This document shows, in pieces, positions 1 to 64,000 of a stretch of 64,000 bases of DNA. This DNA comes from Candidatus Thorarchaeota archaeon (GTDB taxonomy: Archaea; Asgardarchaeota; Thorarchaeia; Thorarchaeales; Thorarchaeaceae): positions 64,001 through 128,000 of the forward strand of contig SDNP01000002.1 of the NCBI GenBank assembly GCA_004524445.1. The letters are read 5' to 3'. Each line of letters starts with the position of its first letter. The stretch's first letter is position 1. The translations under genes were made by a program, and so were the position numbers. The notes below the pieces were generated by a model that was given only the letters and a program-made list of their open reading frames with translations, had not been told where the DNA came from and searched no databases.

Positions 1-1
1 C

Positions 2-295
2 TTAAGATTGCCATAAATCCAAGAAGTTTCGAAATGAACGTGCTCTCAAATCCTCTGATTTGAAGCGATAAATTTTGATTCGGCCGAAGGTTTTTTCCTC
101 AACAAGTCCTGCTTCCATCAATGCCTCCAGATGCCCCTTTGTTGTGCTATGATTTAGGCTAACACGCCGGCATAATTCAGATATGTTCAGCTCATTGGAT
201 AGTGCAAGCTCCTTCAATATCTTCATTCTGCCTTTTGAGGAGAAAAGCTCCTCAAGTGGAATTTTCGCATTGCCTTTTTGCTCATCGGGTGACAT
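2..295 (-). CDS. ArsR-family winged-HTH transcriptional regulator
   Basis: 97 aa; LFSSKGRMKIL...NISELCRRVSLNHSTTKGHLEALMEAGLV is a typical wHTH; directly downstream of cdc6. Confidence 0.85.
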   Translation of the reverse strand: MSPDEQKGNAKIPLEELFSSKGRMKILKELALSNELNISELCRRVSLNHSTTKGHLEALMEAGLVEEKTFGRIKIYRFKSEDLRARSFRNFLDLWQS

Positions 296-304
296 GCTTT
301 GTTT

Positions 305-1498
305 CTACTCCAGAAGATTGACCATGAATTGCTCAAGTAAATCTGCAGGAACATCTGATAATCCGATAAGAGTTGTTTGACCTCTTTGGCCCACTCCCGA
401 TTTCTTCGCGTCTATTACGCCATGGGCGTCCAAGTCCTGGACCCATTCCCAAATTTGTGTATGTGCCCTAGATTGTTTTCCGAACTCTTCGCAAACTGCT
501 TGGTACATCTCCTCAACTTCTCCAATCGTTACATATACACTTCTTGCTTCTTTCAACTGGCGCGCTGCAGCGAGTAATAACAGTTTATTATGTAATGGGA
601 GTGTTTCGAAAACCTCTTCTCGTAGTTCTGGGTGAGTATCAGCTTTGGCCTTTCGAACATAATCGGGGATTATTACATCAGAGCCAACTGCATCAGCTTG
701 TTTCCCACCACGCCAAAGGAGTTCGATGGCATACCGTGCATCACCCCTATTGGAGGCAATGTCACAAATGAGGCTAATCGTTTCCTCCATAATTGCCCCA
801 GGTTCAAAAGCCATTTTAATTCTCTCAGAGAGGATATCTCTCAACGCATTTGAGGTGTATTTTTCAAAATATAGGACGTTGCGTTGTAATGTACTCAATG
901 TACTGGCATCAAAAGCACTATCATCTAAGGGTATCTTTCGACCAATACCAATAATCGATAGCCTTTGGGGAGCATTCAGCCGATCATCCATTAATCGAGT
1001 CAGATTGTATATTATGTCTACACCCTTTTGCTTGATGAAATAATCAAGTTCGTCCAGTATTAACAAAAGATATCGATCCTCGGCATCAAGCACTTCTATA
1101 ATCATTTGAAGAACTTCTTCAGGAGAATGCCCTCGACGGGGAAAGTTGGGTTTGAATGTTCGAAGAATCTTAAGGTATACAAGATATTCACTCTTATTGA
1201 CTCTGCAGTTGATGTGTATTTTGCGTAATCTTATTTTTCGCCTTACTGCAGCTTGAACCAATTGCTCAGAGAATCTCTTTGTAACTGCAGTTTTTCCTGT
1301 CCCAACAGGCCCTTGGATAATGAATTTCTGACTTGTCTGTCCAGGAGAAGTGATCATTGTTTTGAAACTTTGAGCCAGTGTTCTCAATTCTGTTTCTCTG
1401 TGTGGGAGATTCTCTGGTACATAGTCGATTGACAAATATTTCTCTGATTTGAATACGCTAGTCCTTCCGAGTTCATCCTCAACATAGTCACGCGGCAT
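305..1498 (-). CDS. cdc6: Orc1/Cdc6 replication initiator
   Basis: YVPENLPHRE, Walker A GPVGTGKT, Walker B LILDELD, GDARYAIELL, C-terminal wH ending GQRGQT; likely start ATG at 1498 (MPRDY) within ORF 305..1531. Confidence 0.95.
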   Translation of the reverse strand: MPRDYVEDELGRTSVFKSEKYLSIDYVPENLPHRETELRTLAQSFKTMITSPGQTSQKFIIQGPVGTGKTAVTKRFSEQLVQAAVRRKIRLRKIHINCRVNKSEYLVYLKILRTFKPNFPRRGHSPEEVLQMIIEVLDAEDRYLLLILDELDYFIKQKGVDIIYNLTRLMDDRLNAPQRLSIIGIGRKIPLDDSAFDASTLSTLQRNVLYFEKYTSNALRDILSERIKMAFEPGAIMEETISLICDIASNRGDARYAIELLWRGGKQADAVGSDVIIPDYVRKAKADTHPELREEVFETLPLHNKLLLLAAARQLKEARSVYVTIGEVEEMYQAVCEEFGKQSRAHTQIWEWVQDLDAHGVIDAKKSGVGQRGQTTLIGLSDVPADLLEQFMVNLLE

Positions 1499-1717
1499 CA
1501 GAAACCACGAACTTCTGTTGGGCTTTAGCATAAAAAGGCTTGCTTGTTTGTTCGGTTAACTGAACATCAGTGGTAGAGGTGAGTGAAAGTATTGGTGGCG
1601 GCTCAGAACTCAAGATCCGCATCATTGTCCCGAAAGACTCAGTGGGGTCATTACCATCATCGCACGCCATGAAAATATTCAGCTATAGCCCTTAAGTTTC
1701 ATTGCATGAAGATAATG

Positions 1718-1818
1718 TGGTGCGGCCGCCGGGATTTGAAGTCCCGCAATTCGTGATGAATTGACTCGGGTTGGAAGCTTGGGAAGCTTCCGTCCTAACC
1801 AAACTAGACCACGGCCGC
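1718..1818 (-). tRNA. tRNA-Gly(CCC) with 24-nt intron in the T arm (position 53/54)
   Basis: GCGGCCG acceptor stem, GAAGC-TTCCCAA-GCTTC anticodon arm, encoded CCA; BHB formed by CCCG/CGGG helix with AGT and ACT bulges around hairpin CAATTC-ATCAC-GAATTG. Confidence 0.9.
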
Positions 1819-1940
1819 CAAACGTGAAGTTTGTGGAATTGATAAAAGCGTATCGGCATTTTTTCTTTGGTTTATGCATTTGGCTCAAATCTGAACTTTT
1901 ATCTTCATCTGATAGTGTGCGGGTCGTGGGTATAATACGG

Positions 1941-3062
1941 ATGAAGACACCAAATGGTAATGTTGCTTTCTGGCAGGGTAACCAAGCTTGTGCAGAAGCT
2001 GCTATTGCAGCAGGCTGCCGTTTCTTTGCAGGCTATCCTATTACTCCTGCATCTGAAATTGCAGAAATCATGTCGAGTAGACTGCCTGAAAATCATGGTA
2101 TCTATTTGCAGATGGAAGATGAAATTGCCGCATTATCTGCGGTTATTGGTGCGTCTTGGGGAGGAAGGTTATCTATGACTGCAACATCGGGGCCAGGTTT
2201 CAGTCTGATGCAAGAGGGCATAGGTTATGCAATAATGACTGAAACTCCCTGTGTGATAATAGATGTACAGAGAGCAGGTCCAAGTACCGGGCAAGCAACA
2301 AAGGCCGCACAAGGAGATTTGATGCAATCACGCTGGGGTACACATGGCGATCATGAGAGTATTGTATTGGCACCCAACTCGGCACAAGAAACATATGAAC
2401 TTACAATAGAGGCATTCAGAATATCGGAAATGTTACGCCACCCAGTTATAGTTCTAACAGATGAAATTGTTGCTCATTCAAGAGAGAGAGTAGTGATTAC
2501 GGAGAGAGAGAAAGCAGTCAAGAGGAAATTTCTTGAGAATACAAATCAATCATATTTTCAAATAGATGAAACAGGGCATGCCTTGATGCCAAGATTTGGT
2601 GATGGACTTGATTTACTTGTGACTGGGTCAACGCATGACAAAAATGGAATCAGAAAAACGTCAGATCCGGGCACTCATGACAACTTAGTGCGACGATTGA
2701 AAGAAAAGATATCTGGAGCAGAAATATTTCCAGAACCAAGATATATAGGACCAAATGACGCCGATTTAGCTATAATCTCATTTGGCAGTACTTCACGTTC
2801 AGCAGAACAGGCCATTACCGAGCCAAATGGCGATTCGTCGATAAAGGGTATGCAGCTTAGGACACTCTGGCCTTTTCCGGAGAAAGCAGTAATAGAGTTC
2901 TCAAAAGGTGTGGAGAAATTATTGGTACCTGAGTTGAGTCTGGGGCAATTGGTTCGAGAAGTAGAGAGAGTTGTGGATGATTCATTGCAGGTTGTGTCAC
3001 TGACCAAAATTGGTGGGGGAAGACTCATTGATCCCTCGGAGATTGTCGATTCATTATTATGA
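1941..3062 (+). CDS. korA: 2-oxoacid:ferredoxin oxidoreductase alpha subunit (KorA-like)
   Basis: GNQACAEAAIAAGCRFFAGYPITPASE, QMEDEIAA, TATSGPGFSLMQE, QRAGPSTG; start MKTPNG at 1941; no beta subunit adjacent. Confidence 0.9.
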   Translation: MKTPNGNVAFWQGNQACAEAAIAAGCRFFAGYPITPASEIAEIMSSRLPENHGIYLQMEDEIAALSAVIGASWGGRLSMTATSGPGFSLMQEGIGYAIMTETPCVIIDVQRAGPSTGQATKAAQGDLMQSRWGTHGDHESIVLAPNSAQETYELTIEAFRISEMLRHPVIVLTDEIVAHSRERVVITEREKAVKRKFLENTNQSYFQIDETGHALMPRFGDGLDLLVTGSTHDKNGIRKTSDPGTHDNLVRRLKEKISGAEIFPEPRYIGPNDADLAIISFGSTSRSAEQAITEPNGDSSIKGMQLRTLWPFPEKAVIEFSKGVEKLLVPELSLGQLVREVERVVDDSLQVVSLTKIGGGRLIDPSEIVDSLL

Positions 3063-5368
3063 TCAGGCACTGTAGGACTCTTCGGAGGGTTGGAGGATAG
3101 AGGTGTCGAAGAGGGTTCATTATCCTCTACCGTTATTGAAAAGAATACTGTGGTTCGCATCCAAACAAATACACTAGCATAATGTATTTCTTCTTCATAA
3201 AAGGGCTGTGAGAATTTCAATATCACGGAATGCAATCCAGGAAACAATGATGACGGCAGCTCAAGTGTAACTGCCCCACTAAGATCAACCTCCTGTTGAT
3301 GTGTAAGTAGCGTGCTATCGATGCTATCGAATAACCGAATATCGATTTCAGTTAATCTAGTGCCATTGTCCTGAATAACTGATATGTTAGCGGAAATTTG
3401 CTCGTTGTAAAATGCAGACAAAAAGGAAACATTGGAGTTGAATCTGCCCTGAATAATTACTTGGATTATATTTGGGGATTCTATAAAGACATATTCATCT
3501 TGAATTGTTAATTCTGCATAGTATTGACCTACATCTATTTGGGGCTGAATATCAAATTCCAATTCTTCTTTACTATTGCAATTAAGGAGTCTGTTCAGTG
3601 TAAACAAATCATGGACTTCATTGATATATACTGTAACGCTGGCATCAATAATCGGAGACTGGAGAGTAATATTCACTTGTGATATCTTACCCCTGGTGAA
3701 GGACCAAGGAGTAGAATCCATAATGATTTGAATGGGATTGTAAATGGACACTGTGAAGTTTCTAAATGACTCGTGCACAAATTCAGAGGGGAATGAAGAA
3801 ACGTGCAAAATGAGTTCCATCTCTCCGAGTTTTGTGTCGTTTGCAATATACCAAATGAGATACAACTTACCAAGCAAATCTGTGACTCCATCACCAAGAG
3901 GATGTCCGTTTTTGTCAGTTAGTTCAACTTCGATACCTTTGAGTGGTATGCTAACGGGATTAAGAAGCTGCACCGAGATATTGCAGGCATCTTCCAGCAG
4001 AGCTATTTGTGGTCGCTCAACTTCAATCCGGGGAATAAATTCTATGCTGACAGAGGTAGTTGTTGAGTAATTTTTGTAGCAAGTAGTAGTGTTAACTTCT
4101 GTAATCAAGTAGCCGTTGCCCCACAATGTTGACGGAACTGTGAATTCCCAATAGAGTAATCCGTTTTCATTTGTTATGCCATAGTAACAGATTTCAGTGG
4201 AGTCTAGGACTAGTTTGGTTGCTACGTTAATATTGGTGAGCTTTTCAAGAGATAGGCTATCATATAATTGAACAGTGCCATTGATTGGACTTGGACTTAT
4301 TGCAGTGTATACTGTGATATTGGATAGCATGCTCCGTGGCGTGACATTCAGTGGTAAACTCATCATGGCAGGTTGATAGTTGGGATGAGATGCTGTGATA
4401 TCTAGAGTATATGTGCCAGGATTTGTCTTGATTGGGATTTCAATCAGAAAGGTCCCATTGGATTGAATTGGTGTAGTGCCAGTGCAAAAGGGTGTACTCC
4501 ATTCAACAATGCCATTTCCTATGACATTTTGTTGAGGATTCAAATGCAGTGCTTCAATAGTCATATTCTCGTAAGATTTTCCACTTTGAGACTGACAGAC
4601 TATGGAATCTTGAGCGCCAGTAATGTGAATATAGGATTTCTCTTGAATAACTTCAATATGGAAAGTTTCGTTAACTGGTTCCCAAACAGCAGTTGCATTA
4701 GAGAGGACTTGAAGACTGTAGTTTCCTGTGACTAAGAGATCTTGTTCAATCGCGGTTGAAACAATACCGGATTCGTTAGTGTAAACATATCTTTTGAATA
4801 CCTGATTGGAATTATTATCTGAAAGAGTAAGAAGTAAATCAGACTCTGCATAGGCAAAGCTCTGATTGTGGCGACTTACAACTTGAAAGAACAGAGTAGC
4901 ATTCGTGTTTTCTTCAAAAGTTAAATCGGATAGAGCTATGCAGTCCAGTTGCCCACGGGATATATTCAATTCAATCGTTTCAGTCACTGTCTCTGAGTAA
5001 CCGTCGAACATCTCTGCGTTGAATATAGCATATACATTTGTTCCATTTTCCCCTGGAAGTAAATGTGATGGCTCTATGCAATACTTTGATGACAAAAATC
5101 TTATTTCGGGTGATGGTGGAATCATTCTCTCATCCAAATATATGGTTCCAGAATCGGCTACGACTGCAAAGGATACGTAACACCAGCCAGTATCACTGAA
5201 GTCTGCTATAATCTTGGAGAGCAGTTCCATTGTTTCTCCGATATGGTAGTCGAGCTGGTCAGTTTCGAAATAGTACAGTTCAAATTGGAATGCCGATACT
5301 TCAACGGCACTCCCAAGAACAATAACTAGTACCATAGATGAGCATAGCAGAGCCAGTCTTCTATTCAC
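2675..5368 (-). CDS. Large secreted beta-rich (Ig-like repeat) surface protein
   Basis: N-terminal signal peptide (MNRRLALLCSSMVLVIVLG), repeated TNESG/TNENG and G-x-Y-x-L-x-I strands, many N-x-S/T sequons; 3' end overlaps korA antisense. Confidence 0.75.
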   Translation of the reverse strand: MNRRLALLCSSMVLVIVLGSAVEVSAFQFELYYFETDQLDYHIGETMELLSKIIADFSDTGWCYVSFAVVADSGTIYLDERMIPPSPEIRFLSSKYCIEPSHLLPGENGTNVYAIFNAEMFDGYSETVTETIELNISRGQLDCIALSDLTFEENTNATLFFQVVSRHNQSFAYAESDLLLTLSDNNSNQVFKRYVYTNESGIVSTAIEQDLLVTGNYSLQVLSNATAVWEPVNETFHIEVIQEKSYIHITGAQDSIVCQSQSGKSYENMTIEALHLNPQQNVIGNGIVEWSTPFCTGTTPIQSNGTFLIEIPIKTNPGTYTLDITASHPNYQPAMMSLPLNVTPRSMLSNITVYTAISPSPINGTVQLYDSLSLEKLTNINVATKLVLDSTEICYYGITNENGLLYWEFTVPSTLWGNGYLITEVNTTTCYKNYSTTTSVSIEFIPRIEVERPQIALLEDACNISVQLLNPVSIPLKGIEVELTDKNGHPLGDGVTDLLGKLYLIWYIANDTKLGEMELILHVSSFPSEFVHESFRNFTVSIYNPIQIIMDSTPWSFTRGKISQVNITLQSPIIDASVTVYINEVHDLFTLNRLLNCNSKEELEFDIQPQIDVGQYYAELTIQDEYVFIESPNIIQVIIQGRFNSNVSFLSAFYNEQISANISVIQDNGTRLTEIDIRLFDSIDSTLLTHQQEVDLSGAVTLELPSSLFPGLHSVILKFSQPFYEEEIHYASVFVWMRTTVFFSITVEDNEPSSTPLSSNPPKSPTVPDHNNESTISEGSMSLPPPILVSDTTCNESSTTLSTSRTNCPRLNSGTNNFSTPFENSITAFSGKGQSVLSCIPFIDESPFGSVMACSAEREVLPNEIIAKSASFGPIYLGSGNISAPDIFSFNRRTKLS

Positions 5369-5483
5369 TTATTTCCACCGTAATCTATTGTCTATGCAAG
5401 AATAAAAACAGCACAGGATGTAACGACAGGTTTAATTCTTTCAGTTCGACAGGAGATTACAGCATATTAGGAGAATAGAAAGC

Positions 5484-5849
5484 ATGGTCGTTCGACTCAA
5501 AAATGCAACTATTGATTCATTGGAAACAACAGAAACAAGAAGACTATTGCTAATGAAAATTGTTTCCAAAAGCGATGGAGCTGTTCTGGAGCTTGAATTG
5601 CCTGAAGTCTTGTGTGGCCCTTTCAAAGAAAAGGACAAGATTGATGTAAGAATTGATGCAAAAGAGATTACTAAAGGAGACCAAGCTAAATTGTACGTAG
5701 AAGGTACTGTATTCAAAGTAACCAATGAGAAGAACTTTGATGTGATAGCAGCAGTTGGAGGCCTGAAATTCAATCTCTCTTTATCTGACCCCAAACCTTC
5801 ACAGAAAAAAATCTTTTCGAGTGATAGGTTTTATTTGACGTTGGATTAG
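5484..5849 (+). CDS. rpo8: DNA-directed RNA polymerase subunit Rpo8/RpoG (RPB8 homolog)
   Basis: 121 aa OB-fold pattern with YVEGTVFKV and C-terminal AAVGGLKFNL matching the RPB8/Rpo8 GGL motif. Confidence 0.7.
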   Translation: MVVRLKNATIDSLETTETRRLLLMKIVSKSDGAVLELELPEVLCGPFKEKDKIDVRIDAKEITKGDQAKLYVEGTVFKVTNEKNFDVIAAVGGLKFNLSLSDPKPSQKKIFSSDRFYLTLD

Positions 5850-6001
5850 TTCTGATTACTTTCGCTCACCCCCCTTTCTGCCAGTGACCTGATTGTTCCT
5901 TCAAACTACTTGGTAGTTTTATTGGCAGTACCCCAAGGTAGCTGCTAGAGACTTTGAACTAGTGAAATCTAGTTAGGTAGAGAAGCAAAGACTTCTCTTG
6001 G

Positions 6002-7036
6002 GTGTGGTCATTGGTTGATGCGGTACAATCCTATAATATTCCCGAGAGTTGTCCAGATTGCTTGGGAAGGGTAATAATAAGCAGAGGACATCTTGTATGT
6101 ACGAGATGTGGTCTAGTAATATCTAGAGAGTATGTGCTTCCCACTTTCCAAATGGGAGCGGAACGGAGAGAAGGAGATCCAGAAGCCAGCCAGTATGTTT
6201 CTTTGGGTAATCGTTTACATATTGTGGATGGTTTGGGCAGTTACATAGGATACCATAAGGACAGATATTTTCGTGATTCTACGGGTCAATCTCTCTCAGG
6301 AAAACAACAAAAAAAGTTCAGGCGTCTGAAATCTGTATATAGTACCAGAGTCAGAATTGGAAAGGACGAGGCTAAATATCGTGCCTTGCGCACTCTTAAT
6401 CGCGTAGCTAAGTTACTAATGCTGAATGAACAGGTACGAGACCGGGCGGCGTATTTATTCAACAAAGTACTCTCTGAAGCTGAGGAGCGGATATCAAATA
6501 ATATACTCCTAATGGCAGTATGCCTCTTGATGGGGGTGAGGGAATTTAAGCAAGAGGCCCCTATTACTTTAGAAGAGATTGCAGAAGTGTTTGAACAATG
6601 TGGACATCGTGTAAGCGTTCGCACAATTGTACGTGAAGCACTTAGGTTGAGATCCATTACAGGACATGTGCCCAGAATTCGAAAACCACGGGATTATGTT
6701 CCAAGAGTATTGTCACTGTTGATAAATAATGGCGAAGTAGTTCGCAAGGTCAAGACCAGAGGCTGGGATGTGAGTGAGTACAAAAGTAAACTGCAAAAGA
6801 AGATGTTCTTCATACTAGATCTCGTTCCCAGTTCAAAACGAGGAGGGCGTAATCCATTCATTTTCACCGTTTCATCTGCTTATGCAGGCGACCGGTTAGT
6901 TGCAGAAGAGTGTGGCTCTAAGAGTGTTCTAACTCAAAAATTGGCCTCTGCTGCAACGGATGTTGCAGAGTATAGCATTAGAGACCATTTTGGAATGATA
7001 AAGAAGATTGCAAAGATGTCAGCTATTGCTATCTAG
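6002..7036 (+). CDS. tfb: Divergent transcription initiation factor IIB (TFB) paralog
   Basis: Zn ribbon CPDC...CTRCGLV, two cyclin repeats (PITLEEIAEVF; GRNP...AY; LTQK...VAEYSIRDH). Confidence 0.8.
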   Translation: MWSLVDAVQSYNIPESCPDCLGRVIISRGHLVCTRCGLVISREYVLPTFQMGAERREGDPEASQYVSLGNRLHIVDGLGSYIGYHKDRYFRDSTGQSLSGKQQKKFRRLKSVYSTRVRIGKDEAKYRALRTLNRVAKLLMLNEQVRDRAAYLFNKVLSEAEERISNNILLMAVCLLMGVREFKQEAPITLEEIAEVFEQCGHRVSVRTIVREALRLRSITGHVPRIRKPRDYVPRVLSLLINNGEVVRKVKTRGWDVSEYKSKLQKKMFFILDLVPSSKRGGRNPFIFTVSSAYAGDRLVAEECGSKSVLTQKLASAATDVAEYSIRDHFGMIKKIAKMSAIAI

Positions 7037-7068
7037 ATAGGGTATTGGGACTTGCAGATTGATGGTGT

Positions 7069-8757
7069 GTGTATAGATTGATGGATGCAACGGTCATCGT
7101 AAATCATTGTCCTATTGGTCGCTGTGAATCCTGTAGCGATCTTTTGCAATCTAAATGCAAGTGGCTTCATGAAGAAACGTATGTCACGATTCCCAAGGCG
7201 ATTTTGTTTGTGGAGGCAGGGAAAGGACTGATTCATATAGGCGGTCTAGATGGGAAATTACCCTCTATGCCACCCTGGAAGGATGAAAGCTGGAATTCAA
7301 TTTCTACAGAAGAGTGTGTGCTCCGGGATATCGATGCATGTATCGATGCTTACAGAGTTGGCTCGTATTTGTCCTTATTTTTGCAGAGAGCGAATATTAT
7401 TACCTATATGCCATTGGCTATACTCGGGTCTAGTCTAGAGCATGCGTTGCTGGAGGATTTGAAGAAAAGGTATCGAGATAGCATTAGAATTGATTCTCAT
7501 GAGCGGAAATCCCTAGAAGAGTCTGTTAATCATGCAATAAAGCTCCTTTTTCGGGATGCTAGTTGCAGGTTTCCCGAGATTGGAGAGGAAACTCTTCAAA
7601 CAGTATCTCGATTAGCAGCTCATTCGGAAACGGTGCTGTATCCTATAATGCCGTTGATATTAGATGACATGGTTGAGGAGATTTTCTTTGACAAGCCCAA
7701 TCAGCGTATCTATTTTGATCATGCAGAGCATGGACGTTGTTTGTCCAAACTCACGTTTAGGAATGATGATTTGAGTAGGATATCTACTTTACTACGAGCA
7801 GAAAGCAATATGCACTTGGATAGTAGAAATCCATCTCTTAAAACGAATCTCAATCTGTTGGGCAATAGATTGAGAGTCACGGCCATAATTGAACCACTTG
7901 CAAATGACGGATTCAGCCTAAGTTTGAGACGACTAAGGAAGTCTCCGTTTTCAATACTAGATTTGATTGGAAATGGATCTCTAACACGAGAAGTAGCAGC
8001 GGCATTGTTACTGGCAGTCAATAATAGAATGAACATTACCATAACAGGAGCACCCGGATCAGGAAAGACGACTCTACTTAATGCACTAGATGCGACTACA
8101 CCTAGCAAATGGAGGAAATTGTACATAGAAGATACTGTAGAGAGCAGGCCACTCGAAAACCATCATCAATTGCGTTTGTGTGTTGACCCTGTTGATGAAT
8201 TGGCGGGCGTGCTCAGCAAAAGCAAGGAAATAGTCAAATCACTCCATAGATCCCCCGATTATGTTGTTCTAGGGGAAATCCAAACGATGGAGCATAGTCG
8301 AGCACTATTCGAGGCCCTTGCTGCAGGACTGCGTACCATACAGACGTGTCATGCAAATTCGGCTTCCGGACTTGTCAGCAGATGGTCCATCAATCACGGG
8401 ATTAGTGATGCAAATTTGGCGATGATGGATATTGTAATTACTATGGATAGACCGAATCCCGGTAGTGCAAAACGATTCGTAAAAGAACTAGTAGAGGTGA
8501 AACGAAAAGTAAGTGATGGCATTATTCGTTTTGCTGGATTGAATAATCTATATTCTGCGGTTGATTCTGCGAAATCTTTCCAATGGTGTGATAATGGAGC
8601 CTTCAAACTTGCGGCAAAGGAAGTTGGTACGAATTCTCATACGGCCACCTATGATGAGATTCTTCAAAACCTATACAACCTGGATTCAGGCGATGTGTTA
8701 GATTCTTTTCTACAGAATATAGCTAATCACGGACAGCTTATACCCAAAAAGTCGTGA
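7069..8757 (+). CDS. Type II/IV secretion/pilus assembly ATPase (VirB11/TadA/CpaF-like)
   Basis: Walker A GAPGSGKTT, Asp box IEDTVE, SPDYVVLGEIQ, His box QTCHA. Confidence 0.9.
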   Translation: MYRLMDATVIVNHCPIGRCESCSDLLQSKCKWLHEETYVTIPKAILFVEAGKGLIHIGGLDGKLPSMPPWKDESWNSISTEECVLRDIDACIDAYRVGSYLSLFLQRANIITYMPLAILGSSLEHALLEDLKKRYRDSIRIDSHERKSLEESVNHAIKLLFRDASCRFPEIGEETLQTVSRLAAHSETVLYPIMPLILDDMVEEIFFDKPNQRIYFDHAEHGRCLSKLTFRNDDLSRISTLLRAESNMHLDSRNPSLKTNLNLLGNRLRVTAIIEPLANDGFSLSLRRLRKSPFSILDLIGNGSLTREVAAALLLAVNNRMNITITGAPGSGKTTLLNALDATTPSKWRKLYIEDTVESRPLENHHQLRLCVDPVDELAGVLSKSKEIVKSLHRSPDYVVLGEIQTMEHSRALFEALAAGLRTIQTCHANSASGLVSRWSINHGISDANLAMMDIVITMDRPNPGSAKRFVKELVEVKRKVSDGIIRFAGLNNLYSAVDSAKSFQWCDNGAFKLAAKEVGTNSHTATYDEILQNLYNLDSGDVLDSFLQNIANHGQLIPKKS

Positions 8758-8860
8758 GTGTGTGGTTTGTCCAACAAGATTCGCTTTAACTCTGGCTGTG
8801 AACCTCATTCTTTAGGTCCTTAAATACGCAAATCCGGAAATGAGAGAATAGGGTTATAAA

Positions 8861-9061
8861 ATGGTTTCATCCAAACTAATAGAAAATCAAAATGGTGGAC
8901 CTTTGGTTGAAGAGAGTCTCTTGTTAGGACTGGCGATTGTCACTATCTCTATTGTTATAGGTGTAATTCTTCAAGCCACAGGTTGGGCACAGGATGTAGT
9001 TAGTACTCTAATGGAAATGCTGGAGGAAAGTTGGAGCATCTTTGGTGAAGTTGTACCATAG
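8861..9061 (+). CDS. Small Flp/type IV pilin-like protein
   Basis: 66 aa; short polar leader ending NQNG then GPLVEE (E at +5) and a long hydrophobic helix; downstream of secretion ATPase. Confidence 0.6.
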   Translation: MVSSKLIENQNGGPLVEESLLLGLAIVTISIVIGVILQATGWAQDVVSTLMEMLEESWSIFGEVVP

Positions 9062-9144
9062 GAGGTAAGTGTTGGCCCTGGCCTTTGGGAAAGCCTTATT
9101 TGCTGAACATTTGGTGAAGACTCGCTTCGGACTGCGGTGACTCG

Positions 9145-9254
9145 GCTCCGGTAGATGCCTTCACATTTCGCGGTTGGCTAGCCGATTGTAGTCCGGCCCA
9201 GCATGAGGGACTCTCGATCCCTCGACCCGGGTTCAAATCCCGGCCGGAGCACCA
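9145..9254 (+). tRNA. tRNA-Glu(CTC) with 32-nt intron at position 10/11 (9155-9186)
   Basis: GCTCCGG...CCGGAGC-ACCA, anticodon arm AGGGA-CTCTCGA-TCCCT, GGTTCAAATCC; BHB helix CGGT/GCCG with AGA and ATT bulges. Confidence 0.9.
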
Positions 9255-9260
9255 TTTATT

Positions 9261-11240
9261 CTATCCAATAAGGTAGTGTTTCCTAGCAAAAGGAATGGCC
9301 AATATTAAACATGAGATAATCAGAGCAGAAGCAAGAGGTGTGACACCAATGCCGCTTGCAACGTTCGCATCGATTGGCGTTATGACGAGTGTGAATGACC
9401 CAACGGTGGAAGTAATCCCTGATTGCTCATTAATTTCATAGCTGAGATGGTACACCCCAGCTTCTAATGGAGTCACTAAACACAGATTTACAACACCATA
9501 CACAGATTTTGTGATTTGTTTCTCGGATGCTAACCACCAATATGCAAAATTGATGTCAATATTTCGAGTTCCATTTTGGGCAAATAGCAGAATTTCCACA
9601 TTTATGTATTTCATCATGCCTGATTGAGAATATGATTTCAGAAGAACAGTCAACGGTATAAGTTTGCTAATAGTAATCTTCGTTAAGAAGTTGCTCGGTA
9701 ATTCCATTCTTGACTCATTACCGGAATAGATGATTTTGACTAGGTACTTTCCTTCTTCTTTCGGTGCAGTAAATGATATTTGGCCTAATTGGAAGTTGGT
9801 AGTGAGCAACGTTTGATTTGCTGGTGCATCCAAGGGAGATATAATCAGACTTAGATTGCGTTGGATACTTTTTCCGTCAAAATTAGATATATTGACTAAA
9901 TAGACTACTTCTTGAAGTGGAGATGCATAGCCCATAGTATTGCTTTCTAACAATATGATATTCGGGCGAGACCAAACAGGAAGCAATGTAATCAACGAAT
10001 TGTTAAGGAGAAACTGATTGTCGGTTACATTCACAATGATTTCATGGATGCCCTTTGGTGGCATCATGAATAGATACCCAACAAATTTTCCACTACTAGG
10101 AATAAATATTGCATTGGCACTCTCTAATGTTGTTGTATCTTGCACACTAATATTGATGTCTCGGATGGTGCGGTTGAATATATCTCTAACTGAAATTCCA
10201 AAACTCAAGCTGGTATAAGTTTCAGCTATTGAAGCGTTAAAACTAGCCACAATATATGCTTGACCAAGAACGGATAACTGGACTGTTTTCGTGCATGGCT
10301 CATTCCGGATGCTTCCATTATAGCGAATCGTTAGTTGATGCATCCCTAAAGAAAAAGAGTCATCAATATCGATTTCAATTTCGCTCCAGCCAGTTTCATT
10401 TGTTAGTACTTGCATATACATGATTTCATCAATGAGAACTAGAATACACTCATTAGAGAGACCGCTGTCATTATCAGTTAGTAACACATCTGTTTTCCAA
10501 GTTGTATTGAGGTATGCATCTTCGTGAGCTGAAATATTGGCTGCAATTTCTGTGTCGATCTGACTCAAAATAATCTCTAATTCTTCCATTGCTTGGGAGT
10601 GATAATTTACACTGCTTCCTTCGTACCAGAAAATCAATGAGTTCTTACCAAGATATGCCCAACTACTATTTGTAATGATACTTGTGGACAGATATCCATC
10701 TGTATCTGATTGGAGTATACATAGGGTGTTACCATTAGCGATTACCGTTATATCTGCATTAGGAATCGCATTATTTGTGTCATCAGTCAAGTAGGCAGAA
10801 ATGAGAAGTTCGTCACCATATATCAAAGAAGTATTGGAGAGAGTTACCTCGAGGTTTGTAGATGAAACGATTAAGACCGGCATCCATTGGCAAGAGGGAT
10901 ATAGAGCAAGAGTTTCATTACCTCGATATGTGGCATTGAAAATAGTTTCTCCAAGAGGGTAGCCAAATGGTACATCCATGCAGAATGTAGCATATCCGCT
11001 TTTGTCTGTGTATTCGATTCCTAATAACCAGTCGTTGGTTTCGTCATGAAACTCCACTGGTTGGAATTCTACTGGATCACCGTAAGATCCGTTTTGTAGC
11101 ACCTGTGCTGTTAGTGTTAAATTCTGGCCCCGAGAAATGATAGGAACTTCTTCCGCCTCAACTGGAATCGGAGAAAAAATCATTAGAACTAATGCCGCGC
11201 CGATGAAGATCAAAGTGATGGTATTAGATCTATTCAACAC
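9261..11240 (-). CDS. Membrane-anchored Ig-like repeat surface protein
   Basis: Signal peptide, repeated TD/TNxxG and Y-x-G-N Big-like strands, C-terminal TM helix plus basic tail (ARKH). Confidence 0.8.
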   Translation of the reverse strand: MLNRSNTITLIFIGAALVLMIFSPIPVEAEEVPIISRGQNLTLTAQVLQNGSYGDPVEFQPVEFHDETNDWLLGIEYTDKSGYATFCMDVPFGYPLGETIFNATYRGNETLALYPSCQWMPVLIVSSTNLEVTLSNTSLIYGDELLISAYLTDDTNNAIPNADITVIANGNTLCILQSDTDGYLSTSIITNSSWAYLGKNSLIFWYEGSSVNYHSQAMEELEIILSQIDTEIAANISAHEDAYLNTTWKTDVLLTDNDSGLSNECILVLIDEIMYMQVLTNETGWSEIEIDIDDSFSLGMHQLTIRYNGSIRNEPCTKTVQLSVLGQAYIVASFNASIAETYTSLSFGISVRDIFNRTIRDINISVQDTTTLESANAIFIPSSGKFVGYLFMMPPKGIHEIIVNVTDNQFLLNNSLITLLPVWSRPNIILLESNTMGYASPLQEVVYLVNISNFDGKSIQRNLSLIISPLDAPANQTLLTTNFQLGQISFTAPKEEGKYLVKIIYSGNESRMELPSNFLTKITISKLIPLTVLLKSYSQSGMMKYINVEILLFAQNGTRNIDINFAYWWLASEKQITKSVYGVVNLCLVTPLEAGVYHLSYEINEQSGITSTVGSFTLVITPIDANVASGIGVTPLASALIISCLILAIPFARKHYLIG

Positions 11241-11476
11241 AGTCTACCTCTTTCAATGCTCGTTTTCTGAACACGTCCTATGTCGGCATGATTCGCATTC
11301 GGACCTTATCTGTTCAGCTATTGATTCATAATTTCTTTATTTCAGGAGTTTTTAATCTCCTATAGAATGAGAGATACTCAGGCGTTTTCAGTGGTGGTTA
11401 TTATGGGACATCATTAACACATGTTAGACGTGAACACAATTTAGTCAGCCTTTAGCAGGACAAGAAGAGAGAGGAG

Positions 11477-14400
11477 TTGGTGAATGTGATTGATGGAATA
11501 AATGAACACTTGCTTCGAGTATCGATTCGGTATACTAGATTGTTATGGTTCCTATCGAGCTTTCTTGCTGGCGTCTATCTTCTTTTGACTTATCTACTGC
11601 CAACCACAAATTTTGGTGCAACATTTCTAATACCAGCCAGGTATTTCATTGAGGTTTTTATTTTCTTGACACCTGTTGTGGGAGCCATTATAACAGCATC
11701 TAGACATTTCGTGAGTCTTACACCCGCCATCTTGATGACTGATGAGTTTCTTTGGTATGAGGTGGGTGATAGTCTTATCGGTGTTTCTTGCCTAGATATA
11801 TCAAATACGCATAGCTCGGTGGTGAATGGAGAGAATGGAACCACTGTCTATGATTCATCCTTCCTTCGAGCTTTAAGATCTGGATTGCAGAAAAATACTA
11901 GTCTTGCATTCGAAGCGGGAATAAATCAGAATGGGCCCTGTCTTCGCTTTTTTATAAGTACTTACTCGAAAAGTAGAGAAGATGCAAAGAGTGTTTTGAT
12001 GAGAGAAAGAATGAAACTGGAGGCTATTCTTCTGTCATCGATAAAGAACATCGAGTTTCATCCTCTTAGTGGCTCTGACCTAAGAGAAGCAATTGGAGTT
12101 TCTATCTTTCACGAAGGGAGTTTTTCTTCAGTTTTTGATTCGAAAACGAATCTCCTTGTCATTAAAGGCAATCCAAAGGTAGAAGCAACAGATACCTCTT
12201 CGCAAATTGGGGTTTTCTTATCCACTGCCATGAAGAAGAGGATATCGACGCGAATCACAACCGTTCTCTCAGTTGCGGATGGTAACTCAGAGAGAAAAAA
12301 AATGGAGCGATCTTGGGACAGGATAATGGAAAAGGAGAAGCGCAAGGAAGCAAGCTTGGAAGACTGGGCAACAAAAAAGAAACTTCTTAGTCGCTATCAC
12401 GAAACTGAGAACAAGAATGGATGGTTTGATTGTTCTACTTATGTCTTAGTAAAATCTGACAATGAGAATGAAGTCGTACCTAATACTGAGAGTGTATCGG
12501 GTATGATTCAGTCAATTTGGGGTGGAGATAACACATTTTCCATCAAACAAAAGAGGTTGAGTAGAAGGATTGAATCTCGTTTGATAACTAGGAGAGCTAT
12601 TGCCAACACACGACTACATGCAAATAGAGTTGCTGCCTATGTAAATACTCCAGTTCAATCGTTGCCCATGATGTCTAAGCATACAGCACCAACCTTCAAC
12701 ATTCCTTCCGTACAGGAGATTGATAATGAATTGACTCTTGGACACGCGATATATCAAGACAAGGAAGTCAGTTCAGTTGGTTTGAGTGCACAGATGTTGA
12801 GAGAGCATTTGGCGGTCCTTGGTGCAACTGGGACAGGAAAAACAACACTGGTTAAACGTCTAATAGCAGAACTAAGCATGAGAACAGATGTGCCTTGGTG
12901 GATTTTCGATGTTAAAGGAAATGAATATTCTGAATTCCAGAAGCTTGGTAATGTGATGGTTATAAGGCCAGGTCTCGATCCTACATTTTCAATTCCATTA
13001 GTGGACTCTTCCCATTCTTCCGAGTCTGTGCAGGGGCAGTCAACTTTTACCTTGCTAAGAGAACTCATCAGGGAGGAGGGATCTTCGGACTTGTCTCCAG
13101 CAATGGAGCAGTTGCTCTTCAAGGCAGTTAGTCGACTAGCCCATAGCAAAGGGGAAGGAATGGGTGCGGATTGTCTTGTTGATTTGGTCAAAAAAATGTC
13201 TGATGACAATAGAGTGGGGAAAATGATTAGAGATGCTCTATTGAATCGCTTAGAAATATTAACCAGAGAACCCCTTGGTGCTATTCTCTCAGGAGGAGAA
13301 AATCAAGTCAACATTACGGATCTTATGAAAAGAAGGGTTGTATTTGACCTGCGCTATGTTGCCAGGATTGGAGGAATGGACGCAGCGCGTTTGCTTTACA
13401 ATCTAGTAGCAAAGAGAATATTTGAGGCAGCAATGCACAGAGGCATATCTCCGAATTTGAATCACGTAGTTGTTTTGGAGGAGGCGAGCAATCTTGTTCC
13501 AGAGAGTTACACGAGATCTTCTGCGGCAGATATCTCAACAGGGGAGTCGATGGTCATGCTGCAAAGAGCTACAGGACAAGGTGTGATTGTTGTTTCAACT
13601 AGGCCGAATATATCCACTAACATCCTTGCCAATACTGCCACCAAAGTCGCGTTTAGATTACCATATGATAGTGAGGTGGGAGGCAGATTTTTATCAATCG
13701 ATCAAAATCAAGAACGATATCTGCGTATTCTCAAACGAGGTAGAGCTCTGATATCACTACCCGGACTTGAAGCTTTTGAAATGAGTTCAGATGTTTTTCG
13801 TTGGAGCGATTACTCGGATTTTATGTCGGAAAATAAATTGATTGGAAAGGATGAAACTAGTGTGATGTCAAGAGAGGGGATGGATATCGAGTCACAGATG
13901 GATACATCAGGTGCATCTGTTACCGGTTCTACAGAAGGTTCTTCTTCTAAGAACTTCAATCGGGCATCACAAATTAACAGTCAATTGGTTGCATTTATGG
14001 CATCAGAGAAGTTCGTCGTTGAAAGAGAAATTAGAGAATTCATTAGCATACTAAGCCCACAATCAACAGACTGTGAAATTGACGAGATGATATTTAGTTT
14101 GATTTCATTGGGCACTATTGTTAGGGAGGCAATTCCATTTGTCGATGGCGGTTTTGTGTATACATTGCCTGGAAAAGGTGAGCAAGCGGTATCAGAGGTT
14201 ATTTCGACGTATCTTTCAGATAGGTTAGGCTTAGAAAAGGAAGCAGTCCAAACAGACGATTTTGAGCTCATCATCGATGATATTGCTATTATAATCATTG
14301 GAGAACACATACGAGTTTCATCATTGAATGATACAGAAAATTACATCCGTTTGAAAATGGAGAAATTTGGAAATGGTGTAGAGAAGCTATATGTTATTGT

Positions 14401-15208
14401 AAGAGGAAGTGTGGCTGCCGCTAAACTTCGGGAGAAATTGGCTCAGACTGAGGAGTTTGATTCTGTCAGCGTTTTGTCAGCCTTCCCGAGTTCGCTGGAT
14501 CGAATGATTGCAGAAATTGGGGGAGAACGTTATTCTGTGTATGATGATGCTACTGAGAAGAATGCATCAGCTAAGGAAGAAGAAGTTGAATTGATCGAGG
14601 CGGTACATAAAAGGTGTAATACAGCTACCAGAGCAATTCAGATTCGAATTTGGATAGGACTGATTCAGGACTTTATTGATATTTCAAATGGTAAGTCAAC
14701 TTGGAGGTCGGTTTTGGAGTTTATTGAAACCACTGTATTGCAATCCAAACGAGCACGAACAGTGCCCTTGGATTCAGATGAAGGACGTCGAGCAGTTACT
14801 GAATTATTGGCAGATGAGGTTCTCACTGCTGTTAGAGTTGCAGAAAATGTGGACTTTCCTGGAATGGGGTCAGGACTGTGGATTGTAAATTCCAATGTTT
14901 TGATGAAACTGAAGGATTGGGTCTTGGAGCAATTAGTAACTTGTTTGAAAAGAGAAGGACATGAAATTTATAGAAATCATGAATACTACGATTTGTGTGC
15001 TAGCGACGCATCCTATGTGGTATTTCCAAATCAGCAGCAATTGAGTACCCTGTTGCATCTCCAATCTGAGGTGATATGTAGAAAATGTAAGTCCAAAAAA
15101 GTTGTATGCATATTGAGTGCTTCTGAATATATCGATGAGCGAGAAGATGCATCGGAGAACATAATTTTCAGATATCTGGACAGCCAGCAGATTAACCTTC
15201 TTCCTTAA
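11477..15208 (+). CDS. Membrane-anchored VirB4/HerA-like (DUF87) ATPase with long C-terminal extension
   Basis: Two N-terminal TM helices, EHLAVLGATGTGKTT, IFDVKGNEY, VVVLEEASNL, ILANTATKVAFRL, LKRGRALI. Confidence 0.85.
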   Translation: MVNVIDGINEHLLRVSIRYTRLLWFLSSFLAGVYLLLTYLLPTTNFGATFLIPARYFIEVFIFLTPVVGAIITASRHFVSLTPAILMTDEFLWYEVGDSLIGVSCLDISNTHSSVVNGENGTTVYDSSFLRALRSGLQKNTSLAFEAGINQNGPCLRFFISTYSKSREDAKSVLMRERMKLEAILLSSIKNIEFHPLSGSDLREAIGVSIFHEGSFSSVFDSKTNLLVIKGNPKVEATDTSSQIGVFLSTAMKKRISTRITTVLSVADGNSERKKMERSWDRIMEKEKRKEASLEDWATKKKLLSRYHETENKNGWFDCSTYVLVKSDNENEVVPNTESVSGMIQSIWGGDNTFSIKQKRLSRRIESRLITRRAIANTRLHANRVAAYVNTPVQSLPMMSKHTAPTFNIPSVQEIDNELTLGHAIYQDKEVSSVGLSAQMLREHLAVLGATGTGKTTLVKRLIAELSMRTDVPWWIFDVKGNEYSEFQKLGNVMVIRPGLDPTFSIPLVDSSHSSESVQGQSTFTLLRELIREEGSSDLSPAMEQLLFKAVSRLAHSKGEGMGADCLVDLVKKMSDDNRVGKMIRDALLNRLEILTREPLGAILSGGENQVNITDLMKRRVVFDLRYVARIGGMDAARLLYNLVAKRIFEAAMHRGISPNLNHVVVLEEASNLVPESYTRSSAADISTGESMVMLQRATGQGVIVVSTRPNISTNILANTATKVAFRLPYDSEVGGRFLSIDQNQERYLRILKRGRALISLPGLEAFEMSSDVFRWSDYSDFMSENKLIGKDETSVMSREGMDIESQMDTSGASVTGSTEGSSSKNFNRASQINSQLVAFMASEKFVVEREIREFISILSPQSTDCEIDEMIFSLISLGTIVREAIPFVDGGFVYTLPGKGEQAVSEVISTYLSDRLGLEKEAVQTDDFELIIDDIAIIIIGEHIRVSSLNDTENYIRLKMEKFGNGVEKLYVIVRGSVAAAKLREKLAQTEEFDSVSVLSAFPSSLDRMIAEIGGERYSVYDDATEKNASAKEEEVELIEAVHKRCNTATRAIQIRIWIGLIQDFIDISNGKSTWRSVLEFIETTVLQSKRARTVPLDSDEGRRAVTELLADEVLTAVRVAENVDFPGMGSGLWIVNSNVLMKLKDWVLEQLVTCLKREGHEIYRNHEYYDLCASDASYVVFPNQQQLSTLLHLQSEVICRKCKSKKVVCILSASEYIDEREDASENIIFRYLDSQQINLLP

Positions 15209-16008
15209 GTTACAATACGAGTTCCTATTGTGGGCTCTCCTAGGAGTATTCTTCTAAGACGTCCAGGAGCATTAAGATTGAAGATTATGATTTCGGTATT
15301 ATCATCTGCTAGAGTAAATAGTTCTTTCAGCTTTCTTTTCATCCCGCCTGTGACATCAATAGATTTTGAAGGGCCTGTGACGTTCAGAACAGGATTATCC
15401 TCTGATGCCTTTATTGTGGGAATGAGTTTAGCATCGGGGTTCCTGTTAGGATTATCATCTAGAACCCCATCAACATCCGTACCTAGAAGAACTGATTTGG
15501 CACCTAATTCTCTTGCAAGATGCACTGAAAGAGCATCACCGCTCAAAATTGCTGCACCTAGTTCGGCATCGAAACAAACATCTCCATGAGTTATGACTGT
15601 GATGCCAGCTTTGAGAGCACTTCTAAAAGATGAGAGATATATTGTTTCAATATAGCCATTACGAAGCTTTGTTATTGCGATTGGTGGAATTATAATGCAG
15701 GGAACTTGGTGTTCAGATAACGCTGCCTGAATTGCTGATGCTAAGAGATTCATGCTATAACGGATTTCAGGGATGCCATCCAGACGCTTTTTCCGTGGGG
15801 TTGAAAGATTTGCAAAGCCGTATTTTTTTGCGGGTTGGTGCCCATGAGCTCCCCCACCAAGTACCAATATGAGGGGGGTATCAGATATTAACAGTTCCTC
15901 ACAAATACGAATGATTGACTTACGATTTATTTCGGGAGGGGAACGTTCTTTGTGAGTGATGACTGACCCTCCGAGTTTGAGTATCACTAGGTTGTCCAAA
16001 GGCGTCAC
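15205..16008 (-). CDS. Isopentenyl phosphate kinase (amino-acid kinase family)
   Basis: ILKLGGSVITHK, GGGAHGH, HGDV, ILSGD, TDVDGV, DVTGGMKRK. Confidence 0.9.
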   Translation of the reverse strand: MTPLDNLVILKLGGSVITHKERSPPEINRKSIIRICEELLISDTPLILVLGGGAHGHQPAKKYGFANLSTPRKKRLDGIPEIRYSMNLLASAIQAALSEHQVPCIIIPPIAITKLRNGYIETIYLSSFRSALKAGITVITHGDVCFDAELGAAILSGDALSVHLARELGAKSVLLGTDVDGVLDDNPNRNPDAKLIPTIKASEDNPVLNVTGPSKSIDVTGGMKRKLKELFTLADDNTEIIIFNLNAPGRLRRILLGEPTIGTRIVT

Positions 16009-16145
16009 ATCTCAATTTGGTTCAAGATTACTTATCATCGTTTTGACTGGTCATCGGAATTAGTACACTCATACATAAGACAACCTTTTTATCCGAACCC
16101 TTTTTGGTTGGGTTTAACATCTCTGTAGATGGAGTGGTATCGTAT

Positions 16146-16457
16146 ATGACTCAGAGAGCAAGAATTCGTTTGTCAAGTACAAGTACAGAACATCTTGATG
16201 GCGTTTGTAATCAGATCAAGCGAATTACACGCAAAACAGGTGTTCGTATGTCAGGACCTATACCACTTCCAACTAGAAGAATGGTTGTTCCGACACGAAA
16301 GACACCTTGTGGTCAGGGATCTCATTCGTGGGATAAGTGGGAGATGCGAATACACAAGCGGCTAATTGATATTGATGCTGATGAAAGAGCAATTCGTCAG
16401 ATTATGCGGGTCAGAATTCCTGAATCTGTGTATATTGAGATTGAACTAACCGGTTGA
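16146..16457 (+). CDS. rps10: 30S ribosomal protein uS10
   Basis: [37 protein letters not shown]; start ATG 16146. Confidence 0.97.
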
Positions 16458-16541
16458 TACTGAAGTGTTAGTACACAAACTCTTTCTATGAAGAACACAA
16501 TGTAGAATCACTAGTGTGAAATCCATCCGGAGGAGTCACAG

Positions 16542-18365
16542 ATGTGTGGAATTATAGGTGCAATACAGAAAAAGGGTGAAGTGGCACCATTCATTCATCA
16601 AGCTCTGAAGAGACTGGAGTACAGAGGCTATGATTCTGTAGGCGTAACTACAATTGCAGACAATGAGCTTTATATGAAAAAGGACAAAGGAAAAATAGAC
16701 CAGGTTCATAAGAAACTTGACTTGGATGATTTGCCCGGATCGACCGGTATAGGTCATACTAGGTGGGCTACTCATGGTATTCCCTCTATGTTAAACTCTC
16801 ATCCTCATTTTGATTGTTCTAATGAGATTGCTGTTGTTCATAACGGGGTAATAGACAATTTCATGGAGCTGAGGCGAGAATTGAAGAAGAAGGGGCATCA
16901 ATTCGAGTCTGAAACTGATACTGAAGTCATCCCACATATGATTGAGGATTACATGAAAAACGGATATAGTCTAGAAGAGGCAGTGAAAGAGGTTGCCCTG
17001 ATTATTGAGGGAACATACGCTGTCGTGGCTATGTGTACAAAGGAGCCTGGAAAGATAGTCGTGACACGAGATGGCAATCCATTAGTGATTGGAAAGAAAG
17101 AGAATGCAGTCTACGTTTCATCGGATATTCCTGCTTTCCTCCCAATGACAGACAATATGGTACTACTACTCGATGGCGAGATAGCTGTGTTAACTGTAGA
17201 TGATATTGAAATTGAGAAACTGAGCGATGGAGAGAGGGTTGATAGGGATGCCATCAAAATCAGTTGGACCGCAGACCAAGCACAGAAGAGCGGTTATCCA
17301 CATTTTATGCTAAAGGAGATTCATGAGCAACCAGATGCTATTAGAAATACGTTGAGACTGCGAGATGAAGAAATCGAAAAGGCTGCGAAGATGATTGATA
17401 ATGCGGAGAGGGTTTTCCTGTTGGCTATGGGAACCTCTGGGCATGCAGCCCTCGCTGGCAGGCATATGTTTGCATCTCTTGGTGGTGTTCTGGCAACTTC
17501 TGAACTTGCAAGTGACTTTGCTGATACGGTTTATGATACTATTACCAAGAGTGATCTTGTTGTTGCGATAACACAATCTGGTGAAACAACCGATACTATC
17601 ACTGCCGTTAAATCTGCAAGACAACAGGGTGCAAAAGTCCTTGCAATCACAAATGTCGTGGGTAGCTCCATAACCCGTATAGCTGATCATACTTTGATAA
17701 CTCAGGCAGGCCCCGAGATAGGTGTAGCCGCCACCAAGACCTTCATGGTGCAACTCACTTCTCTTGCTCAGATAGCACTGAAGTTGGGTGAGATTTCTGG
17801 GAAACCTGGCACTGATGAATTAGAAAAGAAAAGGGAATCATTACATGGTCTTCCTGATATTGTTTCACGTGTGATAGCAACGGAGGAGGAACATGCTCGC
17901 CAGATTGCAGGATTGTTTTATGATAGCCCAAGTATGTTATTCCTTGGCAGAGGTATTTCGATGGCCACTGCTTTCGAGGGGGCCTTGAAGCTGAAAGAGA
18001 TTGCATACAATCATGCAGAAGGATATTCGGCGGGAGAGTCAAAGCATGGGCCTATCGCACTCGTACAAGATGGTTTTCCCGTATTTTTTGTTGCGCCCCG
18101 TGATGACACACGCTCTAGGATAATAGGCAATATTATGGAAATGAAGGCTCGTGGAGCTTCCATTATATCTGTGATTGAAGAGGGTGATGATGAGTTGTTG
18201 GAATTATCTGATCATTCATTTGCTATTCCGAAGGGCGTGGAGCCCGAATTCACAACTATGGCCTATGTAGTGCCCTTGCAGCTGGTTAGTTACTACATGG
18301 CGACCAGAAAAGGGTATGACCCTGATAAGCCCAGAAATTTGGCAAAGTCTGTTACAGTTCTTTGA
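16542..18365 (+). CDS. glmS: Glutamine--fructose-6-phosphate aminotransferase
   Basis: MCGIIG, LEYRGYDS, GHTRWATHG, SQ/TQSGET, KPRNLAKSVTV. Confidence 0.98.
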   Translation: MCGIIGAIQKKGEVAPFIHQALKRLEYRGYDSVGVTTIADNELYMKKDKGKIDQVHKKLDLDDLPGSTGIGHTRWATHGIPSMLNSHPHFDCSNEIAVVHNGVIDNFMELRRELKKKGHQFESETDTEVIPHMIEDYMKNGYSLEEAVKEVALIIEGTYAVVAMCTKEPGKIVVTRDGNPLVIGKKENAVYVSSDIPAFLPMTDNMVLLLDGEIAVLTVDDIEIEKLSDGERVDRDAIKISWTADQAQKSGYPHFMLKEIHEQPDAIRNTLRLRDEEIEKAAKMIDNAERVFLLAMGTSGHAALAGRHMFASLGGVLATSELASDFADTVYDTITKSDLVVAITQSGETTDTITAVKSARQQGAKVLAITNVVGSSITRIADHTLITQAGPEIGVAATKTFMVQLTSLAQIALKLGEISGKPGTDELEKKRESLHGLPDIVSRVIATEEEHARQIAGLFYDSPSMLFLGRGISMATAFEGALKLKEIAYNHAEGYSAGESKHGPIALVQDGFPVFFVAPRDDTRSRIIGNIMEMKARGASIISVIEEGDDELLELSDHSFAIPKGVEPEFTTMAYVVPLQLVSYYMATRKGYDPDKPRNLAKSVTVL

Positions 18366-18398
18366 GGGGCTTATATTGCGAAATATGGTATACTTTAT

Positions 18399-18659
18399 GT
18401 GTGGATAATGAATTGTTGGACCCTCTTAACACCATTAACAGAGTTCGCTTCATTGATTGCTACATATTTTGCGGAAATATGGCAATTTCTAGTATTCATC
18501 GCAAGAGTGTCAGCAGTGATTGTGGTTTTGTCAGGGGCGATTCTTTGGTTCACTGATGTTAATTCGAAGAGGGGCAAAAGTCTTGTATTCAGTGGTATTC
18601 TATTGGCAATAGTTGTGCAATACTTTGTTTTCTATCCCCCAACTTTTGCTCTTGGGTAA
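18399..18659 (+). CDS. Small two-TM membrane protein, VirB2/TrbC/CedA1-like
   Basis: Amphipathic helix, TM1 ending GAILWF, basic loop KRGK, TM2; architecture of conjugative-type pilins (inference). Confidence 0.5.
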   Translation: MWIMNCWTLLTPLTEFASLIATYFAEIWQFLVFIARVSAVIVVLSGAILWFTDVNSKRGKSLVFSGILLAIVVQYFVFYPPTFALG

Positions 18660-18679
18660 CTAGTTCCCACCGTATATTT

Positions 18680-19903
18680 CTATATCAGCTGAGAAGTAAT
18701 TAGATTTAGCTGTTTTGAAAGCTTGTGAATGTCGGATATGGTATTATAGCCATGGAGAGAAACCTGAACCACGCCAGTATTGGAATATTTTTTGACTAAA
18801 AGTGATGTGCACAATAGGCCTGATCTTACAGCTATGTTGCTTTGATTCAGGAAAAGCGCAATGTCATGGCAGCTCACACCGCTATCTTCACCAATGTTGA
18901 AAATCACTGATACGTTTTCATCAGTTGGATTCCCATATAGGTTAAGTGATGGGATTTCATTTAGAGACTCTACTAGGTACTGGGACAGATTTTTCATGTG
19001 TTTTCGAAGACCTTTGTTTCGAAGACCTTCAGTATAATTGATTGCTTCATTAATGGCAGCAATATTTGACAATGGCAAGATGCCCGATTCAAATCTATCT
19101 GGAGGTAGAGCTGTTTCAAATGAGGATTCTTCAACAATCGAAACGGAGTTGGCTCCAAGAATTCCAGGCTTGATTCCACTCGCCATTTCTTTTGAAGTCC
19201 ATTGAATTGTAGTTTCTGGTGGTGCCATCAGGCCTCTATTGCTTGAGAAGAATGCGACATCAGCAAGAGAAGGAAAAGATATGTCTTCGGAGAATGCAAT
19301 TTCTCTACTTGCTTCTGTAAGAAAGAGAGCGTCCGACTCATGTGTGATCTTAGATATAGACTTCAGGGGGTTGCGTCTGTCGGTTCCAGGCACCCATTCA
19401 GATACGGCTACGATTCCTGTTCTATTGTTTGTGATTCTGTCAAGTTCCTGGATATCTAGAACTCCGTTCTCATCCGTCTGGATGATGTGCACGTCAATAT
19501 TTAGAATCTCAGCTACTCGTCTTAAGGGAATCATAACCGAATTGTGTTCTGCCTCTGATACAATTATCGAGTCCTTTTTTCCTGATTCCCAATTATAACC
19601 TAGGGCTACTGACGTGATTGCTGATGGTAGACTTCCGTGAAATGATATTTGGTTGTTATTACTACCAAGCATAGAGGCCAGTTGTTTCCTAGCGTCTTCA
19701 GCTATCTGTCCACCCTTAGCTGCAAGCTGGTATGCGCCTCTTCTGGACGAAACAGTGATTTTGCGCAAAAATTCTGACGATGCAGTGATAACAGTTTCGG
19801 GAACCAGTGTTGTACTGGAAGAGTCAAGATATACCAATTCTGGATTAGCTTGGAATATCGGAAAGTCTTCTCGTATATCTAGTTCGGGCATAATCTTATT
19901 CAT
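18680..19903 (-). CDS. SufS/class V aminotransferase-like protein, apparently lacking the PLP lysine
   Basis: IREDFPIF, YLDSSSTT, EHNS, RFESG, IAVRSGLLC; SGHK motif replaced by SSNR. Confidence 0.85.
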   Translation of the reverse strand: MNKIMPELDIREDFPIFQANPELVYLDSSSTTLVPETVITASSEFLRKITVSSRRGAYQLAAKGGQIAEDARKQLASMLGSNNNQISFHGSLPSAITSVALGYNWESGKKDSIIVSEAEHNSVMIPLRRVAEILNIDVHIIQTDENGVLDIQELDRITNNRTGIVAVSEWVPGTDRRNPLKSISKITHESDALFLTEASREIAFSEDISFPSLADVAFFSSNRGLMAPPETTIQWTSKEMASGIKPGILGANSVSIVEESSFETALPPDRFESGILPLSNIAAINEAINYTEGLRNKGLRKHMKNLSQYLVESLNEIPSLNLYGNPTDENVSVIFNIGEDSGVSCHDIALFLNQSNIAVRSGLLCTSLLVKKYSNTGVVQVSLHGYNTISDIHKLSKQLNLITSQLI

Positions 19904-19950
19904 TACCGGGCTGTCTTAACTCTGATGATTTAGCTTGGAGTTAGAGATGA

Positions 19951-20961
19951 ATGCATGGGAATATAATTGAAGGTGACTTTCTCGAGGTGCATAATGGAGA
20001 TATATTTGAAGTAAGAGGCTTAGTTCATCCTTCTGACGGGTACACTGCTTATGCGAGATATGTGAGAAGCACATATGGAGATAGGGTGTCAGTAGATGGG
20101 CGTACCTATAGGAAGTTATCGACACTACAGGAAAAAATGAGTTATGCCCAAAGGAGGACTCCATCCTACCTGCATTTTGACCCCCGCAAAGATAGAGTTG
20201 TTCAGGTTGTTCCAAAGAAGGATATTGTGCACATTCTAAGTCCGGCTGAACGTCTGAGAGAAATTAGTGAATGCAGTACGGTATCAGATTTAGAAAAAGA
20301 TGTGATTGATTTTTCAGCTAAATTGTCTACAAAAACGGGAATAAGCTTTGATAATATGGGGGTCATAGGATCGCCATTAGCTGGCCTAGCGCACTCGTCT
20401 TCCGATATTGATCTTATTATCTATGGTTATAAGACCGGGAGGAGGTTCTATACAAAAATGCGTGAGATTCTTTCTAATGAGGATGATGAATTAGAGAGGT
20501 ATTCAGGAAAAGGATTAGCTGAGCATACGCAATCTCGATGGGGAGAAAGGAGTAGTATGCCTGACCTTGAGAGGATTGAAGGAACAAAAGTCCTGCAGGG
20601 ACGATTTCGCTCTAGAGATTTTTTTATCCGTTTAGTTCCGAACAAATCGGAAGTTGGACATACATATGAAGATTATATCACAAAGTCATCAGGGCTTGTA
20701 TATAGAACTTGTAATATTGTTGACGATTACAAGGCAATCTTCACGCCCTGTGAATATTCTGTTGCCTGTGAAGAGGATCCGTTTTTGACCAAAATAGTAG
20801 GGTACCAGAGTAGATTTGCTGAATGCGCAAGTGAAGGAATGAGGGTGAAAGTATTTGGAAAGTTGGAATCTGTGATAAGTCAATTTTCTGGATTTCATAA
20901 ACAAATTGTCTTGGGAGGATATTCTCTGAACTCTTTCCTGCCAATTCGAGAGATGGACTAG
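19951..20961 (+). CDS. Predicted archaeal nucleotidyltransferase (COG1665-like)
   Basis: FEVRGLVHP, GVIGSPLAGL...SDIDLIIYG, FTPCEY. Confidence 0.8.
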   Translation: MHGNIIEGDFLEVHNGDIFEVRGLVHPSDGYTAYARYVRSTYGDRVSVDGRTYRKLSTLQEKMSYAQRRTPSYLHFDPRKDRVVQVVPKKDIVHILSPAERLREISECSTVSDLEKDVIDFSAKLSTKTGISFDNMGVIGSPLAGLAHSSSDIDLIIYGYKTGRRFYTKMREILSNEDDELERYSGKGLAEHTQSRWGERSSMPDLERIEGTKVLQGRFRSRDFFIRLVPNKSEVGHTYEDYITKSSGLVYRTCNIVDDYKAIFTPCEYSVACEEDPFLTKIVGYQSRFAECASEGMRVKVFGKLESVISQFSGFHKQIVLGGYSLNSFLPIREMD

Positions 20962-21019
20962 TTGGATACGGCCATCTTTCAATCATTCACTTTATCAACA
21001 CGGTTTCACAGTCACTATC

Positions 21020-21417
21020 TGTGAATGGCGCCATTTTTGTGAATATAATATGGCATAAGAACCCCATTTGTCTTTTTTTCATAATAGCAGCCCTCATAAC
21101 TCCGTTCATACATGTGAATAAAGACACCCCTTCGTTTCCACTGGAGATTAGTAATTAGAGATATGAATAACACTAGACCGTATTCACAAGGGTAATAACC
21201 ATGTGAATAGCACTTAAATTGGAGAAATATCCTTAAAACACCAAATAAGAGTTATGAGCGCTTTATATTTTTAAATAATATCAAAGAGGGGCAAAAATCT
21301 TCTAAATAATAGTTTAGAAGCTAATAAAGCTGTATCAGGTAATATCTTGACCTTATGTGTATATAGTGGATTCACATACTCACACTTATTTGGATTCTAA
21401 CGCTTCCAAATGTGAAT
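21020..21417. repeat. TGTGAAT iteron cluster (7 exact copies, both orientations)
   Basis: Copies at 21020, 21038, 21113, 21182(rc), 21202, 21370(rc), 21411, plus near-matches at 21004, 21162, 21455. Confidence 0.8.
21126..21146 (-). promoter_or_regulatory. Origin recognition box (ORB) CTCCAGTGGAAACGAAGGGGT
   Basis: Matches the archaeal ORB consensus TCCAGTGGAAAC-N-GGGG; lies in a 500-bp AT-rich intergenic region. Confidence 0.8.
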
Positions 21418-21465
21418 CGGGTGCGCAGTACCCTTGGGTTTGAGTACCGATCATGGTGAATCACA

Positions 21466-22092
21466 GTGAGCGAAGAAATTCGAACAAATTACATCTACGA
21501 GTTCACCTATGGATCCGGACCAGGGATGAAAGAAATTTTTCGGTGCAAATATGTTTCGCCAGATGAAGCTCTAAAGCGTTTCAAAAAGATAGTATCAGTT
21601 ACAGAATCTCCCTTTGATTTCAAGATAGTAATATCTTCAGAAACTACTGGAGAAGAGTCTAGCTTTCAGGTCAAAGGCGATATCGATGAGATGATTCAAA
21701 AATTCAAAGTATTTCTAGAAACAAGCACGGGATATAGCTTTCCCGAAACCAAAATCGATGCATCATCGACAAGTTCGCCTGAGCTGGATTTCGAAGCTAT
21801 GAGCAATTATGAGAAGATGCAGGTTGTAATCTATGCATCATTTAAGCATGGGAAATTCTCTTCTCTTGATGTAGCTGAAATTTATGAAAGCACTTTCAAT
21901 GAGTCACTTCCAAAGAGTACAGCATCCACTTATCTTGCTAGGATGTGGGATGAGGGAGAAGGGCATCTGGAGAGATATGGAAATCGCTCGGGCTATACAT
22001 ATCGACTGAAGACCGAATTGAAAGAAACTCAAAGGGAAGTGGAGAGGTCTGAAGAAATTCTTTCAATGATTCACTTGCAAGTAGGCAAATAG
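21466..22092 (+). CDS. Winged-helix DNA-binding protein adjacent to an ORB-containing region
   Basis: C-terminal FSSLDVAEIYE...LPKSTASTYLARMWDEG...LERYG...YTYRL wHTH. Confidence 0.75.
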   Translation: MSEEIRTNYIYEFTYGSGPGMKEIFRCKYVSPDEALKRFKKIVSVTESPFDFKIVISSETTGEESSFQVKGDIDEMIQKFKVFLETSTGYSFPETKIDASSTSSPELDFEAMSNYEKMQVVIYASFKHGKFSSLDVAEIYESTFNESLPKSTASTYLARMWDEGEGHLERYGNRSGYTYRLKTELKETQREVERSEEILSMIHLQVGK

Positions 22093-22132
22093 ACTCGACT
22101 TCAGTTCTCTGCTCAGCTTTTATCTCCATATA

Positions 22133-23446
22133 CTACAGTTCTGTTGTTCTTTCTTTGAGTTCAATCCCAAGTTCTTTAAGCTCCGATAGAATTGGCTCGT
22201 AGATTTGTGGAAGAATGGGTCGATGTACTCCCCTAGCCTCGATTTCGCCCTGTAGAATTAGTCTAGTTGCAATAGCCACTGGCAATGCTACGGTTCTAGA
22301 CATAGAGGTATCACCGTCGGGGATGCCATAATCAATCAAGGTAGATGTTATCTTCTCTTTCTTATCTGGGTACTGAGCTACGAACTCATGATGCATCACA
22401 ATCATATCTCGTTCACCACTAGCATACTGCAGTTTCTCTTCGAATAAATTGCATAGAGCATCAAGGTATGTATTCCGTTCATCAGGTACTATTTCTTGAG
22501 AAAATAATCCAAGCCAATCAAGTCGTTCGATAACTGGATCCGAGGGTTCTAGATCCAATTTCTTGGCAACAGCGTTTCTTGGAGTTCTGTCCTGAGGAAG
22601 CATTTGCTGAATCATCTCACTGTATGTTATGCCAGATAATTCTCGTTCAGTCAGGTCTAGAAGACCCAGATCAGCAATTGCTTGAATCGTATTACACCAG
22701 CCAGGATATCTCAATGTACCCCTCAACATTGTTTCCACTTCGTTAATATCGTAGATATCAATGTAGGAGAGGCTATCTCGATTGGGATAACCTTCGAATT
22801 CACCCATTTCGGGAATCTCCATGGTTTTGCAATTATTGAACAACTCTGAACCAGGAATGGTTACCTCTTCGCCATCCTGCAAGAATTGAGCATCATTTCG
22901 CCCGGCAAGTAGGACACCGCGAGGACTCCATGATAGCTTGTAGCCAAATGGATTATCATTTGCTTCTGGAGCGGGCAGGCCACCAGTAAAGGAAGTGAAA
23001 CTGATTATCCTGCCATCCTGGTCATGAATTTCATCGATGATTTTTTGTGCACTCATATGGTCAATGCCAGGATCTACACCGCACTCATTAAGAAGAATAA
23101 CATCAGCTTCCTTTGCGGTTTTATCCAGCTCCTGCATCTCGTCCGAAATATAAGAAGTGGTACAGAAGTGTTTGTTGTTCTCAATTGCCACTTTTGCTGC
23201 CTTAACATGATAGGTATATGGAAGAAGAGAGCATACCAAATCAGATTTGTTTACGAGTTCTTGAAGAAGCTCATCATTATCTTTTATATTGAATTGAACA
23301 GCCTCTGCACTCTGGCAGCCCTGAATTAGTCCTTCAGCCTTCTCTTTTGTCCGACTAGCAACAATGACATGATATCCTCTTTTACATAGATATTGAACAT
23401 AGGGCCGGGCAACGAGACCCGCGCCCAAACATAGAACAGTCTTCAT
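22133..23446 (-). CDS. Saccharopine dehydrogenase (glutamate-forming, Lys9/SDH-like)
   Basis: LGAGLVA, SLLPYTYH, NECGVDPGIDHM, GGLPAPE.NDNPFGYKLSWSPRG, RGTLRYPG, MSRTVALP. Confidence 0.93.
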   Translation of the reverse strand: MKTVLCLGAGLVARPYVQYLCKRGYHVIVASRTKEKAEGLIQGCQSAEAVQFNIKDNDELLQELVNKSDLVCSLLPYTYHVKAAKVAIENNKHFCTTSYISDEMQELDKTAKEADVILLNECGVDPGIDHMSAQKIIDEIHDQDGRIISFTSFTGGLPAPEANDNPFGYKLSWSPRGVLLAGRNDAQFLQDGEEVTIPGSELFNNCKTMEIPEMGEFEGYPNRDSLSYIDIYDINEVETMLRGTLRYPGWCNTIQAIADLGLLDLTERELSGITYSEMIQQMLPQDRTPRNAVAKKLDLEPSDPVIERLDWLGLFSQEIVPDERNTYLDALCNLFEEKLQYASGERDMIVMHHEFVAQYPDKKEKITSTLIDYGIPDGDTSMSRTVALPVAIATRLILQGEIEARGVHRPILPQIYEPILSELKELGIELKERTTEL

Positions 23447-23453
23447 AGTTTAT

Positions 23454-24761
23454 TCACCTGTTGAGGTATTTGTTTAGATACGTGTATTGTTCAGTGAGAG
23501 AGCCTCGGTAGACAATTATTGCGTCTTTTAGCTCTCTGCAGAGATCAAGTTTGTTGAATTCGACAGTAAAATCTGTTTCTGCCAAAGGCGGAATAAAATC
23601 CAATAGGGTTTCACTGAATGAGGTTGATGACTCTATCGGCAATTCACATGGCAGGTTATCAACCGCCATGATTACAGGCCCCTCTGTTGTGATACTCGGG
23701 TCTGCTGTTTTTGTTTCTATATTGTACGTGAAGGCAGGTTCATCGGGCTTGGTGCATTTGACAGTGAATTCAATGGCACCTTCAATGTCACATGAGATGT
23801 CGCCAAGTACAATGAGCTTATGTTTTGTCTTCGACCAGTAATTCTCAATGAAGTCCTTGGTTAACAAGCGGGGGTATTTCGGAGACCAATAGATGCAGTT
23901 CATCAACACGGTAAGGTATTTCGCATGTTCATGAAATATTCCATGATATTTGTCGAGTCCATGAGCGTAGTAATCTTGAAGATCGAAATCTCCCCCATCA
24001 TTAGAGACCACCATGTCTTTCTCCTTGAAAACACATTTGTACAATATGTCGAATCTTTCCGGCAGAGATGGCAAATCCTCTGGTGATACTACCTCATGGG
24101 GCAAGATATCAAAAATCCTCTGAGCTCCTTGTGATACATTACCGTAGCCTGCAAATCCGACAATGAAAGGAGCAATCTCTTTGGGAAGACCTTTTTCTTG
24201 AATTCGTTTCGCTATTTTTCTGAATTCCGTTTCTATACCTGAAACTCCATCAGACTCCAATGTAGGTTTCAATCCGTGAAATGGATTAGGATGAATGTCT
24301 TCCATCTTGAGTCGTTTGCCAAGTACCCTGAATGTATCTGAAATGCCAGCCATTCCAGCCCAATTTCCGAAGTATACTAGTCTCCTACCCTCATCGTTCA
24401 CTATAAGTTCATAATCAAGAAGAGTTGCACCTTCATCAAGTAATCTCGCAAGCATGGGCATATTATGACTCTGACCTTTGATTGTATGACTGAAGAAAAG
24501 GTGTACCTTGTTAGGTTGAAAGAAATTTTCTGGCATCTCTTTTATACCAAGTATTATTTTCGGTTCCTCACCATCTAAGGGCCCTATCTCCGCTCCGGCT
24601 TCGAGATACATCTGTTCATCGAACACCCTCAGATTACTAGGTTCAACTATGAAGTCAATGCCGTGATTTTGGTGTAGCTGTTTTGCATGACCGGGTATAA
24701 GAGGTGCCCGAGCCTCAAAGGCCTTTTCTTCTTTTCTGATCCCAATTTTGTTCACAAACAA
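23454..24761 (-). CDS. Lysine-ketoglutarate reductase (LKR domain of AASS / Lys1-like)
   Basis: IGIRKE...EARAPLIP, FFSHTIKGQ, DYE, GYGNVSQGA, NCIYW, DISCD, MAVDNLPCELP. Confidence 0.9.
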   Translation of the reverse strand: MFVNKIGIRKEEKAFEARAPLIPGHAKQLHQNHGIDFIVEPSNLRVFDEQMYLEAGAEIGPLDGEEPKIILGIKEMPENFFQPNKVHLFFSHTIKGQSHNMPMLARLLDEGATLLDYELIVNDEGRRLVYFGNWAGMAGISDTFRVLGKRLKMEDIHPNPFHGLKPTLESDGVSGIETEFRKIAKRIQEKGLPKEIAPFIVGFAGYGNVSQGAQRIFDILPHEVVSPEDLPSLPERFDILYKCVFKEKDMVVSNDGGDFDLQDYYAHGLDKYHGIFHEHAKYLTVLMNCIYWSPKYPRLLTKDFIENYWSKTKHKLIVLGDISCDIEGAIEFTVKCTKPDEPAFTYNIETKTADPSITTEGPVIMAVDNLPCELPIESSTSFSETLLDFIPPLAETDFTVEFNKLDLCRELKDAIIVYRGSLTEQYTYLNKYLNR

Positions 24762-24860
24762 GCCTCCTGAATAGAAGTTTTCCTCGGTCCGAACGGGTGA
24801 GCGACCCTACTTGTCCTTTAAGCTTTCCATCGAGGAGTCATATTACAAACTAAGAAATTG

Positions 24861-25441
24861 AGAACATGTGTTCTAGTTTCTAGTGAAAGTTCTTGGCATA
24901 TTTGTACATCTATGATTGTGTTGCGGCCAGAGAGAGCAACGCCAGAAGAGTGTCCTTCACAAAGGAGCTCTACGGATTCACCTATTCCTGGAAGACCAAA
25001 TCAGGTATGAAGACGAAAAGAAAGATTGGACTCATTGAGGAGTGTATGGGAGCTGAGCCAGTCACAGACTCTGCCATTCTAGTCCCCGATAGCTGCAAGG
25101 ATCAATTTGACGAACTCTTTGTATATTATCGGGATATACTAAAAATCAAAATCTTCAAAGTGGAGTCAGAAGTATATTTGTAATACAAATAATACATTTT
25201 TGTAGGAACAATAGAACACGTGTTCTAAATCTAACCAGACCCCATTATTTCCAGTGGAAGACAATATAAATTACAAAGAAGATAATTAGTAAAGTATAAA
25301 TAGTAGTATATGTACCCCGATATTATCTCCATTTCTATATATATCATACAACGGGTTCCTGGATCCTCATCCATTTCTATACTTCCAGTGGAAACGAGGG
25401 GGTATATTAGCCAGCGAATATTAACTAGAACACGTGTTCTA
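24861..25441. repeat. Three AGAACAYGTGTTCT palindromes
   Basis: 24861-24874, 25212-25227 and 25426-25441 (last two are the perfect 16-mer TAGAACACGTGTTCTA). Confidence 0.9.
24893..25183 (+). CDS. Small conserved-type archaeal protein (possible ferredoxin-like/PaaX-Cas2-like fold) adjacent to origin
   Basis: 96 aa; YIYD, RRVSFTKELYG, basic hairpin KTKSGMKTKRKIGL, SAILVP; fold is inference. Confidence 0.55.
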   Translation: MAYLYIYDCVAARESNARRVSFTKELYGFTYSWKTKSGMKTKRKIGLIEECMGAEPVTDSAILVPDSCKDQFDELFVYYRDILKIKIFKVESEVYL

Positions 25442-25460
25442 AGTACTATTCCAGTACCAC
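25184..25460. other. Replication origin (oriC): inverted ORB pair flanking an AT-rich unwinding region
   Basis: ORB on minus 25239-25259 (TTCCACTGGAAATAATGGGGT), ORB on plus 25383-25403 (TTCCAGTGGAAACGAGGGGGT), ~120 bp AT-rich spacer with TCCATTTCTATA direct repeat (25328, 25370). Confidence 0.85.
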
Positions 25461-25526
25461 AACACTGATAGACGATATGAGTGTCGCTGAAATTGTTGGC
25501 ATGATATGCCTTTGGAGAATTAGGTC

Positions 25527-27422
25527 ATGACAAAACCGAAGGACTTGTTGGAAGATAATCCTGGTAAGAGTATTCTATTATTGGCAAACGAAGCCATTGC
25601 AAGGGGAACTCTTGAGGCTGGAGTTAGACTAGTCGCATTGTATCCTGGGACGCCCAGTAGTGAAATTGGAAATAATCTCACCTTCATGGCGCCACATATC
25701 CCGAACTTCTACTTTGAATTCAGCACGAACGAAAAGGTGGCTATGGAGGTTGCTGGTTCTGCTGCAGTAGCCGGGGTTCGCTCAATGATGGTCTGCAAGG
25801 GACCGGGTCTCAATGTAGCAGCAGACCCGTTTTTCTCCTTGGCCTATGTTGGTGTCCGAGGGGGAATGGTTATCGTTGTTGCAGACGACCCCAGTATGTG
25901 GAGTTCACAGAATGAAAATGACAGTCGGTATTATGCACTGATGGGTAATATGCCCATGATGGAACCCTCAGATCCTGCAGAGGCAAAATCAATGCTTCTT
26001 GAAGCCTACAAATTTTCAGAGAGTCTAGAGCTTCCGGTATTATTTAGGACCACAACTCGTGTAAATCATACTCGTGCCCCTGTAGTATTGGGGCCCATTG
26101 AGGATCGGCCAGATAAAGTGGAATTCGAAAAAGAACCAACTCGATTTGTTCCAGTTCCCTCTGTTGCACGACAACGTCATCCCTGGTTGTTGAAACAAAT
26201 AGACGCCGCAAGAGAATTGTCGGAACAAAGCGAACTGAATTTCGCCGTCGGCGAGGGTGACCTCGGAATCATTACTAGCGGGGTCTCGTACAATTATGTA
26301 ATGGAATCACTTACCCGACTAAATACTAAAGCAGAAATTCTCAAACTTGGCATTACTCATCCTGTACCCGAACGGAAGATCATCGAGTTTCTGAAGCGCC
26401 ATGAGAGCGTTGCTGTGGTGGAAGAGTTAGAACCCTTCATCGAGACTCATGCTCGTCGACTGTCTAATCTACATGACCTATCCAATGTTGAAATTCTAGG
26501 AAAGGAACAAGGATACTTCCCAAGAGTGTATGAATACACTCCCAAAATAGTTACCGAAGGACTAGCAAAAATACTAGACAAAGAATTACCCGTAGATTGG
26601 AAGCATTTAGATACACTCAGCGAAGAGATTCCTGATCTCCCTCCGCGACCACCTCTGTTGTGTGCCGGCTGTCCGCACCGAGCGTCATATTTTGCTATCA
26701 GAACCGCCACTCGCGGAAAAGCAATCTATCCATCTGACATAGGATGCTATACACTTAGCATTGCACCACCATTAGAAACCGCCGACATATTGTTTGACAT
26801 GGGGTCTTCTATCAGCACAGCATGTGGATTATCTCAAGTGACTGGACAAGAAGTTGTTGCGAGTATTGGAGATAGTACTTTCTTTGCTTCAGGTCTGCCT
26901 GGCATCGTCAATGCCGTATATAATGGCCATCCGATTAGCCTAGTAGTCCTTGATAACCGAACGACAGCCATGACTGGTCATCAACCACACCCGGGGACAG
27001 GAGTCACCGGTATGCAGGAGAAGGTTGAACCACTAGACATTGAAGGAGTCTGCAAGGGACTGGGTGTCAAATACACCAAAACAGTGGACCCCTTTGAGCC
27101 ACTTGCCGATCTTGTGGCTGAAGTACGTAAAATGGTTGAATGGGTCAGGGAGAATAAGGCACCGGCTGTCCTAGTATCCAAAGCACCATGTGCTTTACTC
27201 ACGGCTGCAGAACGACGTCGAACCCAAGAGCAACCAGAGCCATACTTTGTGGATTCGGAGATGTGTACAGGATGCAAACGATGTCTCAACAGATTTGCCT
27301 GTCCTGCTATGTATTGGGACTCAGAAACAGAGAAGGCTGCCATTGATGAAACACTCTGTAATCTATGTGGGAGTTGTGTATCTGTCTGTCCTCAAGGGGC
27401 CATAGTACAGAAGGAGGAATGA
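25527..27422 (+). CDS. iorA: Indolepyruvate:ferredoxin oxidoreductase alpha subunit
   Basis: YPGTPSSEI, NEKVAME, GLNVAAD, PPRPPLLCAGCPHR, DIGCY, IGDSTFF, two C-terminal 4Fe-4S motifs. Confidence 0.95.
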   Translation: MTKPKDLLEDNPGKSILLLANEAIARGTLEAGVRLVALYPGTPSSEIGNNLTFMAPHIPNFYFEFSTNEKVAMEVAGSAAVAGVRSMMVCKGPGLNVAADPFFSLAYVGVRGGMVIVVADDPSMWSSQNENDSRYYALMGNMPMMEPSDPAEAKSMLLEAYKFSESLELPVLFRTTTRVNHTRAPVVLGPIEDRPDKVEFEKEPTRFVPVPSVARQRHPWLLKQIDAARELSEQSELNFAVGEGDLGIITSGVSYNYVMESLTRLNTKAEILKLGITHPVPERKIIEFLKRHESVAVVEELEPFIETHARRLSNLHDLSNVEILGKEQGYFPRVYEYTPKIVTEGLAKILDKELPVDWKHLDTLSEEIPDLPPRPPLLCAGCPHRASYFAIRTATRGKAIYPSDIGCYTLSIAPPLETADILFDMGSSISTACGLSQVTGQEVVASIGDSTFFASGLPGIVNAVYNGHPISLVVLDNRTTAMTGHQPHPGTGVTGMQEKVEPLDIEGVCKGLGVKYTKTVDPFEPLADLVAEVRKMVEWVRENKAPAVLVSKAPCALLTAAERRRTQEQPEPYFVDSEMCTGCKRCLNRFACPAMYWDSETEKAAIDETLCNLCGSCVSVCPQGAIVQKEE

Positions 27423-27425
27423 AAA

Positions 27426-28037
27426 ATGAGTGGTAATACTAGTAATACAGACACTGTTGATATTGTAATCTCTGGCGTTGGAGGACAGGGAGTCTTGACC
27501 CTGGCAGAAATCTTGGCGAAGGCAGCACTAGCCGAGTCCAAAAATGTTAGAGTTGGAGAAATACATGGGATGGCTCAACGTGGGGGTCACGTCATCTGTA
27601 CAGTTCGTATCGGACCTGATGTAAGTGGACCTATTGTTGATCCCGGTACAGCAGACATCTTAGTTGGTTTCGAACCAATTGAAACGCTGCGAGAGATAGA
27701 AAGCATAAGTAAGGACGGCAAAGTACTCATGAACTCAAATGTCCTTCATCCCGTAGCAGTATCAATGGGCAAAGCTGAATATCCAAAACATGCTGACATT
27801 GTAGAATCGATTAAACCATTCACCAAGAATCTCATACAATTTAATGCAATGAACCTTGCAAAGGAAGCGGGTAGTGATAGGGCAATGAATATGGTCATGT
27901 TTGGTGCAGTCATTGCACTTAACCTCACAGGCATATCAACAAACACAGCAAAGAAGACCATTAGAAACACATTCCCCGGGCGCTATGAGGACATCAACAT
28001 CCGCGCTTTCGAATCTGGAATGAAGCAAATCAATTAA
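27426..28037 (+). CDS. iorB: Indolepyruvate:ferredoxin oxidoreductase beta subunit
   Basis: GVGGQG, EIHGMAQRGG, NMVMFGA. Confidence 0.93.
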   Translation: MSGNTSNTDTVDIVISGVGGQGVLTLAEILAKAALAESKNVRVGEIHGMAQRGGHVICTVRIGPDVSGPIVDPGTADILVGFEPIETLREIESISKDGKVLMNSNVLHPVAVSMGKAEYPKHADIVESIKPFTKNLIQFNAMNLAKEAGSDRAMNMVMFGAVIALNLTGISTNTAKKTIRNTFPGRYEDINIRAFESGMKQIN

Positions 28038-28088
28038 TAGCACCAAACATCTGTTCAGGACCAGATAATTTTTGTATTATTTGTAATA

Positions 28089-30455
28089 CTATCTTGTAAG
28101 TCTGCTTGCTGCAACTGCCACTTGCCCAACTGAAATACCACCATCTCCAGGGGGAATTGAGTCTTGAAGGAGAGGCTCAAGCCCATGACGATTCAATTCG
28201 GCTATTATTGCTCTTGTGATAATTCTATTCAAGGCAACTCCACCAGAAAATCCAACCTGTCGTATGCCATGATTATCAGCCGCTTGAGCTGCAATTCTGG
28301 CAAGCCCCCTTCCTACTGCTTGTTGTACTGCCATGGCCAGGTGTGATCTCTTTTCTCCTTGTTCTTTCATTTCAAGGAGTCGAAGAAGAAGATGCTCTGT
28401 GTCAAGCTGAGGACTTCCATTTGGTGATACTATATGTGGCTCAATTGATAGCTTTGTTGGCACAGCAACTGCTTCCAGTTTCATTGGACACTCCCCATCA
28501 TAGCTATTCTGGAAACATACTCCAAGAGCAAATGCAGCTGCATCTAGCACACGACCGGTACTGCTACTCTCAATCGTGTTTATATTTTTGTCAAGGGCAA
28601 TGAGCATCTGCTCGAAGGATTCCTCATTCATGCATATATCAGCTGCAACTTCTACATCTCGGACGTACCCAAACAACTCCTCTCTGCTTAACGAACCTCC
28701 TACGATTCCCATAAACGGTCGTGCCGCATATTTTGCTGATAGATCTCCACCAACATACAACTGAGGAGTCAAACCTCCAAACTTGGAGAAATGCCTCCCA
28801 TTCCCAACTAGGACTTCTCCTCCCCATGCTTCGCCATTAGGCCCGTAGCCATAACCATCGGCTGTAATACAGATAATACTTGTATCAGTCGTTAGTTTGT
28901 TATCAACTAGGATGGAAGCCAAATGAGCATGGTGATGCTGAACTTGGACCAAGGGAATATCCTTCTCTTGGGAGATGCGCCTTGCAAGATCAGTACTGAG
29001 AAACTCAGGATGTAAATCACAAGCAATACCATCAAGTTTCTCGACGCCAATGAGACTCATCAGATGTTGATACGCATCCCTAAGAAATTGAATATTCTCT
29101 AATTGGTCCGTATCACCAATGTATTGAGTAGGATATATGCTAGTTGCCTTCAGAATTGACGCGGTAGCTTTTTCTTCTGGACCCGTAGCAACAAGATTAA
29201 GACCATCACCAGGATAAGAAATTGGAATTGGTTCTGGCACATAACCTCTCGATCGTCTTATGAAGACAGAATTTTCATTAGTTACGTACTTGATTACAGA
29301 ATCATCAGCTCTTTGCCATATTCTTCTATCATGTACCAAGAAGTAGTCTGCAATCCCAGAGAGGTCTTTTCGCATTTTCTTTGGATCGATGTACATCGGT
29401 ATGCCAGTAGGGTTGGCACTTGTCAAAACAATGGCAGGTTCATCCATATAATGAAAGAGGAGATGATGAGAAGGAGCGTAGGGGAGCATAACACCTACGG
29501 TGTCCAGTCCGGGAGCTATGCTATCCAATGAATCTCGTGGTATTATATTCAACGCATTTTGTGACTCTCTTTTTCTAACAAGGACAATAGGACGTCTCCA
29601 CGAAAGAAGATCGTCTAATTCGTTCTCCGACGGATTGAAAGCAGACTCAACAATTGACTTGTTTCTGGCCATAATTGCGAACGGCCGCTGCTCTCTCATC
29701 TTCAATAAACGAAGTCTATTGATTGGCCTCGAGTTTCTAACCGCAGTGGCTAGATGAGTACCGGATATGCCTTGTACTGCCACGATTGACCCCGACTCTA
29801 TTAGCTCTGCCGCACTTTTCACTGCATTTTCTTTGGCAATATTGTTGCCCCTATCATTGAAAAGCTGGTATGTAGGACCACACTCCTCACATGCTGTTGT
29901 CTGTGCATGATATCTTCTATCCAACGGGTCTGTATAACCGGTATTACAAGTATTACATAACGGAAAATCAACCATGGTTGTGTGAGGTCTATCGTATGGA
30001 AGATCAGTGATAGTAGAGTATCTTGGTCCGCAAGCTGCACACGAAATGAATGGATAGAGATACCATCTCGATTGAGGATCGAATAGCTCTTCAACACAAG
30101 TGTCACAGATCGAAATGTCGGGTGGAATCACTGGTTCCGCGTTACCAGTTTTTTTTGCAGAGGATTTGATTATGGAAAAATCGTCGAATGAGTTCTGCTT
30201 TGGCAACCATTCTGTGTCCAGTTGTTCAATTCTTGAAATGGATGGAGGGTTCTCTTTCAACTCATTAAGCAAAGACTTGATTCTTGTCTTCTTTCCTTCG
30301 ACAACAATCTCAACACCTGCATCTCCTAGATTCAAAACATATCCTTTCAAGGATAGTCCCTTTGCCACTCGATATACAAATGGTCTAAATCCCACACCTT
30401 GTACAATTCCATTGATGTGGATTTTAGCTCTGACACTCAGTTTATGAAACCTCAC
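28089..30455 (-). CDS. hypF: Hydrogenase maturation carbamoyltransferase HypF
   Basis: GIVQGVGFRPFVY acylphosphatase domain, Zn fingers, RRYHAQ, HHHAH, DGYGYG, PPGDGGISVGQ. Confidence 0.97.
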   Translation of the reverse strand: MRFHKLSVRAKIHINGIVQGVGFRPFVYRVAKGLSLKGYVLNLGDAGVEIVVEGKKTRIKSLLNELKENPPSISRIEQLDTEWLPKQNSFDDFSIIKSSAKKTGNAEPVIPPDISICDTCVEELFDPQSRWYLYPFISCAACGPRYSTITDLPYDRPHTTMVDFPLCNTCNTGYTDPLDRRYHAQTTACEECGPTYQLFNDRGNNIAKENAVKSAAELIESGSIVAVQGISGTHLATAVRNSRPINRLRLLKMREQRPFAIMARNKSIVESAFNPSENELDDLLSWRRPIVLVRKRESQNALNIIPRDSLDSIAPGLDTVGVMLPYAPSHHLLFHYMDEPAIVLTSANPTGIPMYIDPKKMRKDLSGIADYFLVHDRRIWQRADDSVIKYVTNENSVFIRRSRGYVPEPIPISYPGDGLNLVATGPEEKATASILKATSIYPTQYIGDTDQLENIQFLRDAYQHLMSLIGVEKLDGIACDLHPEFLSTDLARRISQEKDIPLVQVQHHHAHLASILVDNKLTTDTSIICITADGYGYGPNGEAWGGEVLVGNGRHFSKFGGLTPQLYVGGDLSAKYAARPFMGIVGGSLSREELFGYVRDVEVAADICMNEESFEQMLIALDKNINTIESSSTGRVLDAAAFALGVCFQNSYDGECPMKLEAVAVPTKLSIEPHIVSPNGSPQLDTEHLLLRLLEMKEQGEKRSHLAMAVQQAVGRGLARIAAQAADNHGIRQVGFSGGVALNRIITRAIIAELNRHGLEPLLQDSIPPGDGGISVGQVAVAASRLTR

Positions 30456-30598
30456 TGTTCTGAATTCGTGTTATCGATATTAATACCATGAAGTGGCAAA
30501 TAATCTCTGTATCGATATAATTGTATTACAAGTATTACAATTAGCAATCGACACTCACAGGTAGGTTTTCTTAAGGCATGGCACATACCCAATTGTGA

Positions 30599-31021
30599 AT
30601 GACATTGACTTCCTCAAGGACACCTCATCCGAAACCGGGGAGAGAACCCATAGCTACCCCCTCAATCCTCGCAAACATTCCCGACTGTCTTCGGCAAATA
30701 CTTGTCGAGGCCGCTGATAACTCAAAGAAGAGAAAGAAATCAATTCTGATATCTAGTAATAGTTTGGCTAATAGATTCATTCTAGAACGATGGGGAATAC
30801 GACCATCTCAGCGCAGGAAATTCAGAAATCTATTTTCACAAATTCGCAAACACTGTAGGAAGATATTCGATCATCTTCTCAATAGGAAAAGAATGGAATT
30901 CGATATGAATTTGAATCGTTATTTGTTTGGAATCTACAAGTTCGATGAAATCCGCGGAAACACAATCCTTGCTTTTGTACAAGTTCCTGAGAGAGAAGGA
31001 TGGACACTTCCCTGCAAGTAA
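30599..31021 (+). CDS. Basic hypothetical protein (possible nucleic-acid binding)
   Basis: 140 aa, Lys/Arg-rich helical core; flanked on both sides by GTAWTAC arrays. Confidence 0.6.
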   Translation: MTLTSSRTPHPKPGREPIATPSILANIPDCLRQILVEAADNSKKRKKSILISSNSLANRFILERWGIRPSQRRKFRNLFSQIRKHCRKIFDHLLNRKRMEFDMNLNRYLFGIYKFDEIRGNTILAFVQVPEREGWTLPCK

Positions 31022-31198
31022 TATGTGTAATACAGTGAAACCTAAGCAAAATCTTTATCCACTATTCGGCGTATACAAAAACGTATCCGTAGAGAGTAAC
31101 AGAAAACCGATTTGACAAAGTCCTCTCATAACTCTTTAAAATAGAAAATAGAGGATTATGAGCCCTTTTCAAAAAACCTCGTTCTCTCCAAAAATCAG

Positions 31199-31747
31199 GT
31201 GGAGATTATGACTCAAGGCACCAACGACGTGAATTTCGAGAAGATAAGGAAGGCTTCCCAGGGCACCAAGAGAGTGCTAAGGGAACCAATCATGAAGTCA
31301 TTACTACAAAATTCCCTCCTCACGGAAACGCAACTAGAAACGCTCCTAATTGATTTGCTTGTCGAAGACAATTTCGGTAAGCACATTCCGTATGATACGA
31401 AGGCCTCACTGCGTACAACTGAAAATGGCAAGGGTGTTTCTAGAGGAGCATTCAATAGGACACTTCAACAAGCTCGCGAAAATATTACAAAAAGCATCTA
31501 CACCATGCTTCTGTTAGGATACCTTGGTCTATTTGAAATTGCCATATTTCGGCCATTTGAAGAAGTTGCAGCCAAGATAGGCGACTATAGACATATCAGG
31601 GAGGTATTGGCAGGAAGAGAAAAGTTAACAGAAGAGGATCTTGAGAGTCATAGGGCCGCAGAAGAAACAATCATTTCTGCACTCCATGAGCTGGCATCGC
31701 CACTGAATCTTAAAACTGAACTATCAAAAGAGACTGGATCTGAATAG
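31199..31747 (+). CDS. Conserved-type archaeal HTH-like protein
   Basis: SLLTETQLETLLID...GVSRGAFNRTLQQARENITKSIYTMLLLGYLG (HTH-like recognition helix). Confidence 0.65.
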   Translation: MEIMTQGTNDVNFEKIRKASQGTKRVLREPIMKSLLQNSLLTETQLETLLIDLLVEDNFGKHIPYDTKASLRTTENGKGVSRGAFNRTLQQARENITKSIYTMLLLGYLGLFEIAIFRPFEEVAAKIGDYRHIREVLAGREKLTEEDLESHRAAEETIISALHELASPLNLKTELSKETGSE

Positions 31748-32213
31748 AGTCTCCGTGCAAGCTTCTTCCGTATTATTCCAGGAATCAATGATTGCGAAGT
31801 AAAAAAATTGGCACGAATGTGTCGTGTTTTATGACTGAACTCGTAAGCGACGAGTAGTTCCGCACAGTCCTACCTACACTGTATCTACTTGGAGGTATAT
31901 TTGTATGAGGAGATAGAGATAGCAATGCAAGTTGAGATCTGTGACTTATGAAACAAACCTCGAAACCAGCATTCAATCATTACTCCACAACACACTCACT
32001 CTATATAGGAATACATTGATACATAGTTCTAATCATAGAACAAGCATTTTTGGCACTATTATTCGTATTTTTAATAGTAATAAATTATTTACAGAAAAAT
32101 TTGCACGAATCATATTATTATTTGTAATACAAATAATACGTCACCCCCTCATTTTGAAAAGTAATCTTGTTTTAATACAAAATGAACACATGAACAGTGG
32201 TAGTGAATAGAGA

Positions 32214-33428
32214 TTGGATTACAGTAAGGCACGAAAACGATTACGGGAACAAGTGAGGAAGAAAATCCAGCAGCTATCGGAAATCGAGCTCAGTAAAGCA
32301 ATAACTAATGCCATTGGCGAGAGGCGGATTAGGGATTTAATTGATTATCTTATTGGTATTGAATTAGAGGAGGGTTGGAACCAATCTCTAGACTATTTGG
32401 GGGATTCACTAAATCGAGAGTATGAAATCCCTCCACTGACCGGAAGGAAGACAAGAAGAATGGAACCCCTCAAATTTCGGGAAGTCCTTTTTTCTATCTT
32501 CGATTGCCAAGGGCTAGAAGCAATCAATATAGACACCATGACCATAATCTCAAAACTCCATAATGCACAATCAATCACAAATGCAGAGATATTCTTTAAA
32601 GAAATAGTTAATGAAAAACTTCAGTGTCATTTGAAGGATTCCAACCTTCTCTTCATTAATATCGATGGTGTGAAATCTTACCTTGACACCAACCTGATAA
32701 ATCAGATCCATGAAAAGATGGAGGAAAACCTGTTGTCAGTTTCACTGAAGAGCAATTCCGAGTCGGTTGACATATCACCATTATGGTACACAGAGTATGG
32801 TCGGACAGCTCTGTGCAGACTTGGGATACAGGGAAGCCATATCGACAAACAAACACTCGACATGGTATTATCCGTATTACCAGTATCACAAACTGTTCGG
32901 GGCAATATTACTAATAATATGCATGCAAGACGCCTGAATCCTCCCCTGAATGATGAATATCAATCTCTGCTTAGAGCAATGATTGAGCAAGATATTATGA
33001 CTCTTGCAAAACTTGGTAGTCGAAATGCGATTCCTCTCATGAACTACTTGCTTGAAGAATCTGTTGACACTTTTAATTCAGAATACACCTCCCAAAAATA
33101 TTCCAAAATAGCAGAGCAGTTATCCAATCATTTGTTTATCCGGTCAATCGATTCTATCCTGTCGTTTGAAAAGATGACAAGGGCCGATGATCATCGCATC
33201 TCAAGTCTAGCAATTATTGCTCTAGGCAACTACTACCACGAATCCGCAGTTATCATCTTGGCAGAAATACTGTGCAGAACAAAAAACAGTGATCTTGTAA
33301 ACTACGCATCACAATCACTTAGACGGATCAAGAGCAAATTTCCTGAAACCAAACCTATACTCAAGAAATTGATGGATACTATGCACAATAATTGCAAGCC
33401 GCTCAGACAATTTTTGGAGAGTTACTAA
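32214..33428 (+). CDS. Hypothetical helical protein with C-terminal HEAT/PBS-like repeat
   Basis: 404 aa; DHRISSLAIIALGNY...AVIILAEIL...LVNYASQSLRRI. Confidence 0.6.
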   Translation: MDYSKARKRLREQVRKKIQQLSEIELSKAITNAIGERRIRDLIDYLIGIELEEGWNQSLDYLGDSLNREYEIPPLTGRKTRRMEPLKFREVLFSIFDCQGLEAINIDTMTIISKLHNAQSITNAEIFFKEIVNEKLQCHLKDSNLLFINIDGVKSYLDTNLINQIHEKMEENLLSVSLKSNSESVDISPLWYTEYGRTALCRLGIQGSHIDKQTLDMVLSVLPVSQTVRGNITNNMHARRLNPPLNDEYQSLLRAMIEQDIMTLAKLGSRNAIPLMNYLLEESVDTFNSEYTSQKYSKIAEQLSNHLFIRSIDSILSFEKMTRADDHRISSLAIIALGNYYHESAVIILAEILCRTKNSDLVNYASQSLRRIKSKFPETKPILKKLMDTMHNNCKPLRQFLESY

Positions 33429-33515
33429 CCAACTCAACACAGAAATCATGTATTATATGTAATACAAAGCTAAATCACAACAGAATTAAAACTGTAGTGG
33501 TAGTGAACCAGTCCC

Positions 33516-34904
33516 ATGAGCGGTACATTAGATTCCAATGCAATGCAGATTGGCAAATTTTTCAATCCAAATAGTGTTGCCTTGGTCGGAGCTTCGGCTG
33601 ATTATAGAAAACTGGGAAATTCAATTCTCATGAACTTACTTGCGTCAGAGGTAGAAGTATATCCTGTCACTCGAAGTAGAACCCAGGTTCTGGGAGTAAA
33701 GGCATATCCCAGTCTCATAGATTTGCCGAAGAGAGTTGATCTCGTTATCATTGCAGTTGCCGCCAAATATTGTCCCAATCTGATGCAAGATGTAAGGCAG
33801 GCAGGTGCTCACCATGCTGTGATAATCTCTGGAGGTTTCAGTGAAACTGGTGATGAAGGAGCTAAACTGGAAGAGCTTCTTGTGGAAGAAGCCAAGAAGA
33901 ATGAAGTACGGATTATTGGTCCAAATTGCGTTGGGGTTTCCAACAGTCGTTTATTCAATGGCACATTTACGATGATGCCCGAAAGAGGTAATATCGCCTT
34001 AATTTCGCAAAGTGGTGCTCTTGGTGGAATGCTGATATACACGACACGGTCGAAACGAATAGGGATGAGTAAGTTCGCAAGTATTGGAAATGCAGCTGAT
34101 GTTGAATTTACCGAGCTACTCGATTATTTCAGTAAGGACCCAAAGACATCTGTTATCGCTGTCTATATTGAGGGTGTCGAACATGGCCGTGCACTTTACG
34201 AGTCATTAAGAACTGCATCGCGGAAAAAACCCGTAGTGGTTCTTAAGGGTGGAAAAAGCAAAGCGGGAAGCAAAGCAACGCTGAGCCACACAGGGTCTCT
34301 TGCCGGGTCACCTCGATTGTTTGATGGGATGATTAAACAAGCAGGTTGTGTTTGTGCACCCACCTTTGACTCGTTCTTGGAAGTCTGCAAGTTATTTGAC
34401 TATCAGCCTCTGCCACAAGGTCGTAATATTGGTATTATCAGTAATACAGGGGGTGCCGCAGTCTTAGCAACTGACGCTGCATCCGCATTGGGGCTCAAGA
34501 TACCTACACTTGAAGAATCCACAATGAAAGAAATGAGACAAGCAATGTCACCAATGGCATCCGTTGAAAATCCTGTTGATGTTGTGGCAAGCGGGGGTAG
34601 AAGAGAATACAAACTGGCAACAAAGTTAATGCTGGAAGATAACCATGTTGACATGCTATTGGTAATCTGTGGAGTCCCAACTTTTGCGGGAATGACTCAG
34701 ACAGAGCATGCTGCTGGTACGTTGGAGGGAATTAGGACTGCAAATAACAACAAACCCGTTGTTGGTGTTTGGCTTTCAGGAGATGTGGGTAAACCTGGAA
34801 AGGATCTACTTGAGATGAATCGAATTCCTTGTTATGACGATCCTTCACTGGCGGCGTTATGCATGGAACGAGTTGCTTCATATTCACTTCATGAACAGAG
34901 GTAG
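33516..34904 (+). CDS. acdA: Acyl-CoA synthetase (ADP-forming) alpha subunit
   Basis: FNPNSVALVGAS, IISGGFSE, IIGPNCVG, ISQSGA, SHTGSLAG phospho-His, NPVDV. Confidence 0.9.
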   Translation: MSGTLDSNAMQIGKFFNPNSVALVGASADYRKLGNSILMNLLASEVEVYPVTRSRTQVLGVKAYPSLIDLPKRVDLVIIAVAAKYCPNLMQDVRQAGAHHAVIISGGFSETGDEGAKLEELLVEEAKKNEVRIIGPNCVGVSNSRLFNGTFTMMPERGNIALISQSGALGGMLIYTTRSKRIGMSKFASIGNAADVEFTELLDYFSKDPKTSVIAVYIEGVEHGRALYESLRTASRKKPVVVLKGGKSKAGSKATLSHTGSLAGSPRLFDGMIKQAGCVCAPTFDSFLEVCKLFDYQPLPQGRNIGIISNTGGAAVLATDAASALGLKIPTLEESTMKEMRQAMSPMASVENPVDVVASGGRREYKLATKLMLEDNHVDMLLVICGVPTFAGMTQTEHAAGTLEGIRTANNNKPVVGVWLSGDVGKPGKDLLEMNRIPCYDDPSLAALCMERVASYSLHEQR

Positions 34905-34931
34905 ATATGTTTCTGTAATACAATTATTACC

Positions 34932-35222
34932 TTAGCTTTCAAGATGAACTCCAGCGATATTTGGAAATTCTTCCTGAACTGCATCTCTCAGCTTGCGTTC
35001 TACCCACATGCTCAGATTAATTGCCCGTTCTGTTCTTACAGCCTGGAGGCAGGACCTCAGGTCTGTACTAACGCTAAAAGACATGATTGGACTATTCCTT
35101 TCTTTATTTGGAACGGCTACACTTTCTTGTTGCTTAGCTTCTGCAGTGGTTTCAATTTCTTCCTCTGTTGTATCCTTGTCGCGTTTCTCCTCTTCTTTCC
35201 TATATTTTCCTAAGAGACTCAA
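34932..35222 (-). CDS. Small ribbon-helix-helix protein with disordered charged N-terminus
   Basis: C-terminal beta strand IMSFSVS, helix DLRSCLQAVRTE, turn, helix NLSMWVERKLRDAV; N-terminal ~45 aa charged and low-complexity; start directly abuts ATPase stop. Confidence 0.7.
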   Translation of the reverse strand: MSLLGKYRKEEEKRDKDTTEEEIETTAEAKQQESVAVPNKERNSPIMSFSVSTDLRSCLQAVRTERAINLSMWVERKLRDAVQEEFPNIAGVHLES

Positions 35223-36197
35223 CTATCTTACCTCCTTCAATATACTTGCATACGCCTCTGAAACCAATCTGGCAATTTCCACATTTATTTCAGGGCTACC
35301 ACTCTCCCGAAGGTTTTCAGCTGCAACCTGCTGGCACCCTCGAGCCAGCATACGAATATCCCGTGGATTTCCTCCTGCAGCATCATTGATCACCTCAATT
35401 GCTTCTTCATGGAATGGATAAACATCAAAATCTGTAGGATCAAAGCTATCGATTTCCCCTTTAGCATACGCTATTCTTCTGCCAATGAATTCTTTCGCTT
35501 TGCCGTCTTCGAGCTTCGGAATGTCCAACGGTTCTGTCCTATCAGCTATTTGAGGGAGAAAATTAAGCATTGCATTCCAATACTCTGCAGTTCCACTCAT
35601 CACGAGTGTAACTATTGGTTCATCCAAGGTTCTGGGATACTCATCTTTCATTTCTTCCGTAGGAAGATCGGCAAGGTATCTGAGTTTGTGAAAGGCAGCC
35701 TCTTGATTATCTGCAACATCCTCGATGAAAAGAGCAGTTCTACTCTGTTCCTCTATGTAGCGACGTACACACTCCTTTGCAACCGCCTCTATAATTTGAG
35801 AAGACTCCCAAGAGCGTCTATACTTGATTCTCAACGAGTCGGCAATGGCAGCAGCCATTTGTTTCTCATATAGACCAGTCATTCCAACGTACCCTGTGAC
35901 AAATTTATTTCCCCTTCTATCGGCCAATGTGGGAAGGTCTCTCAATGCCAATAACATTAGAGTACTCTTTCCCGAACCTACAGGGCCTCTAAGGAAAATA
36001 TGACGTTCATTGGTTATTATTAGATCCACAATACTATCAAGAAAATCAGGGTGCTCCACATAGAGCCTCGAGTCCGGCATTTTGAATCCTCGAAATGGTG
36101 AGAATCTTGCGCCTATCTTCTCCTCCCACGCTCGAAGTGTTTCTTTTCGAGTATTGAAATGACGAATCAATGCGGATTCGTGAACTGCAATTGTCAT
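35223..36197 (-). CDS. ExeA/TniB/MuB-like AAA+ ATPase (AAA_22-type)
   Basis: N-terminal SPF motif, Walker A GPVGSGKST, variant Walker B LFIEDV, sensor-1 LVMSGT, Arg finger IADR, sensor-2 GGNPRDI. Confidence 0.8.
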   Translation of the reverse strand: MTIAVHESALIRHFNTRKETLRAWEEKIGARFSPFRGFKMPDSRLYVEHPDFLDSIVDLIITNERHIFLRGPVGSGKSTLMLLALRDLPTLADRRGNKFVTGYVGMTGLYEKQMAAAIADSLRIKYRRSWESSQIIEAVAKECVRRYIEEQSRTALFIEDVADNQEAAFHKLRYLADLPTEEMKDEYPRTLDEPIVTLVMSGTAEYWNAMLNFLPQIADRTEPLDIPKLEDGKAKEFIGRRIAYAKGEIDSFDPTDFDVYPFHEEAIEVINDAAGGNPRDIRMLARGCQQVAAENLRESGSPEINVEIARLVSEAYASILKEVR

Positions 36198-36390
36198 TGT
36201 TTCAATTCCTTTGTATCACAAGTAGTGTTTGTATTACAATATTTCGATGGCTTTTCCTACATAAATATTGCGAGAGAAGTCAGCTTCTGTATCATGGTCG
36301 TTTCCATACGGAACCTTTTTGAGCAACTACAAACTGCCAGAGAGCTAGCAGAGATAGAAACCTGTTTCTAACCTCTGGGAGGAATAAGAA

Positions 36391-36669
36391 GTGAATCTAG
36401 ATAGAATTCGACGAGTCCTTAATTCAATGATGATTTTTACTTTCCTAATTTTTGGAGCGCTCGTTGGGATAATATTCCTCTTAGATACTCCTCTCACTAA
36501 ATCCGTTGCCGCTCTCCCGTTCGCCTTTCTGTTTATATCTGCAATGACTCTCATCACAACCGGTCAGATTAAAGAGAAACCAAAGGCCGCAATGAAATAT
36601 GTACAAGAGTGGCTTGCCATATGCATATTTGTCGTACTAATTGCAGCCGCAGTTTATCTCGTTTCCTAA
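36391..36669 (+). CDS. Small three-TM membrane protein
   Basis: 92 aa with three hydrophobic segments; GGAGG RBS upstream; divergent from ATPase. Confidence 0.7.
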   Translation: MNLDRIRRVLNSMMIFTFLIFGALVGIIFLLDTPLTKSVAALPFAFLFISAMTLITTGQIKEKPKAAMKYVQEWLAICIFVVLIAAAVYLVS

Positions 36670-36742
36670 TACAATAGTTTTAGCACTTCATCTACCTCAA
36701 CGATTTGCCTCAGCAACTAGTCAGTTATACAAAGAGAGAACT

Positions 36743-37380
36743 ATGAGTAAAATCCTGCCTGGAACAAAGACCACAAGGATGTAATTACTTCGAATTAAGA
36801 ACAGGAAAGAGCTTGGAGAACGAGGTCATAATCTGCTAAAAGAAAAGCGTGATGCATTGATTATGGAATTCTTCAATACCACAGCCGAAATAAAAAAGGC
36901 AAGACAGGGTGTGGAAGCTGCTCTCTTAGAAGCCTACTCTGACTTAACACAAGCCAAGATGATGATGGGCCCAGCTCGAGTAAAAGCATTCATCTATGCA
37001 AGCATGATGAAGAACAGGTTGAATATCAAAACCAGATTGCTTATGGGTGTTCGAGTACCTGTCTTGTCAGTTGAATAGGAAATACCTGAATTGCCCATGC
37101 TTTAGCTGGCTCCAGTACCAAACTTGATATTATGGCTAAAAGATTCCAAGAGGCTTTGATTGCCATATTGGGACTAGCTGAAATTGAATGGACCCTGAAG
37201 CGACTAGCACTTGAGATTGAACGAACTAAGCGACGAGTATCTGCTCTGGAAACCATTGTTTTACCTCGCTTGGAAGCAACCGCACGGTTTGTCAGGCTGG
37301 CATTAGAGGATCGGGAAAGAGAAGAATCCATTCGCCTTAAGATAATCAGAAACCGGATGCAAGAAGAGAAGTCTGCTTAG
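36743..37380 (+). pseudogene. atpD: A/V-type ATP synthase subunit D pseudogene
   Basis: TTRM*LLRIK...GHNLLKEKRDALIMEF, MGVRVP, EIERTKRRVSALE...REREESIRLK; TAA at 36782, TAG at 37076, -1 frameshift near 37097. Confidence 0.85.
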
Positions 37381-37769
37381 CTCTTTCTCAATTTCAATAT
37401 TGCAGCGGCTAAATCGCCTTTTGTTTCTTCAAGAGTTTGCTTTGCCGTTTGAATATCTGTTCCAGTCTGTTCAGCAACCAGTGCTGCATCTTCCATGGGT
37501 ATCTCAACTTTCTTCTCTTCAATCGGAGCTGCCTTGCCACCCTTTGTAATATCTCTCTCAGTTTTGGATCCGCTGATTTGATAGGACTCATTGCCAGCTT
37601 GTTTCACAAGCGCTACTTGTGGGTCTTCTATCACCCATTCCTTGTCAGCAAATCGAATGATCACTTCATTTACTCCATCAATGTCTTTTTGTTCTATGCC
37701 CATCTTCTTCATCATTCTAGCAAGTTGCTTAGGTGACAGTCCTCTGAAACCCATTGTTTTTTTCCTCAT
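37377..37769 (-). CDS. nac: Nascent polypeptide-associated complex protein
   Basis: SPKQLARMMKKMGI, EVIIR, C-terminal UBA (EDAALVAEQTG...GDLAAAILKL); start at 37769. Confidence 0.93.
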   Translation of the reverse strand: MRKKTMGFRGLSPKQLARMMKKMGIEQKDIDGVNEVIIRFADKEWVIEDPQVALVKQAGNESYQISGSKTERDITKGGKAAPIEEKKVEIPMEDAALVAEQTGTDIQTAKQTLEETKGDLAAAILKLRKS

Positions 37770-37830
37770 GATATATTCGTGTTTACATACTACACTAGGT
37801 TCAATTCTATCAAACGATAAAACAATTACG

Positions 37831-38676
37831 TTATCTGTTAGAATCAAGGTTGATATCAAAGACCATATGACTAACGCCCGGTGAATACTTCTTAATCGGT
37901 CTGGAAGAAATTTTGGCCATGAATCCATATTCTGAAGATTCAGTAATAATTGTATTACGGATTTTCCTCTCATCATTTCCATGTACTAAGCTGTGCATAT
38001 GGATAATCCCGCCCCGGAATCGTAATCCATTCAACGCATGTGGCAAATAATCAACTGTATCATGTAGATATCCCATCACAATTCTATCCGCATCCCTAAA
38101 TGTCACATCTCTGCAGTCTCCTAATACTGCCGTCATATTCTCATGAACCTCATTCATTCTGATGTTCTGACATAGGAAATCGTATGCCAAGTCATTAATA
38201 TCAATGGCCAAGACATTTGCCCCTGAATGAAAAGCTATTGGCAATGAAAACTGGCCGACACAAGCAAACATGTCAACAACATGCTCATCTGAACTAACCT
38301 GCTGAGAGAGAAAAATTCTCTCATTCACATTGCCTCGAGAAAATGTAATTCGCATCGGATTGAGTTTGAATTCTATCCCGTTCTCGGTATGAGTTGTTGT
38401 TGTGTTCTTACTACCAGCCACTAGTTTGTAGTTCGGAATTCGTTTTTGACCACGTGTTGGCCCCATTCTTACTCCAACGGATTTGGATCTAGACTCAAAT
38501 TCTAATGTGAGCTCTCCAATAACATCTGCCAAAGGTAGTAGATCGGGGTGAATACTCAATAGCACCACGTGACCGATTAATTGATACCCCTTGGGAAGCT
38601 TAGCAGGGTCCTCTATAGAATTGCCAATCGCATTCACTAAGAAATCATAATATTTCATGCTCTCAACTTCAATCAA
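37831..38676 (-). CDS. Trm5/Tyw2 (Met-10+) family SAM-dependent tRNA modification enzyme
   Basis: YQLIGHV, HTENG, FSRGNVNER, VVDMFACVGQFSLP, ADRIVMGY, KKYSPG. Confidence 0.85.
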   Translation of the reverse strand: MIEVESMKYYDFLVNAIGNSIEDPAKLPKGYQLIGHVVLLSIHPDLLPLADVIGELTLEFESRSKSVGVRMGPTRGQKRIPNYKLVAGSKNTTTTHTENGIEFKLNPMRITFSRGNVNERIFLSQQVSSDEHVVDMFACVGQFSLPIAFHSGANVLAIDINDLAYDFLCQNIRMNEVHENMTAVLGDCRDVTFRDADRIVMGYLHDTVDYLPHALNGLRFRGGIIHMHSLVHGNDERKIRNTIITESSEYGFMAKISSRPIKKYSPGVSHMVFDINLDSNR

Positions 38677-38694
38677 GGAAAACGATTGCTGATT

Positions 38695-39906
38695 TTAGCC
38701 GTACATATGCGATTTAATCTCGTTAGCTCTTCCTCTATTCCTGACTTTCTCTATGGCCATTCTAAAGTCAGTCTGAGTGACATATCCGCGTTCAGCTCGA
38801 ATTGCAAACATACCTGCTTCAGTGACAATTGCCTTCAAATCAGCTCCAGTAGTTCCCCGAGTCGCTGAAACAAGCTGATTATAATCGACATCAGAATCTA
38901 CAGTTAGTGGCCTAGTATGAATCTTGAAGATTTCTTTTCGACCCTTTTCATCAGGTTTTGGAAAGTCTATGATTCTGTCGAATCTCCCAGGACGGAGCAA
39001 AGCCGGATCCAAAATGTCGGGTCTATTTGTGGCACCCAAAATTGCAACTTGACCTCGACTTTCAAATCCATCTAATTCGCTCAGAAGCTGCATCAAGGTT
39101 CTCTGAACCTCTCGGTCTCCAGATGTTGCTATGTCCAGCCTTTGTGAACCTACAGCATCGAGCTCATCAATAAACACTATTGCTGGAGATTTCTCTTTGG
39201 CCAACATGAATATCTCTCGCACCAAACGAGCACCTTCTCCAATGAACTTCTGAACAAGTTCCGATCCAATGACACGAATAAATGTCGCATTTGTCTGATG
39301 CGCAACTGCTCTCGCACTCAATGTCTTGCCTGTTCCTGGCGGGCCTGTAAGTAAGACACCTCTGGGAGGCTCAATTCCAATTTGTTCAAACAACTCGGGT
39401 TTCAGCAGGGGATACTCGACAGTTTCTTGTATCTCTCTGAGCTGCTCCTCTAGGCCACCAATATCTACATATGACACTTGAGGTTTCTCTTCAATCTCCA
39501 TCGCACGAATGAGTGGATCTCTCGAAGGAGGGAGTTCTTGTGTTACTGCAAACGATCTTTGATTGAGGGCAACACGCGTTCCAGATTGTAACTTCTCACT
39601 CGATATAGAAGATGAAACATGAACAACAAAATTTGGTCCAGTTGAGCTTTTCACTATTGCTCGACCATCTTCAAGCATTTCGACAATGGTAGCCGTAATC
39701 AATGGCGATTGTCTTAGCTTCTCCAGTTCTGTCCTAAGAGTTTGAGTCTCCTTCTCAAGCCTACTACATTCGGCGTGGAGGATTTGCTTCTCTGTTTCCA
39801 GTGCTCTAAGACGTCTCTCCAAATGTCGAGCATAGCTCTGTGAATATGAAGAGTCCTCGACGCCACCATCTTCTTTTGCATCAGTACTACCTGGCAATCG
39901 ATGCAC
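38695..39906 (-). CDS. pan: Proteasome-activating nucleotidase
   Basis: Coiled coil, KSSTGP OB domain, [27 protein letters not shown]-terminal HbYX (MYG). Confidence 0.97.
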
Positions 39907-40066
39907 CTCGACCTCACTTTCTATAGTATCGATTTAAGGATATCCTTAACGTTCACCATTTTTTGTATCAGGGTTTCAATTCTCTACATAATGTTATTTT
40001 CACATTCCATTTTCGTAATACCAGTATTACAATACAGGGGAGAAATGTTTTACAAAAGGAATGAGA

Positions 40067-40162
40067 TGGAGCCCCAGGCGAGAGTTGAACTCGCGATCTC
40101 CTGATTACAAGTCAGGCGCAGTTTCGACCTGCATAAGCAGTAGGCCGCTTTGCTACTGGGGC
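40067..40162 (-). tRNA. tRNA-Thr(TGT) with 19-nt D-loop intron (40123-40141)
   Basis: GCCCCAG/CTGGGGC, CCTGA-CTTGTAA-TCAGG, CCA; BHB helix CGGC/GTCG around CTGC-TTAT-GCAG. Confidence 0.9.
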
Positions 40163-40479
40163 ACAATTGCTCTCCTCATGGTATGTGTTATAGAGTTTTC
40201 GTAGTATCAAATAACTCGCTTCAGAATACCACTGGAATTAAGGATATTGAGGATAAAAAGGAATATTCGGGACGGATTTTCTGATTCTATGAGATTACTA
40301 GTGGTATATTAGGCACATGTTTATGAAGCCCTAAGCTTCAGTAAGTAATAGAAAGAAGTATCATTGAGTCCGATGAGTGTGACATCAGGGTCATACAAAC
40401 CCTCAATGCCTATAAGAAATCTAAAATAGTATACATAGGATTCCATCTTCTGTGGATATGTACTAGTAGGTGACGCCAA

Positions 40480-41499
40480 TTGCAAACCCCTTACAGCGAA
40501 TTTACGAGGTTCATCTTTGAATTATTTCAGAATCTAACTGATATCTTCCAACCACTTGGAATTCCTTTTGGCCCAATTGCATGGTTCTATATAATCACAG
40601 TTGCACCCTTATTTGTAATCATACTAGTACTGGTTGTGCGGAAACGTGGTGCTGCAAAAGACGATGTGACACAAGGTATTCAAAGAATTATTGCATCAAC
40701 TGGTGACGTTTCCAGCGGCATATCAGGGACAAAGAAACTAGGATTTATCACAAGCCCCTCTGACGCCCTTGTTTTCCTAAAAATAGAAGAAAATGCAATC
40801 AAGCAAGCTCTATCTGCAGCTGAATACTACTCAAATCAAGGCGATCTTGACTCCGAGATTGCGGATAAAATCGCCACTGTCTACAACAATAGACTTGCTG
40901 CTGTGCAAACAGCAATCGCTAAGGACCAAGACCTAAAGGATATTGTCGATGCAGATACAGCTATTGACAAAGCAAGATCTGACTATTTACAGAAGCTGGC
41001 AGCGATGTCTGGAACTGCTGTGGAATCAGATACGGAAGAAGCAGGCCCACCAAGTGTTGGCCCTCCAACTTCAGCAGCTGAACCTACCTCACCAGTAGAA
41101 CCAGCGGAAGCCGGTCCTCCATCAGGCGGTCCCCCAGGCGGTGCCGCACCAAGTGCAGGCCCACCAGGTGGTGCACCTAGCGGAGGCCCGCCGAGTGGCG
41201 GCCCACCCAGCGGAGGTCCCCCAACTGGAGGTCCACCTACTGGCAGTGCCCCTTCCAGTGGAGTCCCGCCGGGCGGGGACACTCCTAGTGCTGAACCCCC
41301 AAGCGGTGCCGCACCAAGTGCAGGCCCACCAGGTGGTGTACCAAGCAGTGCTCCACCGACTGCAGAAGCCGCACCGGCTGAAATGGCTGCTGCCCCAGAT
41401 ACGGTCGCCAAACCTTCTACCAGTGGAAGTAAAAGCTCACTACAATCTGAGATGCTAGCTGAAATGGAACGTCTTAAGGCCCTTATGAGTGGCGATTAA
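40480..41499 (+). CDS. Membrane-anchored coiled-coil protein with (GGPPS)n Pro/Gly-rich tract and C-terminal helix
   Basis: TM helix followed by RKR, helical middle, GPPSGGPP repeats, terminal SLQSEMLAEMERLKALM. Confidence 0.8.
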   Translation: MQTPYSEFTRFIFELFQNLTDIFQPLGIPFGPIAWFYIITVAPLFVIILVLVVRKRGAAKDDVTQGIQRIIASTGDVSSGISGTKKLGFITSPSDALVFLKIEENAIKQALSAAEYYSNQGDLDSEIADKIATVYNNRLAAVQTAIAKDQDLKDIVDADTAIDKARSDYLQKLAAMSGTAVESDTEEAGPPSVGPPTSAAEPTSPVEPAEAGPPSGGPPGGAAPSAGPPGGAPSGGPPSGGPPSGGPPTGGPPTGSAPSSGVPPGGDTPSAEPPSGAAPSAGPPGGVPSSAPPTAEAAPAEMAAAPDTVAKPSTSGSKSSLQSEMLAEMERLKALMSGD

Positions 41500-41599
41500 A
41501 CAAAAACAGAATGATGGACAATTTTCCCGATATAGGAACATGATATCCAGAAAATCTCCCAAGTGGTAGTTATTAGCAATTGCATGACCAAGGTAATGT

Positions 41600-41806
41600 A
41601 TGGAGCCAGCTCAACGTCGAATCATAGGCGATAATGTCTATCATCTTGCCAAAATATTTGAGCATGGTACTGAAGCCGTTCGACTTGCAAGACATCTCAA
41701 AAAAAGGAATCATGTGATTCTGTCGAGAACGTCAAACGGGGAGTGGGCAGTATATCACAGGCCCAAATCCAAAAGCAAAGAAATATCCTTGGAGTCCATG
41801 CATTAG
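41600..41806 (+). CDS. Small basic hypothetical protein
   Basis: 68 aa ORF with AAGG upstream; fills the intergenic gap. Confidence 0.5.
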   Translation: MEPAQRRIIGDNVYHLAKIFEHGTEAVRLARHLKKRNHVILSRTSNGEWAVYHRPKSKSKEISLESMH

Positions 41807-41874
41807 TTTTTATTCCACTCATTGGTTCAATTCTTGAACACGGATAGCATTGACTAATGGTTTAGGGAGAAAGA

Positions 41875-42558
41875 ATGATGTCGAAAGCAAAACAGGAAGC
41901 TGCAATGAGTGCATTAAATGTGGTTCCAGATAGTGGAGCTATTGGTCTTGGTAGTGGCTCTACAGTGGCAATATTCGCGAAAGAGCTTGGAAAAAAAATT
42001 GGTCAAGGCCAAGTTGACATCAAAGTTGTTCCCAGCTCCTATCAAGCATATCAGCTTGCGATTAGACACTCCATCCCCCTTACAAATCTAGATTTAAATC
42101 CCCTTCTTTCAATCACAGTGGATGGTGCTGATGAAGTAGACAAAAATCTGAACTTGACAAAAGGCGGTGGAGGAGCTCTTTTTCAAGAGAAAATAGTGGC
42201 TTCTGCTTCTGATGAACTACATATTATAGTCGACGAATCAAAATTGGTAGATAACTTATCAACTAAATTACCAATTCCCATAGAAGTACTTCCTTTCTCT
42301 CTTGGAGTAGTCAAAAGAAAAATCGAAGCAATGAGTATTCAAGTGAAAGTTAGAGAAGCAAAGAGGAAAATGGGGCCTGTTATAACTGATAATGGAAACT
42401 TCATTCTCGATTTGAAATTCGCCAAACCAATAGAAGAACCCGGAGAAATTGCTACACAACTAAAGATGATCCCTGGGGTTATTGAAACAGGTTTGTTTAT
42501 GGGAATGACCACCCAAGTTCATGTCGGCACAGAAACACAATCATACATTTTGGAATGA
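41875..42558 (+). CDS. rpiA: Ribose-5-phosphate isomerase A
   Basis: IGLGSGST, DGADEVD, KGGGGAL, EKIVA, ITDNGN, PGVIETGLF. Confidence 0.97.
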   Translation: MMSKAKQEAAMSALNVVPDSGAIGLGSGSTVAIFAKELGKKIGQGQVDIKVVPSSYQAYQLAIRHSIPLTNLDLNPLLSITVDGADEVDKNLNLTKGGGGALFQEKIVASASDELHIIVDESKLVDNLSTKLPIPIEVLPFSLGVVKRKIEAMSIQVKVREAKRKMGPVITDNGNFILDLKFAKPIEEPGEIATQLKMIPGVIETGLFMGMTTQVHVGTETQSYILE

Positions 42559-42571
42559 ATCAAACTGTAGA

Positions 42572-42679
42572 TGGCGGGCCCGCCCGGATTCGAACCGGGG
42601 AAAACTTGCTTAGGAGGCAAGTGCCCTATGGGCCGACATAGGGAACAAACCCTAACATTCCCGGCTAGGCCACGGGCCC
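42572..42679 (-). tRNA. tRNA-Arg(CCT) with 30-nt D-loop intron (19/20; 42630-42659)
   Basis: GGGCCCG/CGGGCCC, CTTGC-CTCCTAA-GCAAG, CCA; BHB helix GCCG/CGGC. Confidence 0.9.
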
Positions 42680-42728
42680 TTCGATGCGTCGAAATCCCAA
42701 GTTGCTGTTAAACGTTTTGCGCTCTCGC

Positions 42729-44009
42729 TTATTGCGCTACCTTTGCAGATATTTCAGCACCTTCTTCCATGGCGTCAACTAACATGCTACCCTGCCTAGT
42801 CTTAATGCGTATTGAACTCTCACCATTTTTCCCAATCACAGTGGTAAAGAGATAGATGTCATCTGCATAAATCTCCAACCGCTGTTTAGCGTATTTTCTA
42901 CCAGCATACACCTTTACTTTCTTTTTTGAGTAACTGACAGAAACTGGCACGGTCTGTCCAGGAACCCCTCTGTACCTTGATCTGTCTTGTTTACCTGTTC
43001 TTGGACTACCACCTTTCACAGGCACAACTACCTTCTCGCCGCCAAAGGTAAAAATCTCATATTCTAGCCATCCTTGCTCAAAATCTCTTACCTCAATGAC
43101 GGGTCTAGCGAGGTCTCTTTTGGAACTACTCATACCCGTTGGCAATTTTACCTTAAGGGAAAGCGAAACCACTTTGGCAACCAACCCCGCCTCGATATGA
43201 ATGACGGTATCTACTGTACTAGGTAGTTGACCGAGTTCAACACGTCCTCCCAACATCAATCTCTGAATCGCGTCTATTGGTGAGCCCGCATGAACTACAC
43301 CAACCATACCAACTCCAGCTGATCTCAAATCAGAGTACGCCTGAAAATCTGCATCCTTTCTTAGCTCGTCATATATTACATAATCAGGACGCACTAGTAG
43401 CAAGATGTCAGCTGCCTTTTCCATACTTCCGTCAAGCGGTGAATACTGCACTATCTCATCATCCACTTGCAAATCTCTTGGCTGTTCAAGTGTTTTTACG
43501 ATGTTATCTTTGGAACTATAGAATTCTGCCAATGCAGCAGAAAAAGTACTCTTTCCCGAGCCTGGTGACCCTGTTACGAGTATTCCTTCTGCTCGTGTTT
43601 CAAGTCGCTTCATAAGTTTAGTACTGAGATGGTAGTCTTCCATAGACAATTTAGTGATGGGCCTGATTGCTGAAATCTCATATTTATCAGCAAAGGGCGG
43701 CATTGCAATTGCTATACGCAAGTTTCTCAACTGCACAACTGCCGCACCATCTTCTTCAATTTCAATGAATGACTCTCTATCATACGTGGCAGTTTCAATT
43801 ATTGCTGTGGCAAGTGTGTCCAGCTCTTCGTGTGTAAGCAGCCTTTCAGAGAGCTTCACGAGACTCCAATCACCCGGTGAACCACGTTTTGCGCGAGGCG
43901 GATTATTTTCCACAAGATGTACACTCATCGTATGGTCATCAAAAAACGCGTTTAGAGTGAGTATCTCTTCTTCATAATTATCATCATCGATCCAATCATT
44001 TCTCATCAT
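42729..44009 (-). CDS. PINA-like PilT-family ATPase lacking the N-terminal PIN domain
   Basis: [73 protein letters not shown]. Confidence 0.85.
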
Positions 44010-44635
44010 TCATAATCTCCTATTTTCTGCAATTCCATTCTCGCTACAGTGTAATAGTTGACCTCTCCATTTTGGTCAACCAGAGCAAAAACAAGTTCTT
44101 TTCTGGAGGTAGCAGCTGTTTCCGTTACCAAATCTAGCTCGTTCAGGGATATGGGATTACCTTCCTTCAAGACGTATACCAACTGATTTGCAACTGAGTT
44201 CCCAGGCTTGTCGCCTCTCTCATATACTCTAAACCCAATCCCTGACCCAAACCCTGACCTAACAGCATAACCCCGACTCCTGAGGTCACGAAATACAAGA
44301 TATTTACTCCAGAGATTTTTGTCGGTTTGGGAAACTTGACTCACAATATCTTCCGCGTCCATGACATTTCCAGCAGGGGTTTCAACTACGATGCGACTTC
44401 GTTCAATCAGATGAAGCATTTCAATGGGAGACAATTCCAACTCTGCATTTGGTAGCCTCTCACCATAGAATCCTTGCTGTGAAATTCTATCAGCATCTTC
44501 TTTGCCAACTATTGCTTTTTTCCCACTAAAAATTGCTTTTGATGGTTCTTCATCCTCTGATTCTTCTTGATTCACCTCATGATTTGACTCATTTTCCGTT
44601 TCATCGAAATCATACTTGTCAGACACAATACACAC
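44006..44635 (-). CDS. endA: tRNA splicing endonuclease subunit, probably the structural (non-catalytic) beta subunit
   Basis: LSPIEMLHL, YLVFRDLRSRGYAVRSG, FRVYERG, RKELVFALVD; catalytic Tyr and His not evident. Confidence 0.8.
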   Translation of the reverse strand: MCIVSDKYDFDETENESNHEVNQEESEDEEPSKAIFSGKKAIVGKEDADRISQQGFYGERLPNAELELSPIEMLHLIERSRIVVETPAGNVMDAEDIVSQVSQTDKNLWSKYLVFRDLRSRGYAVRSGFGSGIGFRVYERGDKPGNSVANQLVYVLKEGNPISLNELDLVTETAATSRKELVFALVDQNGEVNYYTVARMELQKIGDYE

Positions 44636-44683
44636 ACATACTTGGGCGGCGTAATTAATGTGAAAAACTCTTCGACATGACAG

Positions 44684-45211
44684 ATGGTAAGAACTATAGC
44701 ATATAGAAGATATTCACTTTCTGTGATCGACCCTAAATTGACTGAACAACTCATGCAATTCTTATCGAATAGCAAAAGAGTAGCAATCTTAGGTATTGGG
44801 AACGACCTCAGAACAGACGACGGAATTGGCCCCTTTGTAGTTGAGAATCTGCAGACCAATAATGATAACGTATTGATTGAAGACGTTGGTTCCGTACCCG
44901 AGGCATTTACAAAAAGAGTCTCCGAATTTGGGGCTGATAGAGTCATCCTTATCGACGCTGCAGATATGAGAAAACCTGTGGGACATATCGAGCTCGTGAC
45001 AAAGGATCGAATTGGAGGCATCGCCATTAGCACACATAGTATGCCTCTCTCACTTTTGATGGAATATCTTGAGCAACAAACTGATGCCCAAACAATTCTG
45101 ATAGGAATTCAGCCTCAAAATATCCAATTTGGGGACCGCATGACTCCAGAATTGAAGCTCATCGGTAAGAAGCTTATTAGCATGATCGACTCTATCTTGA
45201 AAACATACTAG
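44684..45211 (+). CDS. hycI: Hydrogenase 3 maturation protease HycI-like
   Basis: ILGIGNDLRTDDGIGP, VPE, IDAADM, STHSMPL, IGIQP. Confidence 0.9.
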   Translation: MVRTIAYRRYSLSVIDPKLTEQLMQFLSNSKRVAILGIGNDLRTDDGIGPFVVENLQTNNDNVLIEDVGSVPEAFTKRVSEFGADRVILIDAADMRKPVGHIELVTKDRIGGIAISTHSMPLSLLMEYLEQQTDAQTILIGIQPQNIQFGDRMTPELKLIGKKLISMIDSILKTY

Positions 45212-45224
45212 AGAGGTAAGTACA

Positions 45225-46262
45225 ATGTACCGGACAATAGAATGGTTGGATGAAAAAAATCAGGTGCGACTAGTAGACCAAACAAAACTGCCACTGACCA
45301 AGGCATTCATCGTAACTGGAAGCCATGAGCGCATAGCGGAATCTATCAAAGTCATGGAAATCCGAGGTGCTCCCGCCATAGGTGCAGCTGCAGCGATGGG
45401 AATGGCACTGGCTGCTTTGGAAAGTAACGCAGAAACCAAGAAGCAGCTAATTTCAGACTTGGAAGCTGCTGCTGAAACCCTGAACACTCGTCCCACTGCT
45501 GTGAACTTGACATGGGCGACTAATCGAATACTGCAAGTTGCAAATGCAACTGAGGGTGATGTTGAATCTATTATTGACCGACTTATTGAAGAAGCAAAGG
45601 AAGTTGCTGAAGAAGATGTACGTATGTGCAGGGCTATTGGCGAAAACGCTTTGCCCTTCATTGAATCTGGCGCCACAATCCAGACAATCTGCAATGCCGG
45701 TTCTCTGGCAACAGTCCATCTTGGCACAGTAGGTGCAGTGGTCAGAGTAGCCCATGAAGAGCATGCTGGTAATATTAGCGTATTTGCTGCAGAAACTCGT
45801 CCCCGTCAACAAGGCGCCAGATTAACGGTTTATGAATTCATGGAGGATGATATAGACACGACACTGATTACGGATGGTATGATTGGGACCGTTTTCAAAC
45901 AAGGGATGGTTGACTGTTGTGTAGTTGGCAGTGACAGAGTTCTTGGAACTGGACACGTCACCAATAAGATAGGAACCTATACTATGGCCATTACCGCGAA
46001 GCATCATGATATTCCCTTCTATGTCGTTGCTCCTACTAGTACAGTCGATATCGACAACGGACCCGAAAGCGTTGAAATCGAAGAACGTGATCCAGATGAG
46101 ATACGCATCATCAATGGAGAGTACGTGACCCGACCCGATGCCAAGGTCTACAACCCTGCATTTGACATAACGCCCCCTGAACTCATCACGGCAATCATCA
46201 CTGAGAAGGGAGTTGTAGAGAATCCCACTAGAGCAAAGATGAGGGAGATGTACGAGAAATAG
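45225..46262 (+). CDS. mtnA: Methylthioribose-1-phosphate isomerase (eIF2B-like family)
   Basis: DQTKLP, MEIRGAPAIG, TRPTAVNL, CNAGSLAT, ETRPRQQGARLT, NKIGTY, NPAFDITP. Confidence 0.93.
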   Translation: MYRTIEWLDEKNQVRLVDQTKLPLTKAFIVTGSHERIAESIKVMEIRGAPAIGAAAAMGMALAALESNAETKKQLISDLEAAAETLNTRPTAVNLTWATNRILQVANATEGDVESIIDRLIEEAKEVAEEDVRMCRAIGENALPFIESGATIQTICNAGSLATVHLGTVGAVVRVAHEEHAGNISVFAAETRPRQQGARLTVYEFMEDDIDTTLITDGMIGTVFKQGMVDCCVVGSDRVLGTGHVTNKIGTYTMAITAKHHDIPFYVVAPTSTVDIDNGPESVEIEERDPDEIRIINGEYVTRPDAKVYNPAFDITPPELITAIITEKGVVENPTRAKMREMYEK

Positions 46263-46389
46263 CAGACGCTATCGCTTCATCTAGTTAGTCGATTTCATAT
46301 CTAGTGAAGAATCGATCTTTCCATGCTATTCTCTGAACCGTCATTCATCAATCCCCGGGCTCTTGATTTCATGTAGTCACTAAGAAAGA

Positions 46390-46467
46390 TGGTGGGCCGC
46401 GGCGGATTTGAACCACCGATCTTCTCGGTGTAAGCGAGACATCATAGCCGGGCTAGACTAGCGGCCC
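46390..46467 (-). tRNA. tRNA-Val(TAC), intronless
   Basis: GGGCCGC/GCGGCCC, TCTCG-CTTACAC-CGAGA, GGTTCAAATCC, CCA. Confidence 0.95.
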
Positions 46468-46504
46468 TAAAATCAGTGCCGGTTTGTCCGCATAAAAGAA
46501 TTAC

Positions 46505-47182
46505 CTATTGTCTATTTCCTACTAGATGGATTTCTTGAGTCGATTCGTCCAGAACCGCTGCCTTCAAACTATGAAATCCCATGCTTTGGACTTGTTTCAC
46601 TAGCTGTTTTTGATTATCGCTTGTTGTCTGAAACTTGAAGGCAGCAATCAGTATTCCTCCCGATTTCAAGACGGAACGATAAGATGCAATGAGTTCCAAC
46701 GTTCCTTGCACGTCCGTGGTCACATCAATCAACAACACATCAAACTGCTCCTCCTCAAAGATTCTCTTAGGTTCCAGTTCAAATGCATTGCCAACAATGA
46801 GTGACAACGTTTCGTTTTTCTGGATAATGGGTATCAGCATTTCCACAAATTGCTCGGAAATCTCGATGGCGGTAACTCTCAGACCTCTGTCTTTCAAATA
46901 ATGTAGAAAGCCACCTGCAGAGCTACCGATATCAATGGCATTTGTGTCTCGATTAAACTGAACTTGCGGAAATAACTCATCCAACTTCTTGAGCTTGAAA
47001 TAACCCTCAGGATAGTCCTTTGCCTCGGGCGAAACCACGACGTTTTCTTTTCCGGTGACTCTTTTGGAAGGTTTTACTTTTTCCCCATTTACCGTCACTA
47101 ACCCTTGTTTGATTGCTCTCTTAGCCATCTGTCTTGATGAGAACCGACCAGTTTCAACCAGCCAGACATCGAAACGTGGCAT
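46505..47182 (-). CDS. TlyA-like S4-domain RNA methyltransferase
   Basis: RFDVWLV...SRQMAKRAIKQGLVTVNG S4 domain; IDIGSSAGGF. Confidence 0.85.
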   Translation of the reverse strand: MPRFDVWLVETGRFSSRQMAKRAIKQGLVTVNGEKVKPSKRVTGKENVVVSPEAKDYPEGYFKLKKLDELFPQVQFNRDTNAIDIGSSAGGFLHYLKDRGLRVTAIEISEQFVEMLIPIIQKNETLSLIVGNAFELEPKRIFEEEQFDVLLIDVTTDVQGTLELIASYRSVLKSGGILIAAFKFQTTSDNQKQLVKQVQSMGFHSLKAAVLDESTQEIHLVGNRQ

Positions 47183-47186
47183 ACAA

Positions 47187-47939
47187 CTAGTCACCTATTT
47201 CTCGAGGTATGAAGAGATGCATAGGAACTCCCCTTAATACTGGACCTATAGCAGCGATTATGCCTGTTGCTCGTGTTGACCGTTTGCATCTCAGGGAAAA
47301 CTCGAATGGTCCTAGTCTCTCAATCTCATAGATATCCTGTCTATGATTTGTCCTTTCAAGTGCACCATCAATCATATCGCGATTGGCGCCAAATACTAAG
47401 AGACGCTGATGGTCGTCATTGCTCCAAGTATCTAATTGGCCAATGAAATCGGATGTAAATTCAGCCTCGATCTCAACACTTCTTTCATCTTTATGTACAA
47501 CTTCTACTGTCACAGGAAGATTATCTACAAGTACAAACGAACCTGCAATACTCCGTACTGATGCATTCATCTCAAACTGAGAACGAAGCTTGTGTAATGG
47601 TACTAATGCATCACTCATGGATGGGTTGGTAATACCAACATCAACATAGACTCCATAGCCCACCTTTCCCACATCTCGAAGTTGTCCGGAATATACATCT
47701 CCTGTTGACAGAGACCTCAAGGATGTGGTTGTGCCATATTCCCCCGCTAGAGTATTGCTGACAAATTCTTCATCGTCACCATCTAAAGATACGATAATAT
47801 GACCTCTCTCATCAATGGAAACCTTCTCAATCCGTATATCAAGCTCGGAGGTTCGCTCATGAAGGTCTGTTTCAAAATCACGAATAAGCCTATTCTGGTA
47901 ATCCCCATATACTCGCGCCAGTAAGGTTAACTCCATCAT
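47187..47939 (-). CDS. DUF2110-like archaeal S1-domain protein
   Basis: GKVGYGVYVDVG, IERLGPFE, GIIAAIGP; usual neighbour of tfe. Confidence 0.75.
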   Translation of the reverse strand: MMELTLLARVYGDYQNRLIRDFETDLHERTSELDIRIEKVSIDERGHIIVSLDGDDEEFVSNTLAGEYGTTTSLRSLSTGDVYSGQLRDVGKVGYGVYVDVGITNPSMSDALVPLHKLRSQFEMNASVRSIAGSFVLVDNLPVTVEVVHKDERSVEIEAEFTSDFIGQLDTWSNDDHQRLLVFGANRDMIDGALERTNHRQDIYEIERLGPFEFSLRCKRSTRATGIIAAIGPVLRGVPMHLFIPREIGD

Positions 47940-47994
47940 TTCACAAACTCCTTCTGTTCATCTGACTACAAGTGCTTCCTAAAATGAATTTGTA

Positions 47995-48519
47995 CTATGT
48001 GGAGGCTGTTTCCAAATCCGCCCTCAGTTCCTCTACACGTTTCTTTAGAAAACTCACGGCCTTGGTATTATCAACATACTCAAGGGGTTCATTACAGTTC
48101 GGACATCGAAATGATAGACTCATTGCCTCTTCAAAAGGAACAGGCGATGAATCACGATTTACACAGACATAGAGGTCATTATTACTCTCATGTTTCAATC
48201 TTTGTTCAAGAAGATTCAGTACCATTTTCTTCTTCCTATTTACAAGTGCCTGGGCTTTCTTTGGATCGATTCGCCAATAATAGAGAAACCATCCGGTATT
48301 GCTGTCACGAATTCTACGATATGATGCCAGATGATTATCATGCAAATTATAGAGGATTTTCCTCACAACATTAAGCTTCAAATCAGTCTTGGTGGCTATC
48401 TCCTCATCGGTTGTTTCATCCGAATTTACTAGTACAGTAGCAACGTCCACCCCTTCCTTTCCGGCTATCTCTTCCACTACAAGTCTGAATAGGTCATTGT
48501 TAAAGGTTGATTGGGACAT
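47995..48519 (-). CDS. tfe: Transcription factor E (TFIIE alpha homolog)
   Basis: TDEEIA...LNVVRKILYNL, TGWFLYYW, Zn ribbon FRCPNCNEPL. Confidence 0.95.
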   Translation of the reverse strand: MSQSTFNNDLFRLVVEEIAGKEGVDVATVLVNSDETTDEEIATKTDLKLNVVRKILYNLHDNHLASYRRIRDSNTGWFLYYWRIDPKKAQALVNRKKKMVLNLLEQRLKHESNNDLYVCVNRDSSPVPFEEAMSLSFRCPNCNEPLEYVDNTKAVSFLKKRVEELRADLETAST

Positions 48520-48674
48520 TTGCTGATTTCACCTAAGTTGCTATATTTGGCTATATGACTGGACCTGTATCAGTTTCAGAAGTTCAAGCCCAAAGCTGTG
48601 CATCTACTATATTATTTAGTTACATGATATATAAGAGCTATTCTTTACCCGTTAGAAACTCTCATCTAGATGAT

Positions 48675-49289
48675 TCAATCACTCTTTTGCGACTTCTTTC
48701 TTTTCACTTTCACGACGTCTCCAAGTGTGGGCCCACCTGCTTTCTTCCCTCGTAATTTCTTTAGAGGAACTGTTCCAATCGATTCTAATAATGAAATTTC
48801 AAGTTCCCTCTCTAGACCCCGAATTACCTTTTGAGTGGGTTTGAGTTTTCCAGCTTCAATGGACTGTAGAGTGGTAATTCGCTCTCCGATAGCCTGCGCC
48901 AGTTCTTCCTGATTCAGTCCCTTCTTTTGTCTGGCCGAGCGAATTTTTTCCGCATAGTCCTTTATTAACACCATTTCATCTAGATGCGGTCCACCCCTGC
49001 GTTTAGTGGACGTCGCTGCTGGTCTGCTTTTTTGCTTACTGCTTGATGATTTGGAGGGCGAAGACCGTGCGTATGAAGAGCGACCTGACCAAGCAGGCCG
49101 ACGTCCCACTGAGGCGGAACTTTGTTTCTTTTCTTTTTTCTGTGCACCTCCACCGAATTTCGATGCACATTGTGGACAGACATTCATCTCAACACCATCG
49201 ATTGTGATATCTCGTCCTCGTCCCTTCATCTGTCTGCCGCAAAGCTCACAGCTAGGCAACTGCCTTACCTCTATGAGTTCCTTGCTCAA
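48675..49289 (-). CDS. mbf1: Archaeal multiprotein bridging factor 1 (aMBF1)
   Basis: CELCG...VCPQCASKFG Zn ribbon, HTH LNQEELAQ...IEAGKLKP, TLGDVV. Confidence 0.92.
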   Translation of the reverse strand: MSKELIEVRQLPSCELCGRQMKGRGRDITIDGVEMNVCPQCASKFGGGAQKKEKKQSSASVGRRPAWSGRSSYARSSPSKSSSSKQKSRPAATSTKRRGGPHLDEMVLIKDYAEKIRSARQKKGLNQEELAQAIGERITTLQSIEAGKLKPTQKVIRGLERELEISLLESIGTVPLKKLRGKKAGGPTLGDVVKVKRKKSQKSD

Positions 49290-49323
49290 GGCATAGATAA
49301 AGATTGACGTTGGTGAAAGACAA

Positions 49324-50538
49324 TCATTTCTTTTCCATGCGTTCTGCAGCCTTTTCCAACGCCTGAACTACTTCGAGTTTCTTTCCCGTTAGGAAATTGA
49401 TAGTAGATCCACCGCCGGTGCTAATATGGGATACTTTGTTCTCTAGTTTCATTTCTCTTGCCATCGCTCCTAGATGCCCGCCTCCCACAACCGTAACACC
49501 GTCAACAGTGGCAATGGCACGAAGAATCTTCTCTGTTCCCAAGGCAAATGGTTCCTTTTCAAAGAGTCCCATCGGACCATTTGCAAAGACAACTGCAGAG
49601 CCTTCTACAATCTCTTTGAATGCCTGTATTGTTCTAGTCCCAATATCATAGAAGGGGTCTTCATTCATTTCATCAAAGGAGCAGTCTACCCGAGACCCAT
49701 CTCTCTCGACTGCTGCATCAATTGGAAGCACTATGCTGTCAGCATACTCCTCTAATAGCATCCTAGCTGAATCGCGAATTGAATCGAAGCCGCTAATAGG
49801 CTTAGAATATTTCTCGTCTATTTCTCCGCTTGAAACCAATAGGGCAGTGGCTACAAGGCCACCAAGCAAAGCATGGTCCACTCTTCCTGTCTTCAGCAGT
49901 TTCTCTAGCGTCTTTACTTTGTCTTCTACTTTTGCGCCACCCAACACAAGAGTCCACGGGTGCTTCTCTGTGCCAACTGCCTTTGTAAGAGTACGGATTT
50001 CCTTTTCCATAAGCCTCCCTGCTACTGAAGGTAGATAAGGTGTGAATCCCACTAGGGACGCCTGTGACCTGTGAGCCGCGCCAAATGCATCATTTACAAA
50101 TAAATCGAATAGAGGATATAGCTCCTGAACCAACGGTTCTTTGGCTACCTCTTCAACGGGCGCCTTCTTTAACTCACCATCAAAATATCTGACATTTTGA
50201 AGGACAAGGACCTCTCCTAGTTCTAAGTCCTTTATAGATGACTTGGCCTCGTCCCCGAAGATATCATCAACAAAACTGGCACGTATCCCGTGTTTTTGTA
50301 GTATCTCCGTATGTGGTCTAAGTGAAATGAAATCATCACTCCCAGGCCTCCCCTGGTGTGCCATTAGTACAACAGTGCTCTTGGACAGATCCTCAAGCGT
50401 TGGAAGGATGGCCTCTATCCTAGAGCTATCCGTTATTTCCTTTGTTTCAGAATCGACAGAGCAATTCATGTCAGCTCGCATGATGATTCTCTTACCTGCA
50501 TACTCCACATCATCCAAAGTCTTGAAGGGCAAACTCAT
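49324..50538 (-). CDS. pgk: Phosphoglycerate kinase
   Basis: RADMN, AHQGRPG, NDAFGAAHRS, LGGAKVEDK, NGPMGLFE, HISTGGG. Confidence 0.97.
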   Translation of the reverse strand: MSLPFKTLDDVEYAGKRIIMRADMNCSVDSETKEITDSSRIEAILPTLEDLSKSTVVLMAHQGRPGSDDFISLRPHTEILQKHGIRASFVDDIFGDEAKSSIKDLELGEVLVLQNVRYFDGELKKAPVEEVAKEPLVQELYPLFDLFVNDAFGAAHRSQASLVGFTPYLPSVAGRLMEKEIRTLTKAVGTEKHPWTLVLGGAKVEDKVKTLEKLLKTGRVDHALLGGLVATALLVSSGEIDEKYSKPISGFDSIRDSARMLLEEYADSIVLPIDAAVERDGSRVDCSFDEMNEDPFYDIGTRTIQAFKEIVEGSAVVFANGPMGLFEKEPFALGTEKILRAIATVDGVTVVGGGHLGAMAREMKLENKVSHISTGGGSTINFLTGKKLEVVQALEKAAERMEKK

Positions 50539-50675
50539 CTCTTTTCACCAAAATCATGTTTCCATTAATCGAGGATGGCTAGTTCACAATGCAACCTATC
50601 CACAACTACTCTGTCCTGCGTTTACTCAAAAATGTGTCTGCACACAACGCAGTGACCTAACAACGAACGACCGAT

Positions 50676-50813
50676 TGGTGCCGCAGGAGGGCTTTGATCC
50701 CTCGATTTCAAGATTTCCCATCTTGAGGCGCTTTACTCAATGACCCCAAATTCATCTCCCGAAATGGGAGGAGATTATGAGTCTTGCGCCCCACCAGTCT
50801 AGGCTACTGCGGC
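50676..50813 (-). tRNA. tRNA-Met(CAT), elongator type, 61-nt intron at 37/38 (50715-50775)
   Basis: GCCGCAG/CTGCGGC, CAAGA-CTCATA^A-TCTTG, BHB CTCA/TGGG; atypical T loop ATCAAAG. Confidence 0.85.
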
Positions 50814-50900
50814 ACGCGGTTAGTTAGAAAGGAGCGAGGTCCTCTCATCGGTGCCCACCGCTTGATTTCTCTATTAAAGTTACGCTTCATACTACAATGG

Positions 50901-52817
50901 TCACTCAGATGTTATCTTCTGAATCTCTTCCATGAGTAATTCTCTTACCTGTTTTCCGTCTGCCTTTCCATGAAGATCCTTCATAGCAACTCCCATGAGT
51001 CCGCCTATTGCTCGCATTCCCTCTTTCTCGACAAAGTCCCTACGTTCATTCACCAGGTTCCTGACATAACGCGAAATCTCTTTCTCCTCAATCTTTTGAA
51101 AGCCCGTCGTTGATAATGCCTCTTCAAAGTCTGCCTGTGGATTGTTAGCAAAAAAGGTCAACATATCAGGAATCGCTTCGGAAGATATACCACCTGATGA
51201 AACTTCTTTAAAAATAGCAATAATCTGGTTCTCCGGAATATTTTCTGTAGGCACACCATCCCTGTTGAGACTAATCATAGTATTCTCCAATGCAACAGCT
51301 ACAAGCGTTGGAGAAATATCAACATTCTCAACGATTTCCTCGTACAAATCAATATTCAGTGATTTAGTAATCTGACCCGCCAGCTCTTCACTCAGCCCAT
51401 GCTCTCGAATAAAACGGATTCTCCTCTCTTCAAGTTTTTCTGGTAGATTCTTCTCTATTTCTCTGATGCGTTTCTCGTCGATAACAACAGCTCTCACATC
51501 GGTTTCTGGATACATCCTCTCCGCCCCTGGTCGAGGTCTTGCGTATTTGGTTGTACCATCAGGAAGAGGAGTGCGTGTTTCAGCTGGAACTCCTAGAATC
51601 GCCTCTCGTGCACGGTTCAAGACCGCCTTAAGCGCATCATTACAGTTCTTTTCAGGGGCTGCAACGATTATGACTGCATCATTTTCATCTGCCAAAACCG
51701 CTTTCTTGAGTTCATCCACACCGTGTTGTGTGATTCCATATTTGGGAAGCTCATCTGTATGGAATATCCCTCCGACATCACCCCAGAATTTCGCATAGTC
51801 GGAAAGCTCACTTCCTAACCTTCGGTTGGGCTGTATCTCTCTTCCCACCAATTTTGCAAATGCAGGAAGCTTTACAGCTTTGACTCGACCGCCTTTTTCG
51901 ATAGCACTCTTGATAACCTTCGAATCGGATTTATCAAATATGTCTGTCACATCATAGATTTGATCTTCTATTGTTCCAATTGTGACACTTCGCTTCTCTA
52001 ATTCCTCTTTTATTTGTAGGAGACTCTTCTGTCGTAGTGCTTCTAGCTCTACAACTGTTGATAGTAATGCGAGCTGCTGCAATCCCTTTATCTCAATTAT
52101 CCCCCCACCTTCAATTGATACATTCACGTCCTGACGTATAGTTCCCAGCCCTCGTTTTACTTTTCCCGTGGACCGCAGCAATATGCCCAAAGCCAATGCG
52201 ACCTCCTCTGCCTCTCTAGGCGTACTAATATCAGGCGCAGTAGCAACCTCTATCAATGGAATTCCAAGTCTATCCAATCTATAAGTCGTAACATTTCCTG
52301 TAGGGTCATCAGCGATTTTCCTTGCGGCGTCTTCTTCAAGACAAATGGTCTGAATGCCTATTTCTTTCTCTCCAACTCGAATTTTTCCACCACCTGCAAT
52401 AATACATGTTCTCTGAAAGCCGGTCGTATTGCTCCCATCTATGACTATCTTTCTCATGGGATGAATTTCGTCAACAGGCGTTGATTCCAGAAAGCTCGCC
52501 ATTGTGAGACAAATGTCTATCGATTCCTCATCAATGCTGTGTGGGGGCTCTTCATCTGCTTCTACTAGACAGGTTGTATCATTATAAAACTCGTAACAGA
52601 ATCTCTTATTCCTCTGAAATTCAAATAATGCCGCCGGGTCTACCTGTCCCATCTCACTCTGGGTAGGGCGAAGTCGTCTCATGAACCTTCCATGTGGTTG
52701 ATCATCTCGAATTACAGTCGGGCAGTGACAGTATAATTTTCTCTCGGTATCTAACTGCTGATGAAGTTCCAAACCAACCATCAAACCCAGTTCATCATAA
52801 TCCAGATTGGGCGGCAA
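50901..52817 (-). CDS. gatE: Glu-tRNA(Gln) amidotransferase subunit E
   Basis: GLELHQQL, DEEPPH, MRKIVIDGSNTTGFQRT, RLDRLGIPLIE, RPGAERMYPETD; probable TTG start just after gatD stop. Confidence 0.96.
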   Translation of the reverse strand: MPPNLDYDELGLMVGLELHQQLDTERKLYCHCPTVIRDDQPHGRFMRRLRPTQSEMGQVDPAALFEFQRNKRFCYEFYNDTTCLVEADEEPPHSIDEESIDICLTMASFLESTPVDEIHPMRKIVIDGSNTTGFQRTCIIAGGGKIRVGEKEIGIQTICLEEDAARKIADDPTGNVTTYRLDRLGIPLIEVATAPDISTPREAEEVALALGILLRSTGKVKRGLGTIRQDVNVSIEGGGIIEIKGLQQLALLSTVVELEALRQKSLLQIKEELEKRSVTIGTIEDQIYDVTDIFDKSDSKVIKSAIEKGGRVKAVKLPAFAKLVGREIQPNRRLGSELSDYAKFWGDVGGIFHTDELPKYGITQHGVDELKKAVLADENDAVIIVAAPEKNCNDALKAVLNRAREAILGVPAETRTPLPDGTTKYARPRPGAERMYPETDVRAVVIDEKRIREIEKNLPEKLEERRIRFIREHGLSEELAGQITKSLNIDLYEEIVENVDISPTLVAVALENTMISLNRDGVPTENIPENQIIAIFKEVSSGGISSEAIPDMLTFFANNPQADFEEALSTTGFQKIEEKEISRYVRNLVNERRDFVEKEGMRAIGGLMGVAMKDLHGKADGKQVRELLMEEIQKITSE

Positions 52818-52818
52818 T

Positions 52819-54174
52819 TCATTTCGCCTCTTGTCTATCCAAGTATTCCGCATATTCCGTCCTCATTTCCATCTCTCCTACTATCGGTTTTGTCAATTCA
52901 GACTTGACCTGATCCAGTTCCTTGCGATTAGCCAGCAACCACATTAGTTTTACAAGAGCTGTTTCAGGGAGCATATCTTCACATGGAATAACACCGAGAT
53001 CCAGAAGCTCCACACCAGATCGGTACACATTCATATCAACTCGACCGAAAATACATTGACTAGTCATTGCAACTACCAATTCCGATTTGATTGCACGCTC
53101 AATGGCACCATTAATCCGAGTGGGTGCATGTCCTAGACCTGAACCTTCTATGACTATACCTCGATAATCTGTATCGACAAGATGGTCTATAATATCTGAA
53201 GACATACCTGGATATGTTTTGACCAGACCAACTCGCCCCTCAAATCTCGGTTTCACATGTAATTTTCTTTTAGGGCTACGACGCAAGAGAGGAGCACCTA
53301 TCTCAAGAATTTCATCTTCTTCTCTCTTCAGAATGGGATAATCATTCACTGTCCTGAACGCATCTCGCCTACTAGTATGTAACTTTCTGACTCTCGTACC
53401 TCTATGTGCATATACATAGGAATCATCAGTTTCTCCGTGCATAACCACCAAGATCTCTGCGATATCTGCCCTGCCTACAAGTTCTATTGCACCAATAAGA
53501 TTCATCGAGGCATCTGAAGAAGGTCGATCCGAGGAACGTTGGGAACCAACCAACGCCACTGGTACGGGAAGATTCTGAAGAGCAAAGGACAGAGCTGCCG
53601 ACGTTAAACCTAAGGTATCAGTTCCATGAGCGACTACGACGCCATCCACTCCCTTTCGTATTTCCTTTGCAACCGCACGGGCAATTTTTGACCAATGTTT
53701 TGGCTCAATGTTCTCTGACAACTCACTAAGTAATACTCTTGCGTCAATCTGAGCATGCTGCCTTAATTCAGGAACTGACTCGTAGAGGTCTTGTGCCGTG
53801 AGGGCAGGATTTACAGCTCCTGTAAGATAGTCGACTTTGCTGGCTATAGTTCCTCCTGTACTGAGAATTGAAACACGTGGAAGACTCGAGTCCTTACTCT
53901 CTGGAATATCTGCTTTTGATGAAACAGATTTCTTCTCTTTGCGCTTGAGCTTCTGTAGAATTGTGCTCTCGTTCACTCTTAGACCCAAATTGTATCCACT
54001 ATCCAGTTTGAGAACCAAATGGTGTGAATCAGCTCCTATCTGACTACGGGGCATGATTATCCCTTCAATTTCCTTTTCATCATCTTTGAAGCGTACTTTA
54101 TCACCCATCTGAATGCCTGCAGATGCGAGTTTCTTCAGGAGAGTACCCTTGTAGCCAGAGTCTTCTAGGCTCAT
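52819..54174 (-). CDS. gatD: Glu-tRNA(Gln) amidotransferase subunit D
   Basis: KLDSGYNLG, STGGTIAS, HGTDT, GSQRSSDRPSSD, HTSRRDAF. Confidence 0.96.
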   Translation of the reverse strand: MSLEDSGYKGTLLKKLASAGIQMGDKVRFKDDEKEIEGIIMPRSQIGADSHHLVLKLDSGYNLGLRVNESTILQKLKRKEKKSVSSKADIPESKDSSLPRVSILSTGGTIASKVDYLTGAVNPALTAQDLYESVPELRQHAQIDARVLLSELSENIEPKHWSKIARAVAKEIRKGVDGVVVAHGTDTLGLTSAALSFALQNLPVPVALVGSQRSSDRPSSDASMNLIGAIELVGRADIAEILVVMHGETDDSYVYAHRGTRVRKLHTSRRDAFRTVNDYPILKREEDEILEIGAPLLRRSPKRKLHVKPRFEGRVGLVKTYPGMSSDIIDHLVDTDYRGIVIEGSGLGHAPTRINGAIERAIKSELVVAMTSQCIFGRVDMNVYRSGVELLDLGVIPCEDMLPETALVKLMWLLANRKELDQVKSELTKPIVGEMEMRTEYAEYLDRQEAK

Positions 54175-54235
54175 AATATCAACACCTTTCAATCATTTTC
54201 GAGGTGCTCATTATCAGAATAAAACCTTCGTATTC

Positions 54236-54799
54236 CTAGAGAATCGAAAATAGAATCAAAATACCGAATGCTATGAATATGAAACCTGTAGATATTCTAA
54301 TCCCTCTCATAGGTAATTTTTCTGATATCTTATCACCAACGGCAACCCCGATTGCATTGACTATTACGAATCCTACAATAGCTCCTACAAATACCCAGAT
54401 TGGGAATAGCGATTGTACTGCTAGTGCAAGGATTGCCAGCTGACTCTTGTCCCCCAGCTCGGAAAATAGAATCAGCGTAAACATGCTGACTAGGGTTCCA
54501 GGCTTTTCACAGCTCTGTTCCTCCTCCTCAAAACCCACGAAAGAATACACACCAAGCCCAATGAATAAAAATCCCGAGATGTAGATTATTATGTCAAGAG
54601 GCAATGCAGTCGATAGGAAGGTGCCCAGTAAAACTGCCATAATGGAAGAAACCGCCAAGGCGGTAAGCGACACTATCAGGACATACCAAGGTTTCCTGTA
54701 TTGTGCACTAAGACACATGGTGGTCAGCATGGTCTTGTCACCTATCTCCATTAGAAGAATCAGTGTTGTTGCAGATAGTAGAACCGCGAAACTCATTAC
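54236..54799 (-). CDS. GDT1/TMEM165 (UPF0016) Ca2+/Mn2+ transporter
   Basis: Two E-x-G-D-K-[TS] motifs (EIGDKT, ELGDKS), hydrophobic. Confidence 0.9.
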   Translation of the reverse strand, partial: VMSFAVLLSATTLILLMEIGDKTMLTTMCLSAQYRKPWYVLIVSLTALAVSSIMAVLLGTFLSTALPLDIIIYISGFLFIGLGVYSFVGFEEEEQSCEKPGTLVSMFTLILFSELGDKSQLAILALAVQSLFPIWVFVGAIVGFVIVNAIGVAVGDKISEKLPMRGIRISTGFIFIAFGILILFSIL

Positions 54800-54803
54800 T
54801 ATC

Positions 54804-56117
54804 CTAGTCCAGTAGATACTTCTCTTGAATGTCTTCGGTAAGTGCATTCTGCTCTATTATCCCTTTGAACATGTATGCACTTTCCCTTGGTTTTCTCTCC
54901 AAAGTTTCATAATCTACTTCAACTAGACCAAAATGGCTACTGAATCCCTGAGCCCATTCAAAATTATCTGTGAGTGACCAGACAAGATATCCAAGTACCT
55001 CGACCCCATCTTGGATTGCACGATGAACCTCTTGGAGGTGGTTGATGATATAACGCTGGCGCACTTCATCATCACTCGTCCCTATCCCGTTCTCCGTTAG
55101 AAAAATAGGTTTGTCATATTTTTTCCCAAAGGATTGCAATACCTGATAATACCCCTCAGGATAGACCTCCCAATCTAGGCCCTCGCATCGTTCCAGTTCT
55201 GGGTCTTTTGGTGGCATGTCACCTGCCATGAAATCGAGTTCAGATGACACCACCATCCGACTATAGTAATTGAGGCCAATGAAGTCTACCGAGTTATCAA
55301 GCGGTGGATATCTACTCCCATCACCCGCAGGTTCCGGAAGTATCCCCTCAATAGCACCTCTGATCCAAACATGATTGTATAACTCATCAAGATAGTCAAC
55401 CAACTCCAAATCATCGTCATTTTCGGAATCGGCTGGCATAAAATGTGAAACACTGATGACTGGAGCAATCTGTGGTTGTTCTCTGCCAATTTCATCATAG
55501 ACTTGTCTGACTTGTGTTGCAGCCTGTCCATGCGCCATTAGCAAATGCTTTGCAACAGTCAACCCCTTTCCAAAGTCCTTCTCTTCAGGGGGAAATTCGC
55601 CAAAGACATAGCCCATCGTTGTTACTACCATAGGTTCGTTAATGGTGTTCCATATGATGTCAAAATCTGAGTATGCTTCAGCCACCTTTCTGCAATATGG
55701 CGCGAAAATCTCAGGAGATTTCGGATTTAACCAAGAACCCAAATCTCTGAACCAGACTGGTTCTGTAAAATGGTGTAATGTGACCATAGGCTGGATATCT
55801 CTGTCAACAAGAGCTTGGAGCACCGACCTATAATGGTCAATCTCGCTTTCATCCCACTTGCCCTGCTCTGGTTCAAGCCTACTCCAAGCAATTGAAAATC
55901 GGTGTACCTGATGGCCAAGTTTCTTGGCCAAATCAAAATCATCTTCATACCTATTATAGTGGTCGCAGGCGATACTCGAATTACTACCGTCTTTGATTTT
56001 GCTAGGAATCTTTTCCCATTCGGTCCAGTTGTTGAAATTTCCGCCCTCTGTTTGGTGGGCAGCAGCTGCACTGCCCCAGAGGAAATTCTCTGGAAATTCT
56101 AAATCACGATATGCCAT
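54804..56117 (-). CDS. Glycoside hydrolase family 1 (beta-glucosidase)
   Basis: FPENFLWGSA, RFSIAWSR, TINEP acid/base, LNYY, TENG nucleophile, DNFEWAQG. Confidence 0.95.
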   Translation of the reverse strand: MAYRDLEFPENFLWGSAAAAHQTEGGNFNNWTEWEKIPSKIKDGSNSSIACDHYNRYEDDFDLAKKLGHQVHRFSIAWSRLEPEQGKWDESEIDHYRSVLQALVDRDIQPMVTLHHFTEPVWFRDLGSWLNPKSPEIFAPYCRKVAEAYSDFDIIWNTINEPMVVTTMGYVFGEFPPEEKDFGKGLTVAKHLLMAHGQAATQVRQVYDEIGREQPQIAPVISVSHFMPADSENDDDLELVDYLDELYNHVWIRGAIEGILPEPAGDGSRYPPLDNSVDFIGLNYYSRMVVSSELDFMAGDMPPKDPELERCEGLDWEVYPEGYYQVLQSFGKKYDKPIFLTENGIGTSDDEVRQRYIINHLQEVHRAIQDGVEVLGYLVWSLTDNFEWAQGFSSHFGLVEVDYETLERKPRESAYMFKGIIEQNALTEDIQEKYLLD

Positions 56118-56179
56118 TTTGATACAATCCCTATGACCGGCAAAGTGTCCATAAAATTGCCGTATTAGTCGAAAAAGAA

Positions 56180-56299
56180 TGGTGCGGGAGGAGGGATTCG
56201 AACCCTCGGACTCCTACGAGAGCGGATGTCTCATTGATGACCCCATTTTTTCATCTGATCTTAAGTCCGCCGCCTTTGGCCTGTCTTGGCAACTCCCGC
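56180..56299 (-). tRNA. tRNA-Leu(TAA) with 32-nt intron at 37/38 (56228-56259)
   Basis: GCGGGAG/CTCCCGC, GCGGA-CTTAAG^A-TCCGC, long variable arm, CCA. Confidence 0.92.
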
Positions 56300-56418
56300 A
56301 GTTCTTTTATGATTCAACTCCAATTGGTTTTCTTTTATAACCTTGAGGCAACGCCGATGTAAGTCAGTCTGTAGTCAATACAGAAGTGCTTAAGAACAGT
56401 TCCTTGATTGTATGCCTA

Positions 56419-56528
56419 GGGCGCGTAGTCTAGTATGGACTCCTTATAGCTTCTGCTGCAGGAGATACGCATAAGGCACCAGCCTTCGGAGCTGGGCATC
56501 CCAGGTTCGAATCCTGGCGCGCCCGCCA
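56419..56528 (+). tRNA. tRNA-Arg(TCG) with 32-nt D-loop intron (19/20; 56439-56470)
   Basis: GGGCGCG/CGCGCCC, CCAGC-CTTCGGA-GCTGG, CCA; BHB helix GTAT/ATAC around CTCCT...AGGAG. Confidence 0.92.
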
Positions 56529-56540
56529 CTTCAAGACCAT

Positions 56541-56759
56541 TTATGCCTTGCCCAGTTTCTTATTCCAGACTTCCAAAAAGTACTCAAGGGATCGGTCGAA
56601 AGTCTTCTCTGCTTCTGGCGGAAATAAGCATCCGGGCAATTCTTGATGCTTCCAGTGGTATTGTAAGCAATCACAACAATACCCTTTTCGTGGACATCCC
56701 GGGTAAGTACAACCGCATCTTTCCTTATTCTTTTCAACATTGCATATTCTACCAGTCAT
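56541..56759 (-). CDS. Small Cys-rich protein (DUF6485-like)
   Basis: CGCTYPGCPRKGYCCDCLQYH...LPGCLF...DRS. Confidence 0.75.
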   Translation of the reverse strand: MTGRICNVEKNKERCGCTYPGCPRKGYCCDCLQYHWKHQELPGCLFPPEAEKTFDRSLEYFLEVWNKKLGKA

Positions 56760-56851
56760 CTTTAGTTCAGCCTCTTGTCTTGACTGAGTCATTAAAACCT
56801 CTATGGTGCAGTCGGCAGGCTAATAGCGAAAACCTACAATTTAGTATCGAA

Positions 56852-57649
56852 ATGAGCTTCATTCAGGAATTTGACATAGATACTACCGGCATAGATGGGA
56901 GGCGGCTTGACTCTACATTGGCTTCCGATTTTGAAAATCTCCTTTTTCAATACTATGGGCCTGAAACAAGAATCGAGTCCGCAAAAAGGATGCGAAGCAA
57001 AAAGAATGTCACTCTTGATCTGATTATCGATGTCGGGAAAGATACTCTCTCTCATGTTGTTGCGAAACTCTTCATCGAAGATGGATATCTAATTGAGAGA
57101 AGGGTCTTGGCAGAAAGCACTCATAATGACCTAGCAGTGCCAAGGATTCTCGCCACCGTTCCCAATGTCATTCTGATGGAGTATATTTCGGGGATTCCTC
57201 TCATTGAAAGAATACACGAAACATACAGCATGGAAGAGATCGACAAATTAGCATCTTGGTACCACAGATTCCATGACATTCACAATCTCATCAAGGGGGA
57301 TGCAAGACTACGAAACTTCATTATGAAGGACAACTCTACCCTATATGGTGTTGACTTTGAAGAAGCTCGCCCCGGAGAGTGGATTATTGATATTGGTGGC
57401 GCCGCAGCAAGTCTTCTTGATACAGATCCGATTTTTGATATAAGAAAACAGAAACTAGCATGGAGGCTACTGGACCAGTACCTCTTGCTTATTGGCACCA
57501 ATCGGACAAAGAACCAGGAAACTGAATTCATACAATCAGTTGCTAATGCCCTCCAACAGACTGCTATCTGGAGGAATGACAAGGAGTTACAACGGCTCTC
57601 TCAACAAGTCAGAACCGATGGCATCCCCAATAACAAAACATGTAGCTAA
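56852..57649 (+). CDS. Protein kinase-like/APH-family phosphotransferase
   Basis: VVAKLF, LMEYISG, KGDARLRNF, GVDFEE; start ATG 56852. Confidence 0.75.
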   Translation: MSFIQEFDIDTTGIDGRRLDSTLASDFENLLFQYYGPETRIESAKRMRSKKNVTLDLIIDVGKDTLSHVVAKLFIEDGYLIERRVLAESTHNDLAVPRILATVPNVILMEYISGIPLIERIHETYSMEEIDKLASWYHRFHDIHNLIKGDARLRNFIMKDNSTLYGVDFEEARPGEWIIDIGGAAASLLDTDPIFDIRKQKLAWRLLDQYLLLIGTNRTKNQETEFIQSVANALQQTAIWRNDKELQRLSQQVRTDGIPNNKTCS

Positions 57650-57771
57650 ACCATTTCTTGATGTTCCCGAAACTTCTTATTCACTTCGCCTAGTGATATG
57701 CACGCTCAAACATATCAATCAGACAAAGGTGGAGATTCACAATAGCACCCTCAAGAAAAGTCAAAGCAGCC

Positions 57772-59298
57772 ATGCTCCTAGCTATCATAGCTGCGAGTAC
57801 CTTTATTGTATATTCTATCATTCAACTGCAGACTACTCCTCCCTCCACTATTGCTGTATACGGTGGACATGTTCGTGAACATAATGACGAGCTTGTTATG
57901 GTGCGTGCACTTGGATTTTCATTGAATATATCGCTATTATGGTCTGACTCTCTGTCATTGGGTCCTTACTCGGTACTCCTACAGAATCTAATTCCAGACA
58001 ATACTACCATTGCTTCCAACAATGACATTTCCTCGACCATAGAAGACAGTCTAGTATTGAGGATTGAGTTTATTCCAAATCATCATAGAGTCTGGATAAA
58101 TGTCAGCTCTGATAACGATGATTCCAATCTTGAATTTTTGGTCTTAGGAGACAGCCAAGGATACCAGGGCGGAATCCAAGAAACAACAACAGCTTTGAGT
58201 TCATTTTCACCTGATTTTCTCTTCCATTGTGGTGATCTTACTCCGTTTGGGCTGGATACTCAATACAGCGAGGTTTCGGGAGCGCTTGACAACTCATCTG
58301 TCCCAGTTTTCACTACCGCAGGGAATCATGACGTGAGGATGGACGGCGGATTAAGATACAAGGATTGGTTTGGCCCCTCTACCTATTCGTTCGAATCAAA
58401 TTCGGCTCATTTTGCGATATTAAATACATCCAAGACTACGGTTTCTGAAAACGAATTTCAATGGCTACTTGATGATCTAAATACCACCTCCAAGAATTTG
58501 AAAATAGTCTTTACGCATATTCCTTCTTTTGATCCTCGACCCGGCAAGAATCATACTTTGCCCCAGAAAATAGCCAATAGACTCATGACTCTGTTCGAAC
58601 AGACGGGTGTGGATTACGTCTTTTCCGGCCACATTCACATGTTCAACAAGACAATAATCAATGGAGTCACTTACATCATTACGGGTGGCGCAGGCATGTC
58701 ACTGGCTGCACCAGAGGAAATAGGTGGAATACACCATTTTGTTCATGCAAAGCTACAGGAAGACTCGCTTCTAATAGAACCAATCCAACTAAATGAACCA
58801 GATATTCCTCGCGATACGGTCGAAGTCAAAGGTATCGAATCATCTATTCTTCTCTCTTTGAATGACTTGAAGCAGCTTCCCTACCTCGAGGCATTTTCTT
58901 CGTTTCAGAACCAATTTGGAAATTGGCGTGGACAGGGAGTATACAGAGGCGTAAAGATCTCCGATTTGATTGGCTTGGTTGGGGGCATGACCGTGACAGA
59001 CACACTAACTGCACGTGCATATGATGGTTACTCTCAGTCATATTGTTATTACAATGTATATCCGAACGGAAGTTGGCAAGAGTTGCAGGGCGATATGATA
59101 TTGGCATATCAATACAATGGAACAGAGATTCCTGAGTGGGATTCCGGCCTTAGGATAGTGATGCTTGCACCTGATGGCGCATATAGCAATGCAGATTGCC
59201 TTGCCACGTCAGCTCCAGGAATGGGGTGTAATATGTACTATTCTGGTGGGGCTCGATGGGCTCGATATGTAGCGCGAATTGAGGTGACAGTCGATTGA
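57772..59298 (+). CDS. Membrane-anchored metallophosphoesterase with C-terminal oxidoreductase-molybdopterin-like domain
   Basis: GDSQ, GDLT, GNHD, HIP, GHIH; C-terminal YRGVKISDL...AYDGY...MILAY. Confidence 0.85.
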   Translation: MLLAIIAASTFIVYSIIQLQTTPPSTIAVYGGHVREHNDELVMVRALGFSLNISLLWSDSLSLGPYSVLLQNLIPDNTTIASNNDISSTIEDSLVLRIEFIPNHHRVWINVSSDNDDSNLEFLVLGDSQGYQGGIQETTTALSSFSPDFLFHCGDLTPFGLDTQYSEVSGALDNSSVPVFTTAGNHDVRMDGGLRYKDWFGPSTYSFESNSAHFAILNTSKTTVSENEFQWLLDDLNTTSKNLKIVFTHIPSFDPRPGKNHTLPQKIANRLMTLFEQTGVDYVFSGHIHMFNKTIINGVTYIITGGAGMSLAAPEEIGGIHHFVHAKLQEDSLLIEPIQLNEPDIPRDTVEVKGIESSILLSLNDLKQLPYLEAFSSFQNQFGNWRGQGVYRGVKISDLIGLVGGMTVTDTLTARAYDGYSQSYCYYNVYPNGSWQELQGDMILAYQYNGTEIPEWDSGLRIVMLAPDGAYSNADCLATSAPGMGCNMYYSGGARWARYVARIEVTVD

Positions 59299-60365
59299 GT
59301 AGTGAGGAGGGACACTATGCAGAAATAAAAGAAATAATCACTATCGCCCTCTTGAGCTCTCTCGGAGGGACTCTAAGTACTTTTGTTGGTTACTTAGGCA
59401 ATCTTGTGAATCTGACATTAGGTGTTCCATTCGGTGCCGGTCAATTCATGGCTGGTCTTCATGTCTTTTGGTTGGTGTTGATTCAAGCAATCATCAGAAA
59501 GAGAGGCGCTGGCGCATTTGGAGGTCTCTTGAAAGGCATAGTTGAGCTATTCACAGGCAGTACCCATGGGTTCGTGATAGTCTTGGTCTCTCTCGTTCAA
59601 GGTATTTTGGTGGATGGATTCGCAGCATTTGGGGATGACCTGCAAGATGTGGATTTGAGCAAGAAACTAGTCTGGTGGATCGGTGCAGGAATTTCAGCAG
59701 CATCTAATGTAATCGTCTTCCAGCTGTTTTATTTCTCAGGAGCTCCAATCATTTACATTGGTGTCATTGTGGTTCTTGCCTTTTGCTCGGGAATCATCTT
59801 TGGAGGCTACTTCGGTTGGGAAACCTTAGATTTTCTTAATGATGCAGGCATATTGAACAATAAGACGCAGATACAGAGTCGAGATGTTCATAGCACATCG
59901 CGTAGTACGATTATAAAGAGAAATATTCCAGCTATCGCTTTTGTAGTATTTCTCATCCTTGGCTCCTCTTATTATGTCACGGCAGTTGCTGACTTTGGGT
60001 CCGACCCATATTCATGCGAAGTGACCGGTCTTGTAGAGGATCCCTATGTATTTCATTATTCGACCTTCCCCAGAGATACGATTACGATTGAAGCAGAGTT
60101 GGAGGGCGCCTACACTCATTTACCACCCGCAAACTACACTGGCTACCTAGTAAGTTCGATTATTGACCATGCCAATCCCCAACCCGAGGCCAGTACTCTC
60201 AAAGTAGTCGCCACCGACGGATACACAATAATCTTTGATTTGAATGAAGTCATGAAGGATGACAGATTCATTCTTAGCAAGAATGAAAATGGCCTATGGT
60301 TGATTGCGGCAGAATATGATGGCTCACAATGGGTTCAACAAGTAACAACACTAGAGATTGGTTAA
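59295..60365 (+). CDS. ECF transporter S component (YkoE-like) fused to an extracellular domain
   Basis: Multiple TM helices with RKRGAG...ELFTGS..G...QG; C-terminal YTGY...ATDGY domain. Confidence 0.75.
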   Translation: MSSEEGHYAEIKEIITIALLSSLGGTLSTFVGYLGNLVNLTLGVPFGAGQFMAGLHVFWLVLIQAIIRKRGAGAFGGLLKGIVELFTGSTHGFVIVLVSLVQGILVDGFAAFGDDLQDVDLSKKLVWWIGAGISAASNVIVFQLFYFSGAPIIYIGVIVVLAFCSGIIFGGYFGWETLDFLNDAGILNNKTQIQSRDVHSTSRSTIIKRNIPAIAFVVFLILGSSYYVTAVADFGSDPYSCEVTGLVEDPYVFHYSTFPRDTITIEAELEGAYTHLPPANYTGYLVSSIIDHANPQPEASTLKVVATDGYTIIFDLNEVMKDDRFILSKNENGLWLIAAEYDGSQWVQQVTTLEIG

Positions 60366-60370
60366 GAGGA

Positions 60371-61828
60371 ATGGAATTGTTACAAACACGTGATATCACA
60401 TTCTCATATGACGAAGAAAAGGTGATATTGCAGTCTTTGGATTTCTCCCTCTCACAGGGAGAAATTGTCATCCTTGGAGGTCCAACCGGCTCTGGAAAGT
60501 CCACCTTGGCAAAGATACTGGCCGGCTATATACCTCATCGAATAGAAGGACAACTAACTGGCATTGTGTATGTTAACGGCGAAAACAGTCAAGAACTCAC
60601 TATTCCTCAAATTTCCAAGAGAGTTTCACTCGTTCAACAGGACGTAGAGAGCCAGCTCTGCACACTGAGAGTAGCTGACGAAGTAGCGTTTGGTCCTGAG
60701 AACTTTCGCGAAGACGAAGAGGAAATTATTGAACGGGTTAATCAAAGCCTAGATTCGGTAGGCATTTTGCACTTGAAGAATCGTTCAACAGTGGCATTGT
60801 CCGGGGGAGAGAAACAAAGGCTTGCAGTTGCATCAATACTCTCCATCCAGCCTAACTACCTAATTCTTGATGAGCCAAGTTCAAGTCTAGATCCTCAAGG
60901 CGTAACCAAGCTAAAGCAGACTCTTGTAGATTTGAAGCAAAATGGTTTGGGGCTACTGATAATCGAACACCAAGTTAAACCCTTCTTGCCCATTGCTGAT
61001 AGAACTCTGAAACTCGATAACAAGAAAATTACTAGTATAGAATTGTCTAGTTCAACCCAAATTCAGAGGAAGTCACATGCAAACTATCCTCCATCAAAGG
61101 CACCTCTTTTCCGATGTAATGACCTGTCTTTTTCTTATGATAACTCTAAGGTGATATCTAATCTGTCTGTGGAGTTTCACAGAGATGAAGTAGTTGCATT
61201 GATGGGGAACAATGGTTCAGGCAAAACCACCTTCATCTCCTTACTGGCTGGGATACTTGAGCCCACTGGCGGTGATATACTCCTTAGTGGTATTCCAATT
61301 AACAAGACCCCTCGAAATGATATTGTCCAAAATCTCGCAATGGTCTTCCAAAACCCGAATCATCAAATTTTCGAGAGAACTGTCTGGGATGAACAGAACA
61401 TCATATTAGATGTGCTTGGAACGCTTGAGAATGGCCAATCAGAATCAAAGCAGCTTCTCTCTGATGCTAATTTATACTCCATGAGAGAGAGAAACCCATT
61501 CTCGTTGAGCTACGGTCAGAAAAGGCGACTCAATGTTACTTCTACAACCGTTCATGAACCCCGAATACTGCTTTTAGATGAGCCGTTCATTGGTCAAGAC
61601 AAAAGCGGCAGGGAATTCATTCTTGAGAGAATCAATGATATAAAGAAAGGAGGTCTAGCCATTGTGATAACACACGACTCACAATTTGCCGTAAATCACT
61701 GTGATAGGCTCGTTTTCATGGATCAAGGGACTATTCTGTTAGATGGGCCGCCGGCACAGACTCTGGACCGACTTGCATCATTGGGTTTCCCAGAATATAG
61801 TGATATAGGGGGAGTTGTTGATGATTAA
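60371..61828 (+). CDS. ECF transporter duplicated ATPase
   Basis: Two ABC cassettes: GPTGSGKS/LSGGEKQR/LDEP and GNNGSGKT/LSYGQKRR/LDEP. Confidence 0.93.
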   Translation: MELLQTRDITFSYDEEKVILQSLDFSLSQGEIVILGGPTGSGKSTLAKILAGYIPHRIEGQLTGIVYVNGENSQELTIPQISKRVSLVQQDVESQLCTLRVADEVAFGPENFREDEEEIIERVNQSLDSVGILHLKNRSTVALSGGEKQRLAVASILSIQPNYLILDEPSSSLDPQGVTKLKQTLVDLKQNGLGLLIIEHQVKPFLPIADRTLKLDNKKITSIELSSSTQIQRKSHANYPPSKAPLFRCNDLSFSYDNSKVISNLSVEFHRDEVVALMGNNGSGKTTFISLLAGILEPTGGDILLSGIPINKTPRNDIVQNLAMVFQNPNHQIFERTVWDEQNIILDVLGTLENGQSESKQLLSDANLYSMRERNPFSLSYGQKRRLNVTSTTVHEPRILLLDEPFIGQDKSGREFILERINDIKKGGLAIVITHDSQFAVNHCDRLVFMDQGTILLDGPPAQTLDRLASLGFPEYSDIGGVVDD

Positions 61829-62627
61829 GGAGCCTGAAACCAAATCCGAAACATCTCCGAACTCATCGAATCCCCTCGCTAACCTATTTTGCATTCTTGC
61901 TGTTCTGATTAGCAATATGATCTATCCGAGTATACTCCTCAGTTTGCTAATACTTAGCCTAATACTCATAGCTGTTGCTATATCGGGAGCAGCTCTCAAG
62001 TTCTCATCAAATAGAATTAAGTTCATTCTATCGTTTTCAGTCATATTGCTGCTAGTTCAGATATTGGTTACTCCAAATGGCATTGTTTTACTATACTTAT
62101 TTCCAAGGCTTGGAGAGCTGGGCCCATCATTTCCTGTCACCAATTTTGGACTAGAGAAGGGGCTATCAATTGCTTTGCGATTTCTTGTAGTAGTTATCTC
62201 CAGCATGTTCTTTGTTTCCGTTACTGACCCTACTCTGTTGGCGCATGCACTTTCTTCTCTAGGAATTCCATATCGCTATAATTTTGCGTTGGTAATTGCT
62301 CTGCGGTTCATTCCTCTCTTTGATATAGAGAATCAAGTTGTCCGTATGGCTCAGAAGTCACGAGGCATATCCATTGAAGTAGGTGGATTAAGCAAGTTGA
62401 AGCGTTCTCTGCGCTACACCTTCTTTCCCTTAATTATATCTGCACTCCAGAGGGCGGAAACTCTTGCGCTCTCAATGGAGGGACGCGGTTTCGGATATGA
62501 TCGAAAACGGGCATATTTGCGCAAAACCCAATGGCGCTTTTCCGATATGCTTGTGATTATAGCCTCGACATTATTACTCACAATATCGGTGTTATTTCAG
62601 CTTCAGTTACTTCCATCCCTACTCTGA
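61815..62627 (+). CDS. ECF transporter T component (EcfT/CbiQ)
   Basis: ALRFIP, AQKSRG, LSMEGRGF. Confidence 0.92.
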   Translation: MLMIKEPETKSETSPNSSNPLANLFCILAVLISNMIYPSILLSLLILSLILIAVAISGAALKFSSNRIKFILSFSVILLLVQILVTPNGIVLLYLFPRLGELGPSFPVTNFGLEKGLSIALRFLVVVISSMFFVSVTDPTLLAHALSSLGIPYRYNFALVIALRFIPLFDIENQVVRMAQKSRGISIEVGGLSKLKRSLRYTFFPLIISALQRAETLALSMEGRGFGYDRKRAYLRKTQWRFSDMLVIIASTLLLTISVLFQLQLLPSLL

Positions 62628-63395
62628 AGGAATCTTTCCTACTGGAGCCAAGTACACAGTAAACTCCTTTTCTCCGTCTACTCCGATTATCGAATCTATG
62701 ACTTCTTGATTGTAGTTGGCAATAGCACAAGTTCCAGCATCAATGGCCTCGCAGGAGAGATAGAGATTCTGGCAGATATGACCGGCTTCCAGTGCAATAT
62801 CTTTGTGTGCTACAATACTGTATCTCCATTCAGTTCTATATGGTATAGCGGCCCATACAAATGTCACAGCAGCTCGTGAGAGTTGTCGCTGACCGTTAGT
62901 CGCTTCTATTAATCTGTCAGACTCAGGAAGTCTCTGTGTAACACGGCATAGCCTGTGCTGAAGGGGTAGATATCGGTATATGCCCTTATCCAAGCCCTCT
63001 ACCCTATCAACGATTAGATATGTTTCAAATGGGTGCCTTGCACCACCCGAAGGCACTACTCGCTTGGACCAGCCGCCTCTATCTTGTACTTCTTTTACTC
63101 CTTGAGTTGACCACAATAAGAAGGACAATTCCTGCAAAGTGAGTGCCGCATCTGAGTATTTTCTGTGAGTTGAGCGATTCTTTATTGCCTTGGTTAACAA
63201 TACCGATTTAATCTTGATATCCTCAAGTGGTACCAATTCAAATTTTTCTTGGCTCTCCAAACAAGGTTTTTCCATAGGCGGTGCGGGGATATTTTGCTTC
63301 TCATCTGGCTTATAGTTTTCCTTGGTTCTGAATTCCTTTCGGCTGTCAGCTCTGAGAAATTTACGCCCTTGCTGAATCTTCTGTTCTTTACTCAT
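62619..63395 (-). CDS. SagB/ThcOx-family nitroreductase
   Basis: NRSTHRKYS, PSGGARHPFETY, EAGHICQNLYL. Confidence 0.9.
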   Translation of the reverse strand: MSKEQKIQQGRKFLRADSRKEFRTKENYKPDEKQNIPAPPMEKPCLESQEKFELVPLEDIKIKSVLLTKAIKNRSTHRKYSDAALTLQELSFLLWSTQGVKEVQDRGGWSKRVVPSGGARHPFETYLIVDRVEGLDKGIYRYLPLQHRLCRVTQRLPESDRLIEATNGQRQLSRAAVTFVWAAIPYRTEWRYSIVAHKDIALEAGHICQNLYLSCEAIDAGTCAIANYNQEVIDSIIGVDGEKEFTVYLAPVGKIPSE

Positions 63396-63605
63396 ACAAT
63401 ATTAGTTCAGGGCGTCTGCAATCAAGTTTTCGGATGCACTCTACTTCTGGGAATTAACCGGTTGAAAATATGGTGCAATAAATTGTTATGTTCAATTATT
63501 TGCTAGCTTGCTCATTCCCCTGGATTAATGCCAATTTTGCTTCGAAAAGATGCTTAATTAGAGAAATGGCCATCATAAAGAAACGGCAGTTTGAGGTTCA
63601 TCATA

Positions 63606-63743
63606 ATGGAAATAGATGGTTTTAGAAACTATTTACAAGAAAGAGGACTAGAGGAGGGCGAGATTAACGAATCAATTTCTACGATTCATAATTTGGAAAC
63701 TCTTCTCAAGGAGAAAACTGCTGGTCGGGACGGCCGGATTTGA
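63606..63743 (+). pseudogene. Short gene fragment truncated at the tRNA-Tyr 3' end
   Basis: GAGGT RBS, MEIDGFRNYLQERGLEEGEINESISTIHNLETLLKEK then reads 22 nt into the antisense tRNA and stops. Confidence 0.4.
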
Positions 63744-63798
63744 ACCGGCAACCGATGGATCTACAGTCCATTGCTCTGCCAGGTTGAGCTACGTCCCG
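63722..63798 (-). tRNA. tRNA-Tyr(GTA), intronless
   Basis: C1-G72 CGGGACG/CGTCCCG, ATGGA-CTGTAGA-TCCAT, GGTTCAAATCC, CCA. Confidence 0.95.
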
Positions 63799-64000
63799 TT
63801 CCAGACCCGTCTGCATAAAGATGCGAATAAAAGGATTGCTGCATCAACAAATTTGTATGTAGTCAGCTCGCAGAATTTCAGCTTGGCAGGATAACGAATC
63901 TCAATATTGTTCATCTTTCTTTCGGAATATGTTAGTAATACTCTGATAGTACCCGTGTTCAAGTATACACACTATCCATCAATTCTTGGTGTTCCCACAA

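Follow-up and report, generated by a model that had tools for sequence, protein, structure and literature searches.

An AAA+/RHH operon and an origin-adjoining field of tandem GTAWTAC boxes in Thorarchaeota look like an undescribed centromere-like or origin-organizing system

Introduction

In type Ib partition systems (ParF-ParG of TP228, delta-omega of pSM19035), a small ribbon-helix-helix (RHH) protein binds the centromere and acts on the ATPase through a flexible N-terminal tail; such RHH binders occupy tandem short repeats and autoregulate their operon. Bacterial parS centromere sites cluster near the origin, and TnsC and MuB coat DNA under the control of partner proteins. In Sulfolobales, the chromosomal segAB operon encodes a ParA-type ATPase, SegA, and an RHH protein, SegB, is associated with segS repeats, and has further sites beyond those adjoining the operon (PMC12139799, PMC8682754). 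Another archaeal RHH protein, aCcr1, binds (A/T)GTATTAC, as seen by EMSA and ChIP-seq, and has hundreds of dispersed promoter targets (PMC9976878, PMC9976892).

Here, we analyzed a 64,000-nt window of the Candidatus Thorarchaeota archaeon genome (GCA_004524445.1, contig SDNP01000002.1, 64,001-128,000, forward strand); positions are window coordinates, and the genome scanned comprises 2,792,701 bp. We report that an operon encoding an AAA+ ATPase and an RHH protein forms one system with the GTAWTAC boxes around it, and that field and operon look like an undescribed centromere-like or origin-organizing system; literature searches did not return a description of a GTAWTAC-field/AAA+/RHH system. 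Newly recognized are an HTH-like third gene, a compact arrangement in relatives of family f27, a TTAWTAA variant in a sister family, and linkage to cdc6.

The locus resembles SegAB in combining, on an archaeal chromosome, an NTPase gene and a gene for an RHH-containing candidate binder, with repeat sites adjoining this two-gene operon; repeated cis sites by the operon with few or none elsewhere, a trait of ParABS and SegAB, are also found here. It differs from SegAB in having an initiator-clade AAA+ protein instead of a deviant-Walker ParA, one tight field instead of scattered sites, an HTH-like third gene, and strict linkage to both the origin and cdc6. By analogy, a small tailed RHH protein, tandem short repeats, and sites near the origin would recall type Ib systems and parS clusters, but the ATPase belongs to another superfamily, the 15-kb field is written into housekeeping genes, and the function is putative. 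With aCcr1/CdrS the locus shares the RHH fold and a practically identical 9-bp palindromic box, (A/T)GTATTAC(N). However, aCcr1 is a protein of ∼58 aa without a tail or partner ATPase, whereas the RHH protein described here has a conserved tip, a linker, and an AAA+ partner, and the dispersed targets of aCcr1 contrast with a single 15-kb field.

Results

The window contains 24 perfect GTAWTAC heptamers, compared to 4.6 expected, and 19 of them lie between 25180 and 40030. The initial annotation had set these 19 against about three expected in 15 kb; recounting gave the same 19, but the expectation is closer to 1 to 1.6, the genome-wide rate of 0.076 heptamers per kb predicting ∼1.1 for the interval. 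Outside the field it had listed only isolated singles, at 47629, 53730, and 63935, to which two more have to be added, at 14616 and 22689. We then defined a dimer as GTAWTAC-N2-GTAWTAC with at most one mismatch, which imposes a 9-bp period. The window holds 16 dimer matches versus 0.01 expected, all 16 within 25180 to 40030, and the rest of the 2,792,701-bp genome holds none, so these 16 are the complete genome set and their distribution, for which a genome-wide scan had been proposed, is anything but uniform. Under a relaxed definition, the field comprises 14 arrays and the remaining 2.78 Mb only 12 weak two-mismatch arrays. Counting the degenerate array at 36213-36237, the field totals 15 arrays of 2 to 3 units each, in agreement with the ∼15 sites of exact 9-bp period first described. 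The period itself is strict, since 376 dimers were found at period 9 in the loci of 35 relatives, compared to 0 to 5 at periods 7, 8, 10, 11, and 12. The arrays are also spaced more evenly than chance (minimum, 492 bp; P ∼0.0004).

One end of the field adjoins an ORB-type replication origin (25212..25441), recognized by its sequence signature of an AT-rich center and flanking GAACACGTGTTC palindromes. Two TTCCAGTGGAA ORB cores, at 25249 and 25383, stand on either side of the AT-rich stretch and are adjoined by GAACAYGTGTTC palindromes, a signature that bears out the claim that the field starts at an ORB origin. ORB cores or palindromes occur at the same offset in most loci of the family, throughout which the module lies ∼10.5 kb from the ORB elements. 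A local GC-skew extremum at ∼C33:90 kb is suggestive only; sampling of the closed relative CP070658.1 over its whole chromosome gave a weak and noisy GC skew, which was dropped as an origin test. The origin at 25.2 kb has no adjacent cdc6, the nearest being ∼24 kb away; genuine cdc6 genes were detected elsewhere in the genome, which contains one or more further ORB/cdc6 loci that lack a GTAWTAC field.

Six arrays were confirmed to lie within ORFs (iorB, hypF twice, the HEAT protein, acdA, and trm5). Array 1 (25180..25195; 2 units), ∼20 bp from the origin palindrome, has an equivalent in many relatives. Array 2 (27433..27448; 2 perfect units) starts 7 nt into iorB and is unconserved across the family because of an indel in the iorB N terminus, and array 3 (28074..28089; 2 units) separates the convergent ends of iorB and hypF. 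Inside hypF, array 4 (28864..28888; 3 units) shows a third-codon-position identity of 0.81 versus 0.37 across the gene (rank fraction, 0.0013), while array 5 (29932..29956; 3 units), which encodes the CNTCNTGYT zinc-finger segment, is the top window with 0.79 versus 0.37 and has at most one mismatch in 39 of 43 orthologs. Array 6 (30523..30538; 2 perfect units) occupies the promoter region between hypF and a divergent gene for a 140-aa protein, array 7 (31018..31033; 2 units) is at the stop of the latter gene, and array 8 (32115..32139; 3 units) is upstream of the HEAT-repeat gene. Array 9 (32865..32889; 3 units), inside the HEAT-repeat gene, reaches a third-position identity of 0.75 versus 0.31 gene-wide, with at most one mismatch in 33 of 44 orthologs of a protein that is itself merely ∼32% identical. 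Array 10 (33450..33465; 2 units) lies 51 to 66 bp upstream of acdA, and array 11 (34423..34447; 3 units), inside acdA, is again the top window (0.82 versus 0.40 across the gene; at most one mismatch in 42 of 48 orthologs). The top-ranked windows in hypF, the HEAT gene, and acdA establish selection at the DNA level on the boxes, and the conservation at synonymous positions anticipated for the in-gene sites was thus seen across 43 to 48 orthologs.

As initially observed, arrays bracket the operon. Array 12 (34915..34930; 2 units) directly follows the RHH stop, between convergent genes, and most relatives have a counterpart immediately 3' of the RHH gene. Array 13 (36213..36237; 3 units, the middle one degenerate), a putative operator 16 to 40 bp upstream of the AAA+ ATG, is located between this ATG and a TATA-like element and is the sole conserved block upstream of the AAA+ gene in the 14 genomes compared. 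Beyond the operon, array 14 (37943..37958; 2 units) is within trm5, toward its 3' end and upstream of NAC, and array 15 (40015..40030; 2 perfect units) precedes the PAN gene by ∼110 bp.

The first gene of the operon (35223..36197, minus strand) encodes an AAA+ ATPase of 324 aa, single copy and syntenic with housekeeping genes, which is the most conserved protein of the neighborhood (median identity in the family, 84%). Its predicted model (pLDDT 91) has the initiator-clade AAA+ module of Orc1/Cdc6: the best folds in Foldseek and VIA were Orc1/Cdc6, then TnsC and MuB (Z 17 to 19 over 231 to 263 residues), with 7jgr_G, 2qby_B, 1w5s_A, and 1fnn as top structural matches, and core and lid superpose best on these proteins. 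This fold and the P-loop, GPVGSGKST, place the ATPase in the Orc/Cdc6-TnsC-MuB clade and outside the deviant Walker-A family of ParA/SegA, as proposed at the outset. Unlike these structural kin, it carries an N-terminal ExeA-like extension and a Walker B motif with ED in place of DE, a feature more suggestive of a slow switch than of a motor. The model ends at the lid helices, and the C-terminal winged-helix domain (PF09079) is absent from it and gave no Pfam match. Pfam returned weak AAA_22/AAA_16 matches only (AAA_22, 24.2 bits, below the cutoff of 27), and searches of the AAA+ and RHH sequences against the PDB returned nothing meaningful. We found no transposase or secretion genes near the AAA+ gene, as an ExeA/TniB/TnsC/MuB-type context would have. 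Since TnsC and MuB coat DNA under partner control, they offer a model for an RHH-controlled, DNA-bound ATPase.

The RHH gene (34932..35222, minus strand; 96 aa) is invariably directly downstream of the AAA+ gene and translationally coupled to it. Its product consists of a tip (SLLGKYRKEE), a variable charged linker, a VPNKERKSP patch, and the ribbon-helix-helix core. The window protein has no Pfam match of its own but aligns through the whole core with its L071 ortholog, whose strand-helix-helix core is recognized by the curated profile PF01402 (RHH_1; 23.2 bits, above the cutoff of 20.5). This homology and the conserved N-tail uphold the description of the product as an RHH protein with a flexible N-tail. 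The alignment shows the tip to be invariant across 47%-diverged lineages, and it occurs three times in a KaiC-like protein whose gene follows that of an AAA+ protein with 41% identity; among the proteins of this genome, the tip motif was found in the RHH protein only. In hhalign comparisons, the RHH protein matched SIRV2 ORF59b, a viral homolog of aCcr1, in register but weakly (probability, 22%), compared to 3% for the control RHH protein ORF56b, and a tblastn search of phage genomes with the RHH core gave nothing. AlphaFold modeled the RHH monomer poorly, as a single long helix with a pLDDT of 67; this is unsurprising for a protein that is obligately dimeric, and the model was not used.

The third gene of the module (31199..31747, plus strand) encodes a 182-aa HTH-like protein, assigned from the segment GVSRGAFNRTLQQAR and a weak similarity to DUF134. 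Homologs stand beside the AAA+/RHH pair in L071, L076, L079, and L064, and the Asgard families that have the AAA+ protein are also those that have this one, the two adjoining each other there.

To follow the boxes in relatives carrying the operon, we scanned a same-family sample and found dimer matches in 24 of 24 genomes. With few exceptions they outnumbered those of the reversed control, and they were clustered in each genome for which positions were listed; control matches numbered zero in 60 loci, and other families in the same comparison showed no dimer enrichment. Synteny within the family is so conserved that origin, operon, and field are inseparable there. In f27, where the AAA+ protein is 46 to 48% identical to that of the window, between 9 of 10 and 11 of 11 of each genome's dimers fall within 2 to 3.6 kb at the operon; the arrays form six clusters filling ∼1 kb of noncoding DNA, ∼10 kb from cdc6, and the operon promoter carries an array in f27, as it does in f1. 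In the sister family, which retains the operon, the box reads TTAWTAA instead, again with a 9-bp period, and 11 of the 17 genome matches of the TTAWTAA dimer are within 14 kb of the operon. The neighborhood differs in f27 and in the sister family, yet boxes or variant are still centered on the operon, and linkage between box and operon is established in three lineages. Positions of in-gene arrays are nonhomologous between families, so it is location that matters and not gene identity; hypF neighbors the module in every lineage examined. The most distant lineages, L076, L078, and L079 (AAA+ identity ≤32%), had no detectable periodic arrays; L076 has GTTAAC repeats of uncertain relevance near its cdc6. 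Joint absence of operon and motif (G041, G014, G048, and G065) was rejected as evidence of co-occurrence: in the two of these genomes that were checked, G041 and G014, orthologs of acdA, hypF, and PAN are likewise lacking, so that these two assemblies do not contain the region at all. Finally, five genomes, which represent four distant families, have the module at a distance of 3 to 6.5 kb from cdc6.

Discussion

We favor, at a probability of roughly 0.45, the reading that the three-gene module and the origin-flanking box field constitute a cis/trans system in which a centromere-like mark organizes and/or segregates the origin region. The partition-like interpretation of the initial annotation had overlooked the HTH-like gene but was right about a real, unique, origin-adjoining field tied to the AAA+/RHH operon, a partition machine with the AAA+ protein as its motor being a candidate role. 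By analogy with MetJ (8-bp tandem boxes) and omega (7-bp), we infer that each RHH dimer would bind one palindromic heptamer, cooperatively along arrays of 2 to 3 units, and occupancy of the array over the operon promoter would autoregulate the operon. The invariant tip, on its long flexible linker, may dock onto the AAA+ protein or stimulate it; like its structural kin Orc1/Cdc6, TnsC, and MuB, the latter would, in its ATP-bound form, associate with duplex DNA, and it would oligomerize. The ∼15 evenly spaced arrays could then nucleate a higher-order complex over ∼15 kb beside the origin. The HTH-like protein or an unlinked RHH protein could also read the boxes; in our reading, the change from G/C to T/A at the outer positions of the box has no obvious counterpart in the RHH strand residues predicted to point toward DNA. 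The genome retains six ParA/MinD-type ATPase matches, which might serve segregation; no ParB domain was found in the genome, nor any SegB- or ParB-like partner among the neighbors of the ParA/MinD-like genes.

The deep linkage to cdc6 and the origin is roughly as compatible with replication control as with segregation. The Orc/Cdc6-like AAA+ protein might be brought to origin-flanking boxes by the RHH protein, the HTH protein, or both, without any movement of DNA. There it would control whether the adjacent ORB origin fires, is licensed, or is sequestered, perhaps through titration or modulation of Orc1/Cdc6 or of MCM loading. The structural matches to Cdc6/Orc1, the closeness of the module to cdc6 in distant families and its ∼10.5-kb distance from the ORBs throughout its own, a field abutting the origin on one side, and an origin lacking an adjacent cdc6 all speak for such a role. 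We nevertheless consider it rather unlikely, since the sites extend over 15 to 28 kb at ∼1-kb intervals, some in genes, unlike iterons or known origin-control sites, the f27 boxes hug the operon at ∼10 kb from cdc6, the winged helix through which Orc1/Cdc6 contacts DNA and MCM is missing from the AAA+ protein, and at least one other ORB/cdc6 locus of the genome does without such a field.

Local transcription control is quite improbable. Boxes acting as operators for the neighboring genes (the operon, hypF, acdA, iorAB, PAN, and NAC) under an aCcr1/CdrS-like RHH repressor, perhaps linked to the cell cycle and with the AAA+ protein as coregulator, would account for the placement of array 13, for the promoter-bearing intergenic regions that hold about half of the arrays, and for the constant proximity of hypF. 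Such a regulon does not explain why 2.8 Mb contain zero sites elsewhere, compared to the hundreds of dispersed aCcr1 targets, why five arrays sit in coding sequence under DNA-level selection and two between convergent gene ends, why in-gene positions are nonhomologous between families, why f27 arrays fill ∼1 kb of noncoding DNA in six clusters, or why the spacing is even. Even less credible is that the boxes are read by a chromatin protein, an SMC-type protein, or another factor unrelated to the operon, and that the operon resides in the field merely through conserved synteny. Although synteny within the family is too tight to separate operon, origin, and field, boxes or variant center on the operon despite the altered neighborhoods of f27 and the sister family, the operon promoter bears an array in f1 as in f27, and RHH proteins typically target tandem palindromic boxes that repeat at less than one helical turn.

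Asgard archaea are the closest prokaryotic relatives of eukaryotes, and we know of no mechanism described for the organization and segregation of their chromosomes. A centromere-like mark in Thorarchaeota raises the tentative and somewhat doubtful proposal that in several Asgard lineages the origin region is segregated or organized by an ORC/Cdc6-derived AAA+ protein, which a tailed RHH protein recruits to a multisite regional centromere next to the origin. If true, this would add a class of DNA-partition NTPases beyond ParA, ParM, and TubZ and place a prokaryotic ORC-like protein in chromosome organization rather than initiation. With its short box, exact period, small binder, and ORC-like ATPase with a likely docking peptide, the system is testable, and the compact natural cassette of f27 suits reconstitution. 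A centromere would here be regional, multisite, and written into coding sequence, and origin control would mean that an ORC paralog adds a new layer to the control of replication; in both cases, DNA-level selection overrides codon, and even amino acid, choice in housekeeping genes.

Results

GTAWTAC boxes form a single field around an AAA+/RHH operon

The window (G000:C33:64001-128000) comes from a Thorarchaeota (Asgard) metagenome-assembled genome of 2.79 Mb in 64 contigs. It contained 24 copies of GTAWTAC (4.6 expected), of which 19 fell within 25180-40030 (the field). For the dimer GTAWTAC-N2-GTAWTAC (≤1 mismatch), we found 16 matches in the window versus 0.01 expected, all of them in the field, and a scan of the whole genome returned the same 16 only. 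Under a looser definition, the field contained 14 arrays and the other 2.78 Mb contained 12 weak two-mismatch pairs. We counted 15 arrays, each of two or three 9-bp units, spaced more evenly than by chance (minimum, 492 bp, P ~0.0004; CV, 0.55, P ~0.01). The initial annotation had reported 19 perfect heptamers and tandem 9-bp arrays at ~15 sites, counts that our analysis reproduced, and the genome-wide clustering that it left to be checked proved complete.

The field spans the housekeeping genes iorAB, hypF, acdA, NAC, trm5, and PAN, and at its centre lies a coupled AAA+/RHH operon. The AAA+ ATPase gene (35223-36197, minus strand) is single copy and present in 53 of 60 genomes of the family, at 76 to 98% identity; its product exceeds all of its neighbors in conservation (median, 84%, versus 33 to 78% for the neighbors). 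The confident model of this ATPase (pLDDT, 91) matched Orc1/Cdc6 first with two independent aligners, with TnsC and MuB close behind (Z, 17 to 19; 231 to 263 residues), and it lacks a winged helix. Its sequence family is very small, with 26 matches among 1.84 billion representatives. The small RHH protein (34932-35222, minus strand) aligns as an invariant N-terminal tip, SLL(G/Q)KYRKEE, a charged variable linker, and a strand-helix-helix core, and an ortholog passed Pfam RHH_1. The third conserved gene of the module, inside the field at 31199-31747, encodes an HTH-like protein of 182 aa. Its distribution across Asgard families matches that of the AAA+ gene, and its homologs directly adjoin the AAA+/RHH pair in distant lineages.

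Two observations concern neighboring or stray sequences. The V-type ATPase subunit D gene adjoining the operon (36743-37362) is split near 37090 into two reading frames (tblastn with an intact sister-family query), reflecting a frameshift, a pseudogene, or a misassembly. An 84%-identical AAA+ gene at a contig edge in another family, f12 (G150:C249:2-955), was the only AAA+ match among 19 f12 genomes, and this contig is probably a mis-binned Thorarchaeota contig.

The boxes are conserved at the DNA level

Dimer matches were present in each of the 24 genomes sampled from the window genome's family, in all but a few above the reversed control; where positions were listed, each genome had its matches in a single cluster. 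In the same survey, no dimer excess over the reversed control was seen in genomes of other families. The reversed motif was absent from 60 loci surrounding the orthologous operon. Across 35 loci of ~21 kb, 376 dimers had a period of 9, versus 0, 2, 0, 2, and 5 at periods 7, 8, 10, 11, and 12, respectively.

In codon alignments of 43 to 48 orthologs, identity at third codon positions of the in-gene sites was 0.75 to 0.82, versus 0.31 to 0.40 gene-wide, and the box windows ranked best or nearly best in hypF (two sites), the HEAT-repeat gene, and acdA. The initial annotation had named recurrence in relatives and conservation at synonymous positions as checks, and both were observed. The box is retained in the HEAT-repeat gene although its protein is only ~32% identical across the family. 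In hypF, the boxes encode Cys-Asn-Thr twice within a zinc-finger segment that reads CNTCNTGYT in the window genome versus CDECYKEYT at the apparently equivalent segment of the sister family; the DNA motif thus apparently shaped the choice of amino acids.

Boxes follow the operon in other lineages

Synteny within the window genome's own family is too conserved to separate operon and boxes by position, so the tie between them was decided by a second family, f27, and the sister family. In the window genome's family, the only conserved block upstream of the AAA+ gene is an array of three units, flanked by a TATA-like element and the ATG. In five f27 genomes (2.9 to 4.1 Mb; AAA+, 46 to 48% identical to that of the window), 9 of 10, 10 of 10, 11 of 11, 11 of 12, and 15 of 17 dimers lay inside 2 to 3.6 kb, and the cluster began ~55 bp upstream of the AAA+ gene where the contig allowed. 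Operon, arrays, and HTH gene make up a compact f27 cassette of ~3.5 kb. At an f27-related locus, L071, boxes occur just before the start codon, between both genes, and in six clusters after the RHH gene (~750 bp of noncoding DNA). In the sister family (same order; AAA+, 69% identity), GTAWTAC dimers were absent and the variant TTAWTAA occurred at the same 9-bp period (11 dimers, versus 0 to 2 at other spacings), with 11 of the 17 genome matches within 14 kb around the operon.

The hypF gene is a neighbor of the module in every lineage examined (window 28089-30455; sister family, L064:7495-9849; L071:12822-15140; most distant module, L076:12075-14423) and carries in-gene boxes at nonhomologous positions in three lineages. 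The most distant module (L076:8118-8539; AAA+, 32%) adjoins cdc6 and the polD small-subunit gene; TAWTA arrays were not found there, and the intergenic region by the module holds paired GTTAAC palindromes.

The field borders a candidate origin

The proposed start of the field at an ORB-defined origin was borne out: its edge lies ~20 bp from a candidate ORB-type origin consisting of two TTCCAGTGGAA cores, an AT-rich stretch between them, and flanking palindromes. Most loci of the family, as well as the closed chromosome CP070658.1 (ORB site at ~1.807 Mb), show this arrangement ~10.5 kb away from the operon. At the ORB site, GC skew reaches a local extremum; chromosome-wide it was uninformative. 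In five genomes (four of which are single contigs) from four distant families, the module lies 3 to 6.5 kb from the best-scoring cdc6.

Three GAACAYGTGTTC palindromes (24862, 25218, and 25427, within 24860-25441) accompany the origin; two sit on either side of the ORB cores, and the third lies ahead of a 96-aa ORF (24893-25183) for which no Pfam match was found. At most loci of the family this palindrome is again present at the origin, and the sister family has it as AGAACATGTTCT (L064:2620 and 2838). A second ORB core lies outside the window beside cdc6 (G000:C33:24859-26139), on the contig of the window and ~64 kb away from the origin at the field. Two candidate origins are therefore unusually close together on this contig, and the box field is at one only. 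A further cdc6 gene is located at the window start (335-616).

Discussion

RHH dimers that bind cooperatively, such as those of MetJ and omega, classically target 7-bp palindromes repeated at intervals shorter than one helical turn. For this reason, and because an array is located in the operon's own promoter, we consider the RHH protein the best candidate for the reader of the boxes. This assignment also draws on the precedent of aCcr1, an archaeal RHH regulator that binds the 9-bp palindromic box (A/T)GTATTAC(N) in EMSA and ChIP-seq (PMC9976878, PMC9976892). Sequence comparison hints weakly that the RHH core is kin to a viral aCcr1 homolog. The tip probably contacts the AAA+ ATPase, since it is invariant across deep divergence and occurs in three copies on a KaiC-like ATPase in a metagenomic relative (AAA+, 41% identity). 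At that locus (L075:486-2472), a 66-aa RHH gene without the tip precedes the AAA+ gene, and the KaiC-family ATPase comes right after it, headed by three N-terminal SVLSKY(R/K)K copies. The tip appears to be a portable docking peptide.

The box field and the module are one origin-linked system, and we found no publication on an AAA+/RHH/GTAWTAC-field system in the literature. A serious, if rather unlikely, rival account is that an ORC paralog controls replication. We regard a local aCcr1-like regulon as less likely still, given arrays spread through coding sequence. ParA/MinD-type genes are present in the genome, and inspection of their neighbor genes found no adjoining small RHH or ParB-type partner. 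We favor, with a probability of about 0.45, a centromere-like or origin-domain-organizing complex: no ParB domain was found in the genome, the field is unique, its many sites are evenly spread in coding sequence, the RHH protein is tailed, and the f27 layout resembles that of par cassettes.

Follow-up and report, generated by a model that had tools for sequence, protein, structure and literature searches.

The window, a 64,000-nucleotide stretch of a Candidatus Thorarchaeota contig, contains a two-gene operon on its minus strand, encoding an ATPase followed by a small putative DNA-binding protein. The TAG stop of the ATPase gene (35225-35223) directly adjoins the TTG start of the small gene (35222-35220), the junction reading ...GGAGGTaagaTAG/TTG..., and a GGAGGT Shine-Dalgarno sequence is located at 35235-35230. 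This abutment had already been recognized in an earlier, sequence-only reading of the same DNA, and inspection of the neighboring genes likewise bears out its statement that transposase and secretion genes are absent next to the operon. The neighbors are a CoA-ligase-like gene, a small membrane ORF, an atpD-like gene, NAC, Trm5/Tyw2, and PAN. The main features of the operon are:

34932-35222, minus strand: small gene (putative adaptor), 96 aa, TTG start abutting the ATPase stop
34965-35090, minus strand: predicted ribbon-helix-helix (RHH)-like domain, residues 45-86 (PIMSFSV strand segment, helix, AINLS turn, helix)
35196-35222, minus strand: codons of the N-terminal tip MSLLGKYRK; L4, K6, Y7, and R8 invariant in 33 sequences
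35223-36197, minus strand: ATPase gene (ORF call), 324 aa
35355-35375, minus strand: sensor-2 motif GGNPRDI in the AAA+ lid, residues 275-281
35715-35735, minus strand: Walker B strand ALFIEDV with swapped acidic pair, residues 155-161
35961-35987, minus strand: Walker A GPVGSGKST, residues 71-79; G74, G76, and K77 invariant in all lineages

Short contigs from salt-lake RNA libraries of three studies are 100% identical to the locus and cover 34725-35458 and 35835-36211. Since DNA carry-over is possible and the runs were chosen through the ATPase/adaptor locus itself, they provide only a hint of expression.

The ATPase and its small partner

Fold and profile place the ATPase among AAA+ proteins. 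Its Walker A is of the classical type and lacks the deviant KGGxxK[ST] signature of ParA-type ATPases, as the sequence-only reading had claimed. The same holds for the Walker B motif (LFIEDV, residues 156-161), in which a hydrophobic strand leads into two acidic residues in the order ED instead of the DE of the AAA+ consensus hhhhDE; E159 and D160 are invariant in 17 relatives. ED occurs in two metagenome relatives as well as in the window's family and family f13; families f15/f16 have DD, and family f29 has the canonical DE. Judged from the motif, the ED order might entail slow or absent hydrolysis. T203 (sensor 1) and R279 (sensor 2) are invariant, the latter, part of the GGNPRDI motif, in every lineage, and the box VII (D/S)R at 219-220 is conserved. 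These elements follow one another in the expected order, the roles of sensor 1, arginine finger, and sensor 2 being assigned from position rather than from structure. A transmembrane segment is absent, in line with the earlier claim (maximum Kyte-Doolittle 19-residue mean 1.09).

Modeling of the ATPase from 17 close sequences gave a poor result (pLDDT 60.7), in which only the lid (residues 227-324, block pLDDT about 70-94) is reliable. This AAA+ lid matches those of ORC1 (Z 8.6, rmsd 2.2, 75 residues aligned), the clamp loader (Z 8.3), RuvB (Z 7.4), and also DnaA. The best fold matches of the full model are archaeal Cdc6/Orc1, a ranking that is soft because the model is poor. Residue 324, the end of the lid, is also the end of the protein, which leaves no winged-helix domain of the Orc1/Cdc6 kind; PF09079 instead matches two other genes of the same genome.

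Profile searches point in a different direction. The ATPase of the window matches AAA_22 with E=4.5e-5 (24.2 bits, under the 27-bit cut-off) and TIGR03015 with E=2e-5, far under the cut-off of that model. At the family level, AAA_22 is matched by 10 of 13 members (best E=3.5e-17) and TIGR03015 by 11 of 13 (best E=1.3e-22), compared to four of 13 for the orc1/cdc6 model TIGR02928 (best E=1.4e-9). On these profile scores, the ATPase appears to be a diverged branch of the ExeA/AAA_22-type AAA+ proteins, forming a small isolated family and not an equivalog. Nearest by profile are the ExeA/PEP-CTERM-type AAA_22 ATPases, then Orc1/Cdc6, and not the MuB, TnsC, and IstB proteins named as relatives earlier, to which the links are weak (a PHROG "DNA transposition protein" match at E=0.006 and a TnsC fold match at Z 6.6, rmsd 12.6).

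The closest sequence family, ExeA/GspA and the PEP-CTERM ATPases (COG3267, TIGR03015, AAA_22), shares the N-terminal "PF...P...LYV" lead-in, the GxGKS/T, and the G-x-PR sensor-2 motif with the ATPase. In contrast to ExeA-type proteins, which act in the context of secretion or exopolysaccharides and frequently include membrane or peptidoglycan-binding parts, the ATPase is found without a transmembrane segment or secretion genes, is coupled to a putative DNA-binding protein, and carries ED or DD in Walker B in most lineages. With Orc1/Cdc6, DnaA, TnsC, MuB, TniB, and IstB, all partner-governed, DNA-associated ATP switches and the source of its top fold matches, it has in common the AAA+ base and lid as well as the origin context described below. 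It differs from that group in having neither a winged-helix domain nor a transposase, and in profile support below that for the ExeA type.

AAA_22 ATPases are also known in transposons and defense systems, and the operon could be a remnant of a mobile element, a plasmid partition cassette, a toxin-antitoxin, or a defense system that came to lie here by chance. Weak links of this kind exist in the PHROG "DNA transposition protein" match and in matches of NCBIfam anti-phage models to four of 13 family members. PADLOC, in contrast, matched neither protein of the window and gave a marginal BrxB match (E=0.009) for the ATPase of family f16 only. No integrase, transposase, or repeat borders were found around the operon among the ORFs of the window, the operon is set among housekeeping genes, and the ATPase gene, single-copy and syntenic, shows 76-98% identity in 77 of the 85 genomes of its family. 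Together with an origin linkage that persists across families, this makes a chance remnant very improbable.

The small protein has 297 homologues of 91-109 aa. It combines a conserved tip, MSLLGKYRK, with a C-terminal domain that is conserved as well, the linker between them being variable. Outside the predicted DNA-binding domain, the tip is the most conserved part, and K6 is retained in 38 of 38 small proteins, distant positional counterparts included. In the TTG-initiated translation, the tip is conserved at the protein level and the downstream linker is not. The monomer model (pLDDT 62) shows a short helix in the tip region (residues 4-16), an extended segment (45-49), and two helices (50-66 and 70-85) joined by an invariant N69-x-S71 turn. 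Among the top 50 structural matches are RHH proteins, for instance omega, SegB, CopA, PutA, NikR, and ParD2 (Z 3.3-3.9), which tie with non-RHH helical hairpins in the same top 50. A Foldseek search of the model against the PDB gave nothing significant (Arc repressor merely at E=5), and Pfam RHH models did not match the small protein of the window; a faint Pfam Arc match (E=0.053) is confined to the counterpart in family f16. The C-terminal domain, as modeled, is no more than consistent with the RHH fold assigned to it in the earlier reading.

The small proteins of families f15, f16, and f29 were considered as homologues. Profile-profile comparison with the f15/f16 and f29 proteins revealed no homology signal (probabilities 0.1% and 0.7%), and we therefore refer to them as counterparts.

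A field of heptad arrays beside an origin candidate

The heptad GTAWTAC occurs 24 times in the window versus 4.6 expected, a count reached in none of 100 shuffles, with copies flanking the operon after (34915) and before it (36231). Genome-wide, the heptad is not depleted once dinucleotide content is considered. GTAWTAC sites had been named before; the single heptad is, however, half of the true unit, a 16-bp heptad pair or 25-bp heptad triple with a 9-bp period (candidate site DNA with heptads and spacing: GTAATACAAGTATTAC). Bipartite sites with at most one mismatch number 16 in the 2.79-Mb genome, all of them at 25180-40030 of the window, whereas control spacings of 7, 8, and 10-12 bp at equal stringency yield six sites in total. 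The resulting field comprises about 15 arrays over 15 kb around the operon and begins at a candidate replication origin. The proposed tie between sites and operon is thereby substantiated, as the sites are genome-unique, surround the operon, and do so likewise in related genomes. Origin candidate and arrays are arranged as follows:

25180-25195: site pair, first of the field, touching the oriC candidate
25212-25441: oriC candidate bounding the field, with inverted ORBs, AT-rich core, and flanking palindromes
27433-27448: perfect site pair, codons 3-8 of a 203-aa gene
28074-28089: site pair at convergent 3' ends, spanning the hypF stop
28864-28879: site pair within hypF
29932-29956: triple array within hypF, encoding the zinc knuckle CNTCNTGYT
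30523-30538: perfect site pair upstream of hypF
31018-31033: site pair spanning the stop of ORF 30599-31021
31199-31747, plus strand: 182-aa gene, relatives of which lie directly beside the ATPase/small-gene pair in families f15 and f29
32115-32139: triple array upstream of a 404-aa HEAT-like gene
32865-32889: triple array within the 404-aa gene
33450-33465: site pair in the 33428-33516 spacer
34423-34447: triple array within the CoA-ligase-like gene
34915-34930: site pair GTAATACAATTATTAC with 1 mismatch, between the small-gene stop and the convergent CoA-ligase-like gene
36213-36237: degenerate triple GTATCAC-AA-GTAGTGT-TT-GTATTAC, 15 nt before the ATPase ATG
37943-37958: site pair in the NAC/Trm5 overlap
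40015-40030: perfect site pair in the PAN/tRNA-Ser interval, last of the field

From its sequence and position, the degenerate triple ahead of the ATPase gene is likely an operator. RHH proteins are mostly repressors, and the small protein could accordingly be an ordinary autoregulator with a local regulon, repressing nearby promoters, with the ATPase serving an unrelated job. Besides the putative operator, such a regulon is favored by five 5' intergenic arrays, which precede hypF, PAN, the 404-aa gene, and the CoA-ligase-like gene. However, the other ten of the 15 arrays are located within genes (six) or at 3' ends (four), and the neighboring genes are functionally unrelated. Moreover, the extent of the field differs between genomes (12-40 kb), yet it stays anchored on operon and origin, and a protein partner is suggested by the conserved tip together with a gene coupling that is strict in seven families. 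We therefore regard a purely local regulon as quite improbable. Selection acts on sites inside genes: four genera of the family retain the hypF array at identical codons and have given up the usual CxxCxxEY for it, which other families keep.

The oriC candidate contains ORBs at 25248 (-) and 25383 (+), of the form TTCCAGTGGAAA..GGGGT, flanked by palindromes TAGAACACGTGTTCTA at 25212 and 25426. The cumulative GC skew of the contig peaks here, marking a skew switch. That the system abuts a replication-origin candidate is a point absent from the earlier reading.

Conservation of genes, sites, and origin linkage

Beyond its own family, the ATPase has diverged members in six other Asgard families. 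The small gene directly follows the ATPase gene wherever the latter is found, in all seven Asgard families examined and on a stray metagenome contig, so that the linkage on which the sequence-only reading depended holds across genomes. In genomes G000, G313, G311, and G082, the small-protein profile detects one copy, directly after the ATPase gene.

The sites follow the same pattern. They lie beside the ATPase gene in 8 of 9 cases in G369, 12 of 12 in G313, 24 of 24 in G336, and 11 of 12 in G082, a genome of family f13 with an ATPase of only 47% identity. Across 86 genomes of the window's family, 63 perfect 16-mers were found versus 13 matches to a reversed control pattern; 56 share a contig with the ATPase gene and are no more than 20 kb from it, and the other seven are on other contigs of fragmented assemblies. 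As related genomes share ancestry, these within-family counts are not independent, and the independent support amounts to about four lineages.

The motif varies with lineage and the layout is constant. Family f2 carries (C/T)TATTAT arrays with a 9-bp period, family f16 GATATC-N7-GATATC (all six sites of a closed 3.6-Mb genome beside the operon), and family f15 GTTAAC clusters. For family f29, motif searches yielded no site motif. Maximal-order Markov k-mer enrichment failed to recover even the positive control. The palindrome TGGAACA-NN-TGTTCCA near the f15 operon was discarded as an adaptor site, being origin-flanking and also bracketing the ORBs of the window.

Five family genomes that lack the ATPase are devoid of the small gene and of the sites as well. 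These genomes were considered as natural knock-outs and rejected: closed-looking G320 lacks the entire 16-kb region, housekeeping genes included, which indicates assembly gaps.

In families f1, f2, f15, f16, and f29, the distance between the ATPase and an inverted ORB pair is 1-10 kb. An orc1/cdc6 gene is found at a distance of 35 kb in four f1 genomes and of 10 kb in f13. This proximity in five families, the first array touching the origin palindrome, and the Cdc6/Orc1, DnaA, and clamp-loader fold matches together with the TIGR02928 matches all agree with a replication-control module, in which an Orc1/Cdc6-like ATPase without winged helix would bind DNA through the small protein as a subunit. 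Like datA, DARS, or SeqA, the field would then tune the firing, licensing, or sequestration of the origin, and DNA would not be moved. On the other side, the profiles favor the ExeA type, the fold ranking is soft, and bona fide orc1/cdc6 genes exist in addition. Furthermore, the sites extend 15-40 kb to one or both sides of the origin and lie within genes, unlike initiator boxes. We consider replication control unlikely, though less so than a local regulon. A split factor of this Orc-like kind, binding DNA through an RHH subunit, would likewise be new.

A candidate origin-proximal partition system

Clustered cis-sites beside an operon for an NTPase and a small putative DNA-binding protein correspond to the layout of functional partition loci. 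Because the operon is located within a genome-unique site field beside the origin, it looks like a partition or origin-organizing system, and we give an even chance to operon and site field forming one origin-proximal, centromere-like system of adaptor and AAA+ motor. Our literature searches retrieved no partition system with an AAA+ motor; as none is known, function is argued here from layout alone. It is conceivable, with a somewhat smaller probability, that the locus represents a further segregation class, in which an AAA+ ATPase replaces the ParA, actin-like, or tubulin-like NTPase and an RHH adaptor couples it to a multi-site origin centromere.

For the identity of the site-binding protein, the contact between tip and ATPase, the oligomeric form, and the cellular function, we infer the following scheme. 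In groups of two or three, set side by side with a 9-bp period, dimers of the small protein would bind GTAWTAC heptads via an RHH-type β-ribbon; about 15 arrays within 15 kb to one side of oriC would be occupied in this way. Two flexible tails, both ending in the basic tip MSLLGKYRK, would project from every bound dimer, and these tips may recruit the ExeA-type ATPase or trigger its ATP turnover. The ATPase would oligomerize and then either bridge the arrays into one compact complex or serve as an ATP-gated, DNA-bound partner that the tip releases. The origin region would thereby be segregated or positioned, or be organized after replication, and the array before the ATPase start codon would allow the operon to repress itself.

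Among known systems, the type Ib plasmid partition systems ParF-ParG (TP228) and delta-omega (pSM19035) use a small RHH centromere binder whose flexible basic N-terminal tail acts on the ATPase. Omega binds arrays of 7-bp heptads, and type Ib operons have an operator in front and the order ATPase, then binder. The locus described here resembles these features in its short-repeat arrays, its operator-like array, and its gene order, and omega is a structural match of the small protein (Z 3.9). In contrast, the type Ib motor is a ParA/MinD dimer with deviant Walker A, while an AAA+ protein with classical GxxGxGKS, Arg-finger box, and sensor-2 lid is found here, and a chromosomal field of 15-40 kb beside oriC takes the place of one plasmid locus. 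In bacterial ParABS, palindromic 16-bp sites form arrays near the origin, around the operon of the binder, and many are intragenic. The present sites are similar in length, in origin proximity, in their position around the operon, and in that several lie within genes; ParB, though, is an HTH CTPase clamp and ParA a deviant Walker ATPase, and neither fold occurs here.

In Sulfolobales, SegAB is a chromosomal operon for an ATPase and a site-specific binder with sites adjoining the operon, and SegB combines an RHH-type core with an N-terminal ATPase-interacting region (PMC8682754, PMC12139799). SegB matches the model of our small protein (Z 3.9, rmsd 2.1, 46 residues aligned). SegA differs in being a ParA-type Walker ATPase, neither Seg protein is sequence-related to the pair described here, and the present field is far larger and anchored at ORB elements. 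The archaeal systems encountered in the literature searches, SegAB and HpaAB, have ParA-type or ParA-like motors. The ATPase appears to be of a class not known from partition or origin-organizing systems.

Full-text literature searches found no account of Asgard chromosome segregation or organization, and the words "segregation" and "centromere" are absent from a 2026 review of Asgard archaea. The locus offers a concrete, testable candidate that is conserved across lineages: its two proteins and its 16-bp site are defined, about 15 sites are mapped, and an origin candidate adjoins them. If it is indeed a partition or origin-organizing machine, it would add a motor class to partition logic and provide an entry to the chromosome biology of the lineage nearest to eukaryotes. 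The 182-aa gene within the field, for which Pfam and NCBIfam gave no match, is possibly a third component of the system.

An ATPase–small-protein operon

The ATPase gene and the small gene, both on the minus strand, abut as the sequence-only reading had described, with the TTG start directly following the TAG stop and a GGAGGT 8 nt ahead of the TTG.

35223-36197, minus strand: ATPase ORF, 324 aa, TAG stop
34932-35222, minus strand: small ORF, 96 aa, TTG start

The ATPase motifs it had quoted (GPVGSGKST, LFIEDV, and GGNPRDI) are all present, the protein has no membrane-spanning hydrophobic stretch, and the expected linkage holds in other genomes. Across all lineages, a small gene comes after the ATPase gene, and its product has a basic tip and an end resembling strand-helix-helix. 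Named database relatives are nearly all Thorarchaeota.

Profile searches place the ATPase in the ExeA/AAA_22 group, with the window protein sub-threshold (AAA_22, 24.2 bits versus a 27-bit cut-off; TIGR03015, E=2e-5). TIGR03015 matches 11 of 13 members of the wider family (best E=1.3e-22), AAA_22 matches 10, and the orc1/cdc6 model TIGR02928 matches four. The family is small and isolated, since only 26 of 1.84 billion representatives matched at E≤0.001 when searched exhaustively. Of 85 genomes in the window's family, 77 carry the ATPase gene, once each (76-98% identity). In the other Asgard families, identity is 69% (f2), 46-48% (f13), 28-37% (f15, f16), and 25-28% (f28, f29), and the gene is missing from several large families in our survey, which covered 400 genomes of this phylum. 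All ATPase lineages keep Walker A, T203, the (D/S)R box at 219-220, and R279. The Walker B acidic pair drifts, being DE in f29, DD in f15 and f16, and ED in f13 and the window's family. The confident C-terminal third of an otherwise poor structure model (pLDDT 60.7) is an AAA+ lid (ORC1 Z 8.6, rmsd 2.2), and archaeal Cdc6/Orc1 proteins top the Foldseek list for the whole chain of this model. A replication-control module, in which an Orc-like AAA+ would be split from its DNA-binding subunit, is an alternative reading that we consider unlikely.

The small protein has 297 homologues of 91-109 aa, in which tip residues S2, L4, K6, Y7, and R8 are invariant, the linker differs in length and sequence, and the C-terminal block is conserved. 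Its monomer model, of low confidence like that of the ATPase, comprises a short helix at the tip and a disordered linker, then an extended segment and two helices joined by an invariant N-x-S turn. As regards the earlier assignment as RHH, many RHH proteins (omega, SegB, CopA, PutA, NikR, ParD2, TacA, and Reg576) are among the top 50 structural matches of an exhaustive alignment (Z 3.3-3.9), but unrelated helical hairpins score equally, and Foldseek gave no significant match. The modelled fold is thus consistent with, rather than proof of, an RHH. Homology of the f15, f16, and f29 small proteins to that of the window is not detectable.

A clustered site field beside the operon

The GTAWTAC sites reported at the operon are indeed enriched (24 copies in the window versus 4.6 expected); their flanks reveal a larger unit, in which two or three heptads repeat with a 9-bp period (16-bp pair, 25-bp triple). 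Allowing one mismatch at most, the 2.79-Mb assembly has 16 pairs, all within window positions 25180-40030, versus six in total for control spacings of 7, 8, and 10-12 bp at the same stringency. Arrays recur every 0.5-2 kb; six are intragenic, five occupy 5′ spacers, and four coincide with a stop codon or with convergent 3′ ends. One array ends 15 nt upstream of the ATPase ATG. For this mix of positions, a plain local regulon appears quite improbable. One triple is coding:

29932-29956: triple array inside hypF, encoding the HypF zinc knuckle CNTCNTGYT, not CxxCxxEY

It occupies identical codons in four genera of the family, where the knuckle reads C(N/D)(T/S)CNTGYT; the heptad-encoded knuckle was not found in other families. 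Retention across four genera of an array that alters the knuckle argues that the DNA word itself is under selection.

Whole-genome scans of three genomes of the window's family place 8 of 9, 12 of 12, and 24 of 24 sites beside the ATPase. The f13 genome has 11 of 12 there, and its 950-bp spacer downstream of the small gene is full of sites. The 86 family genomes together contain 63 perfect 16-mers, of which 56 share a contig with the ATPase and are no more than 20 kb from it, and the remaining seven are on other contigs of fragmented assemblies; a reversed control pattern gave 13 matches versus 63. In other lineages, the layout is constant and the word altered, to (C/T)TATTAT in f2 (arrays with a 9-bp period), GTTAAC clusters in f15, and GATATC-N7-GATATC in f16, where all six genome-wide sites of a closed genome adjoin the operon. 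The assemblies compared are metagenome bins and, as the family genomes are kin, about four lineages lend independent support.

Origin candidate and partition-like layout

The first array of the field touches an origin candidate, at which the cumulative GC skew of the contig peaks.

25212-25441: oriC candidate, two inverted canonical ORBs, AT-rich core, flanking palindromes

The ORBs (canonical TTCCAGTGGAAA...GGGGT) lie at 25248 (−) and 25383 (+), the core holds two TCCATTTCTATA copies, and TAGAACACGTGTTCTA palindromes bracket the element, with a third variant at 24862. In f2, f15, f16, and f29, the ATPase has a comparable ORB pair at a distance of 1-10 kb; an orc1/cdc6 gene is 35 kb away from it in four members of the window's family and 10 kb in f13.

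Operon and sites are laid out like a partition system, with an NTPase, a putative small site-specific binder, and a clustered cis-element that includes a likely operator. Placement at the origin resembles bacterial ParABS, whereas the motor here is AAA+, unlike ParA, actin-like, and tubulin-like NTPases. The archaeal systems in the full-text literature searched, SegAB and HpaAB, are ParA-type (SegA) and ParA-like, respectively; that literature, incomplete in coverage, contained nothing on an AAA+/RHH pair or Asgard segregation. We give about an even chance to a centromere-like complex that organises or segregates the origin, in which the tail of the small protein would be directed at the ATPase. 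DNA binding, protein contact, oligomeric state, and function are inferred.

A 96-aa ORF (24893-25183, +) abuts the origin candidate, its stop overlapping the first array; it has no match in Pfam, NCBIfam, or PHROG. Similar small ORFs adjoin ORBs in f15 (L037:11970-12326, L040:8337-8693).

Gene neighbours and a possible third component

The operon's neighbours are housekeeping genes (CoA-ligase-like, atpD-like, NAC, Trm5/Tyw2, PAN, and hypF) with no transposase or secretion gene among them, in agreement with the sequence-only reading, and a remnant of a mobile element or defence system has a very slim chance. A further gene lies within the field:

31199-31747, plus strand: 182-aa protein, family unassigned, sequence GVSRGAFNRTLQQARENITKSIYTMLLLGYLG

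This protein may be a third component, because its relatives directly adjoin the gene pair in f15 and f29. Its only matches in the Atlas are archaeal clusters without names, plus a faint lead to sigma-70 region 4.

Both hypF (L002:1-198) and an orc1/cdc6 gene (L002:12822-15140) are near the operon in f13, and hypF lies within 20 kb of it also in f2, f15, and f16; the neighbourhood near the origin seems conserved across Asgard families. The atpD-like gene (A/V-type ATP synthase subunit D; 36743-37362, +) is broken by an in-frame stop (36782-36784) and, near 37090, by a frameshift; either the assembly is wrong here or the gene is a pseudogene. A tRNA-Ser(CGA) (40067-40162, −) sits just past the last site pair. 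Finally, a Logan contig from a public run (L045:480-1729) encodes a distant ATPase relative of 270 aa whose Walker B reads IIVEDI; its gene directly adjoins a small gene with the start MGSSLMAKYKAAK and is preceded by two TACTAATACGTTTATG direct repeats. The operon layout thus also occurs in an unplaced lineage.
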